Below are positions 1 through 64,000 of a DNA stretch of 64,000 nt, in pieces. Below the pieces are notes generated by a model. That model did not search any database and was not told where the DNA came from. It worked only from the letters and a program-made list of their open reading frames with translations. The stretch is from IMG/VR virus record IMGVR_UViG_3300042146_000099, positions 9,470-73,469 of that record; one strand, given 5' to 3'. Within the stretch, counting starts at the first letter, position 1. Each line of letters begins with the position of its first letter. Origin of the DNA: a virus. The position numbers were made by a program, and so were the translations under genes.

Positions 1-2
1 AG

Positions 3-218
3 GCGCCGGGTCCGGACGCGGAGGCGGATGGGATCACGCGGCGGATCGCTCCGACGCAGGCTCTGCACGAGGAGCGTGCGGCGGGGGAGACGGATCCGGG
101 GCGGCGTGCGGCGTGGCGGATGCTCGCGGAGCCGGAGCCTGAGTTCCACGAGTTCCTGTACCACCCGTACACGAAGGGCCACGACCGGCCCGAGACGGGC
201 GGTGACGGCCGTGGCTGA
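3..218 (+). CDS. Partial hypothetical phage protein (5' end outside window)
   Basis: Open frame ...EPEFHEFLYHPYTKGHDRPETGGDGRG* whose stop overlaps the next GTG start. Confidence 0.5.
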   Translation, partial: APGPDAEADGITRRIAPTQALHEERAAGETDPGRRAAWRMLAEPEPEFHEFLYHPYTKGHDRPETGGDGRG

Positions 219-615
219 CACCACCCGGAAGGCGATGCTTACGGTCGCCGCCCACGCGAAGGACGCCGACGACTGCCGCGAGCTGCTGGACATGCTCGGC
301 ATCGCCCCGACCGCGCCGAAGCGTCGTGGCCGCCCGCGTGGTGAGTACGGCCACGGCCACCCGACGAGGTACGCGCAGGGCTGCCGCTGCACCGAGTGCC
401 GGGCTGCGAACGCCGAGCGGCAGCGGGTACAGCAGCGGCGCCGCATCGGCGATCCCGAGGCGGCCGACCGTGCGGGGCACGGTAACGCGTCGACGTACCA
501 GAACTACGGCTGCCGTTGCCGTCCGTGCACGGAGGCGAACACCGCGAAGAGTCTCGCGTACAAGGCGCGGCGTCGTGAGCGTGCGGCGCTTGCCGAGACG
601 GGCGGTGGGTCGTGA
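211..615 (+). CDS. Hypothetical protein with two HG-x3-Y-x(2-3)-GCRC-xx-C zinc-binding repeats
   Basis: HGHPTRYAQGCRCTEC and HGNASTYQNYGCRCRPC; start trimmed to GTG 211. Confidence 0.7.
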   Translation: MADTTRKAMLTVAAHAKDADDCRELLDMLGIAPTAPKRRGRPRGEYGHGHPTRYAQGCRCTECRAANAERQRVQQRRRIGDPEAADRAGHGNASTYQNYGCRCRPCTEANTAKSLAYKARRRERAALAETGGGS

Positions 616-860
616 CCGGCCTGTCTCTCGGCGAGGTCTTCTTCCTCGCTCTCGGCATCGGCGGGTTCGTCCGCTTCGGCTGGTGCCTGGTCTACCTGAT
701 CGGCGACGAAGAGCCGATGCCCGCATGGCTGGACAAGGCCCTGGACGTCGTTGTCGGGCTTGTGCTCGCTGCGGTCGCTGCTGTCAGGCGCCAGGCCATG
801 ACGGCTGCCGCGCTCCTCGCTCTCCTCCTCCCTGCCAGCCCGGAAGGGGCCACGTCATGA
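612..860 (+). CDS. Small membrane protein
   Basis: Hydrophobic segments; GTGA overlap with upstream gene. Confidence 0.65.
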   Translation: MTGLSLGEVFFLALGIGGFVRFGWCLVYLIGDEEPMPAWLDKALDVVVGLVLAAVAAVRRQAMTAAALLALLLPASPEGATS

Positions 861-1237
861 ACCGCCTGCGTCTGTACCTGCACCGCCTGTTCCGCCGCCC
901 CGCGATCACCAACCCGATGCGGATCTACACCCGCCGCATCCCGGACGGGCTGATGCTCGACTTCGAGGAGTACTTCACGTACGTGGTCGAGCAGATCGCG
1001 GACAACGAAGACATGCTCGCCCTGTTCATGGAGATCGTCGACGACCGGGCCACGTCCCGCGAGCACGACGGGTGGGAGCCGGAGCGGCTGTACGTGGAAC
1101 AGCTCGCAGGGATGGTGGGTCACGAGATCCCGTTCCGTGGCAAGGCGCTGGCCGCGCTGGCAGACCGGCTGCGGGCTGGGGTGCCGACTGGGTCTGTGTC
1201 GCTCCCCGCGCAGCGCCAGATCGGTGGTGCGGCATGA
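857..1237 (+). CDS. Hypothetical phage protein
   Basis: ATGA overlap, GC3-rich frame (MNRLRLYLH...). Confidence 0.65.
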   Translation: MNRLRLYLHRLFRRPAITNPMRIYTRRIPDGLMLDFEEYFTYVVEQIADNEDMLALFMEIVDDRATSREHDGWEPERLYVEQLAGMVGHEIPFRGKALAALADRLRAGVPTGSVSLPAQRQIGGAA

Positions 1238-1773
1238 GCGATCCCACCTGGATCTGCACGAACAACCCGTGGCACGACTGGGACGGCCTGACCTGCCGCT
1301 GGTGCGACGCCACCCGCACTCCCGCTGAGGCGATCGTGTCGGGGCTCGCCAGCAGGCGGGGCGGGACTGAGGACGCCGCGAAGGCGCTCCTCGACGCACA
1401 CCGCTCCGAGGTCCTCGCCGAGGCCGACCTGCTCCCCAAGGCGAACGTCGTGGCCTGGCTGGTAAAGAAGGCCCGCGAGGACACCCCGGTGTGGCAACTC
1501 GCCTCGAAGGTCGACCGTGGCGCGGTCCGCCCGGACAACCTGCGGATGCTGCCGCCGGATTTCTTCGAGCCTGGCCACTCCTACACCCACCGCGACGGCA
1601 CCGACTTCCACTGTGTCGCGGTCACCGCCCACCCGCAGACCGGTGAGCGGCTCGCGATGGGCTGGCACGTCGACAGCTGGGGCTTGCACTACCCGGCCAC
1701 CGTCGGCATCAACCAGTGGCGCCACGAGTACGACGGCGTGCAGCCGCCGACCAGCACCGAGGCCGCCGAGTGA
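1234..1773 (+). CDS. Hypothetical phage protein
   Basis: ATGA overlap (MSDPTWICT...). Confidence 0.65.
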   Translation: MSDPTWICTNNPWHDWDGLTCRWCDATRTPAEAIVSGLASRRGGTEDAAKALLDAHRSEVLAEADLLPKANVVAWLVKKAREDTPVWQLASKVDRGAVRPDNLRMLPPDFFEPGHSYTHRDGTDFHCVAVTAHPQTGERLAMGWHVDSWGLHYPATVGINQWRHEYDGVQPPTSTEAAE

Positions 1774-1952
1774 CCGCCCGCCAATTGCGGACCGCCCTCC
1801 ACTGGACGGCCGTCACCGCCGCCGCCCTCCTCTTCGCCCAATGGGGCCCCTTCGACGGCTGGCAAGCCACCGCCACCACCACGGTCATCGCAGCCGGGGT
1901 CGGGCTGATCGGACTCGCCACCGCACCACACCCGAACGGAGCCCAACGATGA
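1770..1952 (+). CDS. Small membrane protein
   Basis: GTGA overlap, two hydrophobic stretches. Confidence 0.55.
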   Translation: MTARQLRTALHWTAVTAAALLFAQWGPFDGWQATATTTVIAAGVGLIGLATAPHPNGAQR

Positions 1953-2209
1953 CGACCGCCACGTCTGCCGGCCCCACCGGACGGCTCGCCTACCTCCTCG
2001 ACGCCATCCGCGCACAAGGCGGCCGCTGGACCACCAGCAAAGCATTCAACGCCTACCGCAACCTGCCGCAACTCGCCGCGATGGGGCCCGGCCAGATCCG
2101 CATCGCCGCCCGCGGCGACCTCCGCGACCTCGCCGCGTGGGGCTGGCTCACCGCCCACGACGACGCCGGCCGCCGCGAGTACACCCTCAACGCCCGAAAG
2201 GACCACTAG
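1949..2209 (+). CDS. Small winged-helix-like protein
   Basis: ARGDLRDLAAWGWL...RREYTL wHTH-like C-terminus; coupled starts and stops. Confidence 0.55.
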   Translation: MTTATSAGPTGRLAYLLDAIRAQGGRWTTSKAFNAYRNLPQLAAMGPGQIRIAARGDLRDLAAWGWLTAHDDAGRREYTLNARKDH

Positions 2210-3063
2210 TGACCCGCCTGACCGAACAGCAGGTTGGATTCCTGCTCCAGCCCATCAGCGGCAACCGCGTCCGCAACCTGCGCGGCATGTCCCACCTCGA
2301 AGCATGGGACGTGCGCCGCCAACTGATCCGCATCTTCGGCTTCGATGGCTTCACCGTCGAGACCCTCTCACTGGAACTCGTCCACGAGCGGGGCGACCAG
2401 CGGAAGAAGAAGAACAGCAACGACACCTACACCGCGTGGACGATCGTCTACCGGGCGCAGGTCCGCCTCACGGTCAGGACCACGGACGGGCAGGTCATCG
2501 CCACGTTCGAGGACGCCGCCGCCGGGGACGCCGTCAACCAGCCGTCCGTCGGCGACGCCCACGACCTCGCCATGAAGACGGCCCTGTCGCAGGCGCTGAA
2601 GCGATGCGCGGTCAACCTCGGCGACCAGTTCGGGCTGTCCCTGTACAACGACGGTTCGCGAGACGCGGTGGTCATGCGGTCGCTGGCGTACATGGGCGAG
2701 CCGGTGAAGGAGTCGGAGGACACCCCCGTCGGCAGCGAGCCGACGCCGCAAGGCCAGGCCACCGAGCCCGAGCCGGACCCGACGACCCCGGCCAGCGCTG
2801 CCACCCCGGCTCAACAAGCGCCACCCGCGCCCGTCGCCGTGCCGGACCCCCCGCAACAGCAGCGTCCCGGCTCGATGCCCCCCGCTGGCCCGAACGAGCG
2901 GCAGACCGCCCTCGACGCAATGTGGGACGCCGCCCGCGCCGCCGCCTTTGTCGACGGCCTTCCCGCCCAGTTCGAGTCGGCGTTCGGCCACGCCATCGAG
3001 CAGGGCACCGCCGCCGAGTTCCGGCAGGCCACTGATCTGATGCGCGGCTCCGTCGCCGCCTGA
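2209..3063 (+). CDS. Rad52/Rad22-family single-strand annealing protein (Sak-like)
   Basis: SHLEAWDVRRQLIRIFGFDGF and AMKTALSQALKRCAVNLGDQFGLSLY motifs, Pro-rich tail. Confidence 0.85.
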   Translation: MTRLTEQQVGFLLQPISGNRVRNLRGMSHLEAWDVRRQLIRIFGFDGFTVETLSLELVHERGDQRKKKNSNDTYTAWTIVYRAQVRLTVRTTDGQVIATFEDAAAGDAVNQPSVGDAHDLAMKTALSQALKRCAVNLGDQFGLSLYNDGSRDAVVMRSLAYMGEPVKESEDTPVGSEPTPQGQATEPEPDPTTPASAATPAQQAPPAPVAVPDPPQQQRPGSMPPAGPNERQTALDAMWDAARAAAFVDGLPAQFESAFGHAIEQGTAAEFRQATDLMRGSVAA

Positions 3064-3081
3064 CCACCTGCCGCACACCAA

Positions 3082-3110
3082 GGGGCGCCCCGCGGCTATC
3101 GGGGCGCCCC
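3082..3110 (+). terminator. GC-rich hairpin
   Basis: GGGGCGCCCCG-7nt-CGGGGCGCCCC after Rad52-like stop. Confidence 0.5.
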
Positions 3111-3127
3111 GCCCACCAGGAGATCAC

Positions 3128-3655
3128 ATGAACGTGAAGGAAGCAGCGGCCAGGGCCGCTGTCCTCGACACCTTGCACAAGGCCATCGGCGACGAGTTGA
3201 AGGCCGCCAAGCGCGACCTGGAGGACGGGCTGCGCGCCGCGAAGGCGGAGACCGGAACCCAGAAGGTCGCCATCAGCCTCGACGAGCAGCAGGACATCGG
3301 GACCGCCAGCCTCGTCCAGCCAGCCGCCGCGGCCATCGTCGCCGACGCCGAGAAGTTCAAGGCGTGGGTGATGGACCACTACGCGAGCGAGATCGAGCGG
3401 AAGTTCGTCACCGAGGTCCGCACCTCGTTCACCGCCCGCCTGCTGAAGGAGATGACCGCTGCGGGGGTCGCGCAGTGGGCGGACCCAGAGACGGGCGAGA
3501 TCCACGACGTGCCGGGCGTGGAGATGCAGGGCCGGGCCGCGTACACGCGGCTGACGGTGCCGGACGCGGGTAAGCAGGCGATCGGTCAGGCCTGGCAGTC
3601 GGGCGCGCTCTCGCATCTGGTGCTTCCCCAGCTCGCCGCTGGAGGTGCCGAATGA
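3128..3655 (+). CDS. Hypothetical recombination-module protein
   Basis: RBS AGGAG; DPETGEIHDVPGV motif common in actinophage recombination modules. Confidence 0.7.
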   Translation: MNVKEAAARAAVLDTLHKAIGDELKAAKRDLEDGLRAAKAETGTQKVAISLDEQQDIGTASLVQPAAAAIVADAEKFKAWVMDHYASEIERKFVTEVRTSFTARLLKEMTAAGVAQWADPETGEIHDVPGVEMQGRAAYTRLTVPDAGKQAIGQAWQSGALSHLVLPQLAAGGAE

Positions 3656-4398
3656 GTGCCAACCCGCAGCTCGGTCCGACCCGTGCCTTCGATCTCCCGT
3701 GGCACCGCGGACCGCTCGCCTCGTACGACTGCGAGACGAACGGCGTCAACACCGCCGAGGCCCGCATCGTCACCGCCGCCCTGGTCCGCCCCAACGGGCG
3801 GGTGCTGGAGTGGCTGTCGGACCTCGACGGGGCCACGATTCCCGAGGGCGCCTACAAGGTGCACGGCATCAGCACCGAGCACGCCCACGCCCACGGCCGA
3901 CCGGCCAAGGCAGTCGTCGAGGAGATCGCCGACGCCATCGCGGGTGAGCTGTCCGCCGGGCGCGCGTCGCTGGTGGTGATGAACGCGCCTTTCGATCTGC
4001 CGCTACTGGACGCTGAGTGCGCCCGGTACGGGGTGGAGACGGTGGCGGACCGGATCGGCTGCGTCGAGCCCGTGATTGATCCGCTCGTCCTGGATCGGTA
4101 CGTGGACCGGTACCGGTCCGGGAAGCGGACGTTGGAGGCGCTGGCCGCGCACTACAAGGTGACGTTGACCGACGCGCACACCGCGAAGGCCGACGCCCTG
4201 GCCGCGCTCGGCGTCGCTGTGCGGATCGGCGAGCAGTACCCGCAGTTGCAGCTTCCGGCGCACCGGATCCACTTGAACCAGGTGCACTGGCATGCGGCGT
4301 GGGCCGCGAACTTCCAGAAGTACCTGCGGGGTAAGGGCCAGGCGGACGCGGTGATCGACGGCACGTGGCCGCTCCGTCCGGTCGGGAGCGCGTCGTGA
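3652..4398 (+). CDS. DEDDh 3'-5' exonuclease (DnaQ/Pol III epsilon-like)
   Basis: YDCETNG (ExoI), MNAPFDL (ExoII), AHTAKADA (ExoIII). Confidence 0.9.
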   Translation: MSANPQLGPTRAFDLPWHRGPLASYDCETNGVNTAEARIVTAALVRPNGRVLEWLSDLDGATIPEGAYKVHGISTEHAHAHGRPAKAVVEEIADAIAGELSAGRASLVVMNAPFDLPLLDAECARYGVETVADRIGCVEPVIDPLVLDRYVDRYRSGKRTLEALAAHYKVTLTDAHTAKADALAALGVAVRIGEQYPQLQLPAHRIHLNQVHWHAAWAANFQKYLRGKGQADAVIDGTWPLRPVGSAS

Positions 4399-4724
4399 AG
4401 TGGGTGAGCGGCGCCAAGCACGCCGCCCTTCAGGCCCGCTGTGACCGCACCGCCCGCGAACTGGAGAGCGCCGACAAACTCTCCGCGGAGCGCCTCGCCA
4501 CCATCACCCGGCTGCGCGCCGAGCTGGAGCAGCTGCGGGACGCCAAGCCGAACAGCCCCGTCCAGCAGCCGCAGCCCGTCGTCGGGGACGCCGAGCTCCG
4601 CCGTCAGCTCAACCTCGCGTACCGCACGATCCGCGAGCAGGCCGCCCAGCTGGAGCGGCTGCAGGACTCGCACATCGCGGACACCCGCGAACTGCACGAC
4701 CTGCGGCAGGGGGCGGCGTCGTGA
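4395..4724 (+). CDS. Hypothetical coiled-coil protein
   Basis: Overlapping start/stop, heptad pattern. Confidence 0.6.
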   Translation: MKWVSGAKHAALQARCDRTARELESADKLSAERLATITRLRAELEQLRDAKPNSPVQQPQPVVGDAELRRQLNLAYRTIREQAAQLERLQDSHIADTRELHDLRQGAAS

Positions 4725-5026
4725 GGATCTCCCGCCGCGAGCTGGAGGCTCGCATCCGCCGCCAGGCCAACCGTATCGACGGGCTGATCGTCGAGCGGGA
4801 CACGTTCGAGAAGAACGCGGCCGCCGCCGTGTACGCCCTGGAGCAGGTCGCGGGCGAACTGTCCCGCGCGAAGGACGTCGTGGCCATGGCGATCGTCGCG
4901 GCCGGCCACCCGTCGACCGTCGTCCACGACGTCCGCTCGTTCGCCGACTCGCTGCGTGAAGCCCTCGCCGCCAGCGGCGTGGATCTGCGCCTGGAGCTCG
5001 CCCGACTGGAAGGGGCAGAGCTGTGA
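4721..5026 (+). CDS. Hypothetical protein
   Basis: GTGA overlap. Confidence 0.6.
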   Translation: MRISRRELEARIRRQANRIDGLIVERDTFEKNAAAAVYALEQVAGELSRAKDVVAMAIVAAGHPSTVVHDVRSFADSLREALAASGVDLRLELARLEGAEL

Positions 5027-5370
5027 ACGACCGGATCACTGCCGGGGCGATGGTCCTGATGGTCGACCTCGCCGCCGCCGCACAGTTGGCCCGCTGGTAC
5101 GTACGTCCGCTCGCCGGGCCGGGCCGCCACCGGATGCCGAAGCCGCCACTGCGGGACGTGCTGGACGAGGTCACGTTGCAGGAACTGCTGCCGCCGTGGC
5201 CCGAGCCCGAAACCCCGTACGGGGCGGCCGTGGCGCAGGGCTGGCGCTGGTGCCCGAACTGCGTGCGGACCGAACCCGCAGTGCTGAACCGCCACGGCTG
5301 GACATGCGGGCACTGCCTCGAAGCCGTACCCGCCGACACCACCACGATCACCACGGGGGCCCGCCCATGA
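5023..5370 (+). CDS. Hypothetical zinc-ribbon protein
   Basis: CPNC...CGHC. Confidence 0.6.
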   Translation: MNDRITAGAMVLMVDLAAAAQLARWYVRPLAGPGRHRMPKPPLRDVLDEVTLQELLPPWPEPETPYGAAVAQGWRWCPNCVRTEPAVLNRHGWTCGHCLEAVPADTTTITTGARP

Positions 5371-5957
5371 CCACACTGTTCGACGCGCCGGAAGACGTCC
5401 GTAGCGTCCGGCACGGCCGATCGGAACCTCCCCGATCCTTGAAGGTCTGCGGCCTCGACCTGGCGATCGGCGCCACTGGCATCTGCCTTCCCGATGGCAC
5501 TGCCGCCACCATCAAGCCCGCGCTCAAGGAAGACGCGCGCCTCATCGAGATCCGCGACCGCATCGCCCAACTCCACGACGAACGCCACGCTACCGACCTC
5601 GTCGTCCTCGAAGACGTTCCCGCCACCATGAAGGGCGCCGCCGGGAAGATCATCCCGATGCTGCACGGAGCCGTGCGCGCGATGCTCATGGACGCGGGCA
5701 TGCCGTACGCGGTGATCCCGCCCTCCACATTGAAGGCGTTCGCGACCGGCAAGGGCAACGCGGACAAGACCGCCATGGCGATGGCCGCGTACAAGCGGAC
5801 CGGGCGGGAGTTCAGCGACGACAACCAGTGCGACGCCTTCTGGCTCCGCGCGGCCGCCCTCGACCACTACGGGCAGCCGGAGTTCAGCCTCCCCGCAGCA
5901 CAGCGTGAACGGCTCGCCAAGGTCGTGTGGCCCGACCTCAAGGCGGTGGCCCGGTGA
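5367..5957 (+). CDS. ruvC: RuvC-like Holliday junction resolvase
   Basis: VCGLDLAIGATG, VVLEDV, LKAFATGKGNADK, DDNQCDA motifs. Confidence 0.88.
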   Translation: MTTLFDAPEDVRSVRHGRSEPPRSLKVCGLDLAIGATGICLPDGTAATIKPALKEDARLIEIRDRIAQLHDERHATDLVVLEDVPATMKGAAGKIIPMLHGAVRAMLMDAGMPYAVIPPSTLKAFATGKGNADKTAMAMAAYKRTGREFSDDNQCDAFWLRAAALDHYGQPEFSLPAAQRERLAKVVWPDLKAVAR

Positions 5958-6217
5958 GCGTGCCGCAGATCTACACCGTCATCGTCCTCGCCGTCCTCGG
6001 TGCGATCGTCTGCGCCTGGCAGGTCCGCCGCGCTCTCCGCGAACCGTCGGAGCGGGACCGCATCGTCGCCGAAGCCCGCGCCCAGGCCAGCCTCGTCCTC
6101 GACGACCACGCGCCCGGCATCAACACCGGCTGGCAAGACATCTGCGAACTCATCTACTCCCTGCCCGCCGCCAACCGGCACCTCAGCCAAGAACACCGGA
6201 AGGAGGAAGAAGCATGA
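5954..6217 (+). CDS. Small membrane-anchored protein
   Basis: N-terminal TM segment. Confidence 0.55.
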   Translation: MSVPQIYTVIVLAVLGAIVCAWQVRRALREPSERDRIVAEARAQASLVLDDHAPGINTGWQDICELIYSLPAANRHLSQEHRKEEEA

Positions 6218-6945
6218 GGCGCCCAAAGGTCCTCGACCTTTTCTGCTGCGCTGGCGGAGCAGGCATGGGCTACTGGCGCGCCGGCTTCGACGTCGTCGGC
6301 GTCGACATCGTGCCCCGGCCGCGCTACCCCTTCCGCTTCATCGAAGGCGACGCCCTGGACGCGATGCGGGAAATGTGCCAGGACTTCAACCTCGTCCACG
6401 CCTCCCCGCCCTGCCAACCCGGCTGCACCCTCACCAAAGGCACCAACCGCGGCCGCCAGTACGCCGACTTCATCCCGCAGATGCGCGAACTGTGCCTCTG
6501 GTACGGCGTGCCCTGGGTCATCGAGAACGTCACCGGCGCCGACATCCGCAAAGACCTCACCCTCTGCGGCGAGATGTTCGGACTCGGAGTCATCCGCCAC
6601 CGCCACTTCGAGATCGGCTGTGTCGGAGGCTGGCCCATCGAGCAGCCCAAGCACCTCAAGCACCGCGGCCCCGTCCGGGGCTGGCGCCACGGCGTCTACC
6701 GCGACGGTCCGTACATCGCCGCGTACGGCAAGGGCGGCGGCAAGGGGACGGTCGCCGAGATGCAGCAGGCGATGGACATCACGTGGACCGACGTTCACGA
6801 GGAGCTGACCGAGGCGATTCCGCCGGCGTACACGGAGTACATCGGCCGCCAGTTCATCACGACGGGCGAGTGGGGTGCCGCGTTCATTCCGGATCCGGAG
6901 GCCCGTGCGGAGGCTGTGCGGCGGGTTGAGGCGGTGGCGTCGTGA
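6214..6945 (+). CDS. C5-cytosine DNA methyltransferase (short form)
   Basis: Motif I VLDLFCCAGG, motif IV HASPPCQ, motif VI IENV. Confidence 0.85.
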   Translation: MRRPKVLDLFCCAGGAGMGYWRAGFDVVGVDIVPRPRYPFRFIEGDALDAMREMCQDFNLVHASPPCQPGCTLTKGTNRGRQYADFIPQMRELCLWYGVPWVIENVTGADIRKDLTLCGEMFGLGVIRHRHFEIGCVGGWPIEQPKHLKHRGPVRGWRHGVYRDGPYIAAYGKGGGKGTVAEMQQAMDITWTDVHEELTEAIPPAYTEYIGRQFITTGEWGAAFIPDPEARAEAVRRVEAVAS

Positions 6946-7514
6946 GCCACTACAACGGTTCCGTTCCCGAGACGCCCCGCAAAACCAGCTGGCGCGACCG
7001 CAGCGCCTGCCACGGCGAAGACCCCGACCTGTTCGCCCCGGAAGGCACCACTGGCCGCTGGGTTCAGGTCATCGCCGACGCCAAAGCCGTGTGCGACCGC
7101 TGCACGGTACGCCCCGACTGTCTGGCGTGGGCGCTCGAAACCCGGCAGGACCACGGCATCTACGGCGGCCTCACCGAAGACGAACGCCGTCTCCAGCTCC
7201 GGCGGACCGCCCGCGACACTCGCAAGCCCCGAGGCCCCCAACTGCCGCACCCCACCAGCCTCCAAGAGCTCCTCGACCGGCACACCACCCTGCAACCCGG
7301 CGGGCACCTCCTGTGGACCGGGGCGAAAACCCCCGACTTCCGCAGACGGCAACTCACCCCGAACCAGGTGGCGTTCATCGTCGACCGCGGATACGAGCCG
7401 AACGGGGCCGTGCACCGGCTGTGCGACGTGAAGGGGTGTGTGCAGCCGTCGCATTTGGCGGACACGCAGGAACGCCGACAGCGGGCCGCGGCGACTGAGA
7501 AGGCCAGCGCGTGA
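6942..7514 (+). CDS. WhiB-family regulator fused to HNH-like domain
   Basis: C..D..F, CDRC..C, GIYGG (WhiB); LLWTG...HRLCDVKGCVQPSHL (HNH_3-like). Confidence 0.85.
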   Translation: MSHYNGSVPETPRKTSWRDRSACHGEDPDLFAPEGTTGRWVQVIADAKAVCDRCTVRPDCLAWALETRQDHGIYGGLTEDERRLQLRRTARDTRKPRGPQLPHPTSLQELLDRHTTLQPGGHLLWTGAKTPDFRRRQLTPNQVAFIVDRGYEPNGAVHRLCDVKGCVQPSHLADTQERRQRAAATEKASA

Positions 7515-7729
7515 GCGCCGAGCCGGCGGGCCGTGATCCGCCGCTTCTGGACTGGCGGGACTCCTCGCATTGGAGCCACCAGCAGAAGCCCTGCCGCTAC
7601 TGCGGGGGGCTGACGAACCTCCGCGACAGCAAGCACAGCCCAGCCCACAAAGCGTGCGCAGAACAAGCCCTCGCCCAGCAGGCCGCCGAGCAGGCGGACG
7701 CCTACCACAACGAAGGACACCTCGGATGA
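7511..7729 (+). CDS. Small zinc-finger protein
   Basis: CRYC...HKAC. Confidence 0.6.
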   Translation: MSAEPAGRDPPLLDWRDSSHWSHQQKPCRYCGGLTNLRDSKHSPAHKACAEQALAQQAAEQADAYHNEGHLG

Positions 7730-7878
7730 GCCACTTCACCGCTGCTCTGTTCACCGGGGCTGTGATCGCGGCGGTCGTGTACGCGGACGGCGCCCACCCG
7801 GTCACGGCGCTTGTTGTCGGCGGTGCGGTGGCGGTCGGGGTGTGGGTGCTCGCGTACGCCATCGACCGCCGCCACTGA
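7726..7878 (+). CDS. Small membrane protein
   Basis: ATGA overlap; two hydrophobic helices. Confidence 0.55.
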   Translation: MSHFTAALFTGAVIAAVVYADGAHPVTALVVGGAVAVGVWVLAYAIDRRH

Positions 7879-7937
7879 CCACTGAAGCGCCCCGACGATC
7901 CGACCTCGCCGGGGCACCCAACCCCAAGGAGACCACG

Positions 7938-8636
7938 ATGAACGACCCCCTCGCCTACGGCCCGAACGGAATCCGCTGCGGCTGCGGTAAGGACGCCCAC
8001 TCCAACCTCGTCCCCTGCCAGCCCGACCAGCCGCTGCCCGACCACCACATCGGCCGGTCGTGGACGACGCACGAGATCGAAGACGGCTGCCCGTGCGTGA
8101 AGGCGCCGTGCGGACTCGTCGTCCAGCGCGAGGTCACCAAGGACTGCCAGCAGCACCACTGGTCCGGCGCGAAGTCCATCCGCCAGTCGCACCCGGCCGA
8201 CGCGTGCCCGGGCAGCGTGCCCGTGCCCGACCGCCCGTACACCGACGACGACCTCCGCACCGAAGCCGCCCGCCAAATCTCCGCCCACAGGCCGGACGCA
8301 CACCCGGAACAGACCTACGCCGCCATGCTCGACGCCCGCATCGAGAGCACCCGCGACACCGACGGGCCCACATGGTCCGAGGCACTCGACGCCTCCGAAC
8401 TCAATGCCCCGGCTCTCGCGATCCACGCGCTCATCGAGGACGCCGCCGACACATCCCGCTGGGCCGTCGACCTCGGCGCCGACGGCCTGGAGCCCAGCGA
8501 CGAGCACGTCATCACCCTTGGCGCCGACGACAAGCCCATCGCCCGCATCCACTTCGCGTTCGAGCCCGGCATGCCCGAGGAGATGCGGACCGCGCTCGTC
8601 GAAGGCATCGGCCAGGCCATGAGCGCCTACCTCTGA
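7938..8636 (+). CDS. Hypothetical protein, Cys/His-rich N-terminus
   Basis: RBS AAGGAG; GC3-rich frame. Confidence 0.65.
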   Translation: MNDPLAYGPNGIRCGCGKDAHSNLVPCQPDQPLPDHHIGRSWTTHEIEDGCPCVKAPCGLVVQREVTKDCQQHHWSGAKSIRQSHPADACPGSVPVPDRPYTDDDLRTEAARQISAHRPDAHPEQTYAAMLDARIESTRDTDGPTWSEALDASELNAPALAIHALIEDAADTSRWAVDLGADGLEPSDEHVITLGADDKPIARIHFAFEPGMPEEMRTALVEGIGQAMSAYL

Positions 8637-8742
8637 GCCATCCACCCCCGGGCGGCCGACCCCCACGGCCGCCCACCGGGGCCCGCGACTTCCCTCAACC
8701 GCGGGCCCCGGGACTTCCCAACCAGACACCGAAAGGCACAGC

Positions 8743-9624
8743 GTGACGACCCTCGTAGCCACTGCCGGCCCCGACGAGCCGCAGGCCGCCGTCAGCATCG
8801 ACACGTTCGACTTCCACGGCCACCGCGCCGCCGTTCTCACCGACCACCGCGGACATTGGGTATTCCCGAAACAACTGTCGGCGTTCATGGGGCTTGACGG
8901 CGATAACCAGCGGAAGCGCATCAACCGAAACCACTGGTCACAGGGCTGGACTGCCACCATGGCAGTGCAGATTCCTGGCGATGCGCAGACCCGCGAGCAC
9001 TTCCTGCTGCATCAACGTCGACTCCCTACATGGCTCGGCTCAATCACGACCGGCAACATCAAGAACCAGAACGTACGTGCCGAGGTCGAACGGCATCAGA
9101 CCGAGTTCGCCGACGCCCTCGCTGACTACCTCACCAAAGGCGTAGCGATCAACCCGCGGGTCGAGAAACCCATGACCGAGTTGGAGCTCGCCCACCGGTA
9201 CATCGCCGCCCTGGAGCGCGAGCAGACGCTCGTCGTGGCCAATGGGCAACTTGCCGAGCAGGTAGCGGAGATGGCGCCAAAGGCCGAGGGCTACGACGAC
9301 CTCATCGCCGCAGACGGGTACCTGGACATGAACGCCGTCGCCAAGGTCCTCGGCCCCGTCACCGGCAACCTCGGCCGGACGCGCTTCATCAACCTGCTGC
9401 GCGGCATGGGGATCATCCTCCAAGCCTCCGCCCTGCCGTACCAGCACCTCATCGACCGCGGGTACTTCGCCGTCCGCACCGAGGTCACGCCGTCCGGCGG
9501 CGCGCACCCGTACACGGTCGTCACGCCCAAGGGCCTGCGCTGGCTTCACGCCGAGCTCCGCGAGGACCGGCCCACCCTCGGCCACGGCGACGGACCGCCG
9601 GCGCTCCCCTCCAGCCAGCCGTAG
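8743..9624 (+). CDS. Phage antirepressor (AntA/P22_AR-like N-term, KilAC/ANT C-term)
   Basis: LPTWLGSI..., LADYLTKGVAINPR, MAPKAEGYD...PYQHLIDRGYF...VTPKGLRWL. Confidence 0.88.
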   Translation: MTTLVATAGPDEPQAAVSIDTFDFHGHRAAVLTDHRGHWVFPKQLSAFMGLDGDNQRKRINRNHWSQGWTATMAVQIPGDAQTREHFLLHQRRLPTWLGSITTGNIKNQNVRAEVERHQTEFADALADYLTKGVAINPRVEKPMTELELAHRYIAALEREQTLVVANGQLAEQVAEMAPKAEGYDDLIAADGYLDMNAVAKVLGPVTGNLGRTRFINLLRGMGIILQASALPYQHLIDRGYFAVRTEVTPSGGAHPYTVVTPKGLRWLHAELREDRPTLGHGDGPPALPSSQP

Positions 9625-9637
9625 CCGAGCAGCACGA

Positions 9638-9664
9638 CGGCCCCGCACGAACGGTGCGGGGCCG
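9638..9664. terminator. Hairpin between convergent genes
   Basis: CGGCCCCGCAC-gaacg-GTGCGGGGCCG. Confidence 0.6.
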
Positions 9665-9689
9665 GAAACGACAGAAGGGAGGGGCGGTG

Positions 9690-9887
9690 TCAGGACTCGG
9701 CGATGGTGCGGGCGGCGTTCACGTCGCGCGCGTCCTTCTGCCGGCGCCACTCTGCGACCTCGCGCTTGATGTACATGCGCAGGTCTGCGGATCGGGCGAC
9801 GCCCTTCTCCTCGCAGAGTTGCCCGTACGCAGCCCACGTCTCGTCGTCGACGCGGATCACTCGCTGCGGGGTCGGGTTGCTGGCCAT
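9690..9887 (-). CDS. Ribbon-helix-helix DNA-binding protein
   Basis: TPQRVIRVDDETW...RSADLRMYI pattern. Confidence 0.75.
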   Translation of the reverse strand: MASNPTPQRVIRVDDETWAAYGQLCEEKGVARSADLRMYIKREVAEWRRQKDARDVNAARTIAES

Positions 9888-9904
9888 GTCCACAGAGTAG
9901 CGGC

Positions 9905-9982
9905 TGTCTGGGCACCCGCGATACACCCCATCGCTCGCGACTCTCGCAACGCTATGCACTGTCTAGACACAAGAGATACAAT
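9905..9982. promoter_or_regulatory. Divergent promoter/operator region
   Basis: Perfect palindrome TGTCTAGACA (9960-9969), imperfect copy TGTCTGGGCA (9905-9914), -10-like TACAAT. Confidence 0.5.
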
Positions 9983-10061
9983 TGGGGTGCGTTCAAGGGC
10001 GGGCCCAAGGCGCCCATCGCCCATGCCCCGACCCCGACCAGCACGATCGAAAGAAGCAGAG

Positions 10062-10577
10062 ATGGCCGTCTCTCAGCGCCTGCGATACGAGATCCTCCGC
10101 AGGGACAACCACGCCTGCCGCTACTGCGGCGCCACGGCGCCCGACGTGAAACTCAACGTCGACCACGTCATCCCCACGTCGCTCGGCGGCAGCGACCAGC
10201 CGGACAACCTCGTCACCGCCTGCGCTGCCTGCAACGGCGGCAAGACCAGCAGCATGCCGAACGCCATGGTGGTTGCCGACCCCAACCAGGACACGTTCCG
10301 GCAGGCGGCCGAGGTGCGCCAGGTCGCACTCGCGCTGGCCGGCGTGGTGCGCACGACGTGGCTGGAGAACTGGCGACTCCGTCACGGGGATCAGCCGGAT
10401 ACCGACCTTGAGCATGAGTTCTACGCGCGCCTTGTAGCCGCCGTCTGGGAAGGGCGTACGCAGGATCAGTTGGTCATCGCAGCCCGCTCGGCGGCCATGG
10501 GGCGGAACGCCGAAGTGGACTACTTCGCCTACCACGTTGCCTGCGAAGACGCTGACGAGAAGGCCGGTGACCTCTGA
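10062..10577 (+). CDS. HNH endonuclease
   Basis: RYEILRRDNHACRYCG...VDHVIP..GG...NLVTACAACNGGK. Confidence 0.9.
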   Translation: MAVSQRLRYEILRRDNHACRYCGATAPDVKLNVDHVIPTSLGGSDQPDNLVTACAACNGGKTSSMPNAMVVADPNQDTFRQAAEVRQVALALAGVVRTTWLENWRLRHGDQPDTDLEHEFYARLVAAVWEGRTQDQLVIAARSAAMGRNAEVDYFAYHVACEDADEKAGDL

Positions 10578-11440
10578 TGGCCCGCATCCGCACGATCAAG
10601 CCCGAGTTCTTCACCTCGCTCACCGTCGCCGACCTCACGCCCGAGCAGCGACTCACCTTCATCGGGCTGTGGACCCACGTGGACGACGAAGGTCGGTGCG
10701 TCGATGACCCGCGTCTGATCAAGGCCGCGATCTGGCCGCTCGACGACCGCACCGCCGCCGACATCGAGATCGACCTGAAGGCACTCACTGAGTCCTCACT
10801 GATTACTCGCTACACGCTCAATCGCAAGCGCTACCTCGCCGTCACAGGCTGGGAGGAGCACCAGCGGATCAACCGTCCGACCGCGAGCAAGCTCCCGGCC
10901 CCGGAAGAGGGCGATCCCACGCCTCCCGACCCCGTGACCAGGTACAACGGCACCTCACTGAACACTCACGCACAACTCAGTGAGGACTCACCACAGGAAA
11001 GGAAAGGAAAGGAAGGGAACAGGGAAGGGAAGGGAACCCCCCTACCCCCCGCGTCCCACCAGCCTCACGTAGACGACTCCGAAGGCCCGAGCGGGAAGAC
11101 CCGCTCCGAGCTGATGGCCGAGGACTGGTGGCAGCAGTACGGCCGCCGCACCGCACAGACGAAGCGCACCATCCGGCAGGCCATCGCTGACGCCCTCACG
11201 AACGGCATCGACCCCGACGAGCTGCGCGCCGCCCTCGGCCGTCTCGGCGAGACCTCGAAGCCAGTCACCGGCGGCACGCTCCAGTTCGCCCTCGCGGACA
11301 TCCGCAAGCCGTCTCCCGGCGGCGCCGTCATCCCCTTCACCGGCCGCCAACAAGCCCAGCAATCCGAAACCGACGCCTGGTTCGACCGCGCGATGGAACG
11401 CGCCCGCGCCCGCGACGAAGCCGCAGGAGACACCGCATGA
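10577..11440 (+). CDS. Phage replication initiator / replisome organiser
   Basis: MARIRTIKPEFF N-terminus, HQRINRP, low-complexity KG/EG linker with internal repeats. Confidence 0.8.
   Translation: MARIRTIKPEFFTSLTVADLTPEQRLTFIGLWTHVDDEGRCVDDPRLIKAAIWPLDDRTAADIEIDLKALTESSLITRYTLNRKRYLAVTGWEEHQRINRPTASKLPAPEEGDPTPPDPVTRYNGTSLNTHAQLSEDSPQERKGKEGNREGKGTPLPPASHQPHVDDSEGPSGKTRSELMAEDWWQQYGRRTAQTKRTIRQAIADALTNGIDPDELRAALGRLGETSKPVTGGTLQFALADIRKPSPGGAVIPFTGRQQAQQSETDAWFDRAMERARARDEAAGDTA
10784..11037. repeat. Candidate origin iterons inside the initiator gene
   Basis: CTCACTGA at 10784, 10795, 10954, inverted copy at about 10976, then purine-only GGAAAGGAAAGGAAAGGAAGGGAA tract. Confidence 0.6.
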
Positions 11441-12084
11441 ACAGCCAGCAAGCAGCAGTCCTCTGCCGCTACGTCCGCGCCCTCTGCCCCCAGCAGAAGT
11501 TCGACGAGTACACCCCCGACGCCTGGCACGACGTCCTCCGCAACTATCTCCTCGAAGAAGCCCGCACCGCCGCCGCCACGATCGCCAACAAGCAGCCGTT
11601 CGTATCCCCCGGCGAGATCGCCACCGAGATCCGCCGCATGCACGCCGACCGTCTCGGCCGACACACTGACCCCACCCCGAGGGCGAACCCGGACGACGTC
11701 GCCGCATACAAGGCCGAACTGGCCGCGACCCGCGCCGCCGTCGCCACTGGCCAGGCCCCACCCTCCCAAGCTGAGCTCGCCGCCGGGCCCATGCACCCCG
11801 ACGTTGCCGCCCGCCTCAAGACGCTCGGCGAATACGTACCCCGCCACGTCGACGAAGCCCTCGACGAGTACCGCCCCGTCAAGGCCGCCCGCCGCGCCGC
11901 GATCGCCGAAGGCCAGCCCGACGCCCTCTCCGTGCCATGCGGCTGGTGCGACGCCCCGGTCGACGAAGCGTGCCGCTCCCGCCGTATCGACCCGCGCGGC
12001 GGAGCGATCAAGAACCGGCGCCGCGAGACACCACACCCTTCCCGCGTCGAAGACGCCCGCGACGCCATGCAGGAGCAGCAGTGA
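11437..12084 (+). CDS. Helicase loader/inhibitor-like protein with C-terminal zinc finger
   Basis: Follows initiator; DAWHDVL..., PFVSPGEI; CGWC..A..C...HPSR. Confidence 0.65.
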   Translation: MNSQQAAVLCRYVRALCPQQKFDEYTPDAWHDVLRNYLLEEARTAAATIANKQPFVSPGEIATEIRRMHADRLGRHTDPTPRANPDDVAAYKAELAATRAAVATGQAPPSQAELAAGPMHPDVAARLKTLGEYVPRHVDEALDEYRPVKAARRAAIAEGQPDALSVPCGWCDAPVDEACRSRRIDPRGGAIKNRRRETPHPSRVEDARDAMQEQQ

Positions 12085-12410
12085 CCGACCACCCCGTCCA
12101 CCGCGACGACATCGCAGCGCTCCGCAAGGAAGACGACCTCAAGGCGTACATGCGCAGCCTCCTCCGCCCCACCCAGAAAACCGGCACCCCGCCCAAGCGG
12201 AAACCCAAACGCATGTGGGGTGCCATCCCGATACCCCCCGACCACAAACCGGGCCAATGGCCACCCGGCACCAGCCCACCCGGACCAGCCCCCGAACGCC
12301 ACCTCCCCAACGCCGTCTGGGAAGCCGCCGAACCGCACTACAGCAACGAGATCAACCGCCCCGACCAGCCATGCGACTGCGGCAACTGCACTCCGAAGGA
12401 GGAGGCGTGA
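12081..12410 (+). CDS. Hypothetical Pro-rich protein
   Basis: GTGA overlap. Confidence 0.55.
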   Translation: MTDHPVHRDDIAALRKEDDLKAYMRSLLRPTQKTGTPPKRKPKRMWGAIPIPPDHKPGQWPPGTSPPGPAPERHLPNAVWEAAEPHYSNEINRPDQPCDCGNCTPKEEA

Positions 12411-12769
12411 GCCCCATCCGGCCCGAGAACCGCGACCGGTACCCGTCCGACTGGAAGCAGATCAGCATCCGCATCCGCACCGAACGGGCGGCCGGACGCT
12501 GCGAATGCCTCGGCGAATGCGGCATCGACCACAGCGGCCGATGCACCGCCGAGCACAGCAAGGCCCATCCGGTCACCGGCTCGAAGGTCGTCCTCACGAC
12601 GGCCCACCGCGATCACACGCCGGAGAACGTCGACGACGCGAACCTCTTCGCCGCCTGCCAGCGCTGCCACCTGCGGTACGACGCTCCGCACCACCGCGAA
12701 ACCGCAGCAGCCACCCGCCGCGCCGCGATCGAAGCCGCCGGCCAACTCGCCCTCGACCCGCCCCCGTAG
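12407..12769 (+). CDS. HNH-like endonuclease
   Basis: YPSDWKQIS...RCEC...VVLTTAHRDH...NLFAACQRCHLRYD. Confidence 0.8.
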   Translation: MSPIRPENRDRYPSDWKQISIRIRTERAAGRCECLGECGIDHSGRCTAEHSKAHPVTGSKVVLTTAHRDHTPENVDDANLFAACQRCHLRYDAPHHRETAAATRRAAIEAAGQLALDPPP

Positions 12770-12889
12770 CCAAGCCCCGCCCGGTACCCGCTGCACCAGC
12801 CCCCGCGGCCGACGACTCCCCATCGACAGCCACGACGCACGCATCCAAGCCCACACCACGCAGAGCCGACCCGACGAAGGAGCCAGCCA

Positions 12890-13282
12890 GTGACCAGCCG
12901 CTACGTCTACGACCCGCTGAACGGCGAACGCCCCACCGAGAGCCTCCAGCAGAAGGCCGACCGCATCCGCGCCGAGCAAGGCCTCCCGCCCGAGTCCGAG
13001 CACTCCGGCCCGCAGACCTGCCACTGGTACGACGACGGCCACGGCGGACGCTTCCTCATCCCCGGCTGCATGACCCGCGTCATCAACCCCGACGTCGACG
13101 TCTGCTCCTGCAAGACGATCGAGGAGCAGCTGGACGACGCCCGCGAGCAGATCGCCAAGCTGAAGCAGGCGCGCGACAGCCTCCAGAAGTGGCACGACCA
13201 CATCTGCCGCGCCGTGTACGACCACACCGACGGCGTGAAGATCATGAAGCAGGCGGCCGACCGAGCAGGGATCGGCCGATGA
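12890..13282 (+). CDS. Hypothetical protein
   Basis: RBS AAGGAG. Confidence 0.6.
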   Translation: MTSRYVYDPLNGERPTESLQQKADRIRAEQGLPPESEHSGPQTCHWYDDGHGGRFLIPGCMTRVINPDVDVCSCKTIEEQLDDAREQIAKLKQARDSLQKWHDHICRAVYDHTDGVKIMKQAADRAGIGR

Positions 13283-13680
13283 CCCGGGGAGCTGGCCGCA
13301 GCCGCGGCTACCGCGCCCAAGACTCCGAACTCCGCCCCGGCAAAACCGTCGTCCCCTTCGGCGAGAAGACGACGATCTGCCCCGCCTGCCGCCAGCACAA
13401 GCACAACGCGTGCTGGGCCCACACCGCAGCCCTCGGTATCGGCGGAGAACCCGGCTGCCCCTGCGGCTGCCACGTCCCCCTCGACGAGCCGTTGATGACC
13501 GACGAGGCGATCGACGACATGGCCGCGCACGGCCTCCTCGCCGAGCACGTCAAGTTCCAAACCGCCATGGCCCTCCGGTCGTCCCTCGCCATCCACTACC
13601 CCGAGGTCTGCCGCCGCTGCACTGCCATCGAAGGCGCCAAGGCCGGCCAACAGGACGCGCTCCCGCTGGAGGACACGTGA
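13279..13680 (+). CDS. Hypothetical Cys-rich protein
   Basis: ATGA overlap. Confidence 0.55.
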   Translation: MTRGAGRSRGYRAQDSELRPGKTVVPFGEKTTICPACRQHKHNACWAHTAALGIGGEPGCPCGCHVPLDEPLMTDEAIDDMAAHGLLAEHVKFQTAMALRSSLAIHYPEVCRRCTAIEGAKAGQQDALPLEDT

Positions 13681-13985
13681 CCCGCCACTGCCGCATCGAC
13701 GGATGCCCCACCCCCGCCGCCAAACAACGCCGCGTCTGCCACCGCCACTACAACCGCATCCGCCGCTACGGCGACCCCGACTTCAACACCTGGACAGTGG
13801 CCGACGACCAAGACGTCGCCACGATCATCCGCGAGCAGCGACCCGCCGAGGGCCTGACCCGTCTCGAACGCGTCCTCGTCGCCCAAGGCCTCACCCAACT
13901 GGGCCTGCCCGCCGAGGAGATCGCCCGGATCCTCGCCGTCACCCCACGCACCGTCTACCGCTGGCGCGCCCGCACCGCCGCCTAA
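13677..13985 (+). CDS. Zinc-finger plus HTH protein
   Basis: CRIDGC...CHRHY; GLPAEEIARILAVTPRTVYRWR. Confidence 0.7.
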   Translation: MTRHCRIDGCPTPAAKQRRVCHRHYNRIRRYGDPDFNTWTVADDQDVATIIREQRPAEGLTRLERVLVAQGLTQLGLPAEEIARILAVTPRTVYRWRARTAA

Positions 13986-14058
13986 CCGATCACCAACGCG
14001 CGACCCCATCGCCACCACCCGCCATCCACACGACCTGACCCACGAGTAAGGAACCGCC

Positions 14059-14484
14059 GTGACCAGCACACCCGCCCGCACGAACACCCCCGACCGCGTC
14101 AACGACGACGGCACCCGCACGATCAAGATGAAGCGCGCCTGCAACGGATGCGGCAAACACCTCGGCGACGTCACCGAGCAGGAGATGGCCCGCGGCATCA
14201 ACGGCCTGCCACTCCCCGACGTCCGCCGCGAGTGCCCCTCCTGCGGGCCCACCGCGCCCGAACCCCGCTGCCTGCCCGTGTCCGCCGTCGACGGCGACGA
14301 GGCGTGCTTGGACGGCGACTGCGACCACGCCGTCGAGGCGGGCGCCGACTACTGCACGAACACCAGCAGGCACACGCTCTGCGTCACCCACTCCGAGATC
14401 AACAACGACGGCGCGATCACCCACGCCGAGCCGTGGCCGTGCAGGCACAGCCACCAGGTCGCCGCCGTCTCGTCTGTCGTCTGA
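14059..14484 (+). CDS. Hypothetical Cys-rich protein
   Basis: CNGC...CPSC. Confidence 0.6.
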   Translation: MTSTPARTNTPDRVNDDGTRTIKMKRACNGCGKHLGDVTEQEMARGINGLPLPDVRRECPSCGPTAPEPRCLPVSAVDGDEACLDGDCDHAVEAGADYCTNTSRHTLCVTHSEINNDGAITHAEPWPCRHSHQVAAVSSVV

Positions 14485-14506
14485 CCACCCACCACCAGGA
14501 GACCCG

Positions 14507-15250
14507 ATGACCCCGTACTGGGAAGACCCCGACAGCGGCCTGCAGCTCTACTTGGGGGACATGCGCGAGGTGCTGCCCGCGCTCGACATACAGGCCGATT
14601 GCATCGTCACGGATCCGCCGTACTCGGAAACGAGCCTCGCCTGGGACCGCTGGCCCGACGGCTGGCCCGCCCTCGCAGCCACCGCCGCCAACTCGATGTG
14701 GTGCTTCGGCTCGATGCGCATGTTCCTCGACCGCGGCCCGGAGTTCGCCGACTGGAAGCTGAGCCAGGACATCGTCTGGCAGAAGGCCAACGGCACCGGA
14801 TTCGCCACCGACCGCTTCAAGCGCGTCCACGAGATCGCCACCCACTGGTACCGCGGCGACTGGAGCGCGGTGCACCACGACACCCCGCGCGTCGCGTACA
14901 CCGGCCCGGACAAGCACGCCCGCGCCCGCGCCTCCCGCACTCCGCACACCGGGGCGATCGGCGGGTTCCTGTACGAGGACGACGGGACGCGGCTGATGCG
15001 GTCTGTGCTGGATGCCCCGTCGGTGCGCGGTGGCTGGCATCCCACCCAGAAGCCCCACGGCGTCTTGGATCCGCTGATCCGCTACGCCTGCCCGCCCAGC
15101 GGTCTCGTGCTGGATCCGTTCGCCGGGTCGGGAAGCACGCTGGATGCCGCACGGCAGGCCGGACGGCGGGCGATCGGCATCGAAGCCCACGAGCCGTATG
15201 CGGAAGCCGCCGCGCGTCGTCTGGACGCGTTCGTGCTGCCCGCCGTGTAG
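14507..15250 (+). CDS. N6-adenine/N4-cytosine DNA methyltransferase (beta class)
   Basis: TDPPY, HPTQKP, VLDPFAGSGST in beta order. Confidence 0.92.
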   Translation: MTPYWEDPDSGLQLYLGDMREVLPALDIQADCIVTDPPYSETSLAWDRWPDGWPALAATAANSMWCFGSMRMFLDRGPEFADWKLSQDIVWQKANGTGFATDRFKRVHEIATHWYRGDWSAVHHDTPRVAYTGPDKHARARASRTPHTGAIGGFLYEDDGTRLMRSVLDAPSVRGGWHPTQKPHGVLDPLIRYACPPSGLVLDPFAGSGSTLDAARQAGRRAIGIEAHEPYAEAAARRLDAFVLPAV

Positions 15251-15288
15251 CCCCCGCCGACCACCAACCCACACACAAGGAGCAGCAC

Positions 15289-16323
15289 ATGAACAGCCAG
15301 CCCGACCAGCCGCCGACTCTCCGACTCCTCAGCCTCGGCGCCGGCGTCCAATCCACCACCCTGCTGATGCTCGCCGCCGAAGGCCGCCTCCCCGGCCTGG
15401 ACGGTGCGATCTTCGCGGACACCGGGTGGGAGCCCGCCGCCGTGTACGAGCACCTCGACCGGCTGGAGGCTGAAGTCGCCAAGCCCGCAGGGATCCCGAT
15501 CTACCGGGTGTCGACCGGCCGGATCCAGGACGACGTCCTCGACCCCGACAAACAGCGCTCCCTGCCCGCCCACACCCGCGACCCTGAGACGGGCGAGGAC
15601 GGCATGTTGAACCGGCGGTGCACGCAGACGTACAAGCTCACCCCGATCCTCCGTCAGACCCGGCTCCTCCTCGGCGCGCAGACGTCCGACCCGCACCCGT
15701 GCCGGTACTGCGACGGCGAGGGCGAGCGGATCGCCCCGTGGCGCGCCAAGCGCGGTGACATGACCACCGGCCCGTGCTCCGTCTGCGACGGCACTGGCGT
15801 ACTCGTCCGCGTCGGCCAGCCGGCCAAGGGTGTGTGGGCCGAGCAGTGGATCGGCTTCTCCACTGACGAGATCGGCCGGGTCTCCGACCGCGGCGACACC
15901 CGCTACTCGAAGTCCCGGCATCCGCTGCTGGAGTTGGGCATGTCCCGCACCCAGTGCGAGGCGTACCTGAAGCACCACGGCTGGACATCGGTGGAGAAGT
16001 CGGCGTGCATCGGCTGCCCCTTCCACGGCAACGCCGAATGGCGCCGGATCCGAGACACCGACCCGGAGTCGTGGGCTGAGGCAGTTCGCTTCGACAAGGC
16101 GTACCGCACCGGGCCCGGGCTGCGGCACGAACGGTTCCTGCACATCTCCCGCAAGCCTCTGGACGAAGCCCCGATCGACAAGATCCGGCGGTCCGAGTGG
16201 CAGATGGACACGTTCTTCGACGTGGCCTACGAGGCGGAGCTTGCCGAGAACGGTGACCCGGACGGCTGCTCCCCGTGGGCGTGCCGGTCGGGAGCGCCGG
16301 TCTCCGCTGACGACGCGGCGTGA
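15289..16323 (+). CDS. PAPS-reductase-like / PP-loop protein
   Basis: LLSLGAGVQST, IFADTGWE, RRCTQTYK, WIGFSTDE, KSACIGCPFH. Confidence 0.8.
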   Translation: MNSQPDQPPTLRLLSLGAGVQSTTLLMLAAEGRLPGLDGAIFADTGWEPAAVYEHLDRLEAEVAKPAGIPIYRVSTGRIQDDVLDPDKQRSLPAHTRDPETGEDGMLNRRCTQTYKLTPILRQTRLLLGAQTSDPHPCRYCDGEGERIAPWRAKRGDMTTGPCSVCDGTGVLVRVGQPAKGVWAEQWIGFSTDEIGRVSDRGDTRYSKSRHPLLELGMSRTQCEAYLKHHGWTSVEKSACIGCPFHGNAEWRRIRDTDPESWAEAVRFDKAYRTGPGLRHERFLHISRKPLDEAPIDKIRRSEWQMDTFFDVAYEAELAENGDPDGCSPWACRSGAPVSADDAA

Positions 16324-16427
16324 ACGTGAGGCGGCCCGCGCTGCCGTTAACAGCGCGGGCCCAGCCCGAACCCTACCCACCCGCCGTGCCGTCCTTGGGG
16401 CGGCCGGCACCCACCCCTGGAGCACCG

Positions 16428-17186
16428 ATGACCGACACCACCGAGACCGAGCGCCTTCACGATCAGATCCTCAGCCTGCAAGCCGAACTGGCGACAGTGC
16501 GCGATCTGCTGCGCACGGAGAACCAGCGCGCGAACGCGGCGATCGACCGCGAGGAGACCGCCGAGGAGGCCGCGCTCGAAGCGCACGAGGAGGTACGGCG
16601 GCTGCGCGCCGCTTCGGCTGTTGTGCCTGCCGCAGACCGGGCCGCCGTGCTCCGGGACTTCGTGTCCGAGCTCGACGAGCGACTCCTCGGCTGCTGCGAG
16701 GAGTGCAACGCCTGCGCGGCAATCGCCCGCGATCTCGCCGCCGAACTGGCCGTCGAGTCTGCCGCCGTGGATCGGGTGGCCGCCGAAACACCACAACCCG
16801 AGACGGACGCCGTACTCCTCGCTCTCGTCCGCGACTTCCTCGACCCCGACCCCTGCCAGTTCGACCACCACGGCTACTGCCAGGCGCACGCCGCTGGGTT
16901 CGGCGGCGAGCCGATGAGCTGCCCCCACCGCCGCGCCCGGGAAGTGCTCGCGGAGATCGACAGCGGGCAGCCCGGCCCGGCTGTTGAGGCGCAGCCCGGC
17001 AACGACACCAAGACGCCCGTCGGCTACAGCGGCAAGGGCCGCCTCTGGTGCCTCACCTGCCGCCGCCCCGACGGCGAGAACCTCCCCGTCACCATCGCCG
17101 TCGTCCGCGACGGGGAGCTGTGTGCGGGCTGCGGACGGGACGTCGTCGACGTCGCGCGCGCCACCGAGCAGCCGAAGGAGGCCTGA
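16428..17186 (+). CDS. Hypothetical mosaic protein
   Basis: RBS GGAG; coiled coil plus DPCQFDHHGYCQAH. Confidence 0.6.
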   Translation: MTDTTETERLHDQILSLQAELATVRDLLRTENQRANAAIDREETAEEAALEAHEEVRRLRAASAVVPAADRAAVLRDFVSELDERLLGCCEECNACAAIARDLAAELAVESAAVDRVAAETPQPETDAVLLALVRDFLDPDPCQFDHHGYCQAHAAGFGGEPMSCPHRRAREVLAEIDSGQPGPAVEAQPGNDTKTPVGYSGKGRLWCLTCRRPDGENLPVTIAVVRDGELCAGCGRDVVDVARATEQPKEA

Positions 17187-17188
17187 CC

Positions 17189-17383
17189 GTGGCCGAGTAC
17201 CGCGTCAGCCGCTACGCGCACAGCCGCATCTACCGCTGGCAGTGGCGCTGCCTCCACGCCGAACACGTCGGCGTGAACCCGAACCCGGTCCGTTGCCCGG
17301 AAGGCGGTGTGGCCCGCTCGGAGGACGAGGCGAACCGGACGGCGGCCGAGCACGCGCAGGCCCATGACGGAACGCCGCCGTGA
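17189..17383 (+). CDS. Small hypothetical protein
   Basis: RBS AAGGAGG. Confidence 0.55.
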   Translation: MAEYRVSRYAHSRIYRWQWRCLHAEHVGVNPNPVRCPEGGVARSEDEANRTAAEHAQAHDGTPP

Positions 17384-17552
17384 CCGTGCGGCGGCCCGTG
17401 CGCCCACAACAGGCCCGAGAAAGCCGCTGTGCGCCCGTCTCCCGGCCTCAACCCCGCTCGCGCGGCTCTCGCGACGCCGGAACCCCTCCAGCGGCCCGCA
17501 GGCACCCGCACAGCGCTTCGCCCCCACAAACCCGACGCAACCGGAGCAACAC

Positions 17553-17927
17553 GTGACAAACCCGTACCGCGTCCTCGTCACCGGCAGCAGGACCTGGAAC
17601 GACCAAGCCGTCATCTGGCAGGCCCTCGCCAACGTCGTCCGCCAACTCCCCCCAGACCGCGAGGTCGTCCTCGTCCACGGCGCATGCCCGCGCGGCGCCG
17701 ACGAGATGGCCCACCAGTGGATGCGCGGCTACGGCGGCGTCATCGAAGCCCACCCAGCGAACTGGGTGAAGCACGGCAAGGCCGCCGGGTTCCGCCGCAA
17801 CGCCGAGATGGTCGCCCTCGGCGCGGACATCTGCTTGGCGTTCATCCGCAACAACTCCCGTGGCGCCTCCCACACCGCCGCCCTCGCCGAGAAGGCAGGC
17901 ATCCCGACCAGGAGGTACACCGCGTGA
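17553..17927 (+). CDS. SLOG-family protein (YspA/DUF2493-like)
   Basis: VLVTGSR, VHGACPRGAD, AGFRRNAEMV, SRGASHT. Confidence 0.85.
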   Translation: MTNPYRVLVTGSRTWNDQAVIWQALANVVRQLPPDREVVLVHGACPRGADEMAHQWMRGYGGVIEAHPANWVKHGKAAGFRRNAEMVALGADICLAFIRNNSRGASHTAALAEKAGIPTRRYTA

Positions 17928-18082
17928 ACCCCGCCGACGCCGAGCAACAGCGCCGCAACGCCATCCACTCCGTCTCCGGCCGCGTCATCGACTGCTGCGA
18001 GACCGGCGAAACCGACTGCCCTTGCATCTGCCACGACGACACGGACGACCAGTGCCCGGCACCCGAGGAGCAGCAGCCGTGA
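17924..18082 (+). CDS. Small Cys-rich protein
   Basis: GTGA overlaps on both sides. Confidence 0.45.
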   Translation: MNPADAEQQRRNAIHSVSGRVIDCCETGETDCPCICHDDTDDQCPAPEEQQP

Positions 18083-18321
18083 CCGCCCCCGACGTCCTCA
18101 CCTCCGCCGCCAAGGAACTCCTCGCCGACCCCGACAGCCGCGAGATCGTCCTCCCCTCCGGCGCGATCATCTCCGCCACCCTCGCCACGCCCCTCGCCGT
18201 CTGGCTGACCGCAGAAGCCCGCCGCATCTCCTGCGCGTCCTCGACAGCCGGTCAAGAGATCGTCGGCCGCAACGCCCTCGCGGTGGCGCGCGCCATCCTC
18301 GGCACCCAGGAGACCGCATGA
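18079..18321 (+). CDS. Hypothetical protein
   Basis: Coupled ORF. Confidence 0.55.
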   Translation: MTAPDVLTSAAKELLADPDSREIVLPSGAIISATLATPLAVWLTAEARRISCASSTAGQEIVGRNALAVARAILGTQETA

Positions 18322-18821
18322 GCATCTACGCGTCGATCGAAGGCGTCGGCGGCGACAGCGACCCCGAACACCTCGGCAAGCCCTGGATCTACCGCGGCAG
18401 CCACCTCACCCCCGCCGAAGACGACCCCCGCAACGGCGTGATCGGCCTCGCCCTCATCCCCTCCCACATCACCGCCGACGCCCGCGACGACTCCCCAGCC
18501 GACGGCCCACCATGGCCATGGCTACGCCTGCGCCTCACCGTCGACGGCGACGACCCGACCGTCCTCATCAACCCCGCACAAGCACGGTTCCTCGCCGAGC
18601 AGCTCGCTACCTGGGCCGACCGCGCAGACCCGCCCGAGTTCCCCGGCGGACAGCACTGGTGGATCCACACCCGGCTCCCCTCCGGCAGCAGCGTCTGCGG
18701 GCCCGGCAGCAGCGACCGCGACGCCGTCGTTACCCGGCTGGCCGAGCTCCGGGCCGCGAACCCGAACGCCACCTACCGGCTCGTCTGCGACACCAGCCGC
18801 AGCACCGTGGAGGACGCGTGA
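18318..18821 (+). CDS. Hypothetical protein
   Basis: ATGA overlap with RBS. Confidence 0.65.
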   Translation: MSIYASIEGVGGDSDPEHLGKPWIYRGSHLTPAEDDPRNGVIGLALIPSHITADARDDSPADGPPWPWLRLRLTVDGDDPTVLINPAQARFLAEQLATWADRADPPEFPGGQHWWIHTRLPSGSSVCGPGSSDRDAVVTRLAELRAANPNATYRLVCDTSRSTVEDA

Positions 18822-19282
18822 CCGACCAGCCCAAGGAACACGACGTCGTGCGCGCCGCACGCCTCGACAGCCTCAGCGTCCTTCTCACCCGCATCGCCAA
18901 CGGCCGAACGCTCACCCCGGAAGAGGCCCGGCTCCTGGTGAAGCACGTGGGCGTCGAGGTCAGCGAGTCCACGACCGCGCGAGCCGTCGGCGCCGAACTC
19001 GCCGCGCTCACCCAGCGTCTCGACATCGGCGACGCACAAGCCTGGTGCAAGTACTGCCGCCGCGCCTGGGACAGCCCCGCACACCGCTGCGAGTCGGACG
19101 CTGAGCAGCGGGTGCAGCGGATCGCTGAACTCCGTGATCGGTGGCTGATGGCCGGGCCGCCGCCCCTCGGCACGCCCCTCGCACGCTGGTGGGACAAGCG
19201 GCTCGCTGAACTGAACGCCGCCCTCGACGAGCCCGCACCCGCCACGCCGACAGCGACCCAAGCGACCGACCAACCGAAGTGA
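18818..19282 (+). CDS. Hypothetical protein
   Basis: GTGA overlap. Confidence 0.6.
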   Translation: MTDQPKEHDVVRAARLDSLSVLLTRIANGRTLTPEEARLLVKHVGVEVSESTTARAVGAELAALTQRLDIGDAQAWCKYCRRAWDSPAHRCESDAEQRVQRIAELRDRWLMAGPPPLGTPLARWWDKRLAELNAALDEPAPATPTATQATDQPK

Positions 19283-19302
19283 ACACGCCTGCCGCAAACA
19301 GC

Positions 19303-19335
19303 GAAACGCCCGCCCTCACCCAGGACGGGCGCTTC
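19303..19335. terminator. Hairpin between the early operon and the convergent peptide gene
   Basis: GAAACGCCCGCCCT-caccc-AGGACGGGCGCTTC imperfect stem. Confidence 0.55.
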
Positions 19336-19347
19336 CACACACCGCGC

Positions 19348-19524
19348 TCAGACCGACGACTGGAACGCCGCCACCGACACCCTGCCCGGACCCTTCGGCT
19401 CCTGCCCGCGGGGCGCGATCCGCGTCAACGCCGGCGAACCACCACCGCGGGCGAGACGGGCGAGCGGCACCCGCTCCGGACCGTCAGGCTCGGGCTGGTC
19501 GCCGGGGAGGAGGATCGTGTTCAT
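19348..19524 (-). CDS. FxSxx-COOH (FxsA-like) peptide 1, 58 aa
   Basis: Hand translation MNTILLPGDQPEPDGPERVPLARLARGGGSPALTRIAPRGQEPKGPGRVSVAAFQSSV*; absent from ORF track. Confidence 0.75.
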   Translation of the reverse strand: MNTILLPGDQPEPDGPERVPLARLARGGGSPALTRIAPRGQEPKGPGRVSVAAFQSSV

Positions 19525-19768
19525 CGGCTACTCGCTCTCGTCGTGCTGGTGCTGTGGGGACCGTACCGGGCGCGCGGGGTCTGGCATGCTGGTTGCGGCA
19601 ACGCTCGTCTGCTCGCGGGAAACCCGGGCCCCCGAGAATCCGTCGGGTGACAGCCGGGCGGGCCGTCTGCCGGGACAAGGCCGGAACCAGGGAACTGGAT
19701 CCCTCCCGCACTGCGGTTCCCCGTCGGGGAGGTCAGCCGCGCGGGATGCGGCCCCCGGAGACAGCACA

Positions 19769-19800
19769 CGGCCCGCCACCCTGACTGGGGTAGCGGGCCG
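19769..19800. terminator. Hairpin
   Basis: CGGCCCGCCACCC-tgactg-GGGTAGCGGGCCG. Confidence 0.45.
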
Positions 19801-19969
19801 TTGCCACGGGGCGCCCTCCGCTGCGGACCACCGACCGTACGCGCACGGTGTGGGTGAGGGAAGACCTCGAACGGGTGAACGGCACCCACTGTCGTACCCG
19901 CCCCGTACCCTGATCGTGCTGGCCCGTCGCAAGCTGCTGCCGACCGGTCAGTGGTGCTGAACAACAAGA

Positions 19970-20000
19970 GCGCCCCGCCTCACTGACCGAGGCGGGGCGC
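19970..20000. terminator. Hairpin downstream of DUF6221-like gene
   Basis: GCGCCCCGCCTC-actgacc-GAGGCGGGGCGC. Confidence 0.6.
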
Positions 20001-20033
20001 AGCTGTTCGGGGCTCAACCCCACGACGTGTCGC

Positions 20034-20453
20034 TCATGGCCAGTCCTCCTTATATCCGGGCCTGTCAGCGTATGGGAGGGCCATCTCGCGGACGGTCTGT
20101 TTCGCGAAGTGCACAAGACGCGGGATGCCGGACAGCATCTCCTCCTCGCAGCGGATGAGCATGCGCCTCTTGGCGTCGATCTCGCGCAGGACACGCGCCG
20201 GATCATGACGGGCGATGAATGCCGCCTGCCGCGCGCCGAGCGGGTTCAAATCATGACGCGTCGGCAGCCCGCTCTCCGGGTCGGTGTCGTACTCCAGCAC
20301 GGGATTGCCCATGTCGTCGTAGATCGCGCCATCACCCCGTTCGTGAGCGATCAGTTCCCAGCAGTCCCCGCCGTCCTGCCGTGCCGCACGCGCGGCCGCT
20401 TCTTCGGCGTCGAGCTGGGTGCTGAGCCAGCGCACAAGATCCTCCACGATCAC
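20034..20453 (-). CDS. DUF6221-like protein
   Basis: FIARHDPARVLREIDAKRR...MALPYADRPGYKEDW. Confidence 0.8.
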   Translation of the reverse strand: MIVEDLVRWLSTQLDAEEAAARAARQDGGDCWELIAHERGDGAIYDDMGNPVLEYDTDPESGLPTRHDLNPLGARQAAFIARHDPARVLREIDAKRRMLIRCEEEMLSGIPRLVHFAKQTVREMALPYADRPGYKEDWP

Positions 20454-20971
20454 CCCTCCGACTCCTGCTGCGCCTTCTTCTTCGCCCGGTCAGCCTTGGC
20501 CCGTTGCGCCGTACTCACGCCCTTGCTGATCTGCTGGGCGCGCTCCGGCGTGACACCGTAGGGCGTGATCACGACCAACGGCTTCCTCTGCCTAGTCACA
20601 ACGATGGGCATGCCTGACTCTGCCACCTGATCGATGGTCCCTCCCGCCCCCAGCGTGAAGCGCGAGATCGGCAGCACCTCGCCGGGAGGCGCGCCGTGTA
20701 CAGCGTGCACCCAGCGGACGGACGCCACGTTGTAGCGGGGGTGCTCCTCGTGGATCACACGCTGCTCCTCGGCCCACGCCGCCTCGCGGTCCGGAAGCCA
20801 CCGGATCTCCTTGGTCGAAACTTCCGGCCACCATTCCTTGTCGGCCTTGTGATCCGCGAAGCGCGTCTTGATGTCGTAGGTGATACCCACATACAGCAGC
20901 GTCTCGTCAGCGTCATAAAGCCGGTATACGGCTGTCTCGCGGGGGCCGCTGGATCGGTTCGGTACAGTCAA
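20450..20971 (-). CDS. GIY-YIG domain fused to Phd/YefM-like domain (copy 1)
   Basis: AVYRLYD..LLYVGIT...R...H...E...PRYN; IDQVAESGMPIVVTRQRKPLVVI. Confidence 0.75.
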   Translation of the reverse strand: MTVPNRSSGPRETAVYRLYDADETLLYVGITYDIKTRFADHKADKEWWPEVSTKEIRWLPDREAAWAEEQRVIHEEHPRYNVASVRWVHAVHGAPPGEVLPISRFTLGAGGTIDQVAESGMPIVVTRQRKPLVVITPYGVTPERAQQISKGVSTAQRAKADRAKKKAQQESEG

Positions 20972-21040
20972 GGCAGTGCCTTCCTTGCTTGGTTCGGCGC
21001 TTCACAGCCCGAGTGGCCTGGACCGCCGCTCGGGCTTCTC

Positions 21041-21343
21041 TCATTCCTCAGCAGGCTTCTTCCGGGGCTTCGTGCCCCACGCGCTGCCGTGGCCCCGCTC
21101 GATGTTCTGGACGACTCCGAGAGGCAGCTTCAGCCGGGCGGCGATCTTCCGATACGAGATCTCCTGCGCGCGCATCAGCTCGATCGCCTGCCGCTGGAAC
21201 TCGCGCAACTCGGGCGCCCGCTCCTTGTAGCTGGCCAACACCTCGCTACTCACCACGGCGCGCTCGATCGGGTCCTCGATCTCGTCGATCTCTCTCAGAG
21301 CGTCGATCACCTTGCGCGCCTCCTCGGTGACGTCGTCGATCAT
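21041..21343 (-). CDS. Small HTH regulator
   Basis: SYRKIAARLKLPLGVVQNIERG; start trimmed to MIDD. Confidence 0.75.
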   Translation of the reverse strand: MIDDVTEEARKVIDALREIDEIEDPIERAVVSSEVLASYKERAPELREFQRQAIELMRAQEISYRKIAARLKLPLGVVQNIERGHGSAWGTKPRKKPAEE

Positions 21344-21370
21344 TCCCGTCCTCCCAATGGGGCGGGCCAC

Positions 21371-21399
21371 TTGCCTCAGTGTATGCCATGGCATACGCT
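21371..21399 (+). promoter_or_regulatory. Sigma70-type promoter with 16-bp palindromic operator
   Basis: TTGCCT-17-TACGCT enclosing perfect palindrome GTATGCCATGGCATAC (21381-21396). Confidence 0.7.
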
Positions 21400-21515
21400 C
21401 GGATCGAGGGGCCAGCCCAAGGTTCCTCAGCACCAACAGGAATGCCCCGGACAGGAGTTCGCACCTCCTGCCGGGGCCAGCCATCCCCCTGCCGTGAACA
21501 GGAAGGACAGCCACC

Positions 21516-21716
21516 GTGGATCGTAACGGCCAGCCGCAAGCCGGGCCCAGCCCCCGCGCCATCGCCATCCGCAACGCCGCCGACGCGGCCAACGCCTACC
21601 AGGCCAGCCCGGACACGTACACGCTGCACCGCATGCAGTCCGCCGTACAGACCGCGCAAAACCTCGGCGCCACCCTCCGCGACATCCGCGCCGCACGCCC
21701 GGCGGTGACCTCGTGA
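21516..21716 (+). CDS. Small hypothetical protein
   Basis: RBS AAGGA; first gene after promoter. Confidence 0.55.
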   Translation: MDRNGQPQAGPSPRAIAIRNAADAANAYQASPDTYTLHRMQSAVQTAQNLGATLRDIRAARPAVTS

Positions 21717-21814
21717 CCTGCTGCGGCCGACCCCTCCAGCGCGACGGCCAGCAACTTGTCTGCGGACGCTGCGCCGCCTGGTACGACCCCGGCACCCAAG
21801 GAGCCGACCGATGA
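21713..21814 (+). CDS. 33-aa zinc-ribbon peptide
   Basis: MTCCGRPLQRDGQQLVCGRCAAWYDPGTQGADR*; 4-bp overlaps on both sides. Confidence 0.55.
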   Translation: MTCCGRPLQRDGQQLVCGRCAAWYDPGTQGADR

Positions 21815-21999
21815 GCGGCACCTACCCGTACACCCACACCTGGGACGAGGACGGCATCCAACGCCAAGCCCAAATCCACCTCGCCGACAACGGCAGCGAA
21901 GCCGTCTGGGACCCACGCACCCCCGGCGACTCCTACCCGTGGCAAGACCTCGACAACGAGAACCGCCGCCACAGCGACAGCGAAATCACCACCCTCTGA
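21811..21999 (+). CDS. Small acidic protein
   Basis: RBS AAGGAG. Confidence 0.55.
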   Translation: MSGTYPYTHTWDEDGIQRQAQIHLADNGSEAVWDPRTPGDSYPWQDLDNENRRHSDSEITTL

Positions 22000-22074
22000 A
22001 CCCCCCAAGACCGCCGCGCGCCCAGTACCACCCCCCGGCTGGGCGCGCGGCCTCGACTCCGAGAGGACCCCGCC

Positions 22075-22266
22075 ATGGGACTCAGGAACACCGTCGCCTT
22101 CGCCGCCACCCACGTCGCGGCCCAAGCCGCGCTGGACGCCGAAAACGCCGCCCCCGAAGACACGGCCGCGCTCACCCAGAAGGCGGAAGAGAAAGCCGCC
22201 CGCGCCGTCAGCCTCGGCGTAACCCCTGAGGACATCGCCGCCGCCACCAGCCTGCGCCGCCACTGA
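22075..22266 (+). CDS. Small hypothetical protein
   Basis: RBS GAGGA; C-terminus resembles that of 21516-21716 (A..LG.T..DI.AA). Confidence 0.6.
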   Translation: MGLRNTVAFAATHVAAQAALDAENAAPEDTAALTQKAEEKAARAVSLGVTPEDIAAATSLRRH

Positions 22267-22303
22267 CCGGCTGCCCGATCCGCCCATCCGAGAGGAACCC
22301 GCC

Positions 22304-22447
22304 ATGGACAAGAAGGTCACGATCTACGAATCCGACGGCGACGTCATCGAAACCAAGACCAGCGACGACGACACCGCCGCCGCCTACGAAGACCTGCCCT
22401 TCCAAGTCGGCCACATCACCCGCGTCGACGTGACCGACGCCGACTGA
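22304..22447 (+). CDS. 47-aa acidic protein
   Basis: RBS GAGGA; MDKKVTIYESDGDV...VDVTDAD*. Confidence 0.6.
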   Translation: MDKKVTIYESDGDVIETKTSDDDTAAAYEDLPFQVGHITRVDVTDAD

Positions 22448-22464
22448 AGCGACGAGGACCCGCC

Positions 22465-22878
22465 ATGACCGACACCATCGAAGCCATCCGCTACACCGCC
22501 GATGTCGTCGTCACCACCACCGACGGCCACGTCCTCCTCATCGAACGCGGCTGGGACCCCCACAAGGGCGCGTGGGCGCTGCCCGGCGGCCACGTCGACC
22601 CCGGCGAGACGTCCCGCACGGCCGCCGCTCGCGAGCTGGCCGAAGAGGCCGGCGTGCACGCGGCACCCACCGAACTCGTCCAGGTCGGTGTGTTCGACCA
22701 GCCCGGCCGTGACCCGCGCGGCCGGTACGTCACCGTCGCCTACCAGCTGACCGTCATCCCCGGAACGATCACCGAGCCGGGTGACGACGCGGTGCGCGCC
22801 GAATGGTGGCCGCTGAACGCCCTTCCCCGGCTGGCGTTCGACCACGCCGACATCCTCGCCGCCGCCCTCCAGAACTGA
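22465..22878 (+). CDS. Nudix hydrolase (pSAM2 Pif-like context)
   Basis: Nudix box GGHVDPGETSRTAAARELAEEAG; RDPRG; LAFDH. Confidence 0.92.
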   Translation: MTDTIEAIRYTADVVVTTTDGHVLLIERGWDPHKGAWALPGGHVDPGETSRTAAARELAEEAGVHAAPTELVQVGVFDQPGRDPRGRYVTVAYQLTVIPGTITEPGDDAVRAEWWPLNALPRLAFDHADILAAALQN

Positions 22879-22973
22879 CCGACTGGCGGTAGCCCACGGC
22901 CCACGTCCCAACCGGTACGCGGGCCCTGGAAATCCACCAGCCACCACCGCACCAACCCGAAAGGAGCCCCGCC

Positions 22974-23909
22974 GTGACCAGTCGACAGCCGGCCACTGAG
23001 CGCCGCTTCACGACTCTCACCCCGATCGCCCTGGTCTTCACCGCGGTGTCGCTGTGCTGGACTGGCTGGTCTATCACCGACCTGATCGAGTCCGGCGCCT
23101 GGGGCATCCTCGCCGCCGTGTCCGTCGACGGCCTGTGGGGAGTCGTCCAGTACCTCTCCTACAAGCGGATCGGCGGCCGAACCATCGAGGTCGTGGAATG
23201 GGTGACGCTCGTCGTCGCCTGCGCCCTCCTCGCCTGGCACGGCTGGACCATCACCCCGGCCGCGGCGTTCGCCGGCGCGCTCCCCCCGATCGTCGCGAAG
23301 ATCTCGTGGGTCGGGGACATCCGGCTGCGCATCCTGCGCTCTTACGATCCGACCGCGCTGACTGCGGAGCAGGAAGCCGAGATCAACGACGTTATCCGCG
23401 ACAGCGAGTACCAGGCCCGCCTGAAGGCCGCGCAGATCGAGCGGGAGGCTGCGGAGGACATCGCCGCGATCCGCGCCAAGGGCAAGGTCGACATGGAACG
23501 CCTTGAGGTCGACTTCGAGGTGGGCATCAAGGAGATCACCACGCGGGCCGACCTGAAGCGGCGGACTCCGGTCACGATCGACGATCAAGGCGCCGAGCGC
23601 GCCGAACCCGAACCCGGCCCGGTGGTCGCCGCGCTCACCGAACAGTTCGCGAGTCTGCGGTCCGTCCTCGGCGAACTCGCTCGCGATCGCACCGCCGAAC
23701 TCGACCCGAACCCGCTGGTCAACACGGCGAATCAGGTTCGCGAACCCGTCGCGAGCGTGGCCGATCTCGCTCGCGATTTCGTCGGGAAGATGAGCGACAA
23801 CAAGCACGTAACGGAAGCGATCATGCGCGTCCGTCCGGAGGCCAACCGGGACTCCGTTGCCGCCGCCGTCCGCAAGGCGCGCAAGACAGCCGAAGGGCCG
23901 TACCTGTGA
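22974..23909 (+). CDS. SpdB-like spread protein (4 TM, coiled coil, C-terminal helical domain)
   Basis: Four N-terminal hydrophobic helices, ALPPIVAK, coiled coil; upstream of Tra ATPase. Confidence 0.6.
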   Translation: MTSRQPATERRFTTLTPIALVFTAVSLCWTGWSITDLIESGAWGILAAVSVDGLWGVVQYLSYKRIGGRTIEVVEWVTLVVACALLAWHGWTITPAAAFAGALPPIVAKISWVGDIRLRILRSYDPTALTAEQEAEINDVIRDSEYQARLKAAQIEREAAEDIAAIRAKGKVDMERLEVDFEVGIKEITTRADLKRRTPVTIDDQGAERAEPEPGPVVAALTEQFASLRSVLGELARDRTAELDPNPLVNTANQVREPVASVADLARDFVGKMSDNKHVTEAIMRVRPEANRDSVAAAVRKARKTAEGPYL

Positions 23910-24205
23910 CCAAGCCGACGCTCCTCCTCGTGTCCGTGGCCGGCCTCCTCGCCGCCGCGATTGCCGCCTCGTGGTTCCCCAGCAGCCCGCTCCTCGCGGC
24001 CGTCGCCGGGTATTGCGCGGTCGTCGGGTCGCTCGCCCACGCCACCGGCGCTCCCGTGTGGCGGACCGTCGGCGCGTCCTGCCTGCTGCTCGCCGCGACG
24101 CTCGCCCTGCTCCTGAAGGCGCTGCGGCACCTGATCGACCTGACCCTGTGGATCCTCGGCGCCACCAGCGCCGTTGCCCTCACCGCTGCGAAGGCCACCG
24201 CATGA
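23906..24205 (+). CDS. Small hydrophobic membrane protein (Spd-like)
   Basis: Almost entirely hydrophobic; coupled between spdB-like and tra-like genes. Confidence 0.6.
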   Translation: MTKPTLLLVSVAGLLAAAIAASWFPSSPLLAAVAGYCAVVGSLAHATGAPVWRTVGASCLLLAATLALLLKALRHLIDLTLWILGATSAVALTAAKATA

Positions 24206-26157
24206 ACACCCCCAACGCCCCGGTGTACACGCCGATCCCGATGACGATGACGGCCGACGGCGCCACCGCCCAGTACAAAATCCCAGGTCACGGCCTTGCG
24301 GTGTCGTCGTCGTCATCGTCGTCGTCACGCCGGACCTGGAACCGCTGCCTGTACTGCGCCACCACCTTCGGCCAGTGGATCGCACGCCGCCGCTACGAAC
24401 TCGCCCCCGCCGCCGGCACCAGCCTGATCACCACGCTCGGCCTCGCCCAAGACGGAATGGGCGCAGCCCTCGCCTACGGCACCCTCGCCGCCGGAGCCGG
24501 TGCCGCCGCTCTCGCCGGCCTGAAGCACAAGAACCCGCTCGTCACACACGTCGGGGCCGCCGGATTCATCGCCCTCGCCGACATCACCACCGCGGTCACC
24601 GCCGGGTTCTCGTGGCCGACCGCGACCGCCTGGGCCCTGTCCACGGGCGCCGCGTACGGGGTGTACGGGCCGTGGCTCGCCACCCAGCGCAACGCCCGAA
24701 TGAAGCTGCACGTCGACACCGTCAAAGCCAAGGGCGCCGTCCCCGAGGCGCTCGGCCTGGAAGCCGCCGACCCCGGCCTGACCGGAGCGTCCCCCGAGGA
24801 GACAGCGCTGCGCCGCGGCTTCCACGCCCTCACCGGCGCCGTACCGCTCGCCGTCACTGCGTTCCACCGCATGGCCGACGGCTCCTGGTCGTGCCTGCTG
24901 AAGACGCCGCCCGGGAAGAACACCGCGCCCGCCCTGCTGGCGAAGCGAGCCCAGCAGCTGCAGGCCAACATGGGCGTGCCCGGCAAGCTCACTCTCGCCG
25001 AGGGCCCGGAAGCGAACGACTTGATCGTCAAGGTCGCCATGTCCGACGCGCTCGCCGCCACCCTCACCGTCACCGACACCGGCGTCACCACCTGCCGCGA
25101 ACCCGTCCTCCTCGGCCGCGACGAAGACAGCAACGAGTTCCTCCTCACCTTGCTGTACCGGCACACCCTCGTGGCCGGCGCCTCCGACTGGGGGAAGTCC
25201 GGCATCGTCAACCTCATCCTGAAGCGCCTGAACCGGTGCACGGATGTGGACCTGTACGGCATCGACATGAAGCCCGGCGCGCCCGAGCTTGGGCCGTGGC
25301 GCGGCCGGATGAAGAAGCTGGCGACCACGAAGGAGGAAGCCCGCGCGCTGCTGCTGTGGCTCCGCGGTGAGTGCCAGCGGCGTGGCGCGATCCTGGAGGC
25401 GCTGTCGAAGCAGGCGATGGCTGAGGGTCGGGGCCCGGTCCGTAAGTGGATTCCCGGCGTTCACGGGCCTGCGATCTTCGTGGTCACCGACGAGCTCGCC
25501 GAGCTGGTCCGCCAGGATCCGGAGCTCGCTGAGATCTACGAGTCGCTGCTGGCCATCATGCGGTTCCTCGCCATGCAGTGCGTGTCCGCGACCCAGCAGC
25601 CGTCCCGGAAAGTCTTCGGCGGGTCCACCGACGCCCGCGGCAACTACGGCAACCGCATCTCCACCCGCGCCGGCGAGGCCGGGCACGCGCCGCTCATCTT
25701 CGGGCAGGGGTGCCAGAAGAACGGGTGGCGGCCGGAGCTCCTCGACCTGCCGGGGAAGTTCCTCGCCCAGACCCCGGAGCACGACACCCCGCGTGTGTAC
25801 CGGGCCGAGTACGTGTCCGACACCGACATCGCGGCGGAGGTCGGCTTCTACTACTCCGACATGCGGGACACCGAGGAACAGCCCGCGATCACCGACGAGC
25901 CATGGGTGAAGATCTTCGCCGACCCGAAGTTCCCCGACGGCACACCGTGCACCGCAGGCCAGTGGCGGGACCTGTACCGCGTGTTCGCCGACATGAAGGA
26001 CGGGGCGACGAAGAAGGAACTCGCCGAGGCGTGCAACATCAGCCGGGACACGGCGATGCGCGCGATCGACGAGTGGACCAAGCACGGGGTGTTGGAGCGC
26101 CGCGATGGCCGCTCCCGTCGCTACTACCTGCCCGGAGCCACCAATGAGTCTGCCTGA
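24202..26157 (+). CDS. traB: TraB-like FtsK/SpoIIIE conjugative DNA translocase
   Basis: N-terminal TM region, Walker A AGASDWGKS, IDMK, Walker B FVVTDELAE, ATQQP, C-terminal wHTH. Confidence 0.85.
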   Translation: MNTPNAPVYTPIPMTMTADGATAQYKIPGHGLAVSSSSSSSSRRTWNRCLYCATTFGQWIARRRYELAPAAGTSLITTLGLAQDGMGAALAYGTLAAGAGAAALAGLKHKNPLVTHVGAAGFIALADITTAVTAGFSWPTATAWALSTGAAYGVYGPWLATQRNARMKLHVDTVKAKGAVPEALGLEAADPGLTGASPEETALRRGFHALTGAVPLAVTAFHRMADGSWSCLLKTPPGKNTAPALLAKRAQQLQANMGVPGKLTLAEGPEANDLIVKVAMSDALAATLTVTDTGVTTCREPVLLGRDEDSNEFLLTLLYRHTLVAGASDWGKSGIVNLILKRLNRCTDVDLYGIDMKPGAPELGPWRGRMKKLATTKEEARALLLWLRGECQRRGAILEALSKQAMAEGRGPVRKWIPGVHGPAIFVVTDELAELVRQDPELAEIYESLLAIMRFLAMQCVSATQQPSRKVFGGSTDARGNYGNRISTRAGEAGHAPLIFGQGCQKNGWRPELLDLPGKFLAQTPEHDTPRVYRAEYVSDTDIAAEVGFYYSDMRDTEEQPAITDEPWVKIFADPKFPDGTPCTAGQWRDLYRVFADMKDGATKKELAEACNISRDTAMRAIDEWTKHGVLERRDGRSRRYYLPGATNESA

Positions 26158-26581
26158 GCCCTACCAGCGCTACGCACACCCGCCCGTCGTCACGCCGGCC
26201 AACGTCGAGCTGTACACGGAGCGGCCCCCGATCGCCTGGGTTGCTGACCCCCGTGACCCGTCCCTGTCTGTGCCGATTGATGCCCGGCTCATTCAGAGGC
26301 CGGAGCCTGCACCGCCGCGGGATTTGACCCCGCAGCCTCTGTTCGACCCGCTGGCGCAGCGTCTCCTCGCTGGCGGGCTCGGTGTCGGTGCCGCGGGTGC
26401 TGGTGTCGGGTTCGGCCTCGGCCAGTTGGCGGCCGGGTTTGCGTTGATGGGGACGAGTGGGCTGGCGCTGCTGGTCGGCCTGTTGCTGGCGGCCAGCGTG
26501 CGGGGTGGGTCGGTGACGCATGTCCGGCAGGAGGTCCACAACCATGCGAAGTGGTTCGGGAGGAACACGACGAACCTGTGA
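26144..26581 (+). CDS. SpdD-like membrane protein
   Basis: Pro-rich N-terminus, Gly/Ala-rich TM hairpin; directly after tra-like gene. Confidence 0.55.
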   Translation: MSLPEPYQRYAHPPVVTPANVELYTERPPIAWVADPRDPSLSVPIDARLIQRPEPAPPRDLTPQPLFDPLAQRLLAGGLGVGAAGAGVGFGLGQLAAGFALMGTSGLALLVGLLLAASVRGGSVTHVRQEVHNHAKWFGRNTTNL

Positions 26582-26604
26582 GCGTGCCACACTGAAAGCC
26601 CCCT

Positions 26605-26637
26605 GGCCTCGCCGCGTCCCCCCGTCGCGGCGAGGCC
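26605..26637 (+). terminator. Hairpin upstream of peptide 2
   Basis: GGCCTCGCCGCG-9nt-CGCGGCGAGGCC. Confidence 0.5.
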
Positions 26638-26659
26638 GCCTCACATCCGGGAGCCCCTC

Positions 26660-26782
26660 ATGGTCGTCACGATCAAACCCCGTCCGCCGGCCGCCGCGTT
26701 GCCGCGTCCGGTGGTGCCTCTCGCGAGGGTGGTGCCGCGTCCGACAGCTCGGCGGGGTGCGTCGTTCACGTCGGCGTTGTAG
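26660..26782 (+). CDS. FxSxx-COOH-like peptide 2, 40 aa
   Basis: RBS GGGAG; MVVTIKPRPPAAALPRPVVPLARVVPRPTARRGASFTSAL*; absent from ORF track. Confidence 0.65.
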   Translation: MVVTIKPRPPAAALPRPVVPLARVVPRPTARRGASFTSAL

Positions 26783-26794
26783 CCGTCTACGAGT

Positions 26795-26823
26795 AGGCCC
26801 CGCACCGGTCCGGGCGGGGCTTT
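26795..26823 (+). terminator. Intrinsic terminator after peptide 2
   Basis: AGGCCCCGC...GCGGGGCTTT. Confidence 0.6.
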
Positions 26824-26837
26824 CGTCATGCGGTGAG

Positions 26838-27008
26838 CTACCAGCCGGAGGCGTCGGGCCAGAACTCGTCATCGTCGGGTGGGCAGGTGCACAGGTCAGA
26901 CCATTCGGCGACGCCGCATTCGCATCGTGGGCAGTCGCAGGAGCCGATGCCGTCGCCGTATCCGTGGTGCAGGTCGGGGAGGTTGCACACGTCGCATCGC
27001 GCGCTCAT
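26838..27008 (-). CDS. 56-aa Cys-rich protein
   Basis: MSARCDVC...CDCPRCECG...CTC...W*; 4-bp overlap with upstream gene. Confidence 0.55.
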   Translation of the reverse strand: MSARCDVCNLPDLHHGYGDGIGSCDCPRCECGVAEWSDLCTCPPDDDEFWPDASGW

Positions 27009-27238
27009 GTGGGCTCCTCGTCCGGGCGCACCGGGCCCGCGCTTCGGCAGGCGCGGCAGGTGACTGCGATCTCGGTCGATGCGGAGAGCGGCCGGTCGAC
27101 GGTGCGCCCGATCGAGTCCTCCAAGACGATGCGCTTCCCGCAGGCGGTGGTCATCGGTCGAGTGTGCGGGACGGGCACGTCGTGGACACGGGTGCCGCCC
27201 TTGAGGCGGATACGACGGGTCTCCTCAGCCTTGAACAC
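27005..27238 (-). CDS. Small zinc-binding protein
   Basis: VH...TACG...VTCRAC. Confidence 0.55.
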   Translation of the reverse strand: MFKAEETRRIRLKGGTRVHDVPVPHTRPMTTACGKRIVLEDSIGRTVDRPLSASTEIAVTCRACRSAGPVRPDEEPT

Positions 27239-27542
27239 TGGCGCTCCGTTCCGGGCAGGTGCGTGGGTCTTCCCCGTCGCACGCCTCGCACCAGTGCTGG
27301 ATCACCGCGAGCGGCGCCTGACACAGGCAGTCCTCGCCGGGGCACTCCTCGATCTCCGCGCGGCAGCACTGGTGCACGAGGTGCCACGCCAGCTCCGGCC
27401 AGTCCGGCGGGTACTGGGTATCGCAGTCACCGCCGACGCCTTGGCAGCGCGGCCACGAGTCCTCCTCGCGCGGCGGCAGGTTGTCCCACGGCAGCGGCGA
27501 CAGCCATGAGGGGCGTTCGGGGGTCTCGCTGGTCGTGGTCAT
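27225..27542 (-). CDS. Cys-rich hypothetical protein
   Basis: Coupled to GIY-YIG-Phd gene. Confidence 0.55.
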   Translation of the reverse strand: MTTTSETPERPSWLSPLPWDNLPPREEDSWPRCQGVGGDCDTQYPPDWPELAWHLVHQCCRAEIEECPGEDCLCQAPLAVIQHWCEACDGEDPRTCPERSASVQG

Positions 27543-28027
27543 GCGGTCGGCTCCTCGTTCGTGCCGTACACCTCGTCGTGCGTTAGCAGACCCATGGCGA
27601 GTGCCTCAACCGCTGCGTCGTAGTTCTCGGGCGACATAACGACTCCGGCAACCTTGCCTCGCCGCGTGATCGCAACGTCCCTGCCGCCGAACTGGGTCGC
27701 GTCCAAGAGGTCAGAGATTCGGAGTCGGGCTTGCGACTGAGTCAGCGCGTCCGGAATGGGGAAGTGTGTGGCGACCAGGCTCGTTCGGGCGCCTGCCGTG
27801 TTGTATAGCGGCTCCTCTGCCTGGACGGCCGAGCGTTCTGCCTTCTCTGCCGCTTCTCGGTCGGGGTGCCATTCCACCGTGCGACGCCGGACCAGCGACC
27901 ACCACGGCTTGTCGGAGGCGTGCTGCGTCCACCGGATCTCTGGCTGCGTACTGATGCCGACATAGAGCAGCGCTCCGCCGTCGTCGTAGAGGCGGTACAG
28001 GGCGGTGCGCTGACTTGAGGTCGTCAC
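27539..28027 (-). CDS. GIY-YIG domain fused to Phd/YefM domain (copy 2)
   Basis: ALYRLYD..LLYVGIS...R...H...E...PLYN; SQARLRISDLLD...VAITRRGKVAGVVMSPENYD. Confidence 0.8.
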   Translation of the reverse strand: MTTSSQRTALYRLYDDGGALLYVGISTQPEIRWTQHASDKPWWSLVRRRTVEWHPDREAAEKAERSAVQAEEPLYNTAGARTSLVATHFPIPDALTQSQARLRISDLLDATQFGGRDVAITRRGKVAGVVMSPENYDAAVEALAMGLLTHDEVYGTNEEPTA

Positions 28028-28257
28028 GAGGGTGTCACCTTCCCGTCGCGGATGCGGGCGACGTACTCCCGCGTGTAGCCCGTGGCCTCAACGACTTCGC
28101 TGAGTCGGCCGCGCGGATACGGCTTGGGCTCCGGGAAAAGCAGCGGGATGAGGGCGCGGATGCGGTCGCGGTCCTCGTCGTTTTGGCTCTCGCGTTCCTT
28201 GATCCGGCGCGCGATGGCGCGGACTTCGTCGAGCTGCTCTTGGTAGTGGTCTGACAT
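28024..28257 (-). CDS. Small HTH regulator, probably leaderless
   Basis: LSEVVEATGYTREYVARIRDG; -10-like CATACT 6 nt before ATG. Confidence 0.75.
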   Translation of the reverse strand: MSDHYQEQLDEVRAIARRIKERESQNDEDRDRIRALIPLLFPEPKPYPRGRLSEVVEATGYTREYVARIRDGKVTPS

Positions 28258-28263
28258 GACCCC

Positions 28264-28333
28264 AGTATGCCACCAATGTAGGCGGACGCAATGTGCCTAC
28301 AGAGTTGACATGAGAACTGAGTAGGCATACGTT
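28264..28333. promoter_or_regulatory. Divergent promoters with operator half-sites
   Basis: TTGACA(28305)-17-TACGTT; GTATGCC, TGTAGGC...GCCTACA, GTAGGCATAC. Confidence 0.75.
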
Positions 28334-28366
28334 GGTCTCACAAGGAACGAACCGAGGGGGCCACCG

Positions 28367-28756
28367 ATGAGGCACACCAAGAACGAGACCAGCACCACCA
28401 CCCTCACCCGCCTCATCACCGCCCTCGACAAGCAGCAGCCCGTGACCGTCACGTACGTCAAGGCCGACGGGACCGAGACCATCCGCACCATCGAGATCCA
28501 CGACGTCCTGGTCACCGCCGCTGGCGACATCGTCCTCCGCGCGATGGACCGCGACACGGCGGAGATGCGCTCCTTCCGGATCGACCGCATCCAGACCTAC
28601 ACGGTCCACCGGACCGCGTACCTGATCGAGCGCCCCGCCGCCGACGAGCCCAAGACCCGCCCGGCACAGGGCCTCGCCACCGTCACCGTGCTGTACCCGG
28701 TGGACCTCCCGGCCGCCGACCGGATCGAACTCCTCGCCACCGCTCTTGCCGCCTGA
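28367..28756 (+). CDS. Stand-alone WYL-domain protein
   Basis: ALDKQQPVTVTY....T.RTIE...LRAMD...EMRSFRIDRI. Confidence 0.8.
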   Translation: MRHTKNETSTTTLTRLITALDKQQPVTVTYVKADGTETIRTIEIHDVLVTAAGDIVLRAMDRDTAEMRSFRIDRIQTYTVHRTAYLIERPAADEPKTRPAQGLATVTVLYPVDLPAADRIELLATALAA

Positions 28757-28794
28757 CCGCCCTCCCGCGCACCACCACGAGAACGGAACCCGCC

Positions 28795-29217
28795 ATGCGC
28801 TTCCAGACCTGCCGCCGCCACCCCAACGCCGGCCGCTTCCTCGCCGAATGCTCGGGCTGCAAGCAGGAGCTGCACGACATGCAGGAACGCAACCGCGCGA
28901 TCGCCGCCGCCTCCAGGGCCCTCGTCGGCATCAACGCCCCGGCCGACGCCGAGATCCTCGACGCCACCTGGGTGCGCGGTGCCCTCATCGTCGCCACCCG
29001 GCAGCCGTCCTCGATCGCGTTCGAGTACGCCGTCGACGCCTTCCGGCCCCCCACCGTGGAGGAGTTGGACCCGGACCAGGACGAGCCGCGCGCTCCGGGC
29101 GAGTGGATCCTCGTCGACCAGTACGGCGAGCACAGCGCCGATGCGGTACCGGGCATGGTCGCGGACGCGACCGCGTACCTGCGGGAGCTGTTCCCGCTCA
29201 GGAAGCTCGCCGCCTGA
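28795..29217 (+). CDS. Hypothetical protein
   Basis: GC3-rich frame. Confidence 0.6.
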   Translation: MRFQTCRRHPNAGRFLAECSGCKQELHDMQERNRAIAAASRALVGINAPADAEILDATWVRGALIVATRQPSSIAFEYAVDAFRPPTVEELDPDQDEPRAPGEWILVDQYGEHSADAVPGMVADATAYLRELFPLRKLAA

Positions 29218-29278
29218 CTGCCTGCCGTCGCCCCACGTCCGGGGCGGCGGCACTTCCCTCGCCGCCTAGGAGCCGACC

Positions 29279-29482
29279 ATGCTCACCTACCCCTACACCG
29301 AAGGCCAGACCGTCACCTACCACGGCAGCGTCACCGAACGGCACGGACGCACCTACCAGGCATGGCTCTGCCGCTGCCGCCACGCGCACGCGGTCGAGCA
29401 GCCCCGGTTCATGCTCTCCGACCCCGACACCGGCCGCGCCGTGGCCTGGCATGTTCGGCCCACGTCACTCACCCCCGCCTGA
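29279..29482 (+). CDS. Small hypothetical protein
   Basis: RBS AGGAG. Confidence 0.55.
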   Translation: MLTYPYTEGQTVTYHGSVTERHGRTYQAWLCRCRHAHAVEQPRFMLSDPDTGRAVAWHVRPTSLTPA

Positions 29483-29500
29483 CACGACAGGAGAAACCCC

Positions 29501-29977
29501 GTGGACTTCCACACCGCCCTCAACCAGACCATCGCCGACCTCACCCCCCAGCCCTGGACCCACACCAGCCCCGACGCCCGCACCCTCCGCGTCATCCCCG
29601 CCGGCCTGACCGCCGACCAGGGCGACGCCGAGGTCATGCTCCGTGTCAGCGGGCCTCTCGTGACCGGCCTGTACGCCTACGACCTCACCGGCCCGAACAC
29701 CCGGGGCGCGGCGGAGATCGGTGTCACCACGGCTGTACTGCCGCAGCTGATCGCCGCACTGGAGGGGCGGTCCGGGTGGGAGCACGCGGACGGGTGGAGC
29801 GACCCGACCGGCATCACGGTGACACCGGACCTGCAGGTGACGGTCACCGAGGGGCATCACGACGGCCGCGAGTGGATTGGGGTGACGGAGTCGGTACAGC
29901 TGCCCGAGGAGCAGCGGATGCCGCTCGCGTCCGCGCTCCGCCGCGCGATGGACGTCGCCAAGAGCTGGGAGGGATAG
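29501..29977 (+). CDS. Hypothetical protein
   Basis: RBS AGGAG. Confidence 0.65.
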   Translation: MDFHTALNQTIADLTPQPWTHTSPDARTLRVIPAGLTADQGDAEVMLRVSGPLVTGLYAYDLTGPNTRGAAEIGVTTAVLPQLIAALEGRSGWEHADGWSDPTGITVTPDLQVTVTEGHHDGREWIGVTESVQLPEEQRMPLASALRRAMDVAKSWEG

Positions 29978-30047
29978 CCGCATCCATTCGGGGGCCGTCC
30001 GACTGCGGCCCCCGTTCCCCGCCCGCCTGACCGCCCGACCCGACAGG

Positions 30048-30419
30048 ATGAACCACATGAACCCGCACCTCTGGTACGACCGCGAAGGCCAGCCCATCGA
30101 CGTCGAGGAGGCGGACACCCTCCTCGGTAACCCCGACTACAAGCGCGTCGGGCTCACCGAGATCACCTCAGCCAGCAACCCGGACACCAGCTACCGGGTC
30201 TCCACCGTCTGGCTCGGCGTCAACCACGCCTTCGGCGACGGACCGCCGATCATCTTCGAGACGATGGTGTTCGGCCCCGAGAACGCCGACGAGTACATGC
30301 AGCGGTACGCCACCGAGGACGAGGCGCGCGCCGGGCACGCCGAGACGGTCACGGTCGTCGCCGCCACGGTGCCCGACGAGACCGTCACCGACCTTGACGA
30401 CTGGCCCAAGACCGCCTGA
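30048..30419 (+). CDS. Hypothetical phage protein
   Basis: VSTVWLG.NH....PP.IFETMVF...RY.T..EA..GH pattern. Confidence 0.7.
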   Translation: MNHMNPHLWYDREGQPIDVEEADTLLGNPDYKRVGLTEITSASNPDTSYRVSTVWLGVNHAFGDGPPIIFETMVFGPENADEYMQRYATEDEARAGHAETVTVVAATVPDETVTDLDDWPKTA

Positions 30420-30537
30420 CCCCGCCAACGTCTGAGGCCCTCCTCCCCAGGGAAGAGGGCCCTTCGCCGTTTCACCTTCACACACTGCGCACATCCGATA
30501 TCGTCCCCCACCCGCGACACCACACCCAGGGGGACCC

Positions 30538-30876
30538 ATGAACCAGCCACCCACCACACGCCCCATGTACCCACAACCCTGGCAACGCTGGGCATGGGCA
30601 GCCCTCCCCGCCATCAGCGCCACCGCCCTCACCTTCATCCCGTTCCTCATCGCCTGGCATCGACGAGTCGTCGGCTGGCGCACCGCAGCCGTGTACACGC
30701 TCCTCAGCGGCATCACCATCGCTGGCGCAATCACCGAAGTCGACATCCACCAGTGGGGAACAGTCTGGCGGGAGGTCATCCGCTACACAGGCTGGGCATA
30801 CCTGCTCGTCGGCGTTGCCCACGTCGCACTACTGGACTGGCCACGGAAGACCAGCCACGAAACCGCCAAGGGTTAG
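30538..30876 (+). CDS. Membrane protein (moron-like)
   Basis: Three TM segments, own intergenic leader. Confidence 0.65.
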   Translation: MNQPPTTRPMYPQPWQRWAWAALPAISATALTFIPFLIAWHRRVVGWRTAAVYTLLSGITIAGAITEVDIHQWGTVWREVIRYTGWAYLLVGVAHVALLDWPRKTSHETAKG

Positions 30877-30916
30877 AACACGCCGAGGCCCCGGAGCCGC
30901 AGCGCATCTGAGCGTC

Positions 30917-32593
30917 TCAGGAAACTCCGTACCACTGCGACGCCCAGCCCGTGTTGATGATGCTCGTCGACTGCTGCGTCAAGTCCAGGCTGGCCGGGAG
31001 CGACGTCTGACCGGTGAGCATGTTGGAGTAACGCAAGCTCGGCGCGGACAGGTTGGCGTTCACGCTGATGCCCGCGCCGGACGCCTTGAAGTGCAAAACG
31101 TTGGTGGTCCACGTTCCGTTGAGGAGCATGGCGATGAAGTACTCGCCGGGCGCGGCAGTGAACGGGGCGGTCAGGCTGATGCCTTTGGCGACCGCGCCGG
31201 TCATCAGGTCGGCGGAGATGTCCGCCGTCACCCCGACGCGGGTGCCAGCCGCGTTGTACACGCCGAGGTAGCAGTTGCTGAGGCTGGCGCCGGTGTCGAT
31301 ACCGGACAGGCCGAACCAGACCTGCGACCAGGTGATGCTCTTACGGATCTGGATCTTCGTCAGGGTGATTCGGCCACCGACGCCGCCGCTCGACTGCGCG
31401 GTGACGTGCCCGGCAATGTCCGGGTCATACGTCCACGCCAGCAGACCCTGATCGGAGGGGTAACTCGCCGGATAGTCGAGATTGATGCCCGACGCTGACG
31501 GCCCGGCCCCGGAGACCTTCACAACCTCCAGCGTCGACCCGGCCTTCAGGCTCACCGCGGTGGCGTTGCTGGACGACTGCGCCCATTGCAGCCGCAGCGT
31601 CCCTGCCGTGGCACCAGTGGCGACAAAGCCGTGCGGCAGCGCTATCAGTCCGGCCAGCGTCGCCGACGACGCCATCACACCCACATCCACCTCGGCGCCG
31701 AACCGACGGCCAGCCATCTTCAACTGGGCTGAGCCGTCGGGGGTGGTGGTGCCGAGGGTGCCGGCGACCGGGGACCATCCGCCCGTCGCTCCGGACGGTG
31801 CAGTGAAGCTGATTTTGGCGTCGGCTGCTTCGGGCCCGTCGAACAGGAGCATGCCGGTGAACCGGTAGACGCTGTTGGCTTCGAGGCTGGCGAAGAGATG
31901 GGTGTCATTGCTGACGGCGGTAGTGGACGTGCGGGTTTCGTCGGTTGCTTTGACTGCCGTCTGTGTGAGCGCGGACAGCGCGGCGATCTGTGTGTCGGTG
32001 TAGGCGCGGTCGCCGTGCGGGTCGGATGCTGCTGTGTGGGTGGGGACGGCGTCTCCGGCGGAGACGGTGCCCGTGCTGGTGCCGACATTGAGGATGGCGG
32101 CGCCGCCGAGGCCAAGGTTCGTGCGCGCGGTTGCGGTGGAGCCAAGGTCGGAGAGGTTGTTTGCGGCCTCCAATAGGCCGGTGATGACGCCGGTGTCGCC
32201 GTTGACGGAGAGCACGGCTGGCGAGGAGACGGTGCCGCTGCTGGACTCCACGGGCGCCAACGAAGGCAGGGCCACGGTGGGTGTGGCGGCGGGGAGGCTG
32301 ATGTTGTAGGCGCGGCCGGGTGCGTTCGTGAACTCCTCGTCGACGCGGTAGGTCCAGCCGGTGGGGCTGAAGTCGTCGGCGTCGGTGGCGAGGAGTGTTT
32401 CCGTGAAGTAGCCGGATGCGCTGAGGGTGGCGTTGACGGTACCGAGGGCGATGACGCCGTGGGTGGCTGAGGTGACGCGGGACACGGACGGCGTGAACGT
32501 GATGGTGCCGGTGTAGGGGTCGCCGTCGAGGGTGCGGTATCCGGCTGCTCCGGCGGTGACGGTCACCGTTTCTACGCCGTTGGGGAAGGCCAT
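30917..32593 (-). CDS. Tail fibre / minor structural protein, separated from main virion operon
   Basis: VLSVNG..G and NNLSDL...ATARTNLGLG fibre motifs; Ser/Thr/Gly-rich. Confidence 0.75.
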   Translation of the reverse strand: MAFPNGVETVTVTAGAAGYRTLDGDPYTGTITFTPSVSRVTSATHGVIALGTVNATLSASGYFTETLLATDADDFSPTGWTYRVDEEFTNAPGRAYNISLPAATPTVALPSLAPVESSSGTVSSPAVLSVNGDTGVITGLLEAANNLSDLGSTATARTNLGLGGAAILNVGTSTGTVSAGDAVPTHTAASDPHGDRAYTDTQIAALSALTQTAVKATDETRTSTTAVSNDTHLFASLEANSVYRFTGMLLFDGPEAADAKISFTAPSGATGGWSPVAGTLGTTTPDGSAQLKMAGRRFGAEVDVGVMASSATLAGLIALPHGFVATGATAGTLRLQWAQSSSNATAVSLKAGSTLEVVKVSGAGPSASGINLDYPASYPSDQGLLAWTYDPDIAGHVTAQSSGGVGGRITLTKIQIRKSITWSQVWFGLSGIDTGASLSNCYLGVYNAAGTRVGVTADISADLMTGAVAKGISLTAPFTAAPGEYFIAMLLNGTWTTNVLHFKASGAGISVNANLSAPSLRYSNMLTGQTSLPASLDLTQQSTSIINTGWASQWYGVS

Positions 32594-32616
32594 GGGTTCC
32601 TCCTGCCGCCGCCTCT

Positions 32617-32665
32617 CCTTGGAATCGTAGCTTGCGCTTGCCAAATTCCTCCGAATCGTAGGATG
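32617..32665 (-). promoter_or_regulatory. Two copies of candidate late-promoter motif
   Basis: CCTTGGAATCGTAGCTTG and CCTCCGAATCGTAGGATG, matching sites before terS and portal. Confidence 0.55.
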
Positions 32666-32765
32666 GTTCTCGCGACCCTTTCGGAGGGGTCGATGGCAGG
32701 GGGGTTCTCTTGCGGGTTGCCCCCTGCCATCTCAAACCCGCAAGCAACCCGCGCAGGAGTGAGCT

Positions 32766-33389
32766 ATGCAGGACCCGCTCACCGTCGCCTTCGAGATCCG
32801 GCGACCATGGCCGCGCATTGACGCCTACGGCACCCGGCAAGCAGCACGGAACGGCGTCCGTTGGCAGTTCCGCCGCTACCACGACACCGTGATCTGGGGG
32901 CGCGCCCTCCGCTGGCCCACCCTGATCACCGTCTGGCACCGCGACCCGTCCGGCTACGACCACACCACCTGCCGCAAGGCACGCTGGCGCCTGCACATTC
33001 ACCACTGGCGCCTCCAGATCCACCCGTTCCAGCATCTGCGGCGGCGGCTCCTCACCCGCTGCGCCTGGTGTCACGGGCGGGACCGCAAGGGCGACCGGGT
33101 CAACCACTCCCACTCCTGGGATGGTCCCCGTGCCCGCTGGTGGCAGGGCGAACGCGGGCTGTTCCATGCTGACTGCTCGTCGATCAAGCGGGCCCACTCG
33201 ACGTGCACCTGCACGCGGCCCGTCCTAGACCACGACATCTACGGGGAGTGCGCCCGCTGCGGGCTGTTCCGGCCCTTCGGGTTCACAGACGCCAACCTTG
33301 CCCGCGCCCGCGACCTCCAGACCGTGCCACGTGGCGGCCGCCGAGCCGACGCGGAGGAGAGGCCTGAGCGGGACGGAGGCGAGCCGTGA
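32766..33389 (+). CDS. Hypothetical Trp/His/Cys-rich protein
   Basis: RBS AGGAG. Confidence 0.65.
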   Translation: MQDPLTVAFEIRRPWPRIDAYGTRQAARNGVRWQFRRYHDTVIWGRALRWPTLITVWHRDPSGYDHTTCRKARWRLHIHHWRLQIHPFQHLRRRLLTRCAWCHGRDRKGDRVNHSHSWDGPRARWWQGERGLFHADCSSIKRAHSTCTCTRPVLDHDIYGECARCGLFRPFGFTDANLARARDLQTVPRGGRRADAEERPERDGGEP

Positions 33390-33489
33390 AGCATCTGTGC
33401 GCCGCACTGGCGGCCCTGTTCGCGTTCGCCGCCCTCGTCCAGCCCGCCGAGGTCCGCGTCGACTACACGCCCGTCATACGGAGCAGCCG

Positions 33490-33933
33490 ATGAGCCACCC
33501 CTGCACCCGCCCCGAATGCGGTGCTCAGCTGCACACCGACCCGTGGGGCGTCCCCGTCCAATGCCCCCACACCGAGCCCGTAGCCGACACGGGGCGGCGT
33601 TGCCCGCGCTGCGACTGCCCCGACGGGCACGAGCAGTGCGAACACTGCAAGGTCTGCCCGCACGCAGGCGGAAGCTGTACGGACCCTGACGACGACGCGC
33701 GTGCCCGAGCAGAGAAAGCCGAGGCCGCCATCACCCGCGTACGCGAAGTGCTCGCCGAGCGCCTCGCCGAAGTCGCCGAACGCGAGGCCGACGGCATGCT
33801 GCCCTTCGGCACGCCGGGCGCCTCCTGGTGCGACGCGGTCACCGTCACCTGCGCCCGCATCGAAGACGCCCTCCGCCCGAAGACGGCAGCCACGGGCGTA
33901 CCAGCCGAACCGGACCCGCAGGAGGCGCCGTGA
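33490..33933 (+). CDS. Hypothetical Cys-rich protein
   Basis: RBS GGAG, MSHPCTRPEC... Confidence 0.55.
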   Translation: MSHPCTRPECGAQLHTDPWGVPVQCPHTEPVADTGRRCPRCDCPDGHEQCEHCKVCPHAGGSCTDPDDDARARAEKAEAAITRVREVLAERLAEVAEREADGMLPFGTPGASWCDAVTVTCARIEDALRPKTAATGVPAEPDPQEAP

Positions 33934-34079
33934 ATACCGCCATCGCCATCACCGCGATCATCGCCGCCACGCTCGTCGCCAGCCAGATCATCACCGCTAT
34001 CCGCGACGTGGCCAAAGCCAAGCACCAGCCCACCCGCGAGCAGCACGCGCGCGACAACAGCAAGGAGAACGAGGCATGA
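33930..34079 (+). CDS. Small membrane-anchored protein
   Basis: Overlaps on both sides, one TM. Confidence 0.5.
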   Translation: MNTAIAITAIIAATLVASQIITAIRDVAKAKHQPTREQHARDNSKENEA

Positions 34080-35032
34080 AGGTACTGGTCACCGGCGGCA
34101 GCGGCTTCATCGCCTCATGGATCCGCCGCGAACTCACCACACGCGGCCACCACATCCTCGTCATGGACCACCAGGACCGCCGCCAGCATTTGGCGCCCGG
34201 TGAGGAGTTCTTCCTCGGCGACGTCCGCGACGCCACCGCCGTCACCGAGGCCGCCGCCCACGTCGACGGCATCATCCACCTTGCCGCCGTCCTCGGCACC
34301 CAAGAGACCATCCACAACCCGCGCCCGTCCGCCGAGACGAACATCCTCGGCTCGCTGAACGTCTTCGAAGCGGCCGCCCAGTACAACCTGCCCACCGTGT
34401 ACGCCGGGGTGGGCAACCACGCCTTCAGGCTCGTCGGAACCGGCTGCTACACGATCACCAAGAGCGCGGCCGAAGACCTGGCCCGCATGTACAACCTCTA
34501 CCGCGACGGCGGCCGGATCACGATCGTCCGCCCCGTCAACGCCTACGGGCCCGGCCAGTCCATCGCCAAGCCGTATGGCACGAGCAAGGTGCGAAAAGTG
34601 ATGCCAGCGCTGACCTGCCGCGCCCTCACCGACACGCCCATCGAGGTCTACGGGGACGGCACCCAGGTGTCCGACTGCGTCTGGGTGAAGGACGTGGCGA
34701 CGGCGTTCGTGGCCGCTTTGGAGCACACGGCAGAGTACGGCCACACCGAGCGGCCAGTGGAAGTCGGGCCCGCCAGCTCCGTGACGGTCAACGACATCGC
34801 GAGGATGGTGGCGGAGGAGGCCTCCAAGCACACCGGCCTTGCGCCGGTGGACATCGTGCACTTGCCCATGCGGCCCGGTGAAGTTCCGAACGCTGTGGTC
34901 AAGTCGGACGTGTCCACGCTCCAGCAGATCGGCCTGGACGCTGCCGATTTCTTGCCGCTCGAAGACGGCATTCGCCAGACCGTCGAGTACTACGCCACCG
35001 AGTGGTTGCCGGGATGGAGCCCGAGTCGATGA
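34076..35032 (+). CDS. NAD-dependent nucleotide-sugar epimerase/dehydratase (extended SDR)
   Basis: TGGSGFIA, HLAA, YTITK, NAYGPGQ, YGDGTQVSD. Confidence 0.92.
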   Translation: MKVLVTGGSGFIASWIRRELTTRGHHILVMDHQDRRQHLAPGEEFFLGDVRDATAVTEAAAHVDGIIHLAAVLGTQETIHNPRPSAETNILGSLNVFEAAAQYNLPTVYAGVGNHAFRLVGTGCYTITKSAAEDLARMYNLYRDGGRITIVRPVNAYGPGQSIAKPYGTSKVRKVMPALTCRALTDTPIEVYGDGTQVSDCVWVKDVATAFVAALEHTAEYGHTERPVEVGPASSVTVNDIARMVAEEASKHTGLAPVDIVHLPMRPGEVPNAVVKSDVSTLQQIGLDAADFLPLEDGIRQTVEYYATEWLPGWSPSR

Positions 35033-35505
35033 CGACGGAAGTGGCGACGAGGCGCTGCCCCGACTGCAAGGAAACAAAGCCGCTCGATGAGTTCTACTAC
35101 AACCCGAAGAGCACGCTCAAGACTCGAACCTCTTCCCACTGCAAGGTGTGTGCGCGACGGCGGGTCCGGGAGCACAACAAGCGCAACGCTGAAGCGATTA
35201 GCGAACGGCGTAAAGCCGCACGGCGGACGCCAGAAGGCCAACGCAAGAGCCGGGACCGAGACCTGCGGCGGCACTACGGCATTGGTCTCGTCGATCTGGA
35301 GCGGATGATCCGTGCGCAGGGAGGACGCTGCGCGATCTGCGAGGACGAGTTCGAGTCTGACAAGCACACGCACGTCGACCACTGCCACTTCAGGGGCACT
35401 GTCCGGGGCATCCTCTGCTCGTCGTGCAACCTCATGCTCGGGCACGCCAAGGACGACCAGCGGCGGCTTCTCGCTGCCGCTCAGTACCTGGAGCTGCCGT
35501 CATGA
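35029..35505 (+). CDS. Endonuclease VII-family endonuclease
   Basis: QGGRCAIC...HVDHCH..G.VRGILCSSCN..LG. Confidence 0.88.
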   Translation: MTTEVATRRCPDCKETKPLDEFYYNPKSTLKTRTSSHCKVCARRRVREHNKRNAEAISERRKAARRTPEGQRKSRDRDLRRHYGIGLVDLERMIRAQGGRCAICEDEFESDKHTHVDHCHFRGTVRGILCSSCNLMLGHAKDDQRRLLAAAQYLELPS

Positions 35506-36515
35506 TGAAGGTCCACTTCTGGTCCGCCGACATGGCGGGTTCGGCATGGTACAGAGCCGTGATGCCCGCGATGGGCCTCTCCTGGCTCGGCCACACCGCC
35601 ACCCACCACCCCCGCCTGCCCCGGAACTGGGAGTCGTACGACACGATCGTCGGCTGCCGCGTCGCCCAGACCAGCCCGTCGAAGATGTGGTGGCACCTCA
35701 AGCAGGAGGGGAAGCGGCTCGTCCTCGACCTTGACGACGACTACTTCCACATCGACCCGTCCAACGCTGCCGCGGTGCGCGTGTGGGATCGGGACATGCT
35801 CGGCCGGCTGGCCCACAACATGGGCGTCGCGGATCTCGTGACGTGCTGCTCGGAGCCTCTCGCGGCCGTGCTGCGGGACTACGCGGAGAACGTTGTGGTC
35901 ATTCCGAACGGTCTGCCCGCGCAGTATCTGGGCAAGCCACGCGACTACCGGGCTGACGACCGGCCGTTGTATGTGGGGTGGGCGGGGACAGCGTCGACGG
36001 TGGCCGAACTGCCGGAGGCGGTGCGCGCCCTGAACCGGATCTCGCAGTACCCGCGCCCCGGTGGGGTGATGGTGCGGCTGGTGGGGATCGATGCGAAGCA
36101 GGCGATGGGCCTTGGGTTGAAGGGCCGTCGGATTGGTGCGCTCGGGTGGGTGGAGCGGGTGGAGCACTATCTGCAAGCCGTTGAGGAGTTCGACGTGTGG
36201 GTGGCTCCGTATCGGGATACGGCGTTCAACCGGGCGAAGTTCCCGACGAAGTGGCTGGAGTCCAGCGTTCTCGGCATTCCGTTGATCGCGTCGGATACGG
36301 AGGCGTACCGCGCGGTGATTCGGCATGGGGAGAACGGGTTCCTTGTGCGGTACGAGCACGAGTGGGGCCGCTATCTGAAGCAGCTAGTCGACGATCCCGA
36401 CCTTCGTCAGCGGGTCGGTATGACGGCGCGGGGTGAGGCGTCGGGGAGCATCATGCAGGCGTTGCATCACCGGTGGGAGGACGCCGTACGCGTACCCGTG
36501 GAGGTGAGCACGTGA
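35502..36515 (+). CDS. GT-B (GT4-like) glycosyltransferase
   Basis: WYRAVMP, DLDDD, VIPNG, VGWAGT, FNRAK..KWLE...G.PLIASD...Y..I.HGENGFL. Confidence 0.85.
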   Translation: MMKVHFWSADMAGSAWYRAVMPAMGLSWLGHTATHHPRLPRNWESYDTIVGCRVAQTSPSKMWWHLKQEGKRLVLDLDDDYFHIDPSNAAAVRVWDRDMLGRLAHNMGVADLVTCCSEPLAAVLRDYAENVVVIPNGLPAQYLGKPRDYRADDRPLYVGWAGTASTVAELPEAVRALNRISQYPRPGGVMVRLVGIDAKQAMGLGLKGRRIGALGWVERVEHYLQAVEEFDVWVAPYRDTAFNRAKFPTKWLESSVLGIPLIASDTEAYRAVIRHGENGFLVRYEHEWGRYLKQLVDDPDLRQRVGMTARGEASGSIMQALHHRWEDAVRVPVEVST

Positions 36516-37087
36516 CCTCCCCCGACTGGACGATGGCCGTGTCCCTGCACGCGGCTGACGGGCCGGGAATGGCCCGCTTCACCTGTGTCCCCCGTGACAG
36601 TGATCTGCTCGTGACTGGCGTAGTGGAAGCCACCGACCACGGCATCGTCATCACATCCATGGAGTTCTCCACGCAGGCCCCTTCCGGCATCACGGCGACC
36701 ACGAACCGTTCCTTCCGCCTCGGCGAGCTGCTCGCCTACCTCCGCACCGCGCGGGAACTGGACGAAACACGGCGTGCCCTCGGTCTGCACCAGAGCGCCG
36801 CCGAGCCAACCGCCGTGTCCCCTGAAACGACCTTGCGACCCCGACGGGGTGGGCGCCCTGCCGTGGGCGACGAGACCCTCCGCGCGCTGGCGGTCGCGTA
36901 CTTGGAGGAGTGCGCGCACGGCAAGCCAGCGGGATCTGTGGCGAGAGTCGCCAGTCGCTTCGGCCGTCCAGAAGAGACCATCCGCACGTGGCTCGCCCGT
37001 GCCCGGAAAGAGGGCTGGCTGACCGCTGGAGTCAGGGGCAGGCGAGGAGCCGAAGCAGGGCCGCGCCTGCGAGAGGAGAAGGCGTGA
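36512..37087 (+). CDS. DUF6214-like protein with C-terminal HTH
   Basis: LAVAYL...VASRFGRPEETIRTWLARARKEGWL. Confidence 0.65.
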   Translation: MTSPDWTMAVSLHAADGPGMARFTCVPRDSDLLVTGVVEATDHGIVITSMEFSTQAPSGITATTNRSFRLGELLAYLRTARELDETRRALGLHQSAAEPTAVSPETTLRPRRGGRPAVGDETLRALAVAYLEECAHGKPAGSVARVASRFGRPEETIRTWLARARKEGWLTAGVRGRRGAEAGPRLREEKA

Positions 37088-37341
37088 CCGCCGAACTGCC
37101 CTGCTGCCAGGGTCTGCCAGAGCACACGTACGGGACTGAGTGCCTGCACCACCGCGAGGAGTCGTTCGACATCAGCACCGAGGACGGGCGAAAGGCTCTC
37201 GCCCGGAAGATGGCGGACGACTGGCGGGAGAACGGCGGGGTGCTGCCCCCTGGCGTCACCTACATCCGGCTGGAGCCCGGCGAGCACATCCTCAGCGGGG
37301 AAGACATCCGCCGTCTCCTCGAAGGTGAGGAGGACCAGTGA
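37084..37341 (+). CDS. Hypothetical protein
   Basis: GTGA overlaps. Confidence 0.5.
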   Translation: MTAELPCCQGLPEHTYGTECLHHREESFDISTEDGRKALARKMADDWRENGGVLPPGVTYIRLEPGEHILSGEDIRRLLEGEEDQ

Positions 37342-37832
37342 TCCACATCCCCATCACAGACAGTGCACTGCCCGGCGTCGAAGCCACCTTCTCCTACGCC
37401 CTCCGAGGGGACACCCTCGCTCTGATCGAAGTACGCATAGCGGCAGCAGGCACCGTATCCGTGCCCGCCATTCAGGAAATGCCGCTCAGCCGCTGGGAAA
37501 AGCGGGCTTGGGGTACTGCGATGAGGCGGCTCCTAGCAGCTGAGGAGACACCGGAGCGCCGCGTTCTCGCACGGCATCCGCAACTGGCGAACGTCACGCA
37601 CGGCAACGCCCTCCGGCGCTGGAAGTCCCTGGTGCACCTCGCCAGCGTTGCAGCCGAGTACGCAGATGCGATGGAAGCGGGCGCCAGCAACCCAGCCCAG
37701 ACCGTTGGGCACCGGCACAACGTTTCAGCGGCCACCGTACGTGGCTGGCTGCACCGTGCACGCAGGGAGGGTCTCGCGCCAACAAGCACACACCCCAACG
37801 CGGTGGGCAGCAGGAAGGACGGCAACGCGTGA
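37338..37832 (+). CDS. DUF6214-like protein with C-terminal HTH (second copy)
   Basis: VAAEY...NPAQTV..RHNVSAATVRGWLHRARREGL. Confidence 0.65.
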   Translation: MIHIPITDSALPGVEATFSYALRGDTLALIEVRIAAAGTVSVPAIQEMPLSRWEKRAWGTAMRRLLAAEETPERRVLARHPQLANVTHGNALRRWKSLVHLASVAAEYADAMEAGASNPAQTVGHRHNVSAATVRGWLHRARREGLAPTSTHPNAVGSRKDGNA

Positions 37833-38038
37833 CGGGCCCGGAGCATTACCGCGAAGGCGAGGAGCGGCTACGCGCCAGCGACTACCAGCGCGCGCAAGCA
37901 GGCGACGAAGGCGACCTCACCACCGCCATCCACGAAGCCGCCATGGCCCAAGCCCACTTCACAGCCGCGCTCGTCGCGCTCCTCGCCTACGACCGGCAAC
38001 CCGACAGCGTCGCCTGGCAGAAGGCGGTCGGCTGGTGA
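37829..38038 (+). CDS. Small phage protein
   Basis: MTGPEHYREGE...AQAHFTAALV. Confidence 0.65.
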   Translation: MTGPEHYREGEERLRASDYQRAQAGDEGDLTTAIHEAAMAQAHFTAALVALLAYDRQPDSVAWQKAVGW

Positions 38039-38346
38039 GTAACAAGATGACCTGCCTGGGTTGCCAGTCGCATACGTCAGCGGTCCTCACCGCCTACGAA
38101 GACGGCGAGCCGTGCCCCTACTGCAAGCTGTCCGCCGCCGCGACCTTGGAGATCCAGACCATCCGCAGGGCGCGCGCCGACGATGAACTGAAGGCGAAGC
38201 TGGAGCAGGCGATCAAGGAGCGCGACGAGGCGCAGCGGGAACGCGACTGGGCGAAGCAGCGTCTCGCCCACGTCGAGAGCGAACTCACCGACCTTGTGGA
38301 ACGGATCCGTCGACCGCTCAGCGATGAACCGGGGAGCGTCTGGTGA
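38035..38346 (+). CDS. Zinc-ribbon plus coiled-coil protein
   Basis: CLGC...CPYC. Confidence 0.6.
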   Translation: MSNKMTCLGCQSHTSAVLTAYEDGEPCPYCKLSAAATLEIQTIRRARADDELKAKLEQAIKERDEAQRERDWAKQRLAHVESELTDLVERIRRPLSDEPGSVW

Positions 38347-39212
38347 ACATTCTCGTCACTGGTGCGGCCGGATTCATCGGCAGCCACCTCGTCCGCGCCC
38401 TGGAAGCGCGCGGGCACACGATCACCGGCATGGACAAGCGGAACGGACTGCCCACCACGGACCTTTCCCAGCTCCGGCGCACCGTGGACACCGCCGAGCC
38501 CGACGTGATCGCGCACCTCGGCGCCTCCTGCTCCACCTCGGTGAGCCTCGCCGATCCGGCCAGTGACTTCACGGACAACGTGGTGGGCACCTTCAACATC
38601 GCGGAAGGCGCACACCGGGCGGGCAACATCCCCGTCGTCTACACCAGCAGCGTCAAGGTCCACCCCGGCGCTGATGGGCTCACCGCCCCCCTCGGCCTGT
38701 CCAAAGCCGTCGGCGAGGACTACCTCCGCCTCTACCGCGAGCTGTACGGGCTGCCGTCCGTCATCCTCCGGCCCTCCACCGTCTACGGGCCCGGCCAGAA
38801 CGGCAGCGCCGAAGCAGGCTGGGTGACGTGGTTCCTGCGCGCCTTCTGCGACCGCAAGCCCATCACCATCCACGGCGACGGCAGCCAGTCCCGGGACATC
38901 CTCTACATCGACGACTTCACGAGTCTCCTTGTCGACATAGTCGAGCACCACGCCGACTACGCGACCGCGACCGAGCCGTACGACGTCGGCGGCGGCCCCG
39001 ACAACGAACTCGAACTCCTGCAACTCGTGAACGCCCTCGAAATCGAGACCGGCACCCGGCACCCCGTCACCCACGACAAGCGCCTCCCCGGCGACCTCCA
39101 GCGCGTCGTCACCGACAACGCGGCCATCACCGCCGTACGCGGCTGGACACCCACCACCCACTGGTTCGACGGCATCCGGGAGACGCTCAACTGGATCGGA
39201 GAACAGTGGTGA
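38343..39212 (+). CDS. Second NAD-dependent epimerase/dehydratase
   Basis: TGAAGFIGSHL, YTSS, VYGPGQ, GDGSQSRD; YxxxK replaced by LGLSK. Confidence 0.88.
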   Translation: MNILVTGAAGFIGSHLVRALEARGHTITGMDKRNGLPTTDLSQLRRTVDTAEPDVIAHLGASCSTSVSLADPASDFTDNVVGTFNIAEGAHRAGNIPVVYTSSVKVHPGADGLTAPLGLSKAVGEDYLRLYRELYGLPSVILRPSTVYGPGQNGSAEAGWVTWFLRAFCDRKPITIHGDGSQSRDILYIDDFTSLLVDIVEHHADYATATEPYDVGGGPDNELELLQLVNALEIETGTRHPVTHDKRLPGDLQRVVTDNAAITAVRGWTPTTHWFDGIRETLNWIGEQW

Positions 39213-39967
39213 AAGTCGGCGTCATCATCCCCGCCCGCAACGCAGGCGAGTGGATCGAGGAGATGCTCATCTCGATCCAATCCCAGACACATTCCGCGCG
39301 GGCATACATCGCCGAAGACTGCGGCAGCGATGGCACCTACGCATGGCTACGTCGGCGCCCTGACCTGTGGGCGGGACTGCGGCGGAACCGGAAACGGCTC
39401 GGCTGGGCCGGCAGTCTCAACGCCGCCGCGAAGCTTGCGCTCAACGATGGCTGTGACGCCGTGTTCACCGCGTCCGCCGACGACAAGCTGCATCCCGAGT
39501 GCATCGCCCGCTGCGTGTCCGCCCTCAACGCCGACGGCGGCCGAGACTTCGTCATCCCGCACGCGAAGCAGTTCGGTGAAGCCGACCACGTCCAAGCCAG
39601 CCTCCCGGACGCCGACCTCGACGACCTTGTGCGCTGGCCGCCGCTGATCGACAAGGGCCTGTTCCGGCGTGAGACGTGGGAGCGAGTGGGCGGCTACAGC
39701 GCGAAGGCGACGCCGTCGGGCACGTACGGGACGGCGGAGGACTGGGACTTCTGGATCCGCGTCTGGAAGGCCGGGCTCACCCGCTACGCGGTCGTCGAGC
39801 AGCCGCTGTATCTCGTGCGCGTCCATCCCGGCCAACTGTCCGACACTCGCGGCGAGTATCACGCGGCGACCGTGGATCTGCTTCGGCGGCTGCATCCGGA
39901 TCTGCCGTGGCCGGACGACGCGCACGTCTGGCCACCACGACACCGCACCACAAGGAGGACGCCTTGA
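39209..39967 (+). CDS. GT2-family glycosyltransferase
   Basis: VIIPARN, EDCGSDGT, SADD, WERVGGY, EDWDFW. Confidence 0.9.
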   Translation: MKVGVIIPARNAGEWIEEMLISIQSQTHSARAYIAEDCGSDGTYAWLRRRPDLWAGLRRNRKRLGWAGSLNAAAKLALNDGCDAVFTASADDKLHPECIARCVSALNADGGRDFVIPHAKQFGEADHVQASLPDADLDDLVRWPPLIDKGLFRRETWERVGGYSAKATPSGTYGTAEDWDFWIRVWKAGLTRYAVVEQPLYLVRVHPGQLSDTRGEYHAATVDLLRRLHPDLPWPDDAHVWPPRHRTTRRTP

Positions 39968-40197
39968 GCGTCAACATGCACGCCATCCTCGTCGGCCTCC
40001 TGTCCGTCAGCCACACGCGCGAACAGGCTGACCACGCGGCGCGAACGGTCCTGGACCAGCACGCTCACGAACTCGCCAAGCAGATCCGCGCGGCATCCAT
40101 CAGCTGGGGGCGGGTCCCGGACATGGACGCCGACGACGCTGCCGACCTCATCGACCCGAAGGCGCAGCGCGCCAGCACCGAAGGAGACACCCCGTGA
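39964..40197 (+). CDS. Small hypothetical protein
   Basis: AHELAKQIR...DAADLIDP. Confidence 0.55.
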   Translation: MSVNMHAILVGLLSVSHTREQADHAARTVLDQHAHELAKQIRAASISWGRVPDMDADDAADLIDPKAQRASTEGDTP

Positions 40198-41093
40198 TCG
40201 ACGGCCACAAGGTGATCGCCTGGACGCCTTACGGACGGGTCAGGACGTACAGCATCCTGATCAAGTACCTCCAGCGAGACGTCGAACGCGGCCTCGTCGA
40301 CGAGGTCTGGGCCTATATGAACACCGACCCCGTCGGCCAGGAAGACGACATCGCCTACGCCCACCAGCTGGCCGAACAGCACGACTGGTTCCACCTCAAG
40401 CACCGCCCCGAAGGTATCGACCTCGGCAACCTCCCCAAGCAGCGGTACACCGGCCTCGCCTACCGGGAGATGGTCGACCCGCACGCGGTCTATCTGAGAT
40501 TCGACGACGATGTGGTGTACATCCACGAGGCGGCCATCGAGAACCTCGTCCGCGCCCGCCTTCAGATGCCCGCGCCCACCGCGGTGTTCCCCGTCATCTT
40601 CAACAACGCGCTGTGCTCTTACTTCCTCCAGATCTGCCGCAAGGTCCCGATGGAGTGGGGCGAGGTCAAGCCCTACTGCATGGACCCAATCGGCTGGGCA
40701 TCCGGGCCGTTCGCGGTGAAGCTCCACAGCCTCCTCCTCGACCACATCGAGGCTGGCACGGTCGAGGATCTGTACCTGTACCAGGACTTCCCGATCCAGA
40801 ACCCCAACGACGGCAGCAACGGCATGCAGTTCTCCGTGTCCTGCTTTGCCAGCCTCGGCAGCATGTACGCCAACCTCCCCGACGGTCCCGGTGTCCTCGT
40901 CCCCGACGAGGAGGAGAGCTGGACCACCGTCCACCGCCCCCTCGCCATCGGCGTGCCCAACATCCTCCGCGGGGACGCGATCGTCAGCCATTACTCGTTC
41001 TTCACCCAGGGGCCGTTCCTTAATGCGGCCAGAATTCTGGACCGGTACCGGGAAGTCGCTGAGAAGCTGACACTGCCCGAGGCGTCGTCGTGA
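40194..41093 (+). CDS. Putative GT-A-fold glycosyltransferase
   Basis: TPYGR N-terminus, YLRFDDDVVYI DxD motif, VSHYSFFTQ. Confidence 0.6.
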   Translation: MIDGHKVIAWTPYGRVRTYSILIKYLQRDVERGLVDEVWAYMNTDPVGQEDDIAYAHQLAEQHDWFHLKHRPEGIDLGNLPKQRYTGLAYREMVDPHAVYLRFDDDVVYIHEAAIENLVRARLQMPAPTAVFPVIFNNALCSYFLQICRKVPMEWGEVKPYCMDPIGWASGPFAVKLHSLLLDHIEAGTVEDLYLYQDFPIQNPNDGSNGMQFSVSCFASLGSMYANLPDGPGVLVPDEEESWTTVHRPLAIGVPNILRGDAIVSHYSFFTQGPFLNAARILDRYREVAEKLTLPEASS

Positions 41094-41608
41094 ACACAGA
41101 CGAGCGGTGGGCCTCGGTGGTTGGGGCTGAGGGGCGGTACGAGGTCAGCGACCGTGGTCGTGTCCGCAGTCTCCTCGGACGCTCCCCCCGGCTCCTGACG
41201 TTGAAGCCCAACTCCAACGGCTATATGACCGTGAACATCTACAGCGGCAGCCAGCCGAGGCGGCGCCGGTCCGTCCATCAACTGGTCGCGGAAGCGTTCA
41301 TAGGCCCGCATCCGCCAGACACCGACGTACGCCATCTGAACGGTGTGAAGACGGACTGCCGTGCCACCAATCTTGCCTACGGCAGCCGCTCGCAGAACAT
41401 GCTGGACCTGGTCGAGCATGGCGGCTGCGTGAACGCGAACAAGACCCACTGCGGCGTCTGCGGTACACCGTACGACGCTGCCAACACCTACAGGCGCCCG
41501 GATGGCGGGCGCGAGTGCCGCCGGTGCGCCCGGAGGCGTAGAGCGGAACACGAAGCGCGAACTGGACCCCGTAAGAGGGTTCGCAGGAAGAAGGCGGTCA
41601 CCGCATGA
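41090..41608 (+). CDS. NUMOD4-HNH homing endonuclease
   Basis: YEVSDRGRVRS, VHQLVAEAFIG, VRHLNG...NL.YG.RSQN, KTHC. Confidence 0.9.
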   Translation: MNTDERWASVVGAEGRYEVSDRGRVRSLLGRSPRLLTLKPNSNGYMTVNIYSGSQPRRRRSVHQLVAEAFIGPHPPDTDVRHLNGVKTDCRATNLAYGSRSQNMLDLVEHGGCVNANKTHCGVCGTPYDAANTYRRPDGGRECRRCARRRRAEHEARTGPRKRVRRKKAVTA

Positions 41609-41877
41609 ACCAGCCGCAGCAGCCGGGTACGCAGGTCAGTGTCGAGGACGTGTTCCCCGTCTACCGGAAACGCGTCAGCGACCTCCAGGACGAGACCCTC
41701 ATCCTCCGCGCGAAGGTCGACGTGCTGGAGAAGCAGCTTGCCGCAGCGCAGGCGGAGAACGAGCGCCTGAAGCAGGCCGCCAGCACCCCCGCCGGCCCGG
41801 ACCAAGCCACGCCGACAAACGTGGCGGCCAGCACGGTTAAGGACGCCGCCAGCCCAGGAGCGACCCGATCGCGATGA
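41605..41877 (+). CDS. Small coiled-coil protein
   Basis: ATGA overlap. Confidence 0.6.
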   Translation: MNQPQQPGTQVSVEDVFPVYRKRVSDLQDETLILRAKVDVLEKQLAAAQAENERLKQAASTPAGPDQATPTNVAASTVKDAASPGATRSR

Positions 41878-41926
41878 CTCCCACCTCGATCAGCAGGATC
41901 ACTTCGAATGTGGACACAGCGGCCTC

Positions 41927-42118
41927 CTAGATAGCTGTGGACACGATGTCGACACGGCGGGACTGGACGTTGCTCGCGCCGGGGATCTCGGCGAGGAACC
42001 CGCGGATGTGTGCGGCGAGCGCCGTCTCGTCGACTTCGCCGCCGTCGGAGACGGTGAGGGTGATGCTGGGGTTGGTGTTCGGGGTGGTCGCGGTGACCAC
42101 GATGTTCGGATAGTCCAC
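41927..42118 (-). CDS. Small protein after tail fibre
   Basis: RBS AAGGAG. Confidence 0.6.
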   Translation of the reverse strand: MDYPNIVVTATTPNTNPSITLTVSDGGEVDETALAAHIRGFLAEIPGASNVQSRRVDIVSTAI

Positions 42119-42128
42119 GAGGTTCTCC

Positions 42129-43202
42129 TTATGCGACGCGTTCGAGGGTCATGAATGATCCGGCTTGGACGGTGGTGGCGTTGGCGTCGGACGAGTTCTG
42201 CGCCCACTGGAGTTGGAGGTTTCCGGCGGTGCTGGAAACGATGAGGAGTCCGGTGAGTTCGATGCCGATGACGCTGGTGGTCAGGCCGTAGGAGGCCACG
42301 GTTGAGCCGCTGGTGGCGGTGTTGCGGGCGATGTATTCGCCGTCACCGAACGCGCCGGACGCGAGGAGGGTGTGCGGGCCCTTGCCGGAGAAGTGGCAGA
42401 CCGCGCCGGTGGGGAAGGTGAACGCGAATTTGATGTCTCCGTTGGCGTCGGTGGCGTCGGTGGCCATGATCCATACTCGGAAGACGTAGGTGCAGTTCGC
42501 GGCGACGGCGAGGAGTAGTTCGTTGTCGTTTTGCAGGGTGGTGCTGCTGGTGACGGATTCGTCTGCGGTCTTGCGGACGTAGGACCGGGCGCCGATGCCG
42601 GTGACCGACATGTTGCCGCTCACGGACATGTTGCCGGTGACGGCGAGGGTGCCGCCGACTGTGAGGTTGCTGGTGGTGGTGAGGGAGCCGGTGATGGTGA
42701 GAGCAGCGGTGCCGCTGCGGGTGAGGGTGGTGTCGGGGGTGGTTCCGCCGCCGGGGCCCCAACTCATGGCGCCGTCGGTGTCGAGGAGGTATCGGCTGGC
42801 GGTGTCGCCTGTGACGCGGAGGCTGAGTGCGTCGGTGCCGGTGGTGGCGTTGACGATGGCGATGCTGGCTACGCTGGCGGATGAGCCGATGTTGAGTTGT
42901 TTGCCGCTGGTGAGGTCGAGGTCGGCGTTGAACGTTGAGCTGCTGTTGGGGATCTGCACCCACGAGGCGCTGGCGGGGCTGGTGCCGTTGGAGAAATAGG
43001 TGCGGTACGCGGTGTCGGACTCGGCGATGCCTTTGCCGCTGTAGGGGCTGCTGGGTCGGGTGCTGGAGGTGACGACTTGGAAGCCTGCTGCCGCGTCGAC
43101 CTTGTCCCAGTTCTGGCCGATATCTTGCGAGTAGTTGACCAGCTCGGAGCCGTCGGAGAGGGATTTGTACAGGCCGAGTCGTGTGGTGGGAGTGTCAGGC
43201 AC
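42129..43202 (-). CDS. Tail fibre / receptor-binding protein
   Basis: N-terminal anchor, (L.VTG) beta repeats, C-terminal LQLQWAQN beta-sandwich. Confidence 0.8.
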   Translation of the reverse strand: MPDTPTTRLGLYKSLSDGSELVNYSQDIGQNWDKVDAAAGFQVVTSSTRPSSPYSGKGIAESDTAYRTYFSNGTSPASASWVQIPNSSSTFNADLDLTSGKQLNIGSSASVASIAIVNATTGTDALSLRVTGDTASRYLLDTDGAMSWGPGGGTTPDTTLTRSGTAALTITGSLTTTSNLTVGGTLAVTGNMSVSGNMSVTGIGARSYVRKTADESVTSSTTLQNDNELLLAVAANCTYVFRVWIMATDATDANGDIKFAFTFPTGAVCHFSGKGPHTLLASGAFGDGEYIARNTATSGSTVASYGLTTSVIGIELTGLLIVSSTAGNLQLQWAQNSSDANATTVQAGSFMTLERVA

Positions 43203-43416
43203 CGGCCGTCTCCTCTGCGATCACGGCGATGTCGTCGTTGGGGGTGTTGCAGCGGGCGCACCATCCCCGGTACACGCCGTCGACGTTCTCCGGGATGGAC
43301 ACGCGGTAAGTGACGTCTTCGACCGGGCAGCCAGCGGTTCGGCAGGTGATGTCGGCGGTGACGGTGGGCCAATTCTCAAGGTCCCACTCGCCGTTCTCGT
43401 CGGGCTGTACGGTCAT
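43195..43416 (-). CDS. Small zinc-ribbon tail protein
   Basis: C...GC...CARC. Confidence 0.6.
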   Translation of the reverse strand: MTVQPDENGEWDLENWPTVTADITCRTAGCPVEDVTYRVSIPENVDGVYRGWCARCNTPNDDIAVIAEETAGA

Positions 43417-46301
43417 CAGGGCCTCCCTATGATCATCCAGTCGAGGTTGGTGTTCGTGGTGTTCGTCCGGTACACCCACACCGTGATGCTGGTGCCGGAC
43501 ACGGCGGTTTGGGCGACGCCCATCACCGTGGAGCCGATCACCGTGGTCTGGGCGGTGACGAAGCCGTAGAAGTTGTTGCCCGCGATATCGAACCCGGTCA
43601 CCGTGACGGACGTGGGCGTGTTGGCGACGGGCGAGATGGTCGCGAAGCCGACGCCCAGGGACTCGGGGCTCCAGATGCCGTAATGGCGGGTGATGCCGTC
43701 GTCGTCGAAGTGGATGTAGTTCCAGTCAGCAGCAGTCGGCCCGAACCAGCCGATCTCCGCCCGGTCTTCCCTGGCGAGGAACGATCCGCCGAAGTTGCCG
43801 CCAACTCCGGAGAACCATGCGGTCCTCATGCGGGTGTCGTCGACTTCGGCATAGCCGCCGGTGGCGTAGTACAGGCCATCGCCTGCGTTCAGCTTGTACC
43901 GGCCGAACGTGGCTGTGTTCTCGTCCATGGCGACGGTGGAGAAAACCCCGCTGGCGAGCGCTGTCGTGGTCATCTGAATACCGGCGGCAGCGTCGGGTGT
44001 GAGGTTGGTGTCGAAGGCTTGGATGAAGCTGTAGTTTGATCCGGTTTCGGCGTAGAAGCGGATCTCCGGCAGCAGTGCTGAGGTGGGGTTGATTTCGATG
44101 CGCCTGCCGGTGGTGCCGGATTTGAGTTGTCCGATGATCGATACGGATCCGTCGGCGCTGGCGATGTCGACGGTTTGGGTGCCGCCCGCGTTGTAGGCCT
44201 GCATGCCTGCAGAGTTGAGTTCGACGCGGGCGCCGGTTTCGGCGGTGCGGATGGACGCGCCGAGGAGCCAGTTCGCTGAGATCTGCCCGGCGGTCACTTT
44301 CGAGACGGTGAGGTCGCTGATGTGGGCGTCGTCGATGAGGAGTGCGGTCGCCGATGCCGCGTCGGACGGGCCGGACTTGTTGCCGGTCTGGTCGACTGCG
44401 ATGACGCGTACGTAGCGGGCTGATGTCTCCTCGACCTGCACGGTGGCGACCACGGGGATCTGCGCTTGGATCATCCCCGCCGTCGCCGACACCTTCGCCT
44501 TCAGCGTCGACTCCGACGGCGTGAACCCGGGCTCGTAGTCGACGTGGATCTCCAGGTGGTGAAGATCCGACTCCAGGTTGAACGTGCCGCCCGAACTCTT
44601 GCCCAGCTCGTGCGTGACCTGCACCGCGATCCGTGACGCGGCCACTGACGGGGCGGCTGGTGTTGACGGCGGCAGGTTGTCGGACGAGGCCACGAACGTT
44701 GTCGTCCCCGACCATGTGCCGGTGTTGCCGGTCTTGTCGACGGCGCGGATCTGCACGTCGTAGCCGACCCCAGGGCTGAGGTCTTGGAGTTGGGCGGTGC
44801 TTTCGCCCCAGGCCACGTACATGACCTGCCACTCGTCGTCGGGCGCGGCGAACGGCTGCGCCCACGTCTGCATGTCCATCCACCGGATTTGGGAGACTTG
44901 CGTCCAGGTGGCGGGGTAGATCATGTCGGTGTCGACGGCGTACCGGATCTCGTAGTGGTCGCCATCGAGGACGGTGGAGCCGTCGATGTTGTTGGGGGCG
45001 TTCCAGGTGAGGATGACGCGGGCGCGGGTGAAGCCGCGGGCGTCAAGGTAGGCGGTGCCGGTGAACGGCGTCACGAACGTCGGGATGCCGGGGATGGAGG
45101 TGTCGGCGTTGGGCCGCGATCCGATCGGCTCGGTCGAGGTGTTGGTGAGTTGCCGGGAGAAGTCCCCGACGGTGACGGTGCTGGTGCCGTCGGTTTCGAA
45201 GTCGACGTAGTCGGTGAGGTCGGTCCACGTGCCGTTCGCTGACCGGTAGGCGACCGTGTAGCCGCTAGTGATGGCCCACGACGTTTCGGTGACCTGGAGT
45301 TTGATCGGGTTGAGGCGCAGGCCCCGGAATGTGATCTCCGTGGACGTGTCGACGAGTCCGGCGTCCGGGTCGTACACCCACACCCGGTCCCCGACCACGA
45401 ACGAGCCGTGAACGTCGTAGTCGCTGGTAGAGAGGGTGAGCGCGTTCCGCGTCGAAGTGAACCTCGACAACTGCAGCGCGGCCCGGATCTCGGCGTTCGT
45501 CGTCGACGTATCCGACTCGCTGACCAACCTGGTGAGCTTGAGCGGGCCGCCGTGGATGTCCTTGAACCCGGTCGCCGGGGCAATGTCCGCCGCGCCGGTG
45601 GCGATGCTGTCGCCCTCCCCCTCCGCCAACAGGACGACGCGGGTCGAATAGTCCTCCATATCCCGGGTGACGTCCATGCTGCCAGGCAGCGCCCGCAGCG
45701 CCATGTCCTCACCCGCGCCCTTGGTGAGGATCACGCACGTCGGGTTGACCACGAACAGGTTGGAGTCCGGGCCGGCGTCCAATGTTCCGTCGCCGTTGAC
45801 GCGCCACGACACCGGGACGCTCTCCGACGACATGGTGTCGCACACGTACGAGATCGCCGTGCGGGGTGTCTCGTACTGGTGCCGTCCGGTGTACGTGCCG
45901 GACACGGAGTGGATGGTGCCTGCGGTGACCGCGCCGGAGGCGGGGAGCAGCATGTTGATGGTGGTCGCGAAGGAGGCGCTGGCGGGTTCGACGGCGTTCT
46001 CAAAAACGTCGCCTTTGCCGTCTTCGTCGCCGAGCCAGAACGCCATGCCGACGCCGCCGATGCTGATGTCGTCGGCGGGTGCGTTCGTACGGCCGTCGTC
46101 GCCCACGGTCTTCGTACGGACCACGCCGACGTAGCGGGCCACGTCGAGGAGGTTGTCGCCGTACTGGGCGGGGTCGAGGCGTCCGGGGATGATCGCGACG
46201 TGGCCGAAGTAGTCGATGCCGTCGAGGACGTCGCGGGGCACACCGCCGAGGAGTTTGACCTCCCACGAGCCGAGAGCTTTGAGGACTTCGGTGACCGCCA
46301 C
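43416..46301 (-). CDS. Minor tail protein (hub/central fibre, FN3-like domains)
   Basis: LSPGVGYDVQIRAVDKTGN and YVRVIAVDQTGNKSGPS; position after distal tail gene. Confidence 0.8.
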   Translation of the reverse strand: MAVTEVLKALGSWEVKLLGGVPRDVLDGIDYFGHVAIIPGRLDPAQYGDNLLDVARYVGVVRTKTVGDDGRTNAPADDISIGGVGMAFWLGDEDGKGDVFENAVEPASASFATTINMLLPASGAVTAGTIHSVSGTYTGRHQYETPRTAISYVCDTMSSESVPVSWRVNGDGTLDAGPDSNLFVVNPTCVILTKGAGEDMALRALPGSMDVTRDMEDYSTRVVLLAEGEGDSIATGAADIAPATGFKDIHGGPLKLTRLVSESDTSTTNAEIRAALQLSRFTSTRNALTLSTSDYDVHGSFVVGDRVWVYDPDAGLVDTSTEITFRGLRLNPIKLQVTETSWAITSGYTVAYRSANGTWTDLTDYVDFETDGTSTVTVGDFSRQLTNTSTEPIGSRPNADTSIPGIPTFVTPFTGTAYLDARGFTRARVILTWNAPNNIDGSTVLDGDHYEIRYAVDTDMIYPATWTQVSQIRWMDMQTWAQPFAAPDDEWQVMYVAWGESTAQLQDLSPGVGYDVQIRAVDKTGNTGTWSGTTTFVASSDNLPPSTPAAPSVAASRIAVQVTHELGKSSGGTFNLESDLHHLEIHVDYEPGFTPSESTLKAKVSATAGMIQAQIPVVATVQVEETSARYVRVIAVDQTGNKSGPSDAASATALLIDDAHISDLTVSKVTAGQISANWLLGASIRTAETGARVELNSAGMQAYNAGGTQTVDIASADGSVSIIGQLKSGTTGRRIEINPTSALLPEIRFYAETGSNYSFIQAFDTNLTPDAAAGIQMTTTALASGVFSTVAMDENTATFGRYKLNAGDGLYYATGGYAEVDDTRMRTAWFSGVGGNFGGSFLAREDRAEIGWFGPTAADWNYIHFDDDGITRHYGIWSPESLGVGFATISPVANTPTSVTVTGFDIAGNNFYGFVTAQTTVIGSTVMGVAQTAVSGTSITVWVYRTNTTNTNLDWMIIGRP

Positions 46302-46304
46302 CCG

Positions 46305-47513
46305 CTACCTCCTCACTCCGTAGACGGCTTCCGGCATGCACGCCGTGTACTGGTTCCGCAGGTCCGTAGCCGCATCCCCGGAGACCGCGGACCCGCCGCC
46401 GGCCGCCACGCCGATCCAGAAGTCCAGGCTCGTGGCGCTGGACTTGAGGACGCCTCCGTTGGCGTGGGCGGTGAACGACCGGGCGGATCCGGCGGCGAAG
46501 CGGTTGCCGCCGGCGTCGTCTCCGGTGGCCGTGACGTAGCCGGATGCGGCGAACGAGGTGTTGGTCTCCACCGTGGACCGGTAGGCGGCGAGGGTGGCCG
46601 ACGTGCCGGTTTGGAGGTAGCCCTCGATGAAGCGGGAGCCGCGGCGGAGGGTGAGGTCGAGGCTTGCCCGTCCGGGGTTGAGGCCCTTGGTGAGGCGCAT
46701 GATGCACATTTCGGGGTCGTTGCGCAGCAGGGTCGCCCCGTCCCACGAGGTGATCGACGAGGCGGATCCGGCGACGGAGACGTTCCACTCCTTGGAGTGG
46801 TAGGCGCCGCTGGTGTAGGCCTGCACGTCGAGCGTCCCGGACACGCCGGGCGTGACGTTGACGAGGCCGTTCGACAGGGCCCACCCGGTGGCGGCGAGGG
46901 GCACATCGACGCCGTACACCTCCTGCGACGCTGCCGTGGTGACCTTGACTCGTCCGTCGAGAAAGTCGGTGGGCGCGCAGCCCCAGCGTGGGGACACGTT
47001 CGCGGGCACCCCGCGGTAGACGGTCATCGCGCCGTCCGCGCCGGTGCGGGTCATCGTCGTCGCGTTGGTGGAGCCGGTGTAGTAGGCGTAGTGACCGATG
47101 GGTGGGGCGTGCCAGCGTTCCCCGGTCAGGCCGAAGTCATTCAACCTCACGGCGCCGGTGAGCCTGCTCTGGAGATCGGTTTCGGCATCCGACCCGATCC
47201 GCTCCAGGCTCACCTTCCAGTCGGCGGTGACGCGTTCGTTCAGGTGCTCCGTGTACGTCGACCCGGCGGACTTGATGGTGTAGTAGCCGTTGCGTTCCGG
47301 CTTGTCGGTGAACGTGACCGGGATGCACTGGCCGGGCGTGAGGGCGTTGATGCCGTCGTGCCGGGCCACGACCTGCGCGCGGGTCAGGGGCGGATAGGAC
47401 TCCTGCCCTTCGAGATCGAGAGAGCGTGTCTCGCCGCCGGACTCGGCAACGGCGAACGTCTCCCGCAGCGGGATACGGCCGATGGTCGTGTCGCCCCAGT
47501 TGTACAAGGCCAT
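46305..47513 (-). CDS. Minor tail protein (distal-tail position)
   Basis: Immediately downstream of tape measure. Confidence 0.7.
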   Translation of the reverse strand: MALYNWGDTTIGRIPLRETFAVAESGGETRSLDLEGQESYPPLTRAQVVARHDGINALTPGQCIPVTFTDKPERNGYYTIKSAGSTYTEHLNERVTADWKVSLERIGSDAETDLQSRLTGAVRLNDFGLTGERWHAPPIGHYAYYTGSTNATTMTRTGADGAMTVYRGVPANVSPRWGCAPTDFLDGRVKVTTAASQEVYGVDVPLAATGWALSNGLVNVTPGVSGTLDVQAYTSGAYHSKEWNVSVAGSASSITSWDGATLLRNDPEMCIMRLTKGLNPGRASLDLTLRRGSRFIEGYLQTGTSATLAAYRSTVETNTSFAASGYVTATGDDAGGNRFAAGSARSFTAHANGGVLKSSATSLDFWIGVAAGGGSAVSGDAATDLRNQYTACMPEAVYGVRR

Positions 47514-50500
47514 CAGGCCCGCCCCCTATCGAACTTACGGAGCGCTTCCTTCATCTCCGCCACCAGAGCGTTCGCGGCCGCGCGCCGGTCAGCGGCCGTG
47601 GAGAAGTCGAAGGAGCCGCTGACGGTGATGTTCTCGATGGTCACGCCGCCACCTGAGCGCACCAGCGCATCGAACATGGCGGTCTGCTGCGGGTCGAGGA
47701 TGCGTTCCGGCCGGCCGGTGGCGTTGACGGCCATCGTCGCGCCGGGCTGCAACAGGCCACCCGAGTCGAACTTCGCGGCCGGCGCGAAGCCCCAGCGGCT
47801 GGTGAACATGGGGTCCTTGTAGGAGCGGGCGCGTTTCCCGATCACCACGCCGTCTCCGCCGCGGCTCTCCACGTTGACGCCTGCAATGGTGCCCGCGGTG
47901 TGGCCGACGCCGCTGTTTGTGATGCCGATCTGGTAGGGGGAGTTCAGGTTCCGCACCCACCCGGACGGTCCGTTGTTCCCGACGAAGCTGCCGGTCGCCC
48001 ACCGGCGGTGGGGGCGTTCCCCGCGGATGACGGATTCGATTGCCGATGTCAGGCCGGAGCAGTCCCAGCTGGGGTTGCCGTTGCCGCCCCACTGGTACGG
48101 GAGGCCGTGCTGGGTTTTCGCCCAGGAGAGGGCCTTCTGCACGCCGGGGCCGCCGACGGCCTTCTTGTCTTCCTTGGTGAACCAGCCCATCATCCCGTCG
48201 ACCGCACGGTTGCTGAGTCCCCGCAGGAGGTTCCCAATACCGGTGTTGGGAATGCGGGCGATGAGCGGCCGTACCAGGGACCGCAGTGCCTTCTGCGCGG
48301 CTTCCTTCAGGCCGCCGACGACGAGGTCCTTGGCCCAGGATGCGGCGTCGCCGAGCTTGCCCAGGCCGGAGGTGATGTTCCCGACGATGCCGCCTTCGTC
48401 GAAGTGCTGCACCGGGCCTTGCTGGCGGCGCCGTTCTTCCTGCCTGCTGGGGTTTCCGCCGGTCTGGGTGGGCCGGTCCTGGCCGAGCATGGCGTCGATG
48501 CCGCGCTGCCCGCCCAACTGCGCCACCTGGGACTTGGAGAGGATGCGTTCGCCGGGGGTGAGCATGGCGGGGACGGTGTCGCTGTTGCCGGTGCCGGGGA
48601 CGACGCCGCCCTTGTTGAAGCCGAGCTTGATGGCGGGCAGCGTGAGGTTCGAGTTGATCTTTCCGGCGATGGTGTTCCACATCCTTCGGACGCCGTTGTT
48701 GTAGACGGTGCCCACCACGTACCGGACGGGGCTGGCGATCTTCGATTTGATGCCGTCCCAGATCCGGCCGAGACTGTCCCGCAGTGCGGTGAATGCGTCC
48801 CGCATCGCATTCATGAAGGAGCCGATGCGGTCGCGGATCGTTGAAAAGATCGACGACATTTTGTCGCGGGCGCCGTTCCACAGCCCGTTCCACACGTTCG
48901 TGATCGACGTGCGCAGACTGGTCATGCTGTTGCGGACGGACTGCCACGCGTTCGACATAGACGACCTGAGACCGGACCAGAAACTGTTCCAGCGTTCCCG
49001 TACAGACGCCCACAGGTCCCGCCAGGTTTTGACGAGCCAGTCCTTCAGCGCGCCAAAGATCCGCTTCGTGGCCGCCCACAACCCGGTGAAGTTGCGGACA
49101 ATCTCTCGCACCAAGTCGGGGATGATGCTGTGGCCGACGAGGACGTCGTACAGCCAACGGAATTTGTCGACAACCCACTTCACGACTTCCGCAGCCTTGT
49201 CCGCGAACTTCGTCAGCCAGCCGACGACGGTCGTGATGACCGGCACCACGGTGTTGATCGCACCGGCCAGCACCCCCGACATGAGGCCGGCCAGGCGGAC
49301 GATCAGCGGCAGCAGTGGCTCGATCACCTGCATCGCCAGATTGATCAACGCCGCCGACATCTGCCCAAGCACCGGGATCAGCGGCGCGAACGCCTGGTAC
49401 AGCGGCGTGAGTAGCGGCGCCAACTGGCCGATGAACCTCCCGAACGTCGCCACCGCCGGGATCAGCGCGGCGATCACCGGTTGCAGGCCTTTGACCAGGG
49501 CGCCGACGAGGATCGTCACGATGTTCCCGACGACGGGCAGAACCGGCGCCAAAGCGCTGATCACCACTCCGAGGAGGTCCCCGATCGGCTTCAGCAGCGG
49601 CATGACCATGCGGACGACACGGACGAGGATGTCGCCGAGCTGAGACACCACCGGCAGCAACGCGTCAATGATCGGCATCAAGGCTTTACCGAGCGCCGCA
49701 GCGAGATCCGCCAGAACGGGCCCGAGTTTCTCCGCCAGATCGCGGACGACAGGCGCCATTGCCTCCAGCAGTGGCAGCGCCGCCTGAAGCACCGAGCCGA
49801 GCGTCCCGGCGAAGAGTTTCGCGATCGCGTTCACGGCCTCGAAAATCGACGTCAGCGCCTGCTGAATCTCCGGCATCGCGGTGATCCGCCGCAGCTCCGC
49901 GAACACTGACCCGAGCGCGCCGAGGGCATCGCCGCCACCAGCCGCGGCAGCCTTCATGATGTTCCCGAGCGTCCCGAAAATGTCCCCGAGTAGCTGCCCG
50001 AACTGCTTCGCGATGTCGACCGCGCCACTGATGGCCTGTTCCAGCGATCCCGAGGCAAGCCCCTCGGAGATCTTCTGCGAGATGCGGTCCGCCATCCGAC
50101 CCGCCGCATCCGTGATCCGCTGAAACGCCGGGCTGGCGGCGATGGACAGTTGGGTGAGGCCGGTCAGGAACTGGCCCGGGATCCGGTTGAGGTTGCCGAA
50201 GCCCTTGTTGAGGCCGTCGAACATCTGCTTGAGCTGGCCCGTCTTCGACAGCTCGATGACCGCGCCGGCCGCGTTCTTCGCCATCGCGTTGAGGTTGTCG
50301 GCCATCCCGACGAGCCCGCCTCGTAGAGGCGGGATGACTGCGGTGCTGAGGCGGGTGAACGTGGTGCCGAGCCCGCGGAAGAGGGCATCCTGCACGTCCA
50401 ACTTCAGTCCCCGCCACGCCGCGCCCTGGGCGATGACGGCGTTGACGAACTCGCGGGCGTTCGGCGACAACTTCGCCATCGCGTCGCCCAGCTTGTTCAC

Positions 50501-52105
50501 TGCTGCGGCGCCGGCCGTTTGCGCGTCCGAGAGGGCCCTCGCTGCGTCAGCGACAGCGGCATGCGCGTCGGCGATGTCCCGTGCCCCGTCGACTGCGGCT
50601 TTCCGGGCGGCTTCGCGGGCGTCCGCGACGTCCCGTTCGGCTGCCGCGATCCTCTGCAAACCGTCCTGGGTGGTGCGTGCCTGCTCAATCTCCGCATCCC
50701 GCAGCGCACGCGTCCGGTCCGCAACCTCACGGTTGGCGTCCGCGATGTCCTGCTTGGCGTCGACGACTGTCTTGCTGCCTTCGACTCCGGCCTTGTTCGC
50801 GGCCTCGGTCTCCTCGGTCAGCCGGGCGGTTTCGGTCTGCTGCTCTTTGAGCCGCTGGATGGCGCGGTCGTAGGCGAGCTGCGCTTCTTCCAGTTCCTCG
50901 GCGGTCGCCTTCGATCCCTTGGCCTTGACCGCGGCAAGTTCTTCCTCGGCGTCCTGGACGTCAAGGACCGCCTGACGCTGATCCAACTGCGCGCTGGCGA
51001 GCCGGTTGTTGAGGTCTTCGAGGTCCTGGGCGGCCTCGCGGCGGGCGTCGTTGAGGTCGCGCTGCGCCTGCCGTGCTTCCTTCTGTGCGTCGGCGAGGTC
51101 CCGTTCCGCCTGCGCGACCTGCTGGGCGGCGCGCCGGTTGGCGTCGGCAACATCCTGGACAGTCGCTTTCAGGCTGCGCTGGGCGTCCTCGACGCGGCGG
51201 GCTGCCTGCACACGGGCCTCGGCCGCGCGCTGCTCGGCGTCCTTCACGCCCTGCTGGGCTTTCGCGACGGCGCGCTGGGCGTTCTCCACCTGCCGGATGG
51301 AGTTGGTGGCGGCGCTTGCACCCGCGGTGGCCGGCGCGAACGCGGCCTTGAACGCGTCACCGATACCCGAGGTGCCGACCTTGACCGCGGCGAACGCGGT
51401 AGCCAGCGACAGCACAGCCGGGGCGGCGACGGCTGCTGCGGGCCCCATGGCGATGATGGACTGGCCGAGGGAGGCGACGGTGGGGAGTGCGCCGATGGCG
51501 GCGGCGCCGAGGATGGCGATGCGGGAGGACAGCATGCCGATGCCGCCTGCGGACCCGCTGGCTGAACCTCCAAGGCTGGCCAGTCCGCCGAGGCCCGACA
51601 TGTTGGCCCGGATGTTGACGGTGCGGTCGCGGGTGAGAGCGGCGAGGCGGGCGGCTGCGTCGGCGGTGTCGGCGTCTGCGGTGACGCGGAGGGTGCGCCT
51701 GCGGGTGAGGTTCGCGATGTCGTCCGCCGCGACGCGGGTGTCGACGTCGACACCGATACGGACCCGCCGCCGCTGCGTCAGATTGCGGATCTCATCCGCT
51801 GCGACGCGGGTGTCCGCCGTGGCGAGGATGCGGACCGTACGGTCGGCGGTGAGCCGGTCCAGCTTTGCGGTGACGCGCCGCATCGACGCCTCATTGAGGT
51901 CGGCGTCGATGACCGCTTTGAGGACGGTGCGGGAGTGCTGGTCGGCGAAGCGGCGCAGCTGTGCGAGCGCGGCCGTGTCGTCGATGTCGAGGGTGACGGT
52001 CGCCTTGTTCTTCGACTGCCGCAGCCGCTGCATGGCGCGGTCATAGCCGGACTCGTCGGCGGTGACCTCGACGTATCCCTCTGCGATGCGAAAAGCCCCG
52101 GCCAT
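47513..52105 (-). CDS. Tape measure protein with C-terminal NlpC/P60 domain
   Basis: 1530 aa, Ala/Leu-rich, Trp-periodic repeats; PYQWGG....DCSG...GHT. Confidence 0.93.
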   Translation of the reverse strand: MAGAFRIAEGYVEVTADESGYDRAMQRLRQSKNKATVTLDIDDTAALAQLRRFADQHSRTVLKAVIDADLNEASMRRVTAKLDRLTADRTVRILATADTRVAADEIRNLTQRRRVRIGVDVDTRVAADDIANLTRRRTLRVTADADTADAAARLAALTRDRTVNIRANMSGLGGLASLGGSASGSAGGIGMLSSRIAILGAAAIGALPTVASLGQSIIAMGPAAAVAAPAVLSLATAFAAVKVGTSGIGDAFKAAFAPATAGASAATNSIRQVENAQRAVAKAQQGVKDAEQRAAEARVQAARRVEDAQRSLKATVQDVADANRRAAQQVAQAERDLADAQKEARQAQRDLNDARREAAQDLEDLNNRLASAQLDQRQAVLDVQDAEEELAAVKAKGSKATAEELEEAQLAYDRAIQRLKEQQTETARLTEETEAANKAGVEGSKTVVDAKQDIADANREVADRTRALRDAEIEQARTTQDGLQRIAAAERDVADAREAARKAAVDGARDIADAHAAVADAARALSDAQTAGAAAVNKLGDAMAKLSPNAREFVNAVIAQGAAWRGLKLDVQDALFRGLGTTFTRLSTAVIPPLRGGLVGMADNLNAMAKNAAGAVIELSKTGQLKQMFDGLNKGFGNLNRIPGQFLTGLTQLSIAASPAFQRITDAAGRMADRISQKISEGLASGSLEQAISGAVDIAKQFGQLLGDIFGTLGNIMKAAAAGGGDALGALGSVFAELRRITAMPEIQQALTSIFEAVNAIAKLFAGTLGSVLQAALPLLEAMAPVVRDLAEKLGPVLADLAAALGKALMPIIDALLPVVSQLGDILVRVVRMVMPLLKPIGDLLGVVISALAPVLPVVGNIVTILVGALVKGLQPVIAALIPAVATFGRFIGQLAPLLTPLYQAFAPLIPVLGQMSAALINLAMQVIEPLLPLIVRLAGLMSGVLAGAINTVVPVITTVVGWLTKFADKAAEVVKWVVDKFRWLYDVLVGHSIIPDLVREIVRNFTGLWAATKRIFGALKDWLVKTWRDLWASVRERWNSFWSGLRSSMSNAWQSVRNSMTSLRTSITNVWNGLWNGARDKMSSIFSTIRDRIGSFMNAMRDAFTALRDSLGRIWDGIKSKIASPVRYVVGTVYNNGVRRMWNTIAGKINSNLTLPAIKLGFNKGGVVPGTGNSDTVPAMLTPGERILSKSQVAQLGGQRGIDAMLGQDRPTQTGGNPSRQEERRRQQGPVQHFDEGGIVGNITSGLGKLGDAASWAKDLVVGGLKEAAQKALRSLVRPLIARIPNTGIGNLLRGLSNRAVDGMMGWFTKEDKKAVGGPGVQKALSWAKTQHGLPYQWGGNGNPSWDCSGLTSAIESVIRGERPHRRWATGSFVGNNGPSGWVRNLNSPYQIGITNSGVGHTAGTIAGVNVESRGGDGVVIGKRARSYKDPMFTSRWGFAPAAKFDSGGLLQPGATMAVNATGRPERILDPQQTAMFDALVRSGGGVTIENITVSGSFDFSTAADRRAAANALVAEMKEALRKFDRGRA

Positions 52106-52108
52106 GTC

Positions 52109-52495
52109 CTACCCTCCCTGCCCCATGCTGACCAGGCCGGGGAATTTGGCCCGGAACTGGGTCAAGCTCAGCTCTGTGCTGTGGTCGTCCCGCTCGGGTG
52201 CGGGGGTGCTGCTGGTGCGGGTTGGGGTGTTGTCGCGTTCGTTTTCGGCTCGGGCGGCCATGACGCCGGTGTAGGCGGTGAGCCGGTAGGCGAGTGCGAA
52301 GTAGCGGCGGGCGGAGATCTCGTCGTGTTCGAGGTCGATGCCGTAGATGGCGAGGAAGTCGGCGTCCAGGTCGTCGGTGTGGTCGAGGACCCACAGGCGT
52401 TCTTCGATGCGTTCGATGACGGTGTCGGCGTAGGCCGGTTCTCGGATGTCGTCGAACCTGTCCAGCCACGACCGGTCGTCTACTTCGCTTTTCCC
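52109..52495 (-). CDS. Tail assembly chaperone, frameshifted extension (gpT-like)
   Basis: Open -1 frame overlapping gpG-like end at GGGAAAA. Confidence 0.75.
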   Translation of the reverse strand, partial: GKSEVDDRSWLDRFDDIREPAYADTVIERIEERLWVLDHTDDLDADFLAIYGIDLEHDEISARRYFALAYRLTAYTGVMAARAENERDNTPTRTSSTPAPERDDHSTELSLTQFRAKFPGLVSMGQGG

Positions 52496-52872
52496 CCCTT
52501 CTCCTTGCGGCTGAGGGCGAGGTCGAGGACCTTGTCGACGATCCACTCCATCTGCTCTTCCTCAAGGGCCTCCGACTGTTCCAGCGCCTTGTACGCGTCC
52601 TCGCCCAGGACGCGGGTGAGGAGCGGGGCGGTGGCGATGTCCCGGCCGTGCTCGCGCGCCTCGCGGAGGAACTGCAGGGCCACGCCGGGCGAGATGGACT
52701 TGGGGATCGTGTACTCGTCGTCGCCGATGTAGAACAGCGGGACGCGCTCGACCTCGATGGCGTCGTTGGATGCGATCCGGATCGGCTCGAAGTCGAGGGC
52801 CTCTTCGGTGCTGGTGGGCTTGGCTGCGGCCCTTTTGCGGGCCGCAGTCGTCTGACGGGTGGTGGATGCCAT
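52480..52872 (-). CDS. Tail assembly chaperone (gpG-like)
   Basis: Between major tail and tape measure. Confidence 0.8.
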   Translation of the reverse strand: MASTTRQTTAARKRAAAKPTSTEEALDFEPIRIASNDAIEVERVPLFYIGDDEYTIPKSISPGVALQFLREAREHGRDIATAPLLTRVLGEDAYKALEQSEALEEEQMEWIVDKVLDLALSRKEKGGKAK

Positions 52873-52911
52873 GGGTGGTGCTCCTCGCGGTGGGCAGGGG
52901 TCGGCGACCGG

Positions 52912-53472
52912 CTACGACGTTTGGTCGATGATGTGGAAGGGGGTGATGCTGCTGCTCACGTAGTGGCCCGTGAACTTGCACGGGATCAGCGTCTGCTTGT
53001 CCTTGGTGTAGGACAGCTCGGACGACTCGGTGTTGAGCATGCGGCGGCCGATGATCCGGCGTGTGAGCTGGCTGGGGGCGTAGCCGTCGAGGATGAGCGC
53101 GAAGTAGTTGGGCTGCGTCGCGCTGGACGTGACGTTGGGGTCGAAGCTCTTGAAGCCCGCCCCGGACGCCGAGGTGCCGCCGTTGAGGGAGATCGACAGG
53201 TTCTCCAGCGTCGGCTCCGCCAGCGACGTCTCGATCATGAAGTCCTGCTTCGTCAGCCGGGACCCGACGCGCAGGGTGATCTGGTCGACCTCCAGCTCGC
53301 TGTACGTCTGGTCGATGCTGAGCTTCACGCCGTCCTGCGTACCGCCGAGGTCCGTCCACGAGGACGCGGGCGGTACGGCGTTGACGGCGGTGTCGGCCGG
53401 CTCGGTCGCACCGAAGTTGCCCTTGTAGAGGGTTCCCGGCCCCTGAATCAGATTCGTGGTCGTAACGGACAT
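52912..53472 (-). CDS. Major tail (tube) protein
   Basis: WTDLGGTQDGV...EVDQ...LAEPTLENL; synteny. Confidence 0.85.
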   Translation of the reverse strand: MSVTTTNLIQGPGTLYKGNFGATEPADTAVNAVPPASSWTDLGGTQDGVKLSIDQTYSELEVDQITLRVGSRLTKQDFMIETSLAEPTLENLSISLNGGTSASGAGFKSFDPNVTSSATQPNYFALILDGYAPSQLTRRIIGRRMLNTESSELSYTKDKQTLIPCKFTGHYVSSSITPFHIIDQTS

Positions 53473-53476
53473 ATCG

Positions 53477-53665
53477 TCAGCTCTCCTTGCTTCCGGCCGC
53501 GCCGGCAGTGGTCTTCTTCGCGGGGTTGGCCGGGGCCGCGGTCGCGGGCGGCGTGCTCGGGGCGGTTTCCTCGACGAGGAGCCCCTGGCGCTTCAGGTCG
53601 AGGTACTCGGCGTCGTCGACCTCGATCGTCTTGTCGGGCTGCATGGTGGTGCGGACGGTCGGCAT
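53477..53665 (-). CDS. Small hypothetical protein
   Basis: MPTVRTTMQPDK...; coupled. Confidence 0.6.
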   Translation of the reverse strand: MPTVRTTMQPDKTIEVDDAEYLDLKRQGLLVEETAPSTPPATAAPANPAKKTTAGAAGSKES

Positions 53666-53889
53666 CAGCGGTAAGCCTCTCGACGAAGGGGGAACTGGTG
53701 GTGGGAGAACTGCGGGTGGAAGCGCAGTTCCAGGGCCTGCTCGGGCGGGATGCTCGGCGGGCACGGCACGATGCGGATGTTGCCGGTCAGCAGGAACTCC
53801 AGCTCGGCCCGGCTGTTGTGCACGAGCGTCTTCCCGCCGTAGGAGAGGAGGTCCCCGTGGGGGGTGTCCTCTTGAATGGCCCACATCAT
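53665..53889 (-). CDS. Small hypothetical protein
   Basis: MMWAIQEDT...; ATGA overlap. Confidence 0.55.
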   Translation of the reverse strand: MMWAIQEDTPHGDLLSYGGKTLVHNSRAELEFLLTGNIRIVPCPPSIPPEQALELRFHPQFSHHQFPLRREAYR

Positions 53890-54335
53890 GAGGGCACCTC
53901 CGTCCAAGCGATCACCAAGCCGGGGATCAGGTAGTGGGCGTACGACGACGGATCGTCGGGGATCCGCCGGTGTTCGCCCGTGGTGTACGCAGACAGCACG
54001 CGGGCCTGCGGATATCCGGTGGGCAGGGTGACGGTCTGCGGGATAGCGGGGTGGTCGTAGCAGGCCGCTTGGATGGCCTCGGCGAGCATGGCGGCCTTGT
54101 TCCACGGCGGTTTCTGCGAGTCCGTGTTCACGGCCCAGCAGTCGACGCTCATGACGGGCTCGCGTAGCGGCACGTACAGGTTGGGGGTGCCGCCTGCGCT
54201 GGTGAGGGTGCAGAACCCGGACGCCGCCCAGGTGCTGTTGTCTTTGGGGAGGGTGGTGGCGACGCGGTCGCCGACGATGGTCTTGAGCCAGGCGGTGGCG
54301 ACGAGTTCGGGGGTGGCCCGCAGTTGGAGGCTCAT
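53886..54335 (-). CDS. Tail terminator / completion protein
   Basis: Size and synteny. Confidence 0.7.
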   Translation of the reverse strand: MSLQLRATPELVATAWLKTIVGDRVATTLPKDNSTWAASGFCTLTSAGGTPNLYVPLREPVMSVDCWAVNTDSQKPPWNKAAMLAEAIQAACYDHPAIPQTVTLPTGYPQARVLSAYTTGEHRRIPDDPSSYAHYLIPGLVIAWTEVPS

Positions 54336-54703
54336 GCGGTCCTCCGCTGGAACAGAGCGGGCCGCAGGTACGGGTTCGGTGCGGTGCCGGGGTGGTTGAC
54401 GCGGGCGACCGGGTGGTCGGCGCCGGGCCAGTACAGGGCCTTCGTGTTGCGCGGGACGATCACGTGCGGGGCGGTGCCGAGTTCGACGTCGGCCGCGTAG
54501 TTGCAGTCAAGGGAGCCGACCCGCAGCACCTTGTCGCGGCACTCGGCGCGGAGAGAGTCATGCAGGCGACTGGTCTTCTTCGGGACGTAGTCCTTCGCGT
54601 CGCCGAGGATGGCGCCGCCGATGACGTCTTCCATCCACTCGTTGATAGCCGCGTCAACGCGCGCGCGCCCTGAAGGGTCGATCCGCACACCGGATCGCGC
54701 CAT
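54332..54703 (-). CDS. HK97 gp10-like neck protein
   Basis: VPKKTSRLHDS, YAADVELGT, HPGTAPNPYLRPAL. Confidence 0.85.
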   Translation of the reverse strand: MARSGVRIDPSGRARVDAAINEWMEDVIGGAILGDAKDYVPKKTSRLHDSLRAECRDKVLRVGSLDCNYAADVELGTAPHVIVPRNTKALYWPGADHPVARVNHPGTAPNPYLRPALFQRRTA

Positions 54704-54805
54704 GGCCGCCTCCTCTCCGAAGCCGGTCTCGTACGTGGCCGCCCGGTCTCCCCGAGCGTGTTGCCTATTCGGTTGGTGATCGCGTTGCGGACAGCCGCAA
54801 AGTGA

Positions 54806-55135
54806 TCAAGTCGTGCGCCGCAGATCCAGCCGCAGATCAGCCGCAACCGCGGGGTTCGCCATCGAGGACACGGCCTCGACTATGTAGACCGCACCCGTGC
54901 TCTCGTCGCGTACACGGTCCTGGTCAGTGATGTCCGTGCCGGCCGTGACCCGGCCGACGGCGTAGCGGACGATCCGCGGCGTGGGGTCGTCTCGGGTGGT
55001 GACGCGGCGAGTCTGCTCGGTGATCGCAGCCACGATGCCGGTGTGGACGACGGTGCTGGTGTCCTGCTCGTCGCCGTACACGTCGGTCGTTGTGCCCCGC
55101 AGGACGGAGAGGGTGGTGGTCGCGATAGCGAGCAT
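54806..55135 (-). CDS. Head-closure / stopper protein
   Basis: DVYGD...TDRV-type beta protein; synteny. Confidence 0.7.
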   Translation of the reverse strand: MLAIATTTLSVLRGTTTDVYGDEQDTSTVVHTGIVAAITEQTRRVTTRDDPTPRIVRYAVGRVTAGTDITDQDRVRDESTGAVYIVEAVSSMANPAVAADLRLDLRRTT

Positions 55136-55590
55136 CAGCAGACCTCCCCCAGCGGTCGCCAGCGCGGATCGTCGTCATCCGCAGCAGCGGAAGTCAGGTT
55201 CATGCGCGACGGGATCACCGAACCGCCGGTCGCCGGACGGATGCGGAGGCCGCGGTTGCGGCGCCAGGACAGGCGGTCGATGCACCGCTTGGCGAGCGGG
55301 GCGAGGACGAGGGCGTTGTCGTGGCGGAGGTTGCCTGACACCTGGTCCTGGTTGAAGCTGCTCAGGTCGATGTTGGTGAAGGCGTCCGGGTGTGCGGTGA
55401 TCCACGCTGCTTGGTAGGCGACGGCCTGTTTCAGGAGGCGGAGGTTCTTCTCCGAGATCAGGCCGTCGTCTGACGCGTCTTCGGTGACGTCGGCGAAGAT
55501 CTCGACAACTCCTTGGGCCTGGTCAACCTGCGCGGCGGTGACGTTGATGCCGGTGTAGGAGGCGACGTCGCTCGTGCTGGCCCACGTCAT
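55135..55590 (-). CDS. Head-tail adaptor
   Basis: WASTSDV...LKQAVAYQA; synteny. Confidence 0.7.
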   Translation of the reverse strand: MTWASTSDVASYTGINVTAAQVDQAQGVVEIFADVTEDASDDGLISEKNLRLLKQAVAYQAAWITAHPDAFTNIDLSSFNQDQVSGNLRHDNALVLAPLAKRCIDRLSWRRNRGLRIRPATGGSVIPSRMNLTSAAADDDDPRWRPLGEVC

Positions 55591-55591
55591 G

Positions 55592-56026
55592 TCAGGTCAC
55601 CTGCCTGACGGATACCTCGTACACCCACACGCCGTCGTCGGTGGCGGCGAGGCGGGCGTCACCGCGGGGCCGGAGACCAGTCTCGGCGGCGGCCGCGATG
55701 GTGGCCTGGCGGCAGGCGAGGTGAGTTTCCTCGTCGGGGCCACCGGGCTCAGCGTCGAACGTCTTCCGGAAGGCCCGGATGGGCTCGGCCTCTTCGGTGC
55801 GGGCGGGAGAGACGTAGTCGGGGAGGGGTGCGAGAACTGTGTCATCAGTCTGGGGGACATGCTGCTCGACGAGAGCGCCGCGCGGCGTCTCGCCGGGAGT
55901 GCCGGTCTCGGCGTCGTGGTCATGGAGACGCTGCACCATCACGGCCTTCGCCGCCCGCGAGGACGGCAGTCCGCGGCGCGCGCACTCCTTTTGGAGTTCG
56001 CCTGCGGTCATCGCCTCGTAGTCCAC
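55592..56026 (-). CDS. SAP-domain-containing protein
   Basis: YEAMTAGELQKECARRGLPSS..KAVMVQRL. Confidence 0.7.
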   Translation of the reverse strand: MDYEAMTAGELQKECARRGLPSSRAAKAVMVQRLHDHDAETGTPGETPRGALVEQHVPQTDDTVLAPLPDYVSPARTEEAEPIRAFRKTFDAEPGGPDEETHLACRQATIAAAAETGLRPRGDARLAATDDGVWVYEVSVRQVT

Positions 56027-56117
56027 GCTGTGCTCCTCGCCAAGTTCAGGTGTGCGGGTTCACCGGTGCCGCCGGGGTGGCACCCACCAATCCCCGACGG
56101 CAGTCCGAGGGGTCCGG

Positions 56118-57068
56118 CTAGTCGGTGAGCCGCTCCAGCAGCGAGAACGCCTTCTCGTGCGCCACGCCGAAGCCGCGACGGACACGGAACTTCGCCGCGG
56201 TGTCGTCGGTGGAGTCCTGCGCGCGGGCCTGGTCGATCAGGCTCTCGGGGCTGGTCCGGTCGCCGCGCTTCATGTACTGCCGGTTGCAGAAGATCAGCAC
56301 GTCGTTGCCGGTCGGGGCGCCCGTCATGGTCGCGGACACCTTGCAGCCGCGAGCCCACTGGATCGGAATGTTGAACAGGGTGTCCGGGGTTCCGGCGACG
56401 CCCTGGATGAAGATCGGGCGTCCCTGCGCGTCGGTTGCGAGACGTAGGGCGTCACGCCAGCCGGGCGCGGCGATCACGAGGGAGTCGGCGAGAGACCAGA
56501 ACTGTCCGGTCTCCACCTTCTTCAGAAGCGCGGACAGCTTCTCGTACAGCGATGTGCCGTCCGGCGTGGACGCGATGGCGATCTTGTCGTCGTCCCAAGA
56601 CAGGTAGTTGTCGTCCGCCGTGTACGAGACGGCGCTGTTCGTGGTGCGCAGCGCCTTGTACACCGACGTGAACGGGACCGTGGTGCCGTTCTCCGTGCCG
56701 GACACCGCGAGACATGCGTTGTCGAAGGTGTCGGCGTAGGAGATCGCCCAGTCCATGCCCTTGGTGTTGAGGACGTCGACGATCGACTCAGCGTCGGCGA
56801 GGTCGTCCTCGTCGACGACGAACTGGCTGATGAACCGGCGCGCGGTCAGCGTGATGTAGTCGTTGGTCGACGCGTCCGCCGTGTACGTCGTACCGGCGGT
56901 GACGGTCAGGCCTGCGGAGCGCAGGACGCGCTTCGTCGCGGAGGCCATCTTGACCGGGTAGCCCCACCGTTCGACGGCGGAGTCCATCTGCACGCGCTTG
57001 ATGACGTCGGAGTCCCACTCGATGGGGATCCAGTCGTTGATGATGTCGGTGCTCGCCACTGTGGGCAC
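56118..57068 (-). CDS. Major capsid protein (HK97 fold)
   Basis: WIPIEW, DAQGRPIF...LFNIPI, RVRRGFGV; after scaffold. Confidence 0.88.
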   Translation of the reverse strand: MPTVASTDIINDWIPIEWDSDVIKRVQMDSAVERWGYPVKMASATKRVLRSAGLTVTAGTTYTADASTNDYITLTARRFISQFVVDEDDLADAESIVDVLNTKGMDWAISYADTFDNACLAVSGTENGTTVPFTSVYKALRTTNSAVSYTADDNYLSWDDDKIAIASTPDGTSLYEKLSALLKKVETGQFWSLADSLVIAAPGWRDALRLATDAQGRPIFIQGVAGTPDTLFNIPIQWARGCKVSATMTGAPTGNDVLIFCNRQYMKRGDRTSPESLIDQARAQDSTDDTAAKFRVRRGFGVAHEKAFSLLERLTD

Positions 57069-57171
57069 TCCAGGAAGGCGGGGGGCTCACAGCCCGCACG
57101 GATAGTGGGTGCCCTACCTGGGCGAACTGTGAGCGTCCCGCTCGTTCCTGCCGCACACGCGTGGTGTGCGC

Positions 57172-57891
57172 TTAGCCGCGGAGTGCCCGCTGCGCGAGGG
57201 TCTCGGCCCATCCCTTGGGCTCTGGCTTCGGCGCGGGCTTGTCGGCTGCGTCCACCTTAGCCGCGGGTACACCATTCTGGCCAGAACCGCCAGCCCCGTT
57301 GGACGGATTGGCAGGGTTCCGGGTGCGCTTGAAGCCCTCCGGGAAGATCTTCTTCACGGCTTCGAGGCGCTCCCGGAGATCCTCCTCGTCGTCGAGGTCG
57401 ACCTCCTCGAAGTCGACGAGCGGCATGATGAGTTCGAGGCGCTGCCCGTTCCAGCCCGCTTCGGCGAGCGCCTTGTTAAACGCACCGACCAGCTTCTTCG
57501 CGCCCCGCATGCCCTCGATCTTCGCCTCTGCGACGGCCCGGTCGATCTGCTTCTTCATCTCAGCCGCGGTGATGCCCTGCGGCTGGTCACCCTGCGGCTC
57601 CGGTTCCGGGTCGGGCTCGTCCGGCTGGGCCTTCTGCCCGGTCTTCGGGTCGATGCCGTGCGCCTTCAAATACTTTCGGCGCGCCGCTGCCTCCCCGGAC
57701 GCGGTCTTCAGCTTCGCGATCGTCTCCTCGTACTCCTCCCGGGTCGGAGGGGTCCAGTCGTCGGCGGGCTCGGCGGGCTCCGGCTCGACGACAACCATCG
57801 GCCCCGGGGCCGGGTCGTCGCCGCCGTCGGCATACCAGATGAACGGGCTGTCGTACGGGTGCGCCCACCCAGGCAGCGTGTTGGGTGCCAT
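57172..57891 (-). CDS. Capsid scaffolding protein
   Basis: Acidic/helical, EAAARR, KKIFPEGF; before capsid. Confidence 0.8.
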   Translation of the reverse strand: MAPNTLPGWAHPYDSPFIWYADGGDDPAPGPMVVVEPEPAEPADDWTPPTREEYEETIAKLKTASGEAAARRKYLKAHGIDPKTGQKAQPDEPDPEPEPQGDQPQGITAAEMKKQIDRAVAEAKIEGMRGAKKLVGAFNKALAEAGWNGQRLELIMPLVDFEEVDLDDEEDLRERLEAVKKIFPEGFKRTRNPANPSNGAGGSGQNGVPAAKVDAADKPAPKPEPKGWAETLAQRALRG

Positions 57892-57902
57892 GTGCTTCTC
57901 CT

Positions 57903-58907
57903 TCATGGGCGGCCGGCCGCGGTGGCTTCGGCCTGTCGGCGGACGCGCGTGGACAGTCCGCGGCGCGCCAGCAGTGCTTGGGCCGCCCGACGTCGGGCGG
58001 CGCGGGACTCGGACGGGCGGCCACGGCCAGCAGCGACGGACCTCCACGCCTGGTCACGCAGCAGGTCCGGGAGGCTCCCGGGGCCGGTATCCCAGCCGGG
58101 CATCCACGGCACGAGGCGGCAGCGGCAGCGGATGTGAGCCGGAGGCCCGTCGAGGGCGGCCACACTGCTGCTGCGGGAGCGCGGGTCCATGGACAGCCCA
58201 CCAGGGAACCGGCCGTCCCGGTCGGCGAGGCGGCCGGCGTAGGCGAGGCAGATGACGCACGCGTCGGGCTCGGACGCCCACAGGCCGCGGGCTTCGTAGC
58301 GGGCGGCGGTTTGGGCGGCGCCGTCGTTGATGGCGCGGTGGATGGCCCAGGAGACCGTCTGCCGTACGAGGGTCGCGCTGCGGCGGGCTGCCGCAAGGCC
58401 GAGGACAACGCCGCGCCAGCCGCTGCCCTGCACGGCACGGGGGGATAGGAGGCGTGCGGCGAGGCGGAGTTGTGTCGTCACCGCGTCCGCGAGGCCGCGC
58501 GCCGCATCCAAAGCCGCCGCTGAGGGCTCCACGTCCGGGGCTGTGAAGTTCCGGCCGGACGCCTTGCTGAGGAACTCGGCGGCATGCCGGGCGCCCATGT
58601 GCGTGGCCTCTTCCAGAGCGTCCTCCAGGGCTCGCTGCGAGGGGCGCCCCAATCCCCGGCTGGCCCGGTCCACATCGCGCCGCACGCCGACGAGGAGACT
58701 TGCCAGCTTCGCTCCGGATCCCGCCGCCGTGAGTGCCCCGAACGTCGCCACCCACGCAGCCAGTGCCACCGCGAGCAGCCCGGCGAGTTCGACGCCGGCC
58801 CCGCCGTCGGCCTGCTCGGCCGTCTGCTCTTCCAGCGCGGCGGCTTCGGCTGCCTGCTGCTCTTGGACGAGCGTGGCGAGCTGCTGCGGGGTGGCTTCGG
58901 GTGTCAC
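57903..58907 (-). CDS. MuF-like minor head protein
   Basis: DACVICLAYAG and PPAHIRCRCRL. Confidence 0.75.
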   Translation of the reverse strand: MTPEATPQQLATLVQEQQAAEAAALEEQTAEQADGGAGVELAGLLAVALAAWVATFGALTAAGSGAKLASLLVGVRRDVDRASRGLGRPSQRALEDALEEATHMGARHAAEFLSKASGRNFTAPDVEPSAAALDAARGLADAVTTQLRLAARLLSPRAVQGSGWRGVVLGLAAARRSATLVRQTVSWAIHRAINDGAAQTAARYEARGLWASEPDACVICLAYAGRLADRDGRFPGGLSMDPRSRSSSVAALDGPPAHIRCRCRLVPWMPGWDTGPGSLPDLLRDQAWRSVAAGRGRPSESRAARRRAAQALLARRGLSTRVRRQAEATAAGRP

Positions 58908-60439
58908 TGGTTGGCCTCACTTCCGCCCAGGTCGGCGGCGGCGCCGAGAACACTGTCGAGGAGGCGGGTGACGTCTTCGCTCTTGATCGCGCCGAGTTGC
59001 ACGCCGGAGCCGAGAGCCTGGACGGCGAGACCGATCTTCTCCAGGAGTTCGGCGCGGCGCAGGAGTTCAGCGTCGTCGTCCAGTGCAGCAAGCCAGCCTT
59101 CGACCATCTCCGGCGGGCATCCGGCTTCGACGAGGGCGCGCTCGCGGGGAACACCGGCTTTGGTTTTCGCGTCGACGGTTGCCCAGCCCTCGCTGTCGTC
59201 GCGGTAGTCGGCGGGCTGCCAGCGCACGGTGACGGTGGTGTCGTCGTAGCCGAGGAGGCGGAGCGCGAACTCGAACGCATCCTGGTGGGTGGCGCCGAAC
59301 GATCGCTGCCGCGCCTGCACACGGGCAGTAAGCGCGGCGCGGGCCTCTCGGCGGGCCTCGCCGGAGATGGCGTCGCCGGTGGAGTCGAACTCCTGAAACG
59401 GCGTCGACGTGACCTGTGCCATCGCCTTCACGTACCGGTCGAACGGCTTCAGATACGTCTCGGGGTTGGCGGCCTCGAACTGGCCTACACCCTTCAGCCC
59501 CTGAAGCAGCCACAGTTCACCGGGGTCGTTCCGCAGCTGGGACGGGTTCAGCGGGGACTCCGGGTCGGCGCCGTCGTCGAGTGGGGACTCGGGGTCGAAG
59601 TCGGACTGCATGCCGGACTGGTCGACCGTGGGGTCGATGAGCCCGTACCGCTGCGGCAGCGACTGGAAGTCCACGGTGGCGAGATGCCCGAGCACGATCT
59701 TGTTGATCGCGGATTGGGGGCCGTATGCGGCGTAGTGCTCGGGGCGGCCGTACGGGCGGCCGGTGCGGTAGTGGAAGAACGGGATCTCGCCGTAGGGGTT
59801 GGGCAGAGTGGGTTCCTGGCCGTCTCCGGTGAACGGCTCCCACTTGTCCTGTTTGCCGGTGTGCTTGCCGGACCAGATCCAGCGTTCGATCCGCGCCGAT
59901 TCCTCGCCGATAGCGGGGTACCAGAGGTCGGCGCGGATGGCCTGGGTCTTGCCCGCGCCTACGCGCCACGACTTGATCGCGAGTTTCTTGCGGAGCGGGT
60001 TCTCGTCGTCGTAGATGACGCGGACGGTGGCGGCGGAGTTGACGAACATGTCGACCCCGAGGATGTCGCCTTGGCCGTCAGTCTCAGGCCAGACCATGAG
60101 GTAGGCGTCACCTTGGGAGCAGGCGCGGACGTGGAGGCCAGGGAGTTCCTCGTCGAGCTGGTTCCGTTTGATGAGGTCGGCGATCTCGGCGTCGATGTCG
60201 TCGTCGCCGGTGGTGATGGCGGTGATGTGGAGACGGTCGGTGACGGCGGTGACGGGGATGCGAGCGAAGTTGATTTCGTCGAGATCGTTGAGGTTCGACT
60301 TCGCGAGGAGCTTGGCGACCTTGTCGGAGGCGTACAGCTCGTCGACGTCGCCGTCGAAGTAGGCCTCGGCTTTGGCGTAGGCGGGGCGGGCGTCGCAGAG
60401 TTCGGCGTAGGCGTCGATCAGGTCTTGCGTGCCTGCCAT
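58904..60439 (-). CDS. Portal protein (SPP1-like)
   Basis: YFDG, NFARIPV..V.DRL, NPYGEIPF, ISGEA; after terL. Confidence 0.9.
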   Translation of the reverse strand: MAGTQDLIDAYAELCDARPAYAKAEAYFDGDVDELYASDKVAKLLAKSNLNDLDEINFARIPVTAVTDRLHITAITTGDDDIDAEIADLIKRNQLDEELPGLHVRACSQGDAYLMVWPETDGQGDILGVDMFVNSAATVRVIYDDENPLRKKLAIKSWRVGAGKTQAIRADLWYPAIGEESARIERWIWSGKHTGKQDKWEPFTGDGQEPTLPNPYGEIPFFHYRTGRPYGRPEHYAAYGPQSAINKIVLGHLATVDFQSLPQRYGLIDPTVDQSGMQSDFDPESPLDDGADPESPLNPSQLRNDPGELWLLQGLKGVGQFEAANPETYLKPFDRYVKAMAQVTSTPFQEFDSTGDAISGEARREARAALTARVQARQRSFGATHQDAFEFALRLLGYDDTTVTVRWQPADYRDDSEGWATVDAKTKAGVPRERALVEAGCPPEMVEGWLAALDDDAELLRRAELLEKIGLAVQALGSGVQLGAIKSEDVTRLLDSVLGAAADLGGSEANQ

Positions 60440-60457
60440 CCCCACACCTCCACGTTG

Positions 60458-60475
60458 CCTTTGAATCGAAGGTTA
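60458..60475 (-). promoter_or_regulatory. Candidate late-promoter motif before portal
   Basis: CCTTTGAATCGAAGGTTA, 17/18 identical to site before terS. Confidence 0.6.
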
Positions 60476-60511
60476 CGGCATGCATTGACCAACGGTCATG
60501 AAGGTGGCGGG

Positions 60512-62092
60512 TCAGCCTGGACTCACGGATCGCGCTGCGGCCTTCTTTCGGGCGGGCGGCTTCAGGAAACGCAGCACCGCATTGCCGACCGAGTCGACGA
60601 GGTCGTCATTCGGGGCCTTCGGGAACGCCACCATCTGCTCCTCCAGCGCAGCCAGCGGCTCAACGTGCACAACCCGCGGTGGAACCAACTGGTAGAGGTT
60701 CAGCAAGCGTTCGGCGCGCGACTCCTTCTTCTCGCTGTTCGAGAAGATAACGACCTTCACCGGCAGGTCATGGAAAACCTCGTGCCACAACTCCTGGCCC
60801 TGGTTGCCTTCCACGAGGATCACGCCGACCTCGGGGAACGACTCTAGGATCTGGAGCACGCGCGCCCGCAGCGCCTTTCCTTTGAGCTTGACGGCCTGCG
60901 CGAACTTCACCAGGCAGCGCGCGGGCTGAGCATCACTGGCCGGCGCCCAGCTGACGACGGACAGGCCTGTGAAGTCGCTGGTCTTTTTCGTGGTGACGGC
61001 GCCGTCCACGGACAGGTACGTGCGCGCGGTCGGGAACGCACCGTACGTGAAGTCGCCCTCCGACCAGTACGGGCCGTCTGTGGCCATCGGGTCGTTCAGG
61101 TAGTTCTTCCGGTAGCTGCGGGTGTGCTCAATCTTCTTCAGGTACGACAGCGGCCACTTCGATGGCCACATGGACCGTTCGCGGCCGTAGTCGTCAGCGA
61201 TGATCGGCAGATGGTGGTGGACGCGGAACTGCTGCTCACCCACCCACGCGTTCGCCTCCGACTGCTCGCCCTTGCCCCACTTGACGAGTTGGTGGGTGAT
61301 GCTGCCCGGCATTGTCACTGTTCCTGACAGGACCACGCGGGCGTAGATGTTCAACGGCAGGATCGCGTCGGTGACGGTCTTCAGCCGCTTATCCGCCTGG
61401 TAAGCGCTGTAGCTCGACTCGTCCGGCTCCACATCATCAAGGAGCAGCAGGTCGGGCCGGCGCTCTCCGACCTTCATGCCGAGCGAACTGGAGTCGATGC
61501 CCTTCGCCGCGAACACGAACCCGTTGGCCCGGATCACCATGTGCTTCGCATCGGACTCCGCCGCCCCGGACGGCCGGCGGCCAGCAGTGCAGAGCTGGGG
61601 GAAGTCGCGGCGGAGTGCGGTGTTCCCGTCGACTTCCTTCCGAAATGTGGCCAGGTGTAGTTCGGCCTGTGGTCCGGAGTCGGCGAACACTGCGGCGAAC
61701 CTGATGTGCCCGTGCGCGGCGGCCCACAGCGGCAGGATGAACAGCATCCACGTGCTTTTGCCGGTGTCGCGGGGGGCGAGGAACGCGTCGCGCTGCTCCA
61801 TGGGCGTCCGCGGAGGGATGGCCCAGTGGCGGGCCAGTCGGACCCATTCGAGGTGGGCGTCGGCGAAGGTGACGTTGCCTTCGGGGTCGCGGAGGTGGTG
61901 CAGGCAGTAGAGGACTGCGAACAGGAGCGGGTCGTACTTGGTGGCCTCGATGCGGGCGTCACTGTGCTCGGGCGCCCCGTCGAGGAGTCGGGCGTCGATG
62001 CTTTCGATCCATGCTGCCAGGTCGAAGGATTCGGCGGTTGCCTGCTCGTCATACGGGTCGGTGACTGGCAGCGGCTGCGCCGCGGTGGTCAC
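60512..62092 (-). CDS. terL: Terminase large subunit
   Basis: Walker A APRDTGKST, Walker B RPDLLLLDDVE, nuclease SVDGA..SDFT..FPKAPNDDLVD. Confidence 0.93.
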   Translation of the reverse strand: MTTAAQPLPVTDPYDEQATAESFDLAAWIESIDARLLDGAPEHSDARIEATKYDPLLFAVLYCLHHLRDPEGNVTFADAHLEWVRLARHWAIPPRTPMEQRDAFLAPRDTGKSTWMLFILPLWAAAHGHIRFAAVFADSGPQAELHLATFRKEVDGNTALRRDFPQLCTAGRRPSGAAESDAKHMVIRANGFVFAAKGIDSSSLGMKVGERRPDLLLLDDVEPDESSYSAYQADKRLKTVTDAILPLNIYARVVLSGTVTMPGSITHQLVKWGKGEQSEANAWVGEQQFRVHHHLPIIADDYGRERSMWPSKWPLSYLKKIEHTRSYRKNYLNDPMATDGPYWSEGDFTYGAFPTARTYLSVDGAVTTKKTSDFTGLSVVSWAPASDAQPARCLVKFAQAVKLKGKALRARVLQILESFPEVGVILVEGNQGQELWHEVFHDLPVKVVIFSNSEKKESRAERLLNLYQLVPPRVVHVEPLAALEEQMVAFPKAPNDDLVDSVGNAVLRFLKPPARKKAAARSVSPG

Positions 62093-62688
62093 TCGTGGTG
62101 CTCTCGGGCGCCGCGCAGTTGCGCTTCGGCTGCTGCGTTCTTGGCCTTGAGTTCGTTGGCCCACTCGCGGAGTGCGATGTCCTGCTGGGTGACTTCGTGG
62201 ACGGTGGCGTCGACCTTGATGGCTGCTTCGATGCCGGTGAGTTTGGCGCGGCGTTCGCCGTTGCGGCGGCGCGCGTCCTCGATCTTGATGAGCCGGTCGA
62301 TGGCTTGGAGGACTGGCCCGTCGTCTTCCATGGGCTGGTCGGTGTCGGGGTGGAGGATGACGCGCCCGTTGTTGACCATGATGTGGGGGGTGGTCAGGAC
62401 TTTGCGGGCGGAGACTTCGAGGTCGTCGAGGCGTTCGAGTTCGGCGTCGAGGCGTTCGAGTTCGAAGTGGAGGACTGCTTCGCCGGGCTCGCGGATGATC
62501 TCTTTGAGGGCGCGTTCGACGGCGTCGTAGGCGGTGCGCCTTTCCCCGTAGCCGAGTTCGTCGGCGATCTGCTGGTAGGTGCGTCCTTTGGCGCGGAGGT
62601 TGGCGGCTTGGGCGTCGCGGCGTGCGGTTTCGGGGGTGCGGATGTAGCGGCCTTTGCCGCTGCGTGCGTCTTGGTTGGGGTTGGCCAT
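62089..62688 (-). CDS. terS: Terminase small subunit (HTH)
   Basis: [23 protein letters not shown]; directly before terL. Confidence 0.8.
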
Positions 62689-62713
62689 GATGGGTGCCTC
62701 CTGCCAGCCTGTA

Positions 62714-62731
62714 CCTTTGAATCGTAGGTTA
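62714..62731 (-). promoter_or_regulatory. Candidate late-promoter motif before terS
   Basis: Minus strand TAACCTACGATTCAAAGG containing -10-like TACGAT. Confidence 0.6.
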
Positions 62732-62773
62732 AGGCGCCCGGTCAGGCTTCGATTCGATCGCCGGTGGTGTGGG

Positions 62774-62968
62774 ATGGTCTCCAGCAAGGGCGGACGCGCA
62801 GGCTTCGTCTATCGCAGCCGTCACGACACGTACAGGGCTCTGCGTCGGCAGGGCGCCAGCAAGAGCAAGGCCGCGAGGATCTCGAACGCGGGCCGGACGC
62901 GCGTTCAGCGCAGCGTCATGGCCCGCAAAGCAGCGAGGGCCAGGAAAGCGAAAGGCCGACGCCGTTGA
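62774..62968 (+). CDS. Small, very basic protein
   Basis: YRALRRQGASKSKAARISNA; Arg/Lys-rich. Confidence 0.65.
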   Translation: MVSSKGGRAGFVYRSRHDTYRALRRQGASKSKAARISNAGRTRVQRSVMARKAARARKAKGRRR

Positions 62969-63009
62969 CCACCATCCAAGGCACCTGGAACTACTGAAAG
63001 AGAGACGCC

Positions 63010-63855
63010 ATGGCCTGGTATCCCGGCGCCACGCGCATGGAGCTGCAACCCGAGTCCGATGCCCAACCGGCGATCCGGCCGACGCAGTTCATCGTGCACA
63101 GCATCGTCGCCCCGTGGACGCCGCGGCGTACGTATGAGTTCTGGCGGGACAGCACGGCCCTTGAGAGTCATTTCGGTGTCGGTTACGACGGGGACATCGC
63201 GCAGTACATCGGCACCGAGACCCGCGCGGACGCCAACGCGCAGGCCAACCGGCGCCCGGACGGCACCGGCGCCGTGTCCGTCGAGACCGCCTCCAACACG
63301 TCGGCGTCCGACCCGTGGACGCCGCAGCAGCTCGAGGAACTCATCCGGCTCGGCGTGTGGATGCACGAGCGGCACGGCCTGCCACTGCGGATCTGCCGCA
63401 GCCACACCGACCCCGGATACGGCTACCACTCCATGTTCCGCGAGTGGTCGACGTCCGGCACGGCCTGCCCCGGCAAAACCCGCATCGAGCAGTTCAAGAC
63501 GGTCGTGTTCCCGGGCATCGTCGCCCGCGCGGCCGGCACCCCCAAGGAGGACGACATGCCCACACCCGCCGAAGTCGCCAAGGCGGTGCTCACGCTGGAC
63601 GGGGTCATCTCCATTCCAGGGGCGCCGGCCACGAACCCGACGTACACCCTGTCGAGTACGCAGACCGAGATTCTCAAGCGGATCGACAAGGCCAACGCCA
63701 CCCTGGCCGCGCAGCGGGCGACGATCGACGAGTTGGTGAAGGCGGTCGCCACGCTGGCCGCGAACATCGGCGACCTCGACCCGGCGGCGATCGTTGCTGA
63801 ACTTCGGGCGTCGATTGAGTCCGTGACCATCCACCTCGACGCCGACGGCGCCTGA
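63010..63855 (+). CDS. Endolysin, N-acetylmuramoyl-L-alanine amidase (Amidase_2)
   Basis: IVHS, SHF.V..DG.I.QY, SVET, GYH, TACPG. Confidence 0.88.
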   Translation: MAWYPGATRMELQPESDAQPAIRPTQFIVHSIVAPWTPRRTYEFWRDSTALESHFGVGYDGDIAQYIGTETRADANAQANRRPDGTGAVSVETASNTSASDPWTPQQLEELIRLGVWMHERHGLPLRICRSHTDPGYGYHSMFREWSTSGTACPGKTRIEQFKTVVFPGIVARAAGTPKEDDMPTPAEVAKAVLTLDGVISIPGAPATNPTYTLSSTQTEILKRIDKANATLAAQRATIDELVKAVATLAANIGDLDPAAIVAELRASIESVTIHLDADGA

Positions 63856-64000
63856 TGGCCGCGATCGACTACGACTTGGAGTTTCTGGAGGACGGCCGCT
63901 CGATCGAGTTGATCTCCATCGGCATGGTGTGCGACGACGGACGCGAGTACTACGCCGTGAACCGCGACATGCCCGTGCGGCGAATCCGGAAGCACAAGTG
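63855..64000 (+). CDS. Partial DEDD 3'-5' exoribonuclease (RNase AS/Rv2179c-like)
   Basis: YDLEFLEDGRSIELISIGMVCDDGREYYAV. Confidence 0.8.
   Translation, partial: MAAIDYDLEFLEDGRSIELISIGMVCDDGREYYAVNRDMPVRRIRKHK

What the first reader, a model, noticed from the sequence alone, without database searches (positions are those of the whole stretch)
19348..19524. Orphan FxSxx-COOH RiPP-precursor-like peptide in a phage (peptide 1)
Seen: an unlisted 58-aa minus-strand ORF ending VAAFQSSV-stop, with VPLARL and ALTRI segments, followed by a hairpin. Known: actinobacterial FxsA precursors (FxSxx-COOH family) are about 60 aa, end in F-x-S-x-x and are crosslinked by the radical SAM/SPASM enzyme FxsB, in loci that also carry HEXXH, TIR-like FxsC and NB-ARC/TPR proteins. 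None of these partners is in this 64 kb. Inference: the phage peptide is a decoy/mimic or a trans substrate for a host Fxs locus, which would suggest Fxs loci act in phage conflict or signalling.
Basis: partly seen in the sequence, partly recalled or inferred. Interest (0 to 1): 0.9.

Follow-up and report, generated by a model that had tools for sequence, protein, structure and literature searches.

The report
Phage-borne orphan FxsA peptide precursor
A Streptomyces phage carries its own copy of a small peptide precursor that normally sits in a bacterial cassette with a peptide-modifying enzyme and TIR-type proteins, but carries none of those partners, which suggests the phage feeds a look-alike peptide into its host's system.

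Summary
Window 19348-19524 (-) encodes a 58-aa peptide ending F-Q-S-S-V. It scores 35.4 bits against TIGR04268 (FxSxx-COOH; cut-off 28). Its codon bias is coding-like, and its C-terminal core is under purifying selection (pN/pS 0.18).

The 73.5-kb record is a temperate siphovirus with no FxsB, FxsC, FxsD or any radical SAM domain.

Of 49 related loci, 30 are chromosomal fxsA with FxsB directly downstream. Fourteen are phage or prophage contexts without FxsB, and five sit on contigs too short to judge.

Phage copies are not one lineage (AU p 0.023). One viral copy pairs with a Kitasatospora chromosomal FxsA (100/100 support). The single lysogen found, S. ossamyceticus, has both a prophage copy and a canonical locus, with identical last 11 residues.

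The phage gene is a stand-alone cassette between two terminators. It has a phage-specific TAC[CG]GT -10-like element (13 of 15 phage-type loci, 0 of 30 chromosomal).

A complex model docks its conserved leader on host FxsB (0.80; best control 0.00).

Best reading: a trans-matured mimic of host FxsA that manipulates the predicted Fxs TIR-ParA immune module. Function, expression and this phage's host are untested.

The parts
19348..19524 (-). FxsA-family (FxSxx-COOH) precursor peptide gene, 58 codons plus stop. Leader motifs ERVPLARLA and SPALTR; core GPGRVSVAAFQSSV.
   Evidence: ORF. TIGR04268 35.4 bits above cut-off 28. GC3 0.88. 25 homologues. pN/pS 0.18 over the last 14 codons.
19531..19539 (-). 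Purine-rich Shine-Dalgarno-like stretch (GAGAGCGAG) 6 nt upstream of the ATG.
   Evidence: Read from sequence. Related phage copies have GGAG or GCGAG at the same place. Inference only.
19560..19565 (-). TACGGT, a conserved -10-like hexamer 41 nt upstream of the ATG (putative own promoter).
   Evidence: TAC[CG]GT within 90 nt upstream in 13 of 15 non-FxsB-adjacent loci that have 90 nt of upstream sequence, and in 0 of 30 chromosomal fxsA loci. The sigma-70 consensus scan found no promoter, so promoter function is inferred.
19566..19969 (-). About 400-nt non-coding 5' region between the upstream terminator and the -10-like element. Partly conserved with L034, L038 and L042.
   Evidence: No codon-position GC bias in any frame (0.70-0.75). 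Conserved blocks and hairpins in a 4-sequence alignment. No Rfam family. Role unexplained.
19970..20000 (-). Intrinsic-terminator-like hairpin (13 pairs, 11 G-C, then a T-rich tail) ending the upstream DUF6221 operon. It isolates the peptide gene as its own transcription unit.
19303..19335 (-). Hairpin (14-bp G+C-rich stem) directly after the peptide's stop, lying between it and the convergent gene 18818-19282(+). Likely a terminator, possibly bidirectional.
   Evidence: z -3.95. The terminator scan's T-run criterion was not met, so terminator function is inferred.

Best explanation
The ORF is a genuine FxsA-type RiPP precursor that a temperate Streptomyces siphovirus carries as a stand-alone cassette without any maturase.

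Shown:
- It belongs to the FxsA family by sequence.
- It is under purifying selection.
- It recurs at the same place in related phages and in one prophage.
- It is bounded by two hairpin terminators.
- It has a phage-specific upstream element.
- Its C-terminal core is the same as that of chromosomal FxsA.

Inferred:
- After infection or in the lysogen, the peptide is made from its own promoter.
- The host's FxsB(H) enzyme recognises it through the conserved leader (ERVPLxxLA...SPALTR).
- The enzyme gives it the Phe-x-Ser cyclophane, so the cell holds more of the same mature peptide that the host's own fxsA gives.

Speculative, my preferred direction: the mature peptide is the ligand that holds or tunes the FxsC(TIR) / ParA-TIR-NB-ARC-TPR module of the fxs cassette. 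By supplying it from a phage promoter, the phage keeps that predicted abortive-infection module from firing when host gene expression is shut off. That would be antidote or ligand mimicry.

My odds:
- Orphan FxsA that depends on a host FxsB in trans: about 0.75.
- It acts on the host Fxs module at all: about 0.6.
- The anti-defence direction specifically: about 0.35.
For: Family and coding:
- TIGR04268 35.4 bits against cut-off 28.
- GC3 0.88.
- Last 14 codons pS 0.40 against pN 0.07, ratio 0.18, among 8 phage-type copies. Invariant V, A and S positions use 3-5 synonymous codons across 48 sequences.

Orphan in a phage:
- Integrase, Rad52, WhiB, capsid, portal, tail tube and amidase are present.
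- No FxsB, FxsC or FxsD, and no radical SAM domain.
- 0 of 4 FxsA-bearing viral records have a Radical_SAM domain.

Context split over 49 loci:
- FxsB lies directly downstream in 30: 26 of 27 genome loci and 4 of 18 metagenome loci.
- 14 of the other 19 are phage contexts, by synteny, viral record or PHROG hits.

Host-type tracking:
- Viral L004 pairs with Kitasatospora chromosomal L032 at 100/100 support.
- L043 nests in the '-SAV' chromosomal clade.
- Starred branches force at least 3 changes of the phage label.
- The AU test rejects one clade of the 12 phage-context rows, p 0.023.

Lysogen:
- S. ossamyceticus has a prophage copy and a canonical fxsA-fxsB, with the last 11 residues identical.
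- This FxsA subtype occurs in only 5 of 301 sampled Streptomyces genomes, and the one genome with the phage-type copy is among the five.

Own expression signals:
- Terminators on both sides.
- TAC[CG]GT in 13 of 15 phage-type against 0 of 30 chromosomal upstream regions.

Substrate competence:
- The complex model of S. scabiei FxsB with the phage peptide scores 0.80 in three runs; the best of 3 controls scores 0.00.
- That mark was reached by 58 of 80 solved complexes and 2 of 110 mismatched pairs. The counts hold only roughly because my own alignments were used.
- Runs agree in at least 55% of contacts, and partner pLDDT is at least 49.
- The interface is peptide residues 14-38, which are the conserved leader columns, against FxsB residues about 418-506.

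Immune reading of the host module:
- FxsC has a TIR domain. The large protein has ParA-like, TIR, NB-ARC and TPR domains.
- A preprint predicts a TIR-ParA apoptosis system coupled to FxsAB.
Against: - No evidence of transcription or translation. No RNA run holds the stretch, which is not informative either way.
- The immune role of Fxs is only a prediction. In PADLOC, only the ParA-like N-terminus of the large protein matches a candidate system (PDC-M28B), and FxsC matches nothing.
- The host of this phage is unknown, so its fxs status is unknown.
- Co-occurrence rests on one lysogen (n = 1).
- Whole-peptide dN/dS is only moderately low, 0.12-1.09 over 36 pairs, so much of the leader is loosely constrained.
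- The record is about 84% complete, so a maturase in the missing part cannot be excluded.
- The peptide is absent from 50,697 deposited phage genomes (best hit E = 7), from PHROGs and from plasmids. It is therefore a rare trait of a narrow phage group.
- The preprint's own model (peptide as antiviral molecule or alarm signal) would make a lytic phage's copy self-harming. That favours the lysogenic-conversion rival.
- The complex model has low confidence in the peptide's own fold (pLDDT 49-53). It does not place the core in the active site, and it could pass simply because the leader resembles host FxsA.
Confidence: 0.45

Rival explanations
1. Lysogenic conversion. The prophage expresses the extra FxsA to raise or prime the host's Fxs output, either as an alarm or antiviral peptide or as a more sensitive TIR module. 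This would protect the lysogen population against other phages, a form of superinfection exclusion through the host's own system.
For: - The phage is temperate: it has a serine integrase, the L005 record is classed as a provirus, and L006 is a resident prophage.
- The architecture is moron-like: own -10-like element, terminators on both sides, and orientation opposite to the flanking plus-strand early genes.
- The same hexamer lies 37-38 nt upstream of two genes in the integrase/HTH region.
- It fits the preprint's model of the peptide as a signal or antiviral molecule.
- The intact F and S imply that the product matters.
Against: - No expression data.
- The cassette lies 22 kb from the integrase, among replication and recombination genes.
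- The hexamer match with the immunity-region genes is only 6 nt, with no extended motif.
- L004's record shows no integrase, but it is only 55% complete.
Confidence: 0.25
2. Neutral passenger. This would be a fragment of a host fxs locus picked up by illegitimate recombination, with no function in the phage.
For: - Phage copies nest among host FxsA sequences, which indicates host-phage gene flow.
- The trait is rare among known phages.
Against: - The core is under purifying selection.
- The gene is kept at the same locus across copies that have diverged to dS 0.4-1.0.
- There are at least 3 separate origins or exchanges.
- The upstream element is phage-specific rather than the host fxsA promoter region.
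- The phage copies share a distinct N-terminus and a shorter linker.
Confidence: 0.08
3. Competitive decoy. The peptide binds FxsB through its leader and blocks maturation of the host's FxsA, starving the host system of its peptide.
For: - The leader motifs are conserved and dock on FxsB in the model.
- An own promoter could give high expression.
Against: - A blocker need not keep the modifiable core. Yet F, S and the whole RVxVAAFQS stretch are invariant with synonymous variation, and identical to the host's.
- No phage copy has lost F or S among the 19 loci without FxsB.
Confidence: 0.07
4. Phage communication peptide. The phage would use host maturation and export to make a diffusible signal read by a phage regulator, giving an arbitrium-like lysis-lysogeny decision.
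For: - Small peptide gene with its own promoter in a temperate phage.
- An HTH gene lies 1.5 kb upstream on the same strand (21041-21592).
Against: - No receptor candidate is conserved next to it across loci.
- The core is identical to the host peptide, so a phage could not tell its own signal from the host's.
- No signal peptide or exporter is seen in the phage.
Confidence: 0.05

Closest known systems
Chromosomal FxsA of Streptomyces/Kitasatospora fxsA-fxsB(H)-fxsC-fxsD/T cassettes (NCBIfam TIGR04268, TIGR04269, TIGR04267, NF040588/TIGR04276, NF040586)
   Same: - Same family by curated HMM.
- Same leader motifs and the same C-terminal RVxVAAFQSSV core.
- Same length class.
   Different: - No FxsB, FxsC or FxsD nearby or anywhere in the record. 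Chromosomal copies have FxsB starting within about 50-260 nt.
- 58 aa against 64-65 aa, with a distinct N-terminus (MxTxxLPGDQP) and a 3-residue shorter linker.
- Different upstream element.
- Phage gene neighbours.
Phage capture or mimicry of a host abortive-infection antidote, e.g. phage PhiTE pseudo-ToxI RNA against ToxIN, and T4 Dmd against RnlA/LsoA
   Same: The phage carries a look-alike of the host system's own small neutralising or regulating component. The look-alike is acquired from or modelled on the host, and the phage lacks the rest of the system.
   Different: - Here the component is a RiPP precursor that would need maturation by a host enzyme.
- A neutralising role of FxsA is not known.
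- Nothing has been tested.
Phage sponges and inhibitors of TIR-based immunity
   Same: The presumed target is a TIR-containing host module.
   Different: Those are proteins that sequester the TIR product. This is a copy of a host-encoded peptide substrate, with no similarity to them.
RiPP precursors encoded away from their maturase and processed in trans
   Same: A precursor gene without an adjacent maturase, relying on a leader that the distant enzyme recognises.
   Different: Those lie in the same genome as the enzyme. Here the precursor is on a virus and the enzyme, if any, is in the host.
TIR-ParA apoptosis systems coupled to FxsAB (bioRxiv 10.64898/2026.10.19.760177; passages read)
   Same: It gives the immune framework. 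FxsC is an active TIR, the large protein is ParA plus inactive TIR plus STAND/TPR, and the FxsAB peptide is proposed as an antiviral molecule or alarm signal.
   Different: The passages found with the terms counter-, phage-encoded, virus-encoded, mimic, decoy and peptide mention no phage-borne FxsA. The paper is purely computational.

Membership tests
FxsA / FxSxx-COOH RiPP precursor family (TIGR04268) | Score above the curated cut-off of the family HMM | tested here: met
   35.4 bits against cut-off 28, E 9e-9, model positions 3-44 of 44. 34.7 bits in the six-frame genome search.
FxsA / FxSxx-COOH RiPP precursor family (TIGR04268) | About 60 aa, with the C-terminus F-x-S-x-x followed directly by the stop | tested here: met
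   58 aa ending F-Q-S-S-V-stop. F and S are invariant in 26 of 26 aligned homologues.
FxsA / FxSxx-COOH RiPP precursor family (TIGR04268) | Restricted to Actinomycetota | tested here: inconclusive
   The host of the phage is not known. All 27 genome loci with relatives are Streptomyces or Kitasatospora. The record has 68.6% GC and a WhiB gene.
FxsA / FxSxx-COOH RiPP precursor family (TIGR04268) | Carries a Phe-Ser cyclophane installed by FxsB | not testable with these tools
   Only a complex model is available. The leader (residues 14-38) docks on FxsB residues about 418-506, score 0.80 against a best control of 0.00. No chemistry was done.
Fxs system (the fxsA-fxsB-fxsC-fxsD/T locus) | Precursor adjacent to an FxsB radical SAM/SPASM maturase | tested here: not met
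   No TIGR04269 match, no tblastn match and no Radical_SAM domain in the 73.5-kb record. The locus is therefore not an Fxs system, although the peptide belongs to the FxsA protein family.
Fxs system (the fxsA-fxsB-fxsC-fxsD/T locus) | TIR-like FxsC and ParA/NB-ARC/TPR protein in the same cassette | tested here: not met
   Neither is found in the record. Both are present in 23 of 27 genome loci.
Phage moron / lysogenic-conversion cassette | Self-contained unit with its own promoter and terminator, inserted between phage operons | tested here: inconclusive
   Terminator-like hairpins lie on both sides, and a conserved -10-like hexamer is present. The consensus promoter scan found nothing, and there are no expression data.
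Phage-encoded mimic of a host immune-system component (antidote mimicry) | Close likeness to the host's own component | tested here: met
   The last 11 residues are identical between the prophage and chromosomal FxsA of one genome. Phage copies nest within host FxsA clades of the matching type.
Phage-encoded mimic of a host immune-system component (antidote mimicry) | Neutralises or controls the host system during infection | not testable with these tools
   Needs infection assays on fxs+ and fxs-deleted hosts.
Arbitrium-like phage signalling peptide | Adjacent cognate receptor gene conserved with the peptide | tested here: not met
   No gene other than DUF6221 and the 167-aa gene recurs next to the peptide. 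Neither has a known peptide-binding domain.

The most novel reading that the evidence does not exclude
Streptomyces and Kitasatospora phages have repeatedly captured the precursor gene of their host's Fxs peptide. They express it from a phage promoter and let the host's own radical SAM enzyme mature it. The resulting host-identical cyclophane peptide acts as the 'all is well' ligand of a TIR-ParA-STAND abortive-infection module.

This would be the first anti-defence mechanism that works by feeding a substrate into a host RiPP pathway. It would also show that the FxsA peptide is the gate of an immune system rather than an antibiotic.
Probability: 0.3. Interest if true: 0.85.

Novelty: new variant of a known kind. 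Interest (0 to 1): 0.68.

Why it matters
Fxs cassettes are common in Streptomyces. In a sample of 301 genomes, the FxsB family is over cut-off in 192 and FxsA in 125. Their biological role is unknown, and an immune role for the TIR-ParA part was predicted only recently.

A phage that keeps a selected, host-identical copy of only the peptide precursor is independent genomic evidence for two things. First, the peptide takes part in phage-host conflict or lysogen protection. Second, it is the peptide product that the phage needs, not the enzyme.

This gives a direct, cheap experiment: peptide present or absent, on fxs+ and fxs- hosts. That experiment can test what the Fxs peptide does and whether the cassette is a defence system.

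It also extends the list of things phages borrow from hosts to RiPP precursors that must be matured in trans.

Tried and rejected
- Pfam copy: no family for the peptide. Database homologues carry a precomputed PF27839 that this copy lacks.
- Megablast of 3 kb against deposited phages: no match.
- tblastn of the peptide against 50,697 phage records: one hit at E = 7, not meaningful. Against plasmids: none. PHROGs: no family.
- Rfam on 19000-20300: only a chance miRNA hit at E 0.22.
- Sigma-70 consensus scan: no promoter.
- Peptide 2 (window 26660-26782): no TIGR04268 match at E <= 10 and no homologue in the 5.8-billion-protein search. I did not pursue it as a family member.
- DUF6221 neighbour: 671 homologues and a confident model, pLDDT 92, but no solved-structure match at E <= 0.001. 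No functional clue came from it.
- No RNA holder is listed for the stretch; DNA holders are rhizosphere and soil metagenomes. Read laying was not run because contigs cannot show expression.
- Capsid search in 301 Streptomyces genomes: 5 genomes with 41-51% identity, none with the matching FxsA subtype, so it does not identify the host.
- Integrase searches in L003, L004 and L005 records: none found, but the records are 13-81% complete.
- An orphan-versus-adjacent tally of all FxsA hits in the genus sample could not be completed, because 54 FxsA and 164 FxsB matches were not listed.
- The TAC[CG]GT hexamer occurs 19 times in the record against about 46 expected from composition. Four occurrences lie within 70 nt upstream of a gene start, but there is no extended shared motif.
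- The 4-sequence consensus fold of the 5' region has a positive (unfavourable) covariation term, so there are too few sequences to call an RNA.
- The minviopeptin paper (PMC12912966; passages read) and the ocean RiPP-phage paper (PMC11118758; passages read) do not bear on Fxs.
Full report
**Observation.** Window 19348-19524 on the minus strand holds an ATG-started ORF of 58 codons, MNTILLPGDQPEPDGPERVPLARLARGGGSPALTRIAPRGQEPKGPGRVSVAAFQSSV, ending F-Q-S-S-V-stop. A G+C-rich hairpin follows, at about 19303-19335. The fold of the 76 nt after the stop has -40.9 kcal/mol, z -3.95, and 0 of 200 shuffles fold as well.

**Is it a gene, and which one?**
- Codon-position GC is 0.76/0.60/0.88, the pattern of the real genes of this 68.6% GC record.
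- The 520 nt upstream show no such bias in any frame (0.70-0.75).
- NCBIfam TIGR04268 ('FxSxx-COOH cyclophane-containing RiPP peptide') matches residues 16-58 over model positions 3-44 of 44, with E 9e-9 and 35.4 bits against a curated cut-off of 28.
- The Pfam copy here has no model for it.
- The 5.8-billion-protein search returned the window's own protein and 25 homologues of 56-67 aa at 59-86% identity. Several are named FXSXX-COOH protein by their sources.
- In their alignment R18, L21, L24, A25, R35, P46 and the stretch V-x-V-A-A-F-Q-S are invariant.
- Over the last 14 codons of 8 phage-type copies, pS is 0.40 and pN is 0.07, a ratio of 0.18.
- Across 48 sequences the invariant V, A and S positions use 3-5 synonymous codons each. 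The core is thus constrained at the protein level.
- Whole-length dN/dS is higher, 0.12-1.09 over 36 pairs, so parts of the leader are free to vary.

**The element.** The window is bases 9470-73469 of a 73,469-base IMG/VR virus record, linear and about 84% complete.
- Gene calls with Pfam give a large serine recombinase, XRE-type HTH proteins, Rad52, an exonuclease, WhiB, an antirepressor, a DNA methylase and an HNH endonuclease.
- They also give the major capsid, scaffold, SPP1-type portal, a tail tube, a 1530-aa tape-measure-sized protein and an amidase.
- This is a temperate siphovirus of an actinobacterium.
- It has no TIGR04269 match, no tblastn match to S. scabiei FxsB, FxsC or FxsD, and no Radical_SAM domain.

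**What the family looks like in bacteria.** In S. scabiei (L016) and S. ipomoeae (L029) the peptide gene is followed directly by three genes:
- FxsB, about 800-830 aa. It matches TIGR04269 at 609-615 bits and is fused to the aKG-HExxH peptide beta-hydroxylase domain TIGR04267.
- FxsC, with a TIR_2 domain plus the FxsC C-terminal domain.
- A protein of about 1335 aa with a ParA-like P-loop, TIR_2, NB-ARC and TPR repeats.

Of the 27 genome loci found with the peptide pattern, 26 have FxsB directly downstream and 23 also have FxsC and the large protein. L010 and L013 end at the contig edge. L028 shows FxsB only.

**Where the orphan form occurs.** I examined 49 loci in all: the window, 3 viral, 27 genome and 18 metagenome loci. 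I dropped L051 and L052 of the 20 metagenome loci because they are not clean FxSxx ORFs.
- 30 loci have FxsB next to the peptide.
- 19 do not.
- Of those 19, 14 are phage contexts:
  - the window;
  - the viral records L003, L004 and L005;
  - L006, a S. ossamyceticus contig with an excisionase-like regulator, phrog_6326/DUF6221, a DnaB-like helicase and a replication initiator;
  - L034, L040 and L043, with a convergent homologue of window gene 18318-18821;
  - L036, L038 and L042, with a DUF6221 homologue upstream as in the window;
  - L035, L039 and L049, with other shared phage genes.
- Five (L033, L037, L047, L048, L050) sit on contigs of 1.6-4.6 kb with no telling neighbour.
- L004 (DnaB, HNH-helicase, Thg1, DpdA) and L005 (DnaB, IstB-like, NUDIX, RNA ligase) are phage backgrounds unlike the window's.
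- None of the 4 FxsA-bearing viral records has a radical SAM domain.
- The peptide is not in deposited phage genomes, PHROGs or plasmids.

**Relationship between phage and host copies.**
- Chromosomal copies are mostly 64-65 aa with an MNASLD... or MNTPT... N-terminus.
- The window-type phage copies are 58 aa with MxTxxLPGDQP and a shorter linker.
- Both share the ERVPLxxLA and SPALTR motifs and the core.

I built a 46-row tree, leaving out the truncated L003, L040 and L048, with groups defined by context before the tree was made:
- The window falls in a clade of 13 rows, 10 phage-context and 3 unknown, with support 83/94 (not starred).
- Viral L004 pairs with the Kitasatospora chromosomal L032 at 100/100.
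- L043 with L050 nests inside the chromosomal '-SAV' clade (81-89).
- Starred branches force at least 3 changes of the phage label.
- The AU test rejects a single clade of the 12 phage-context rows, lnL difference 22.5, p 0.023.

The alignment is short (65 columns), so finer branching is not reliable. The pattern is that phage copies resemble the FxsA type of the corresponding host group.

In the only lysogen found, S. ossamyceticus, the prophage copy (L006) and the canonical copy next to FxsB (L010) share their last 11 residues exactly. A profile of the phage-type alignment finds this FxsA subtype in only 5 of 301 sampled Streptomyces genomes. The single full-length phage-type match is in one of these five, and the other matches lie beside FxsB. 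This is n = 1, so it is suggestive only.

**Expression signals.**
- On the peptide's strand a strong terminator-like hairpin (13 pairs, then a T-rich tail) at 20000-19970 closes the upstream DUF6221 gene.
- The hairpin after the peptide separates it from the convergent 154-aa gene at 18818-19282 (GC3 0.85).
- The peptide gene is thus a unit of its own, with a non-coding 5' region of about 400 nt.
- A hexamer TAC[CG]GT lies 36-41 nt (10 loci) or 13 nt (3 loci, possibly leaderless) upstream of the start.
- It is present in 13 of the 15 non-FxsB-adjacent loci that have 90 nt of upstream sequence, and in 0 of 30 chromosomal fxsA loci.
- L035, L036 and L037 are near-identical, so the independent count is lower.
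- The phage copies therefore do not carry the host fxsA control region.
- That the hexamer is a promoter -10 is my inference. The sigma-70 consensus scan found nothing.

**Can the host enzyme take it?** A complex model of S. scabiei FxsB (833 aa, alignment of 25 chromosomal FxsB) with the phage peptide (alignment A1) gave the following:
- Score 0.80 in each of three runs; the best of 3 controls was 0.00.
- The mark was reached by 58 of 80 solved complexes and 2 of 110 mismatched pairs in the tool's calibration. That calibration holds only roughly here because my own alignments were used.
- The runs agree in at least 55% of contacts, and the partner's pLDDT is at least 49.
- The confident interface is peptide residues 14-38, the conserved leader, against FxsB residues about 418-506. 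That stretch lies between the rSAM/SPASM module (44-406) and the HExxH module (638-803).

The model supports binding but does not show it, and it says nothing about the core reaching the active site. It may pass simply because the leader is like that of host FxsA, which is the point at issue.

**Literature.**
- A full-text search for FxSxx-COOH, FxsB, FxsA or triceptide found 139 papers, of which I saw 25 listed.
- A search for FxsC, FxsT, FxsBH or FxsD found 84 papers, of which I saw 15 listed.
- Among those listed, only one deals with this system: bioRxiv 10.64898/2026.10.19.760177.
- Its passages predict that FxsC (active TIR) and the ParA-TIR protein form a TIR-ParA apoptosis system enriched in multicellular bacteria. 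They propose that the FxsAB peptide is an antiviral molecule or an alarm signal.
- The passages found with the terms counter-, phage-encoded, virus-encoded, mimic, decoy and peptide mention no phage-borne FxsA.
- Its supplements were not seen.
- No paper held Fxs, radical SAM, cyclophane and Streptomyces together.
- That FxsB makes a Phe-to-Ser cyclophane is what the NCBIfam names say and what I recall from the triceptide literature. I did not read that work here.
- PADLOC knows only the ParA-like N-terminus of the large protein, as candidate PDC-M28B.

**Explanation.**

Shown: a selected FxsA-family precursor is kept, without any maturase, as a separate cassette in a group of Streptomyces phages. 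Unrelated phages hold FxsA copies of other host types.

Inferred: the peptide is matured in trans by the host's FxsB(H) and yields the host's own product, because the leader contact motifs and the core are kept. Since F and S are never lost, the product rather than mere enzyme blockade seems to be what is selected.

Speculative: the product acts on the TIR-ParA-NB-ARC-TPR module. I prefer antidote or ligand mimicry that keeps the module silent during infection (about 0.35). Lysogenic conversion that arms the host system against other phages comes next (about 0.25). The temperate lifestyle, the moron-like layout and the preprint's alarm-signal model speak for that second reading. Passenger, decoy and phage-signalling readings are less likely, for the reasons given under the rival explanations.

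**Limits.** There are no expression data. The host is unknown. There is only one lysogen. The record is incomplete. The alignments are short. The host system's function is only predicted.

Noticed in passing
window 26660-26782 (+): A second small ORF of 40 aa has a VPLARV segment and an F-T-S-A-L-stop end, followed by a hairpin. It has no TIGR04268 match at E <= 10 and no homologue in the large protein search. Its FTSAL end resembles a weak (21-bit) FxsA-like ORF of S. ossamyceticus that ends FTSALV (L055 1453-1629). That ORF lies about 5.6 kb from a 445-aa FxsB paralogue. It could be a mimic of a second Fxs subtype, or chance.
   Followed up: partly
window 17307-17927 (+); L003 1109-1564; L049 13178-13582: A gene with a SLOG-family domain (PF10686 YspA/YAcAr, 67 bits) lies 1.4 kb from the peptide, and its homologues lie 1-3 kb from FxsA in two other phage loci. 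SLOG domains are thought to bind nucleotide-derived ligands (recalled). A phage sponge for a TIR product would fit an anti-Fxs island, but this was not tested.
   Followed up: no
window 20034-20453 (-); L004 10684-11238; L039 287-1054; L036, L038, L042: DUF6221 (phrog_6326) is the neighbour of the FxsA gene in three different arrangements and phage backgrounds. The family is very common, with 671 homologues. It folds confidently (pLDDT 92) into a helix, three-strand sheet, helix-bundle shape with no solved relative.
   Followed up: partly
window 19566-19969 (-): The non-coding region of about 400 nt upstream of the peptide has blocks conserved with L034, L038 and L042, including a second G+C-rich hairpin. 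The window copy carries an insertion of about 85 nt. There are too few sequences to call an RNA, and no Rfam family matches.
   Followed up: partly
window 21811-26581 (+): A module unusual for a phage: NUDIX hydrolase, a 311-aa protein, a 766-aa FtsK/SpoIIIE-type ATPase with a C-terminal winged helix, and a 158-aa protein with a hydrophobic stretch. It resembles the transfer modules of actinomycete integrative and conjugative elements (recalled).
   Followed up: no
window 20450-20971 (-) and 27539-28027 (-): Two paralogous proteins fuse an N-terminal GIY-YIG nuclease domain to a C-terminal Phd/YefM antitoxin-like domain. Homologues lie near FxsA in L043 and L049.
   Followed up: no
window 33701-39212 (+): Two NAD-dependent epimerase/dehydratase genes and a group-1 glycosyltransferase lie inside the phage. 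They may modify the host surface or phage DNA/protein sugars.
   Followed up: no
G000 positions 2389 (+) and 9953 (-), i.e. just outside and at window 484: The same TAC[CG]GT hexamer lies 37-38 nt upstream of the 406-aa XRE-type HTH gene and of the divergent 419-aa gene near the integrase. The spacing is like that before the peptide gene (41 nt). No longer shared motif was seen.
   Followed up: partly
genus sample: FxsB-family maturases are very widespread and multi-copy in Streptomyces: over cut-off in 192 of 301 genomes, with up to 5 per genome. At least two cassette types occur: an FxsB of about 750-850 aa fused to HExxH right next to FxsA, and an FxsB of about 430-600 aa lying about 6 kb from FxsA.
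   Followed up: no
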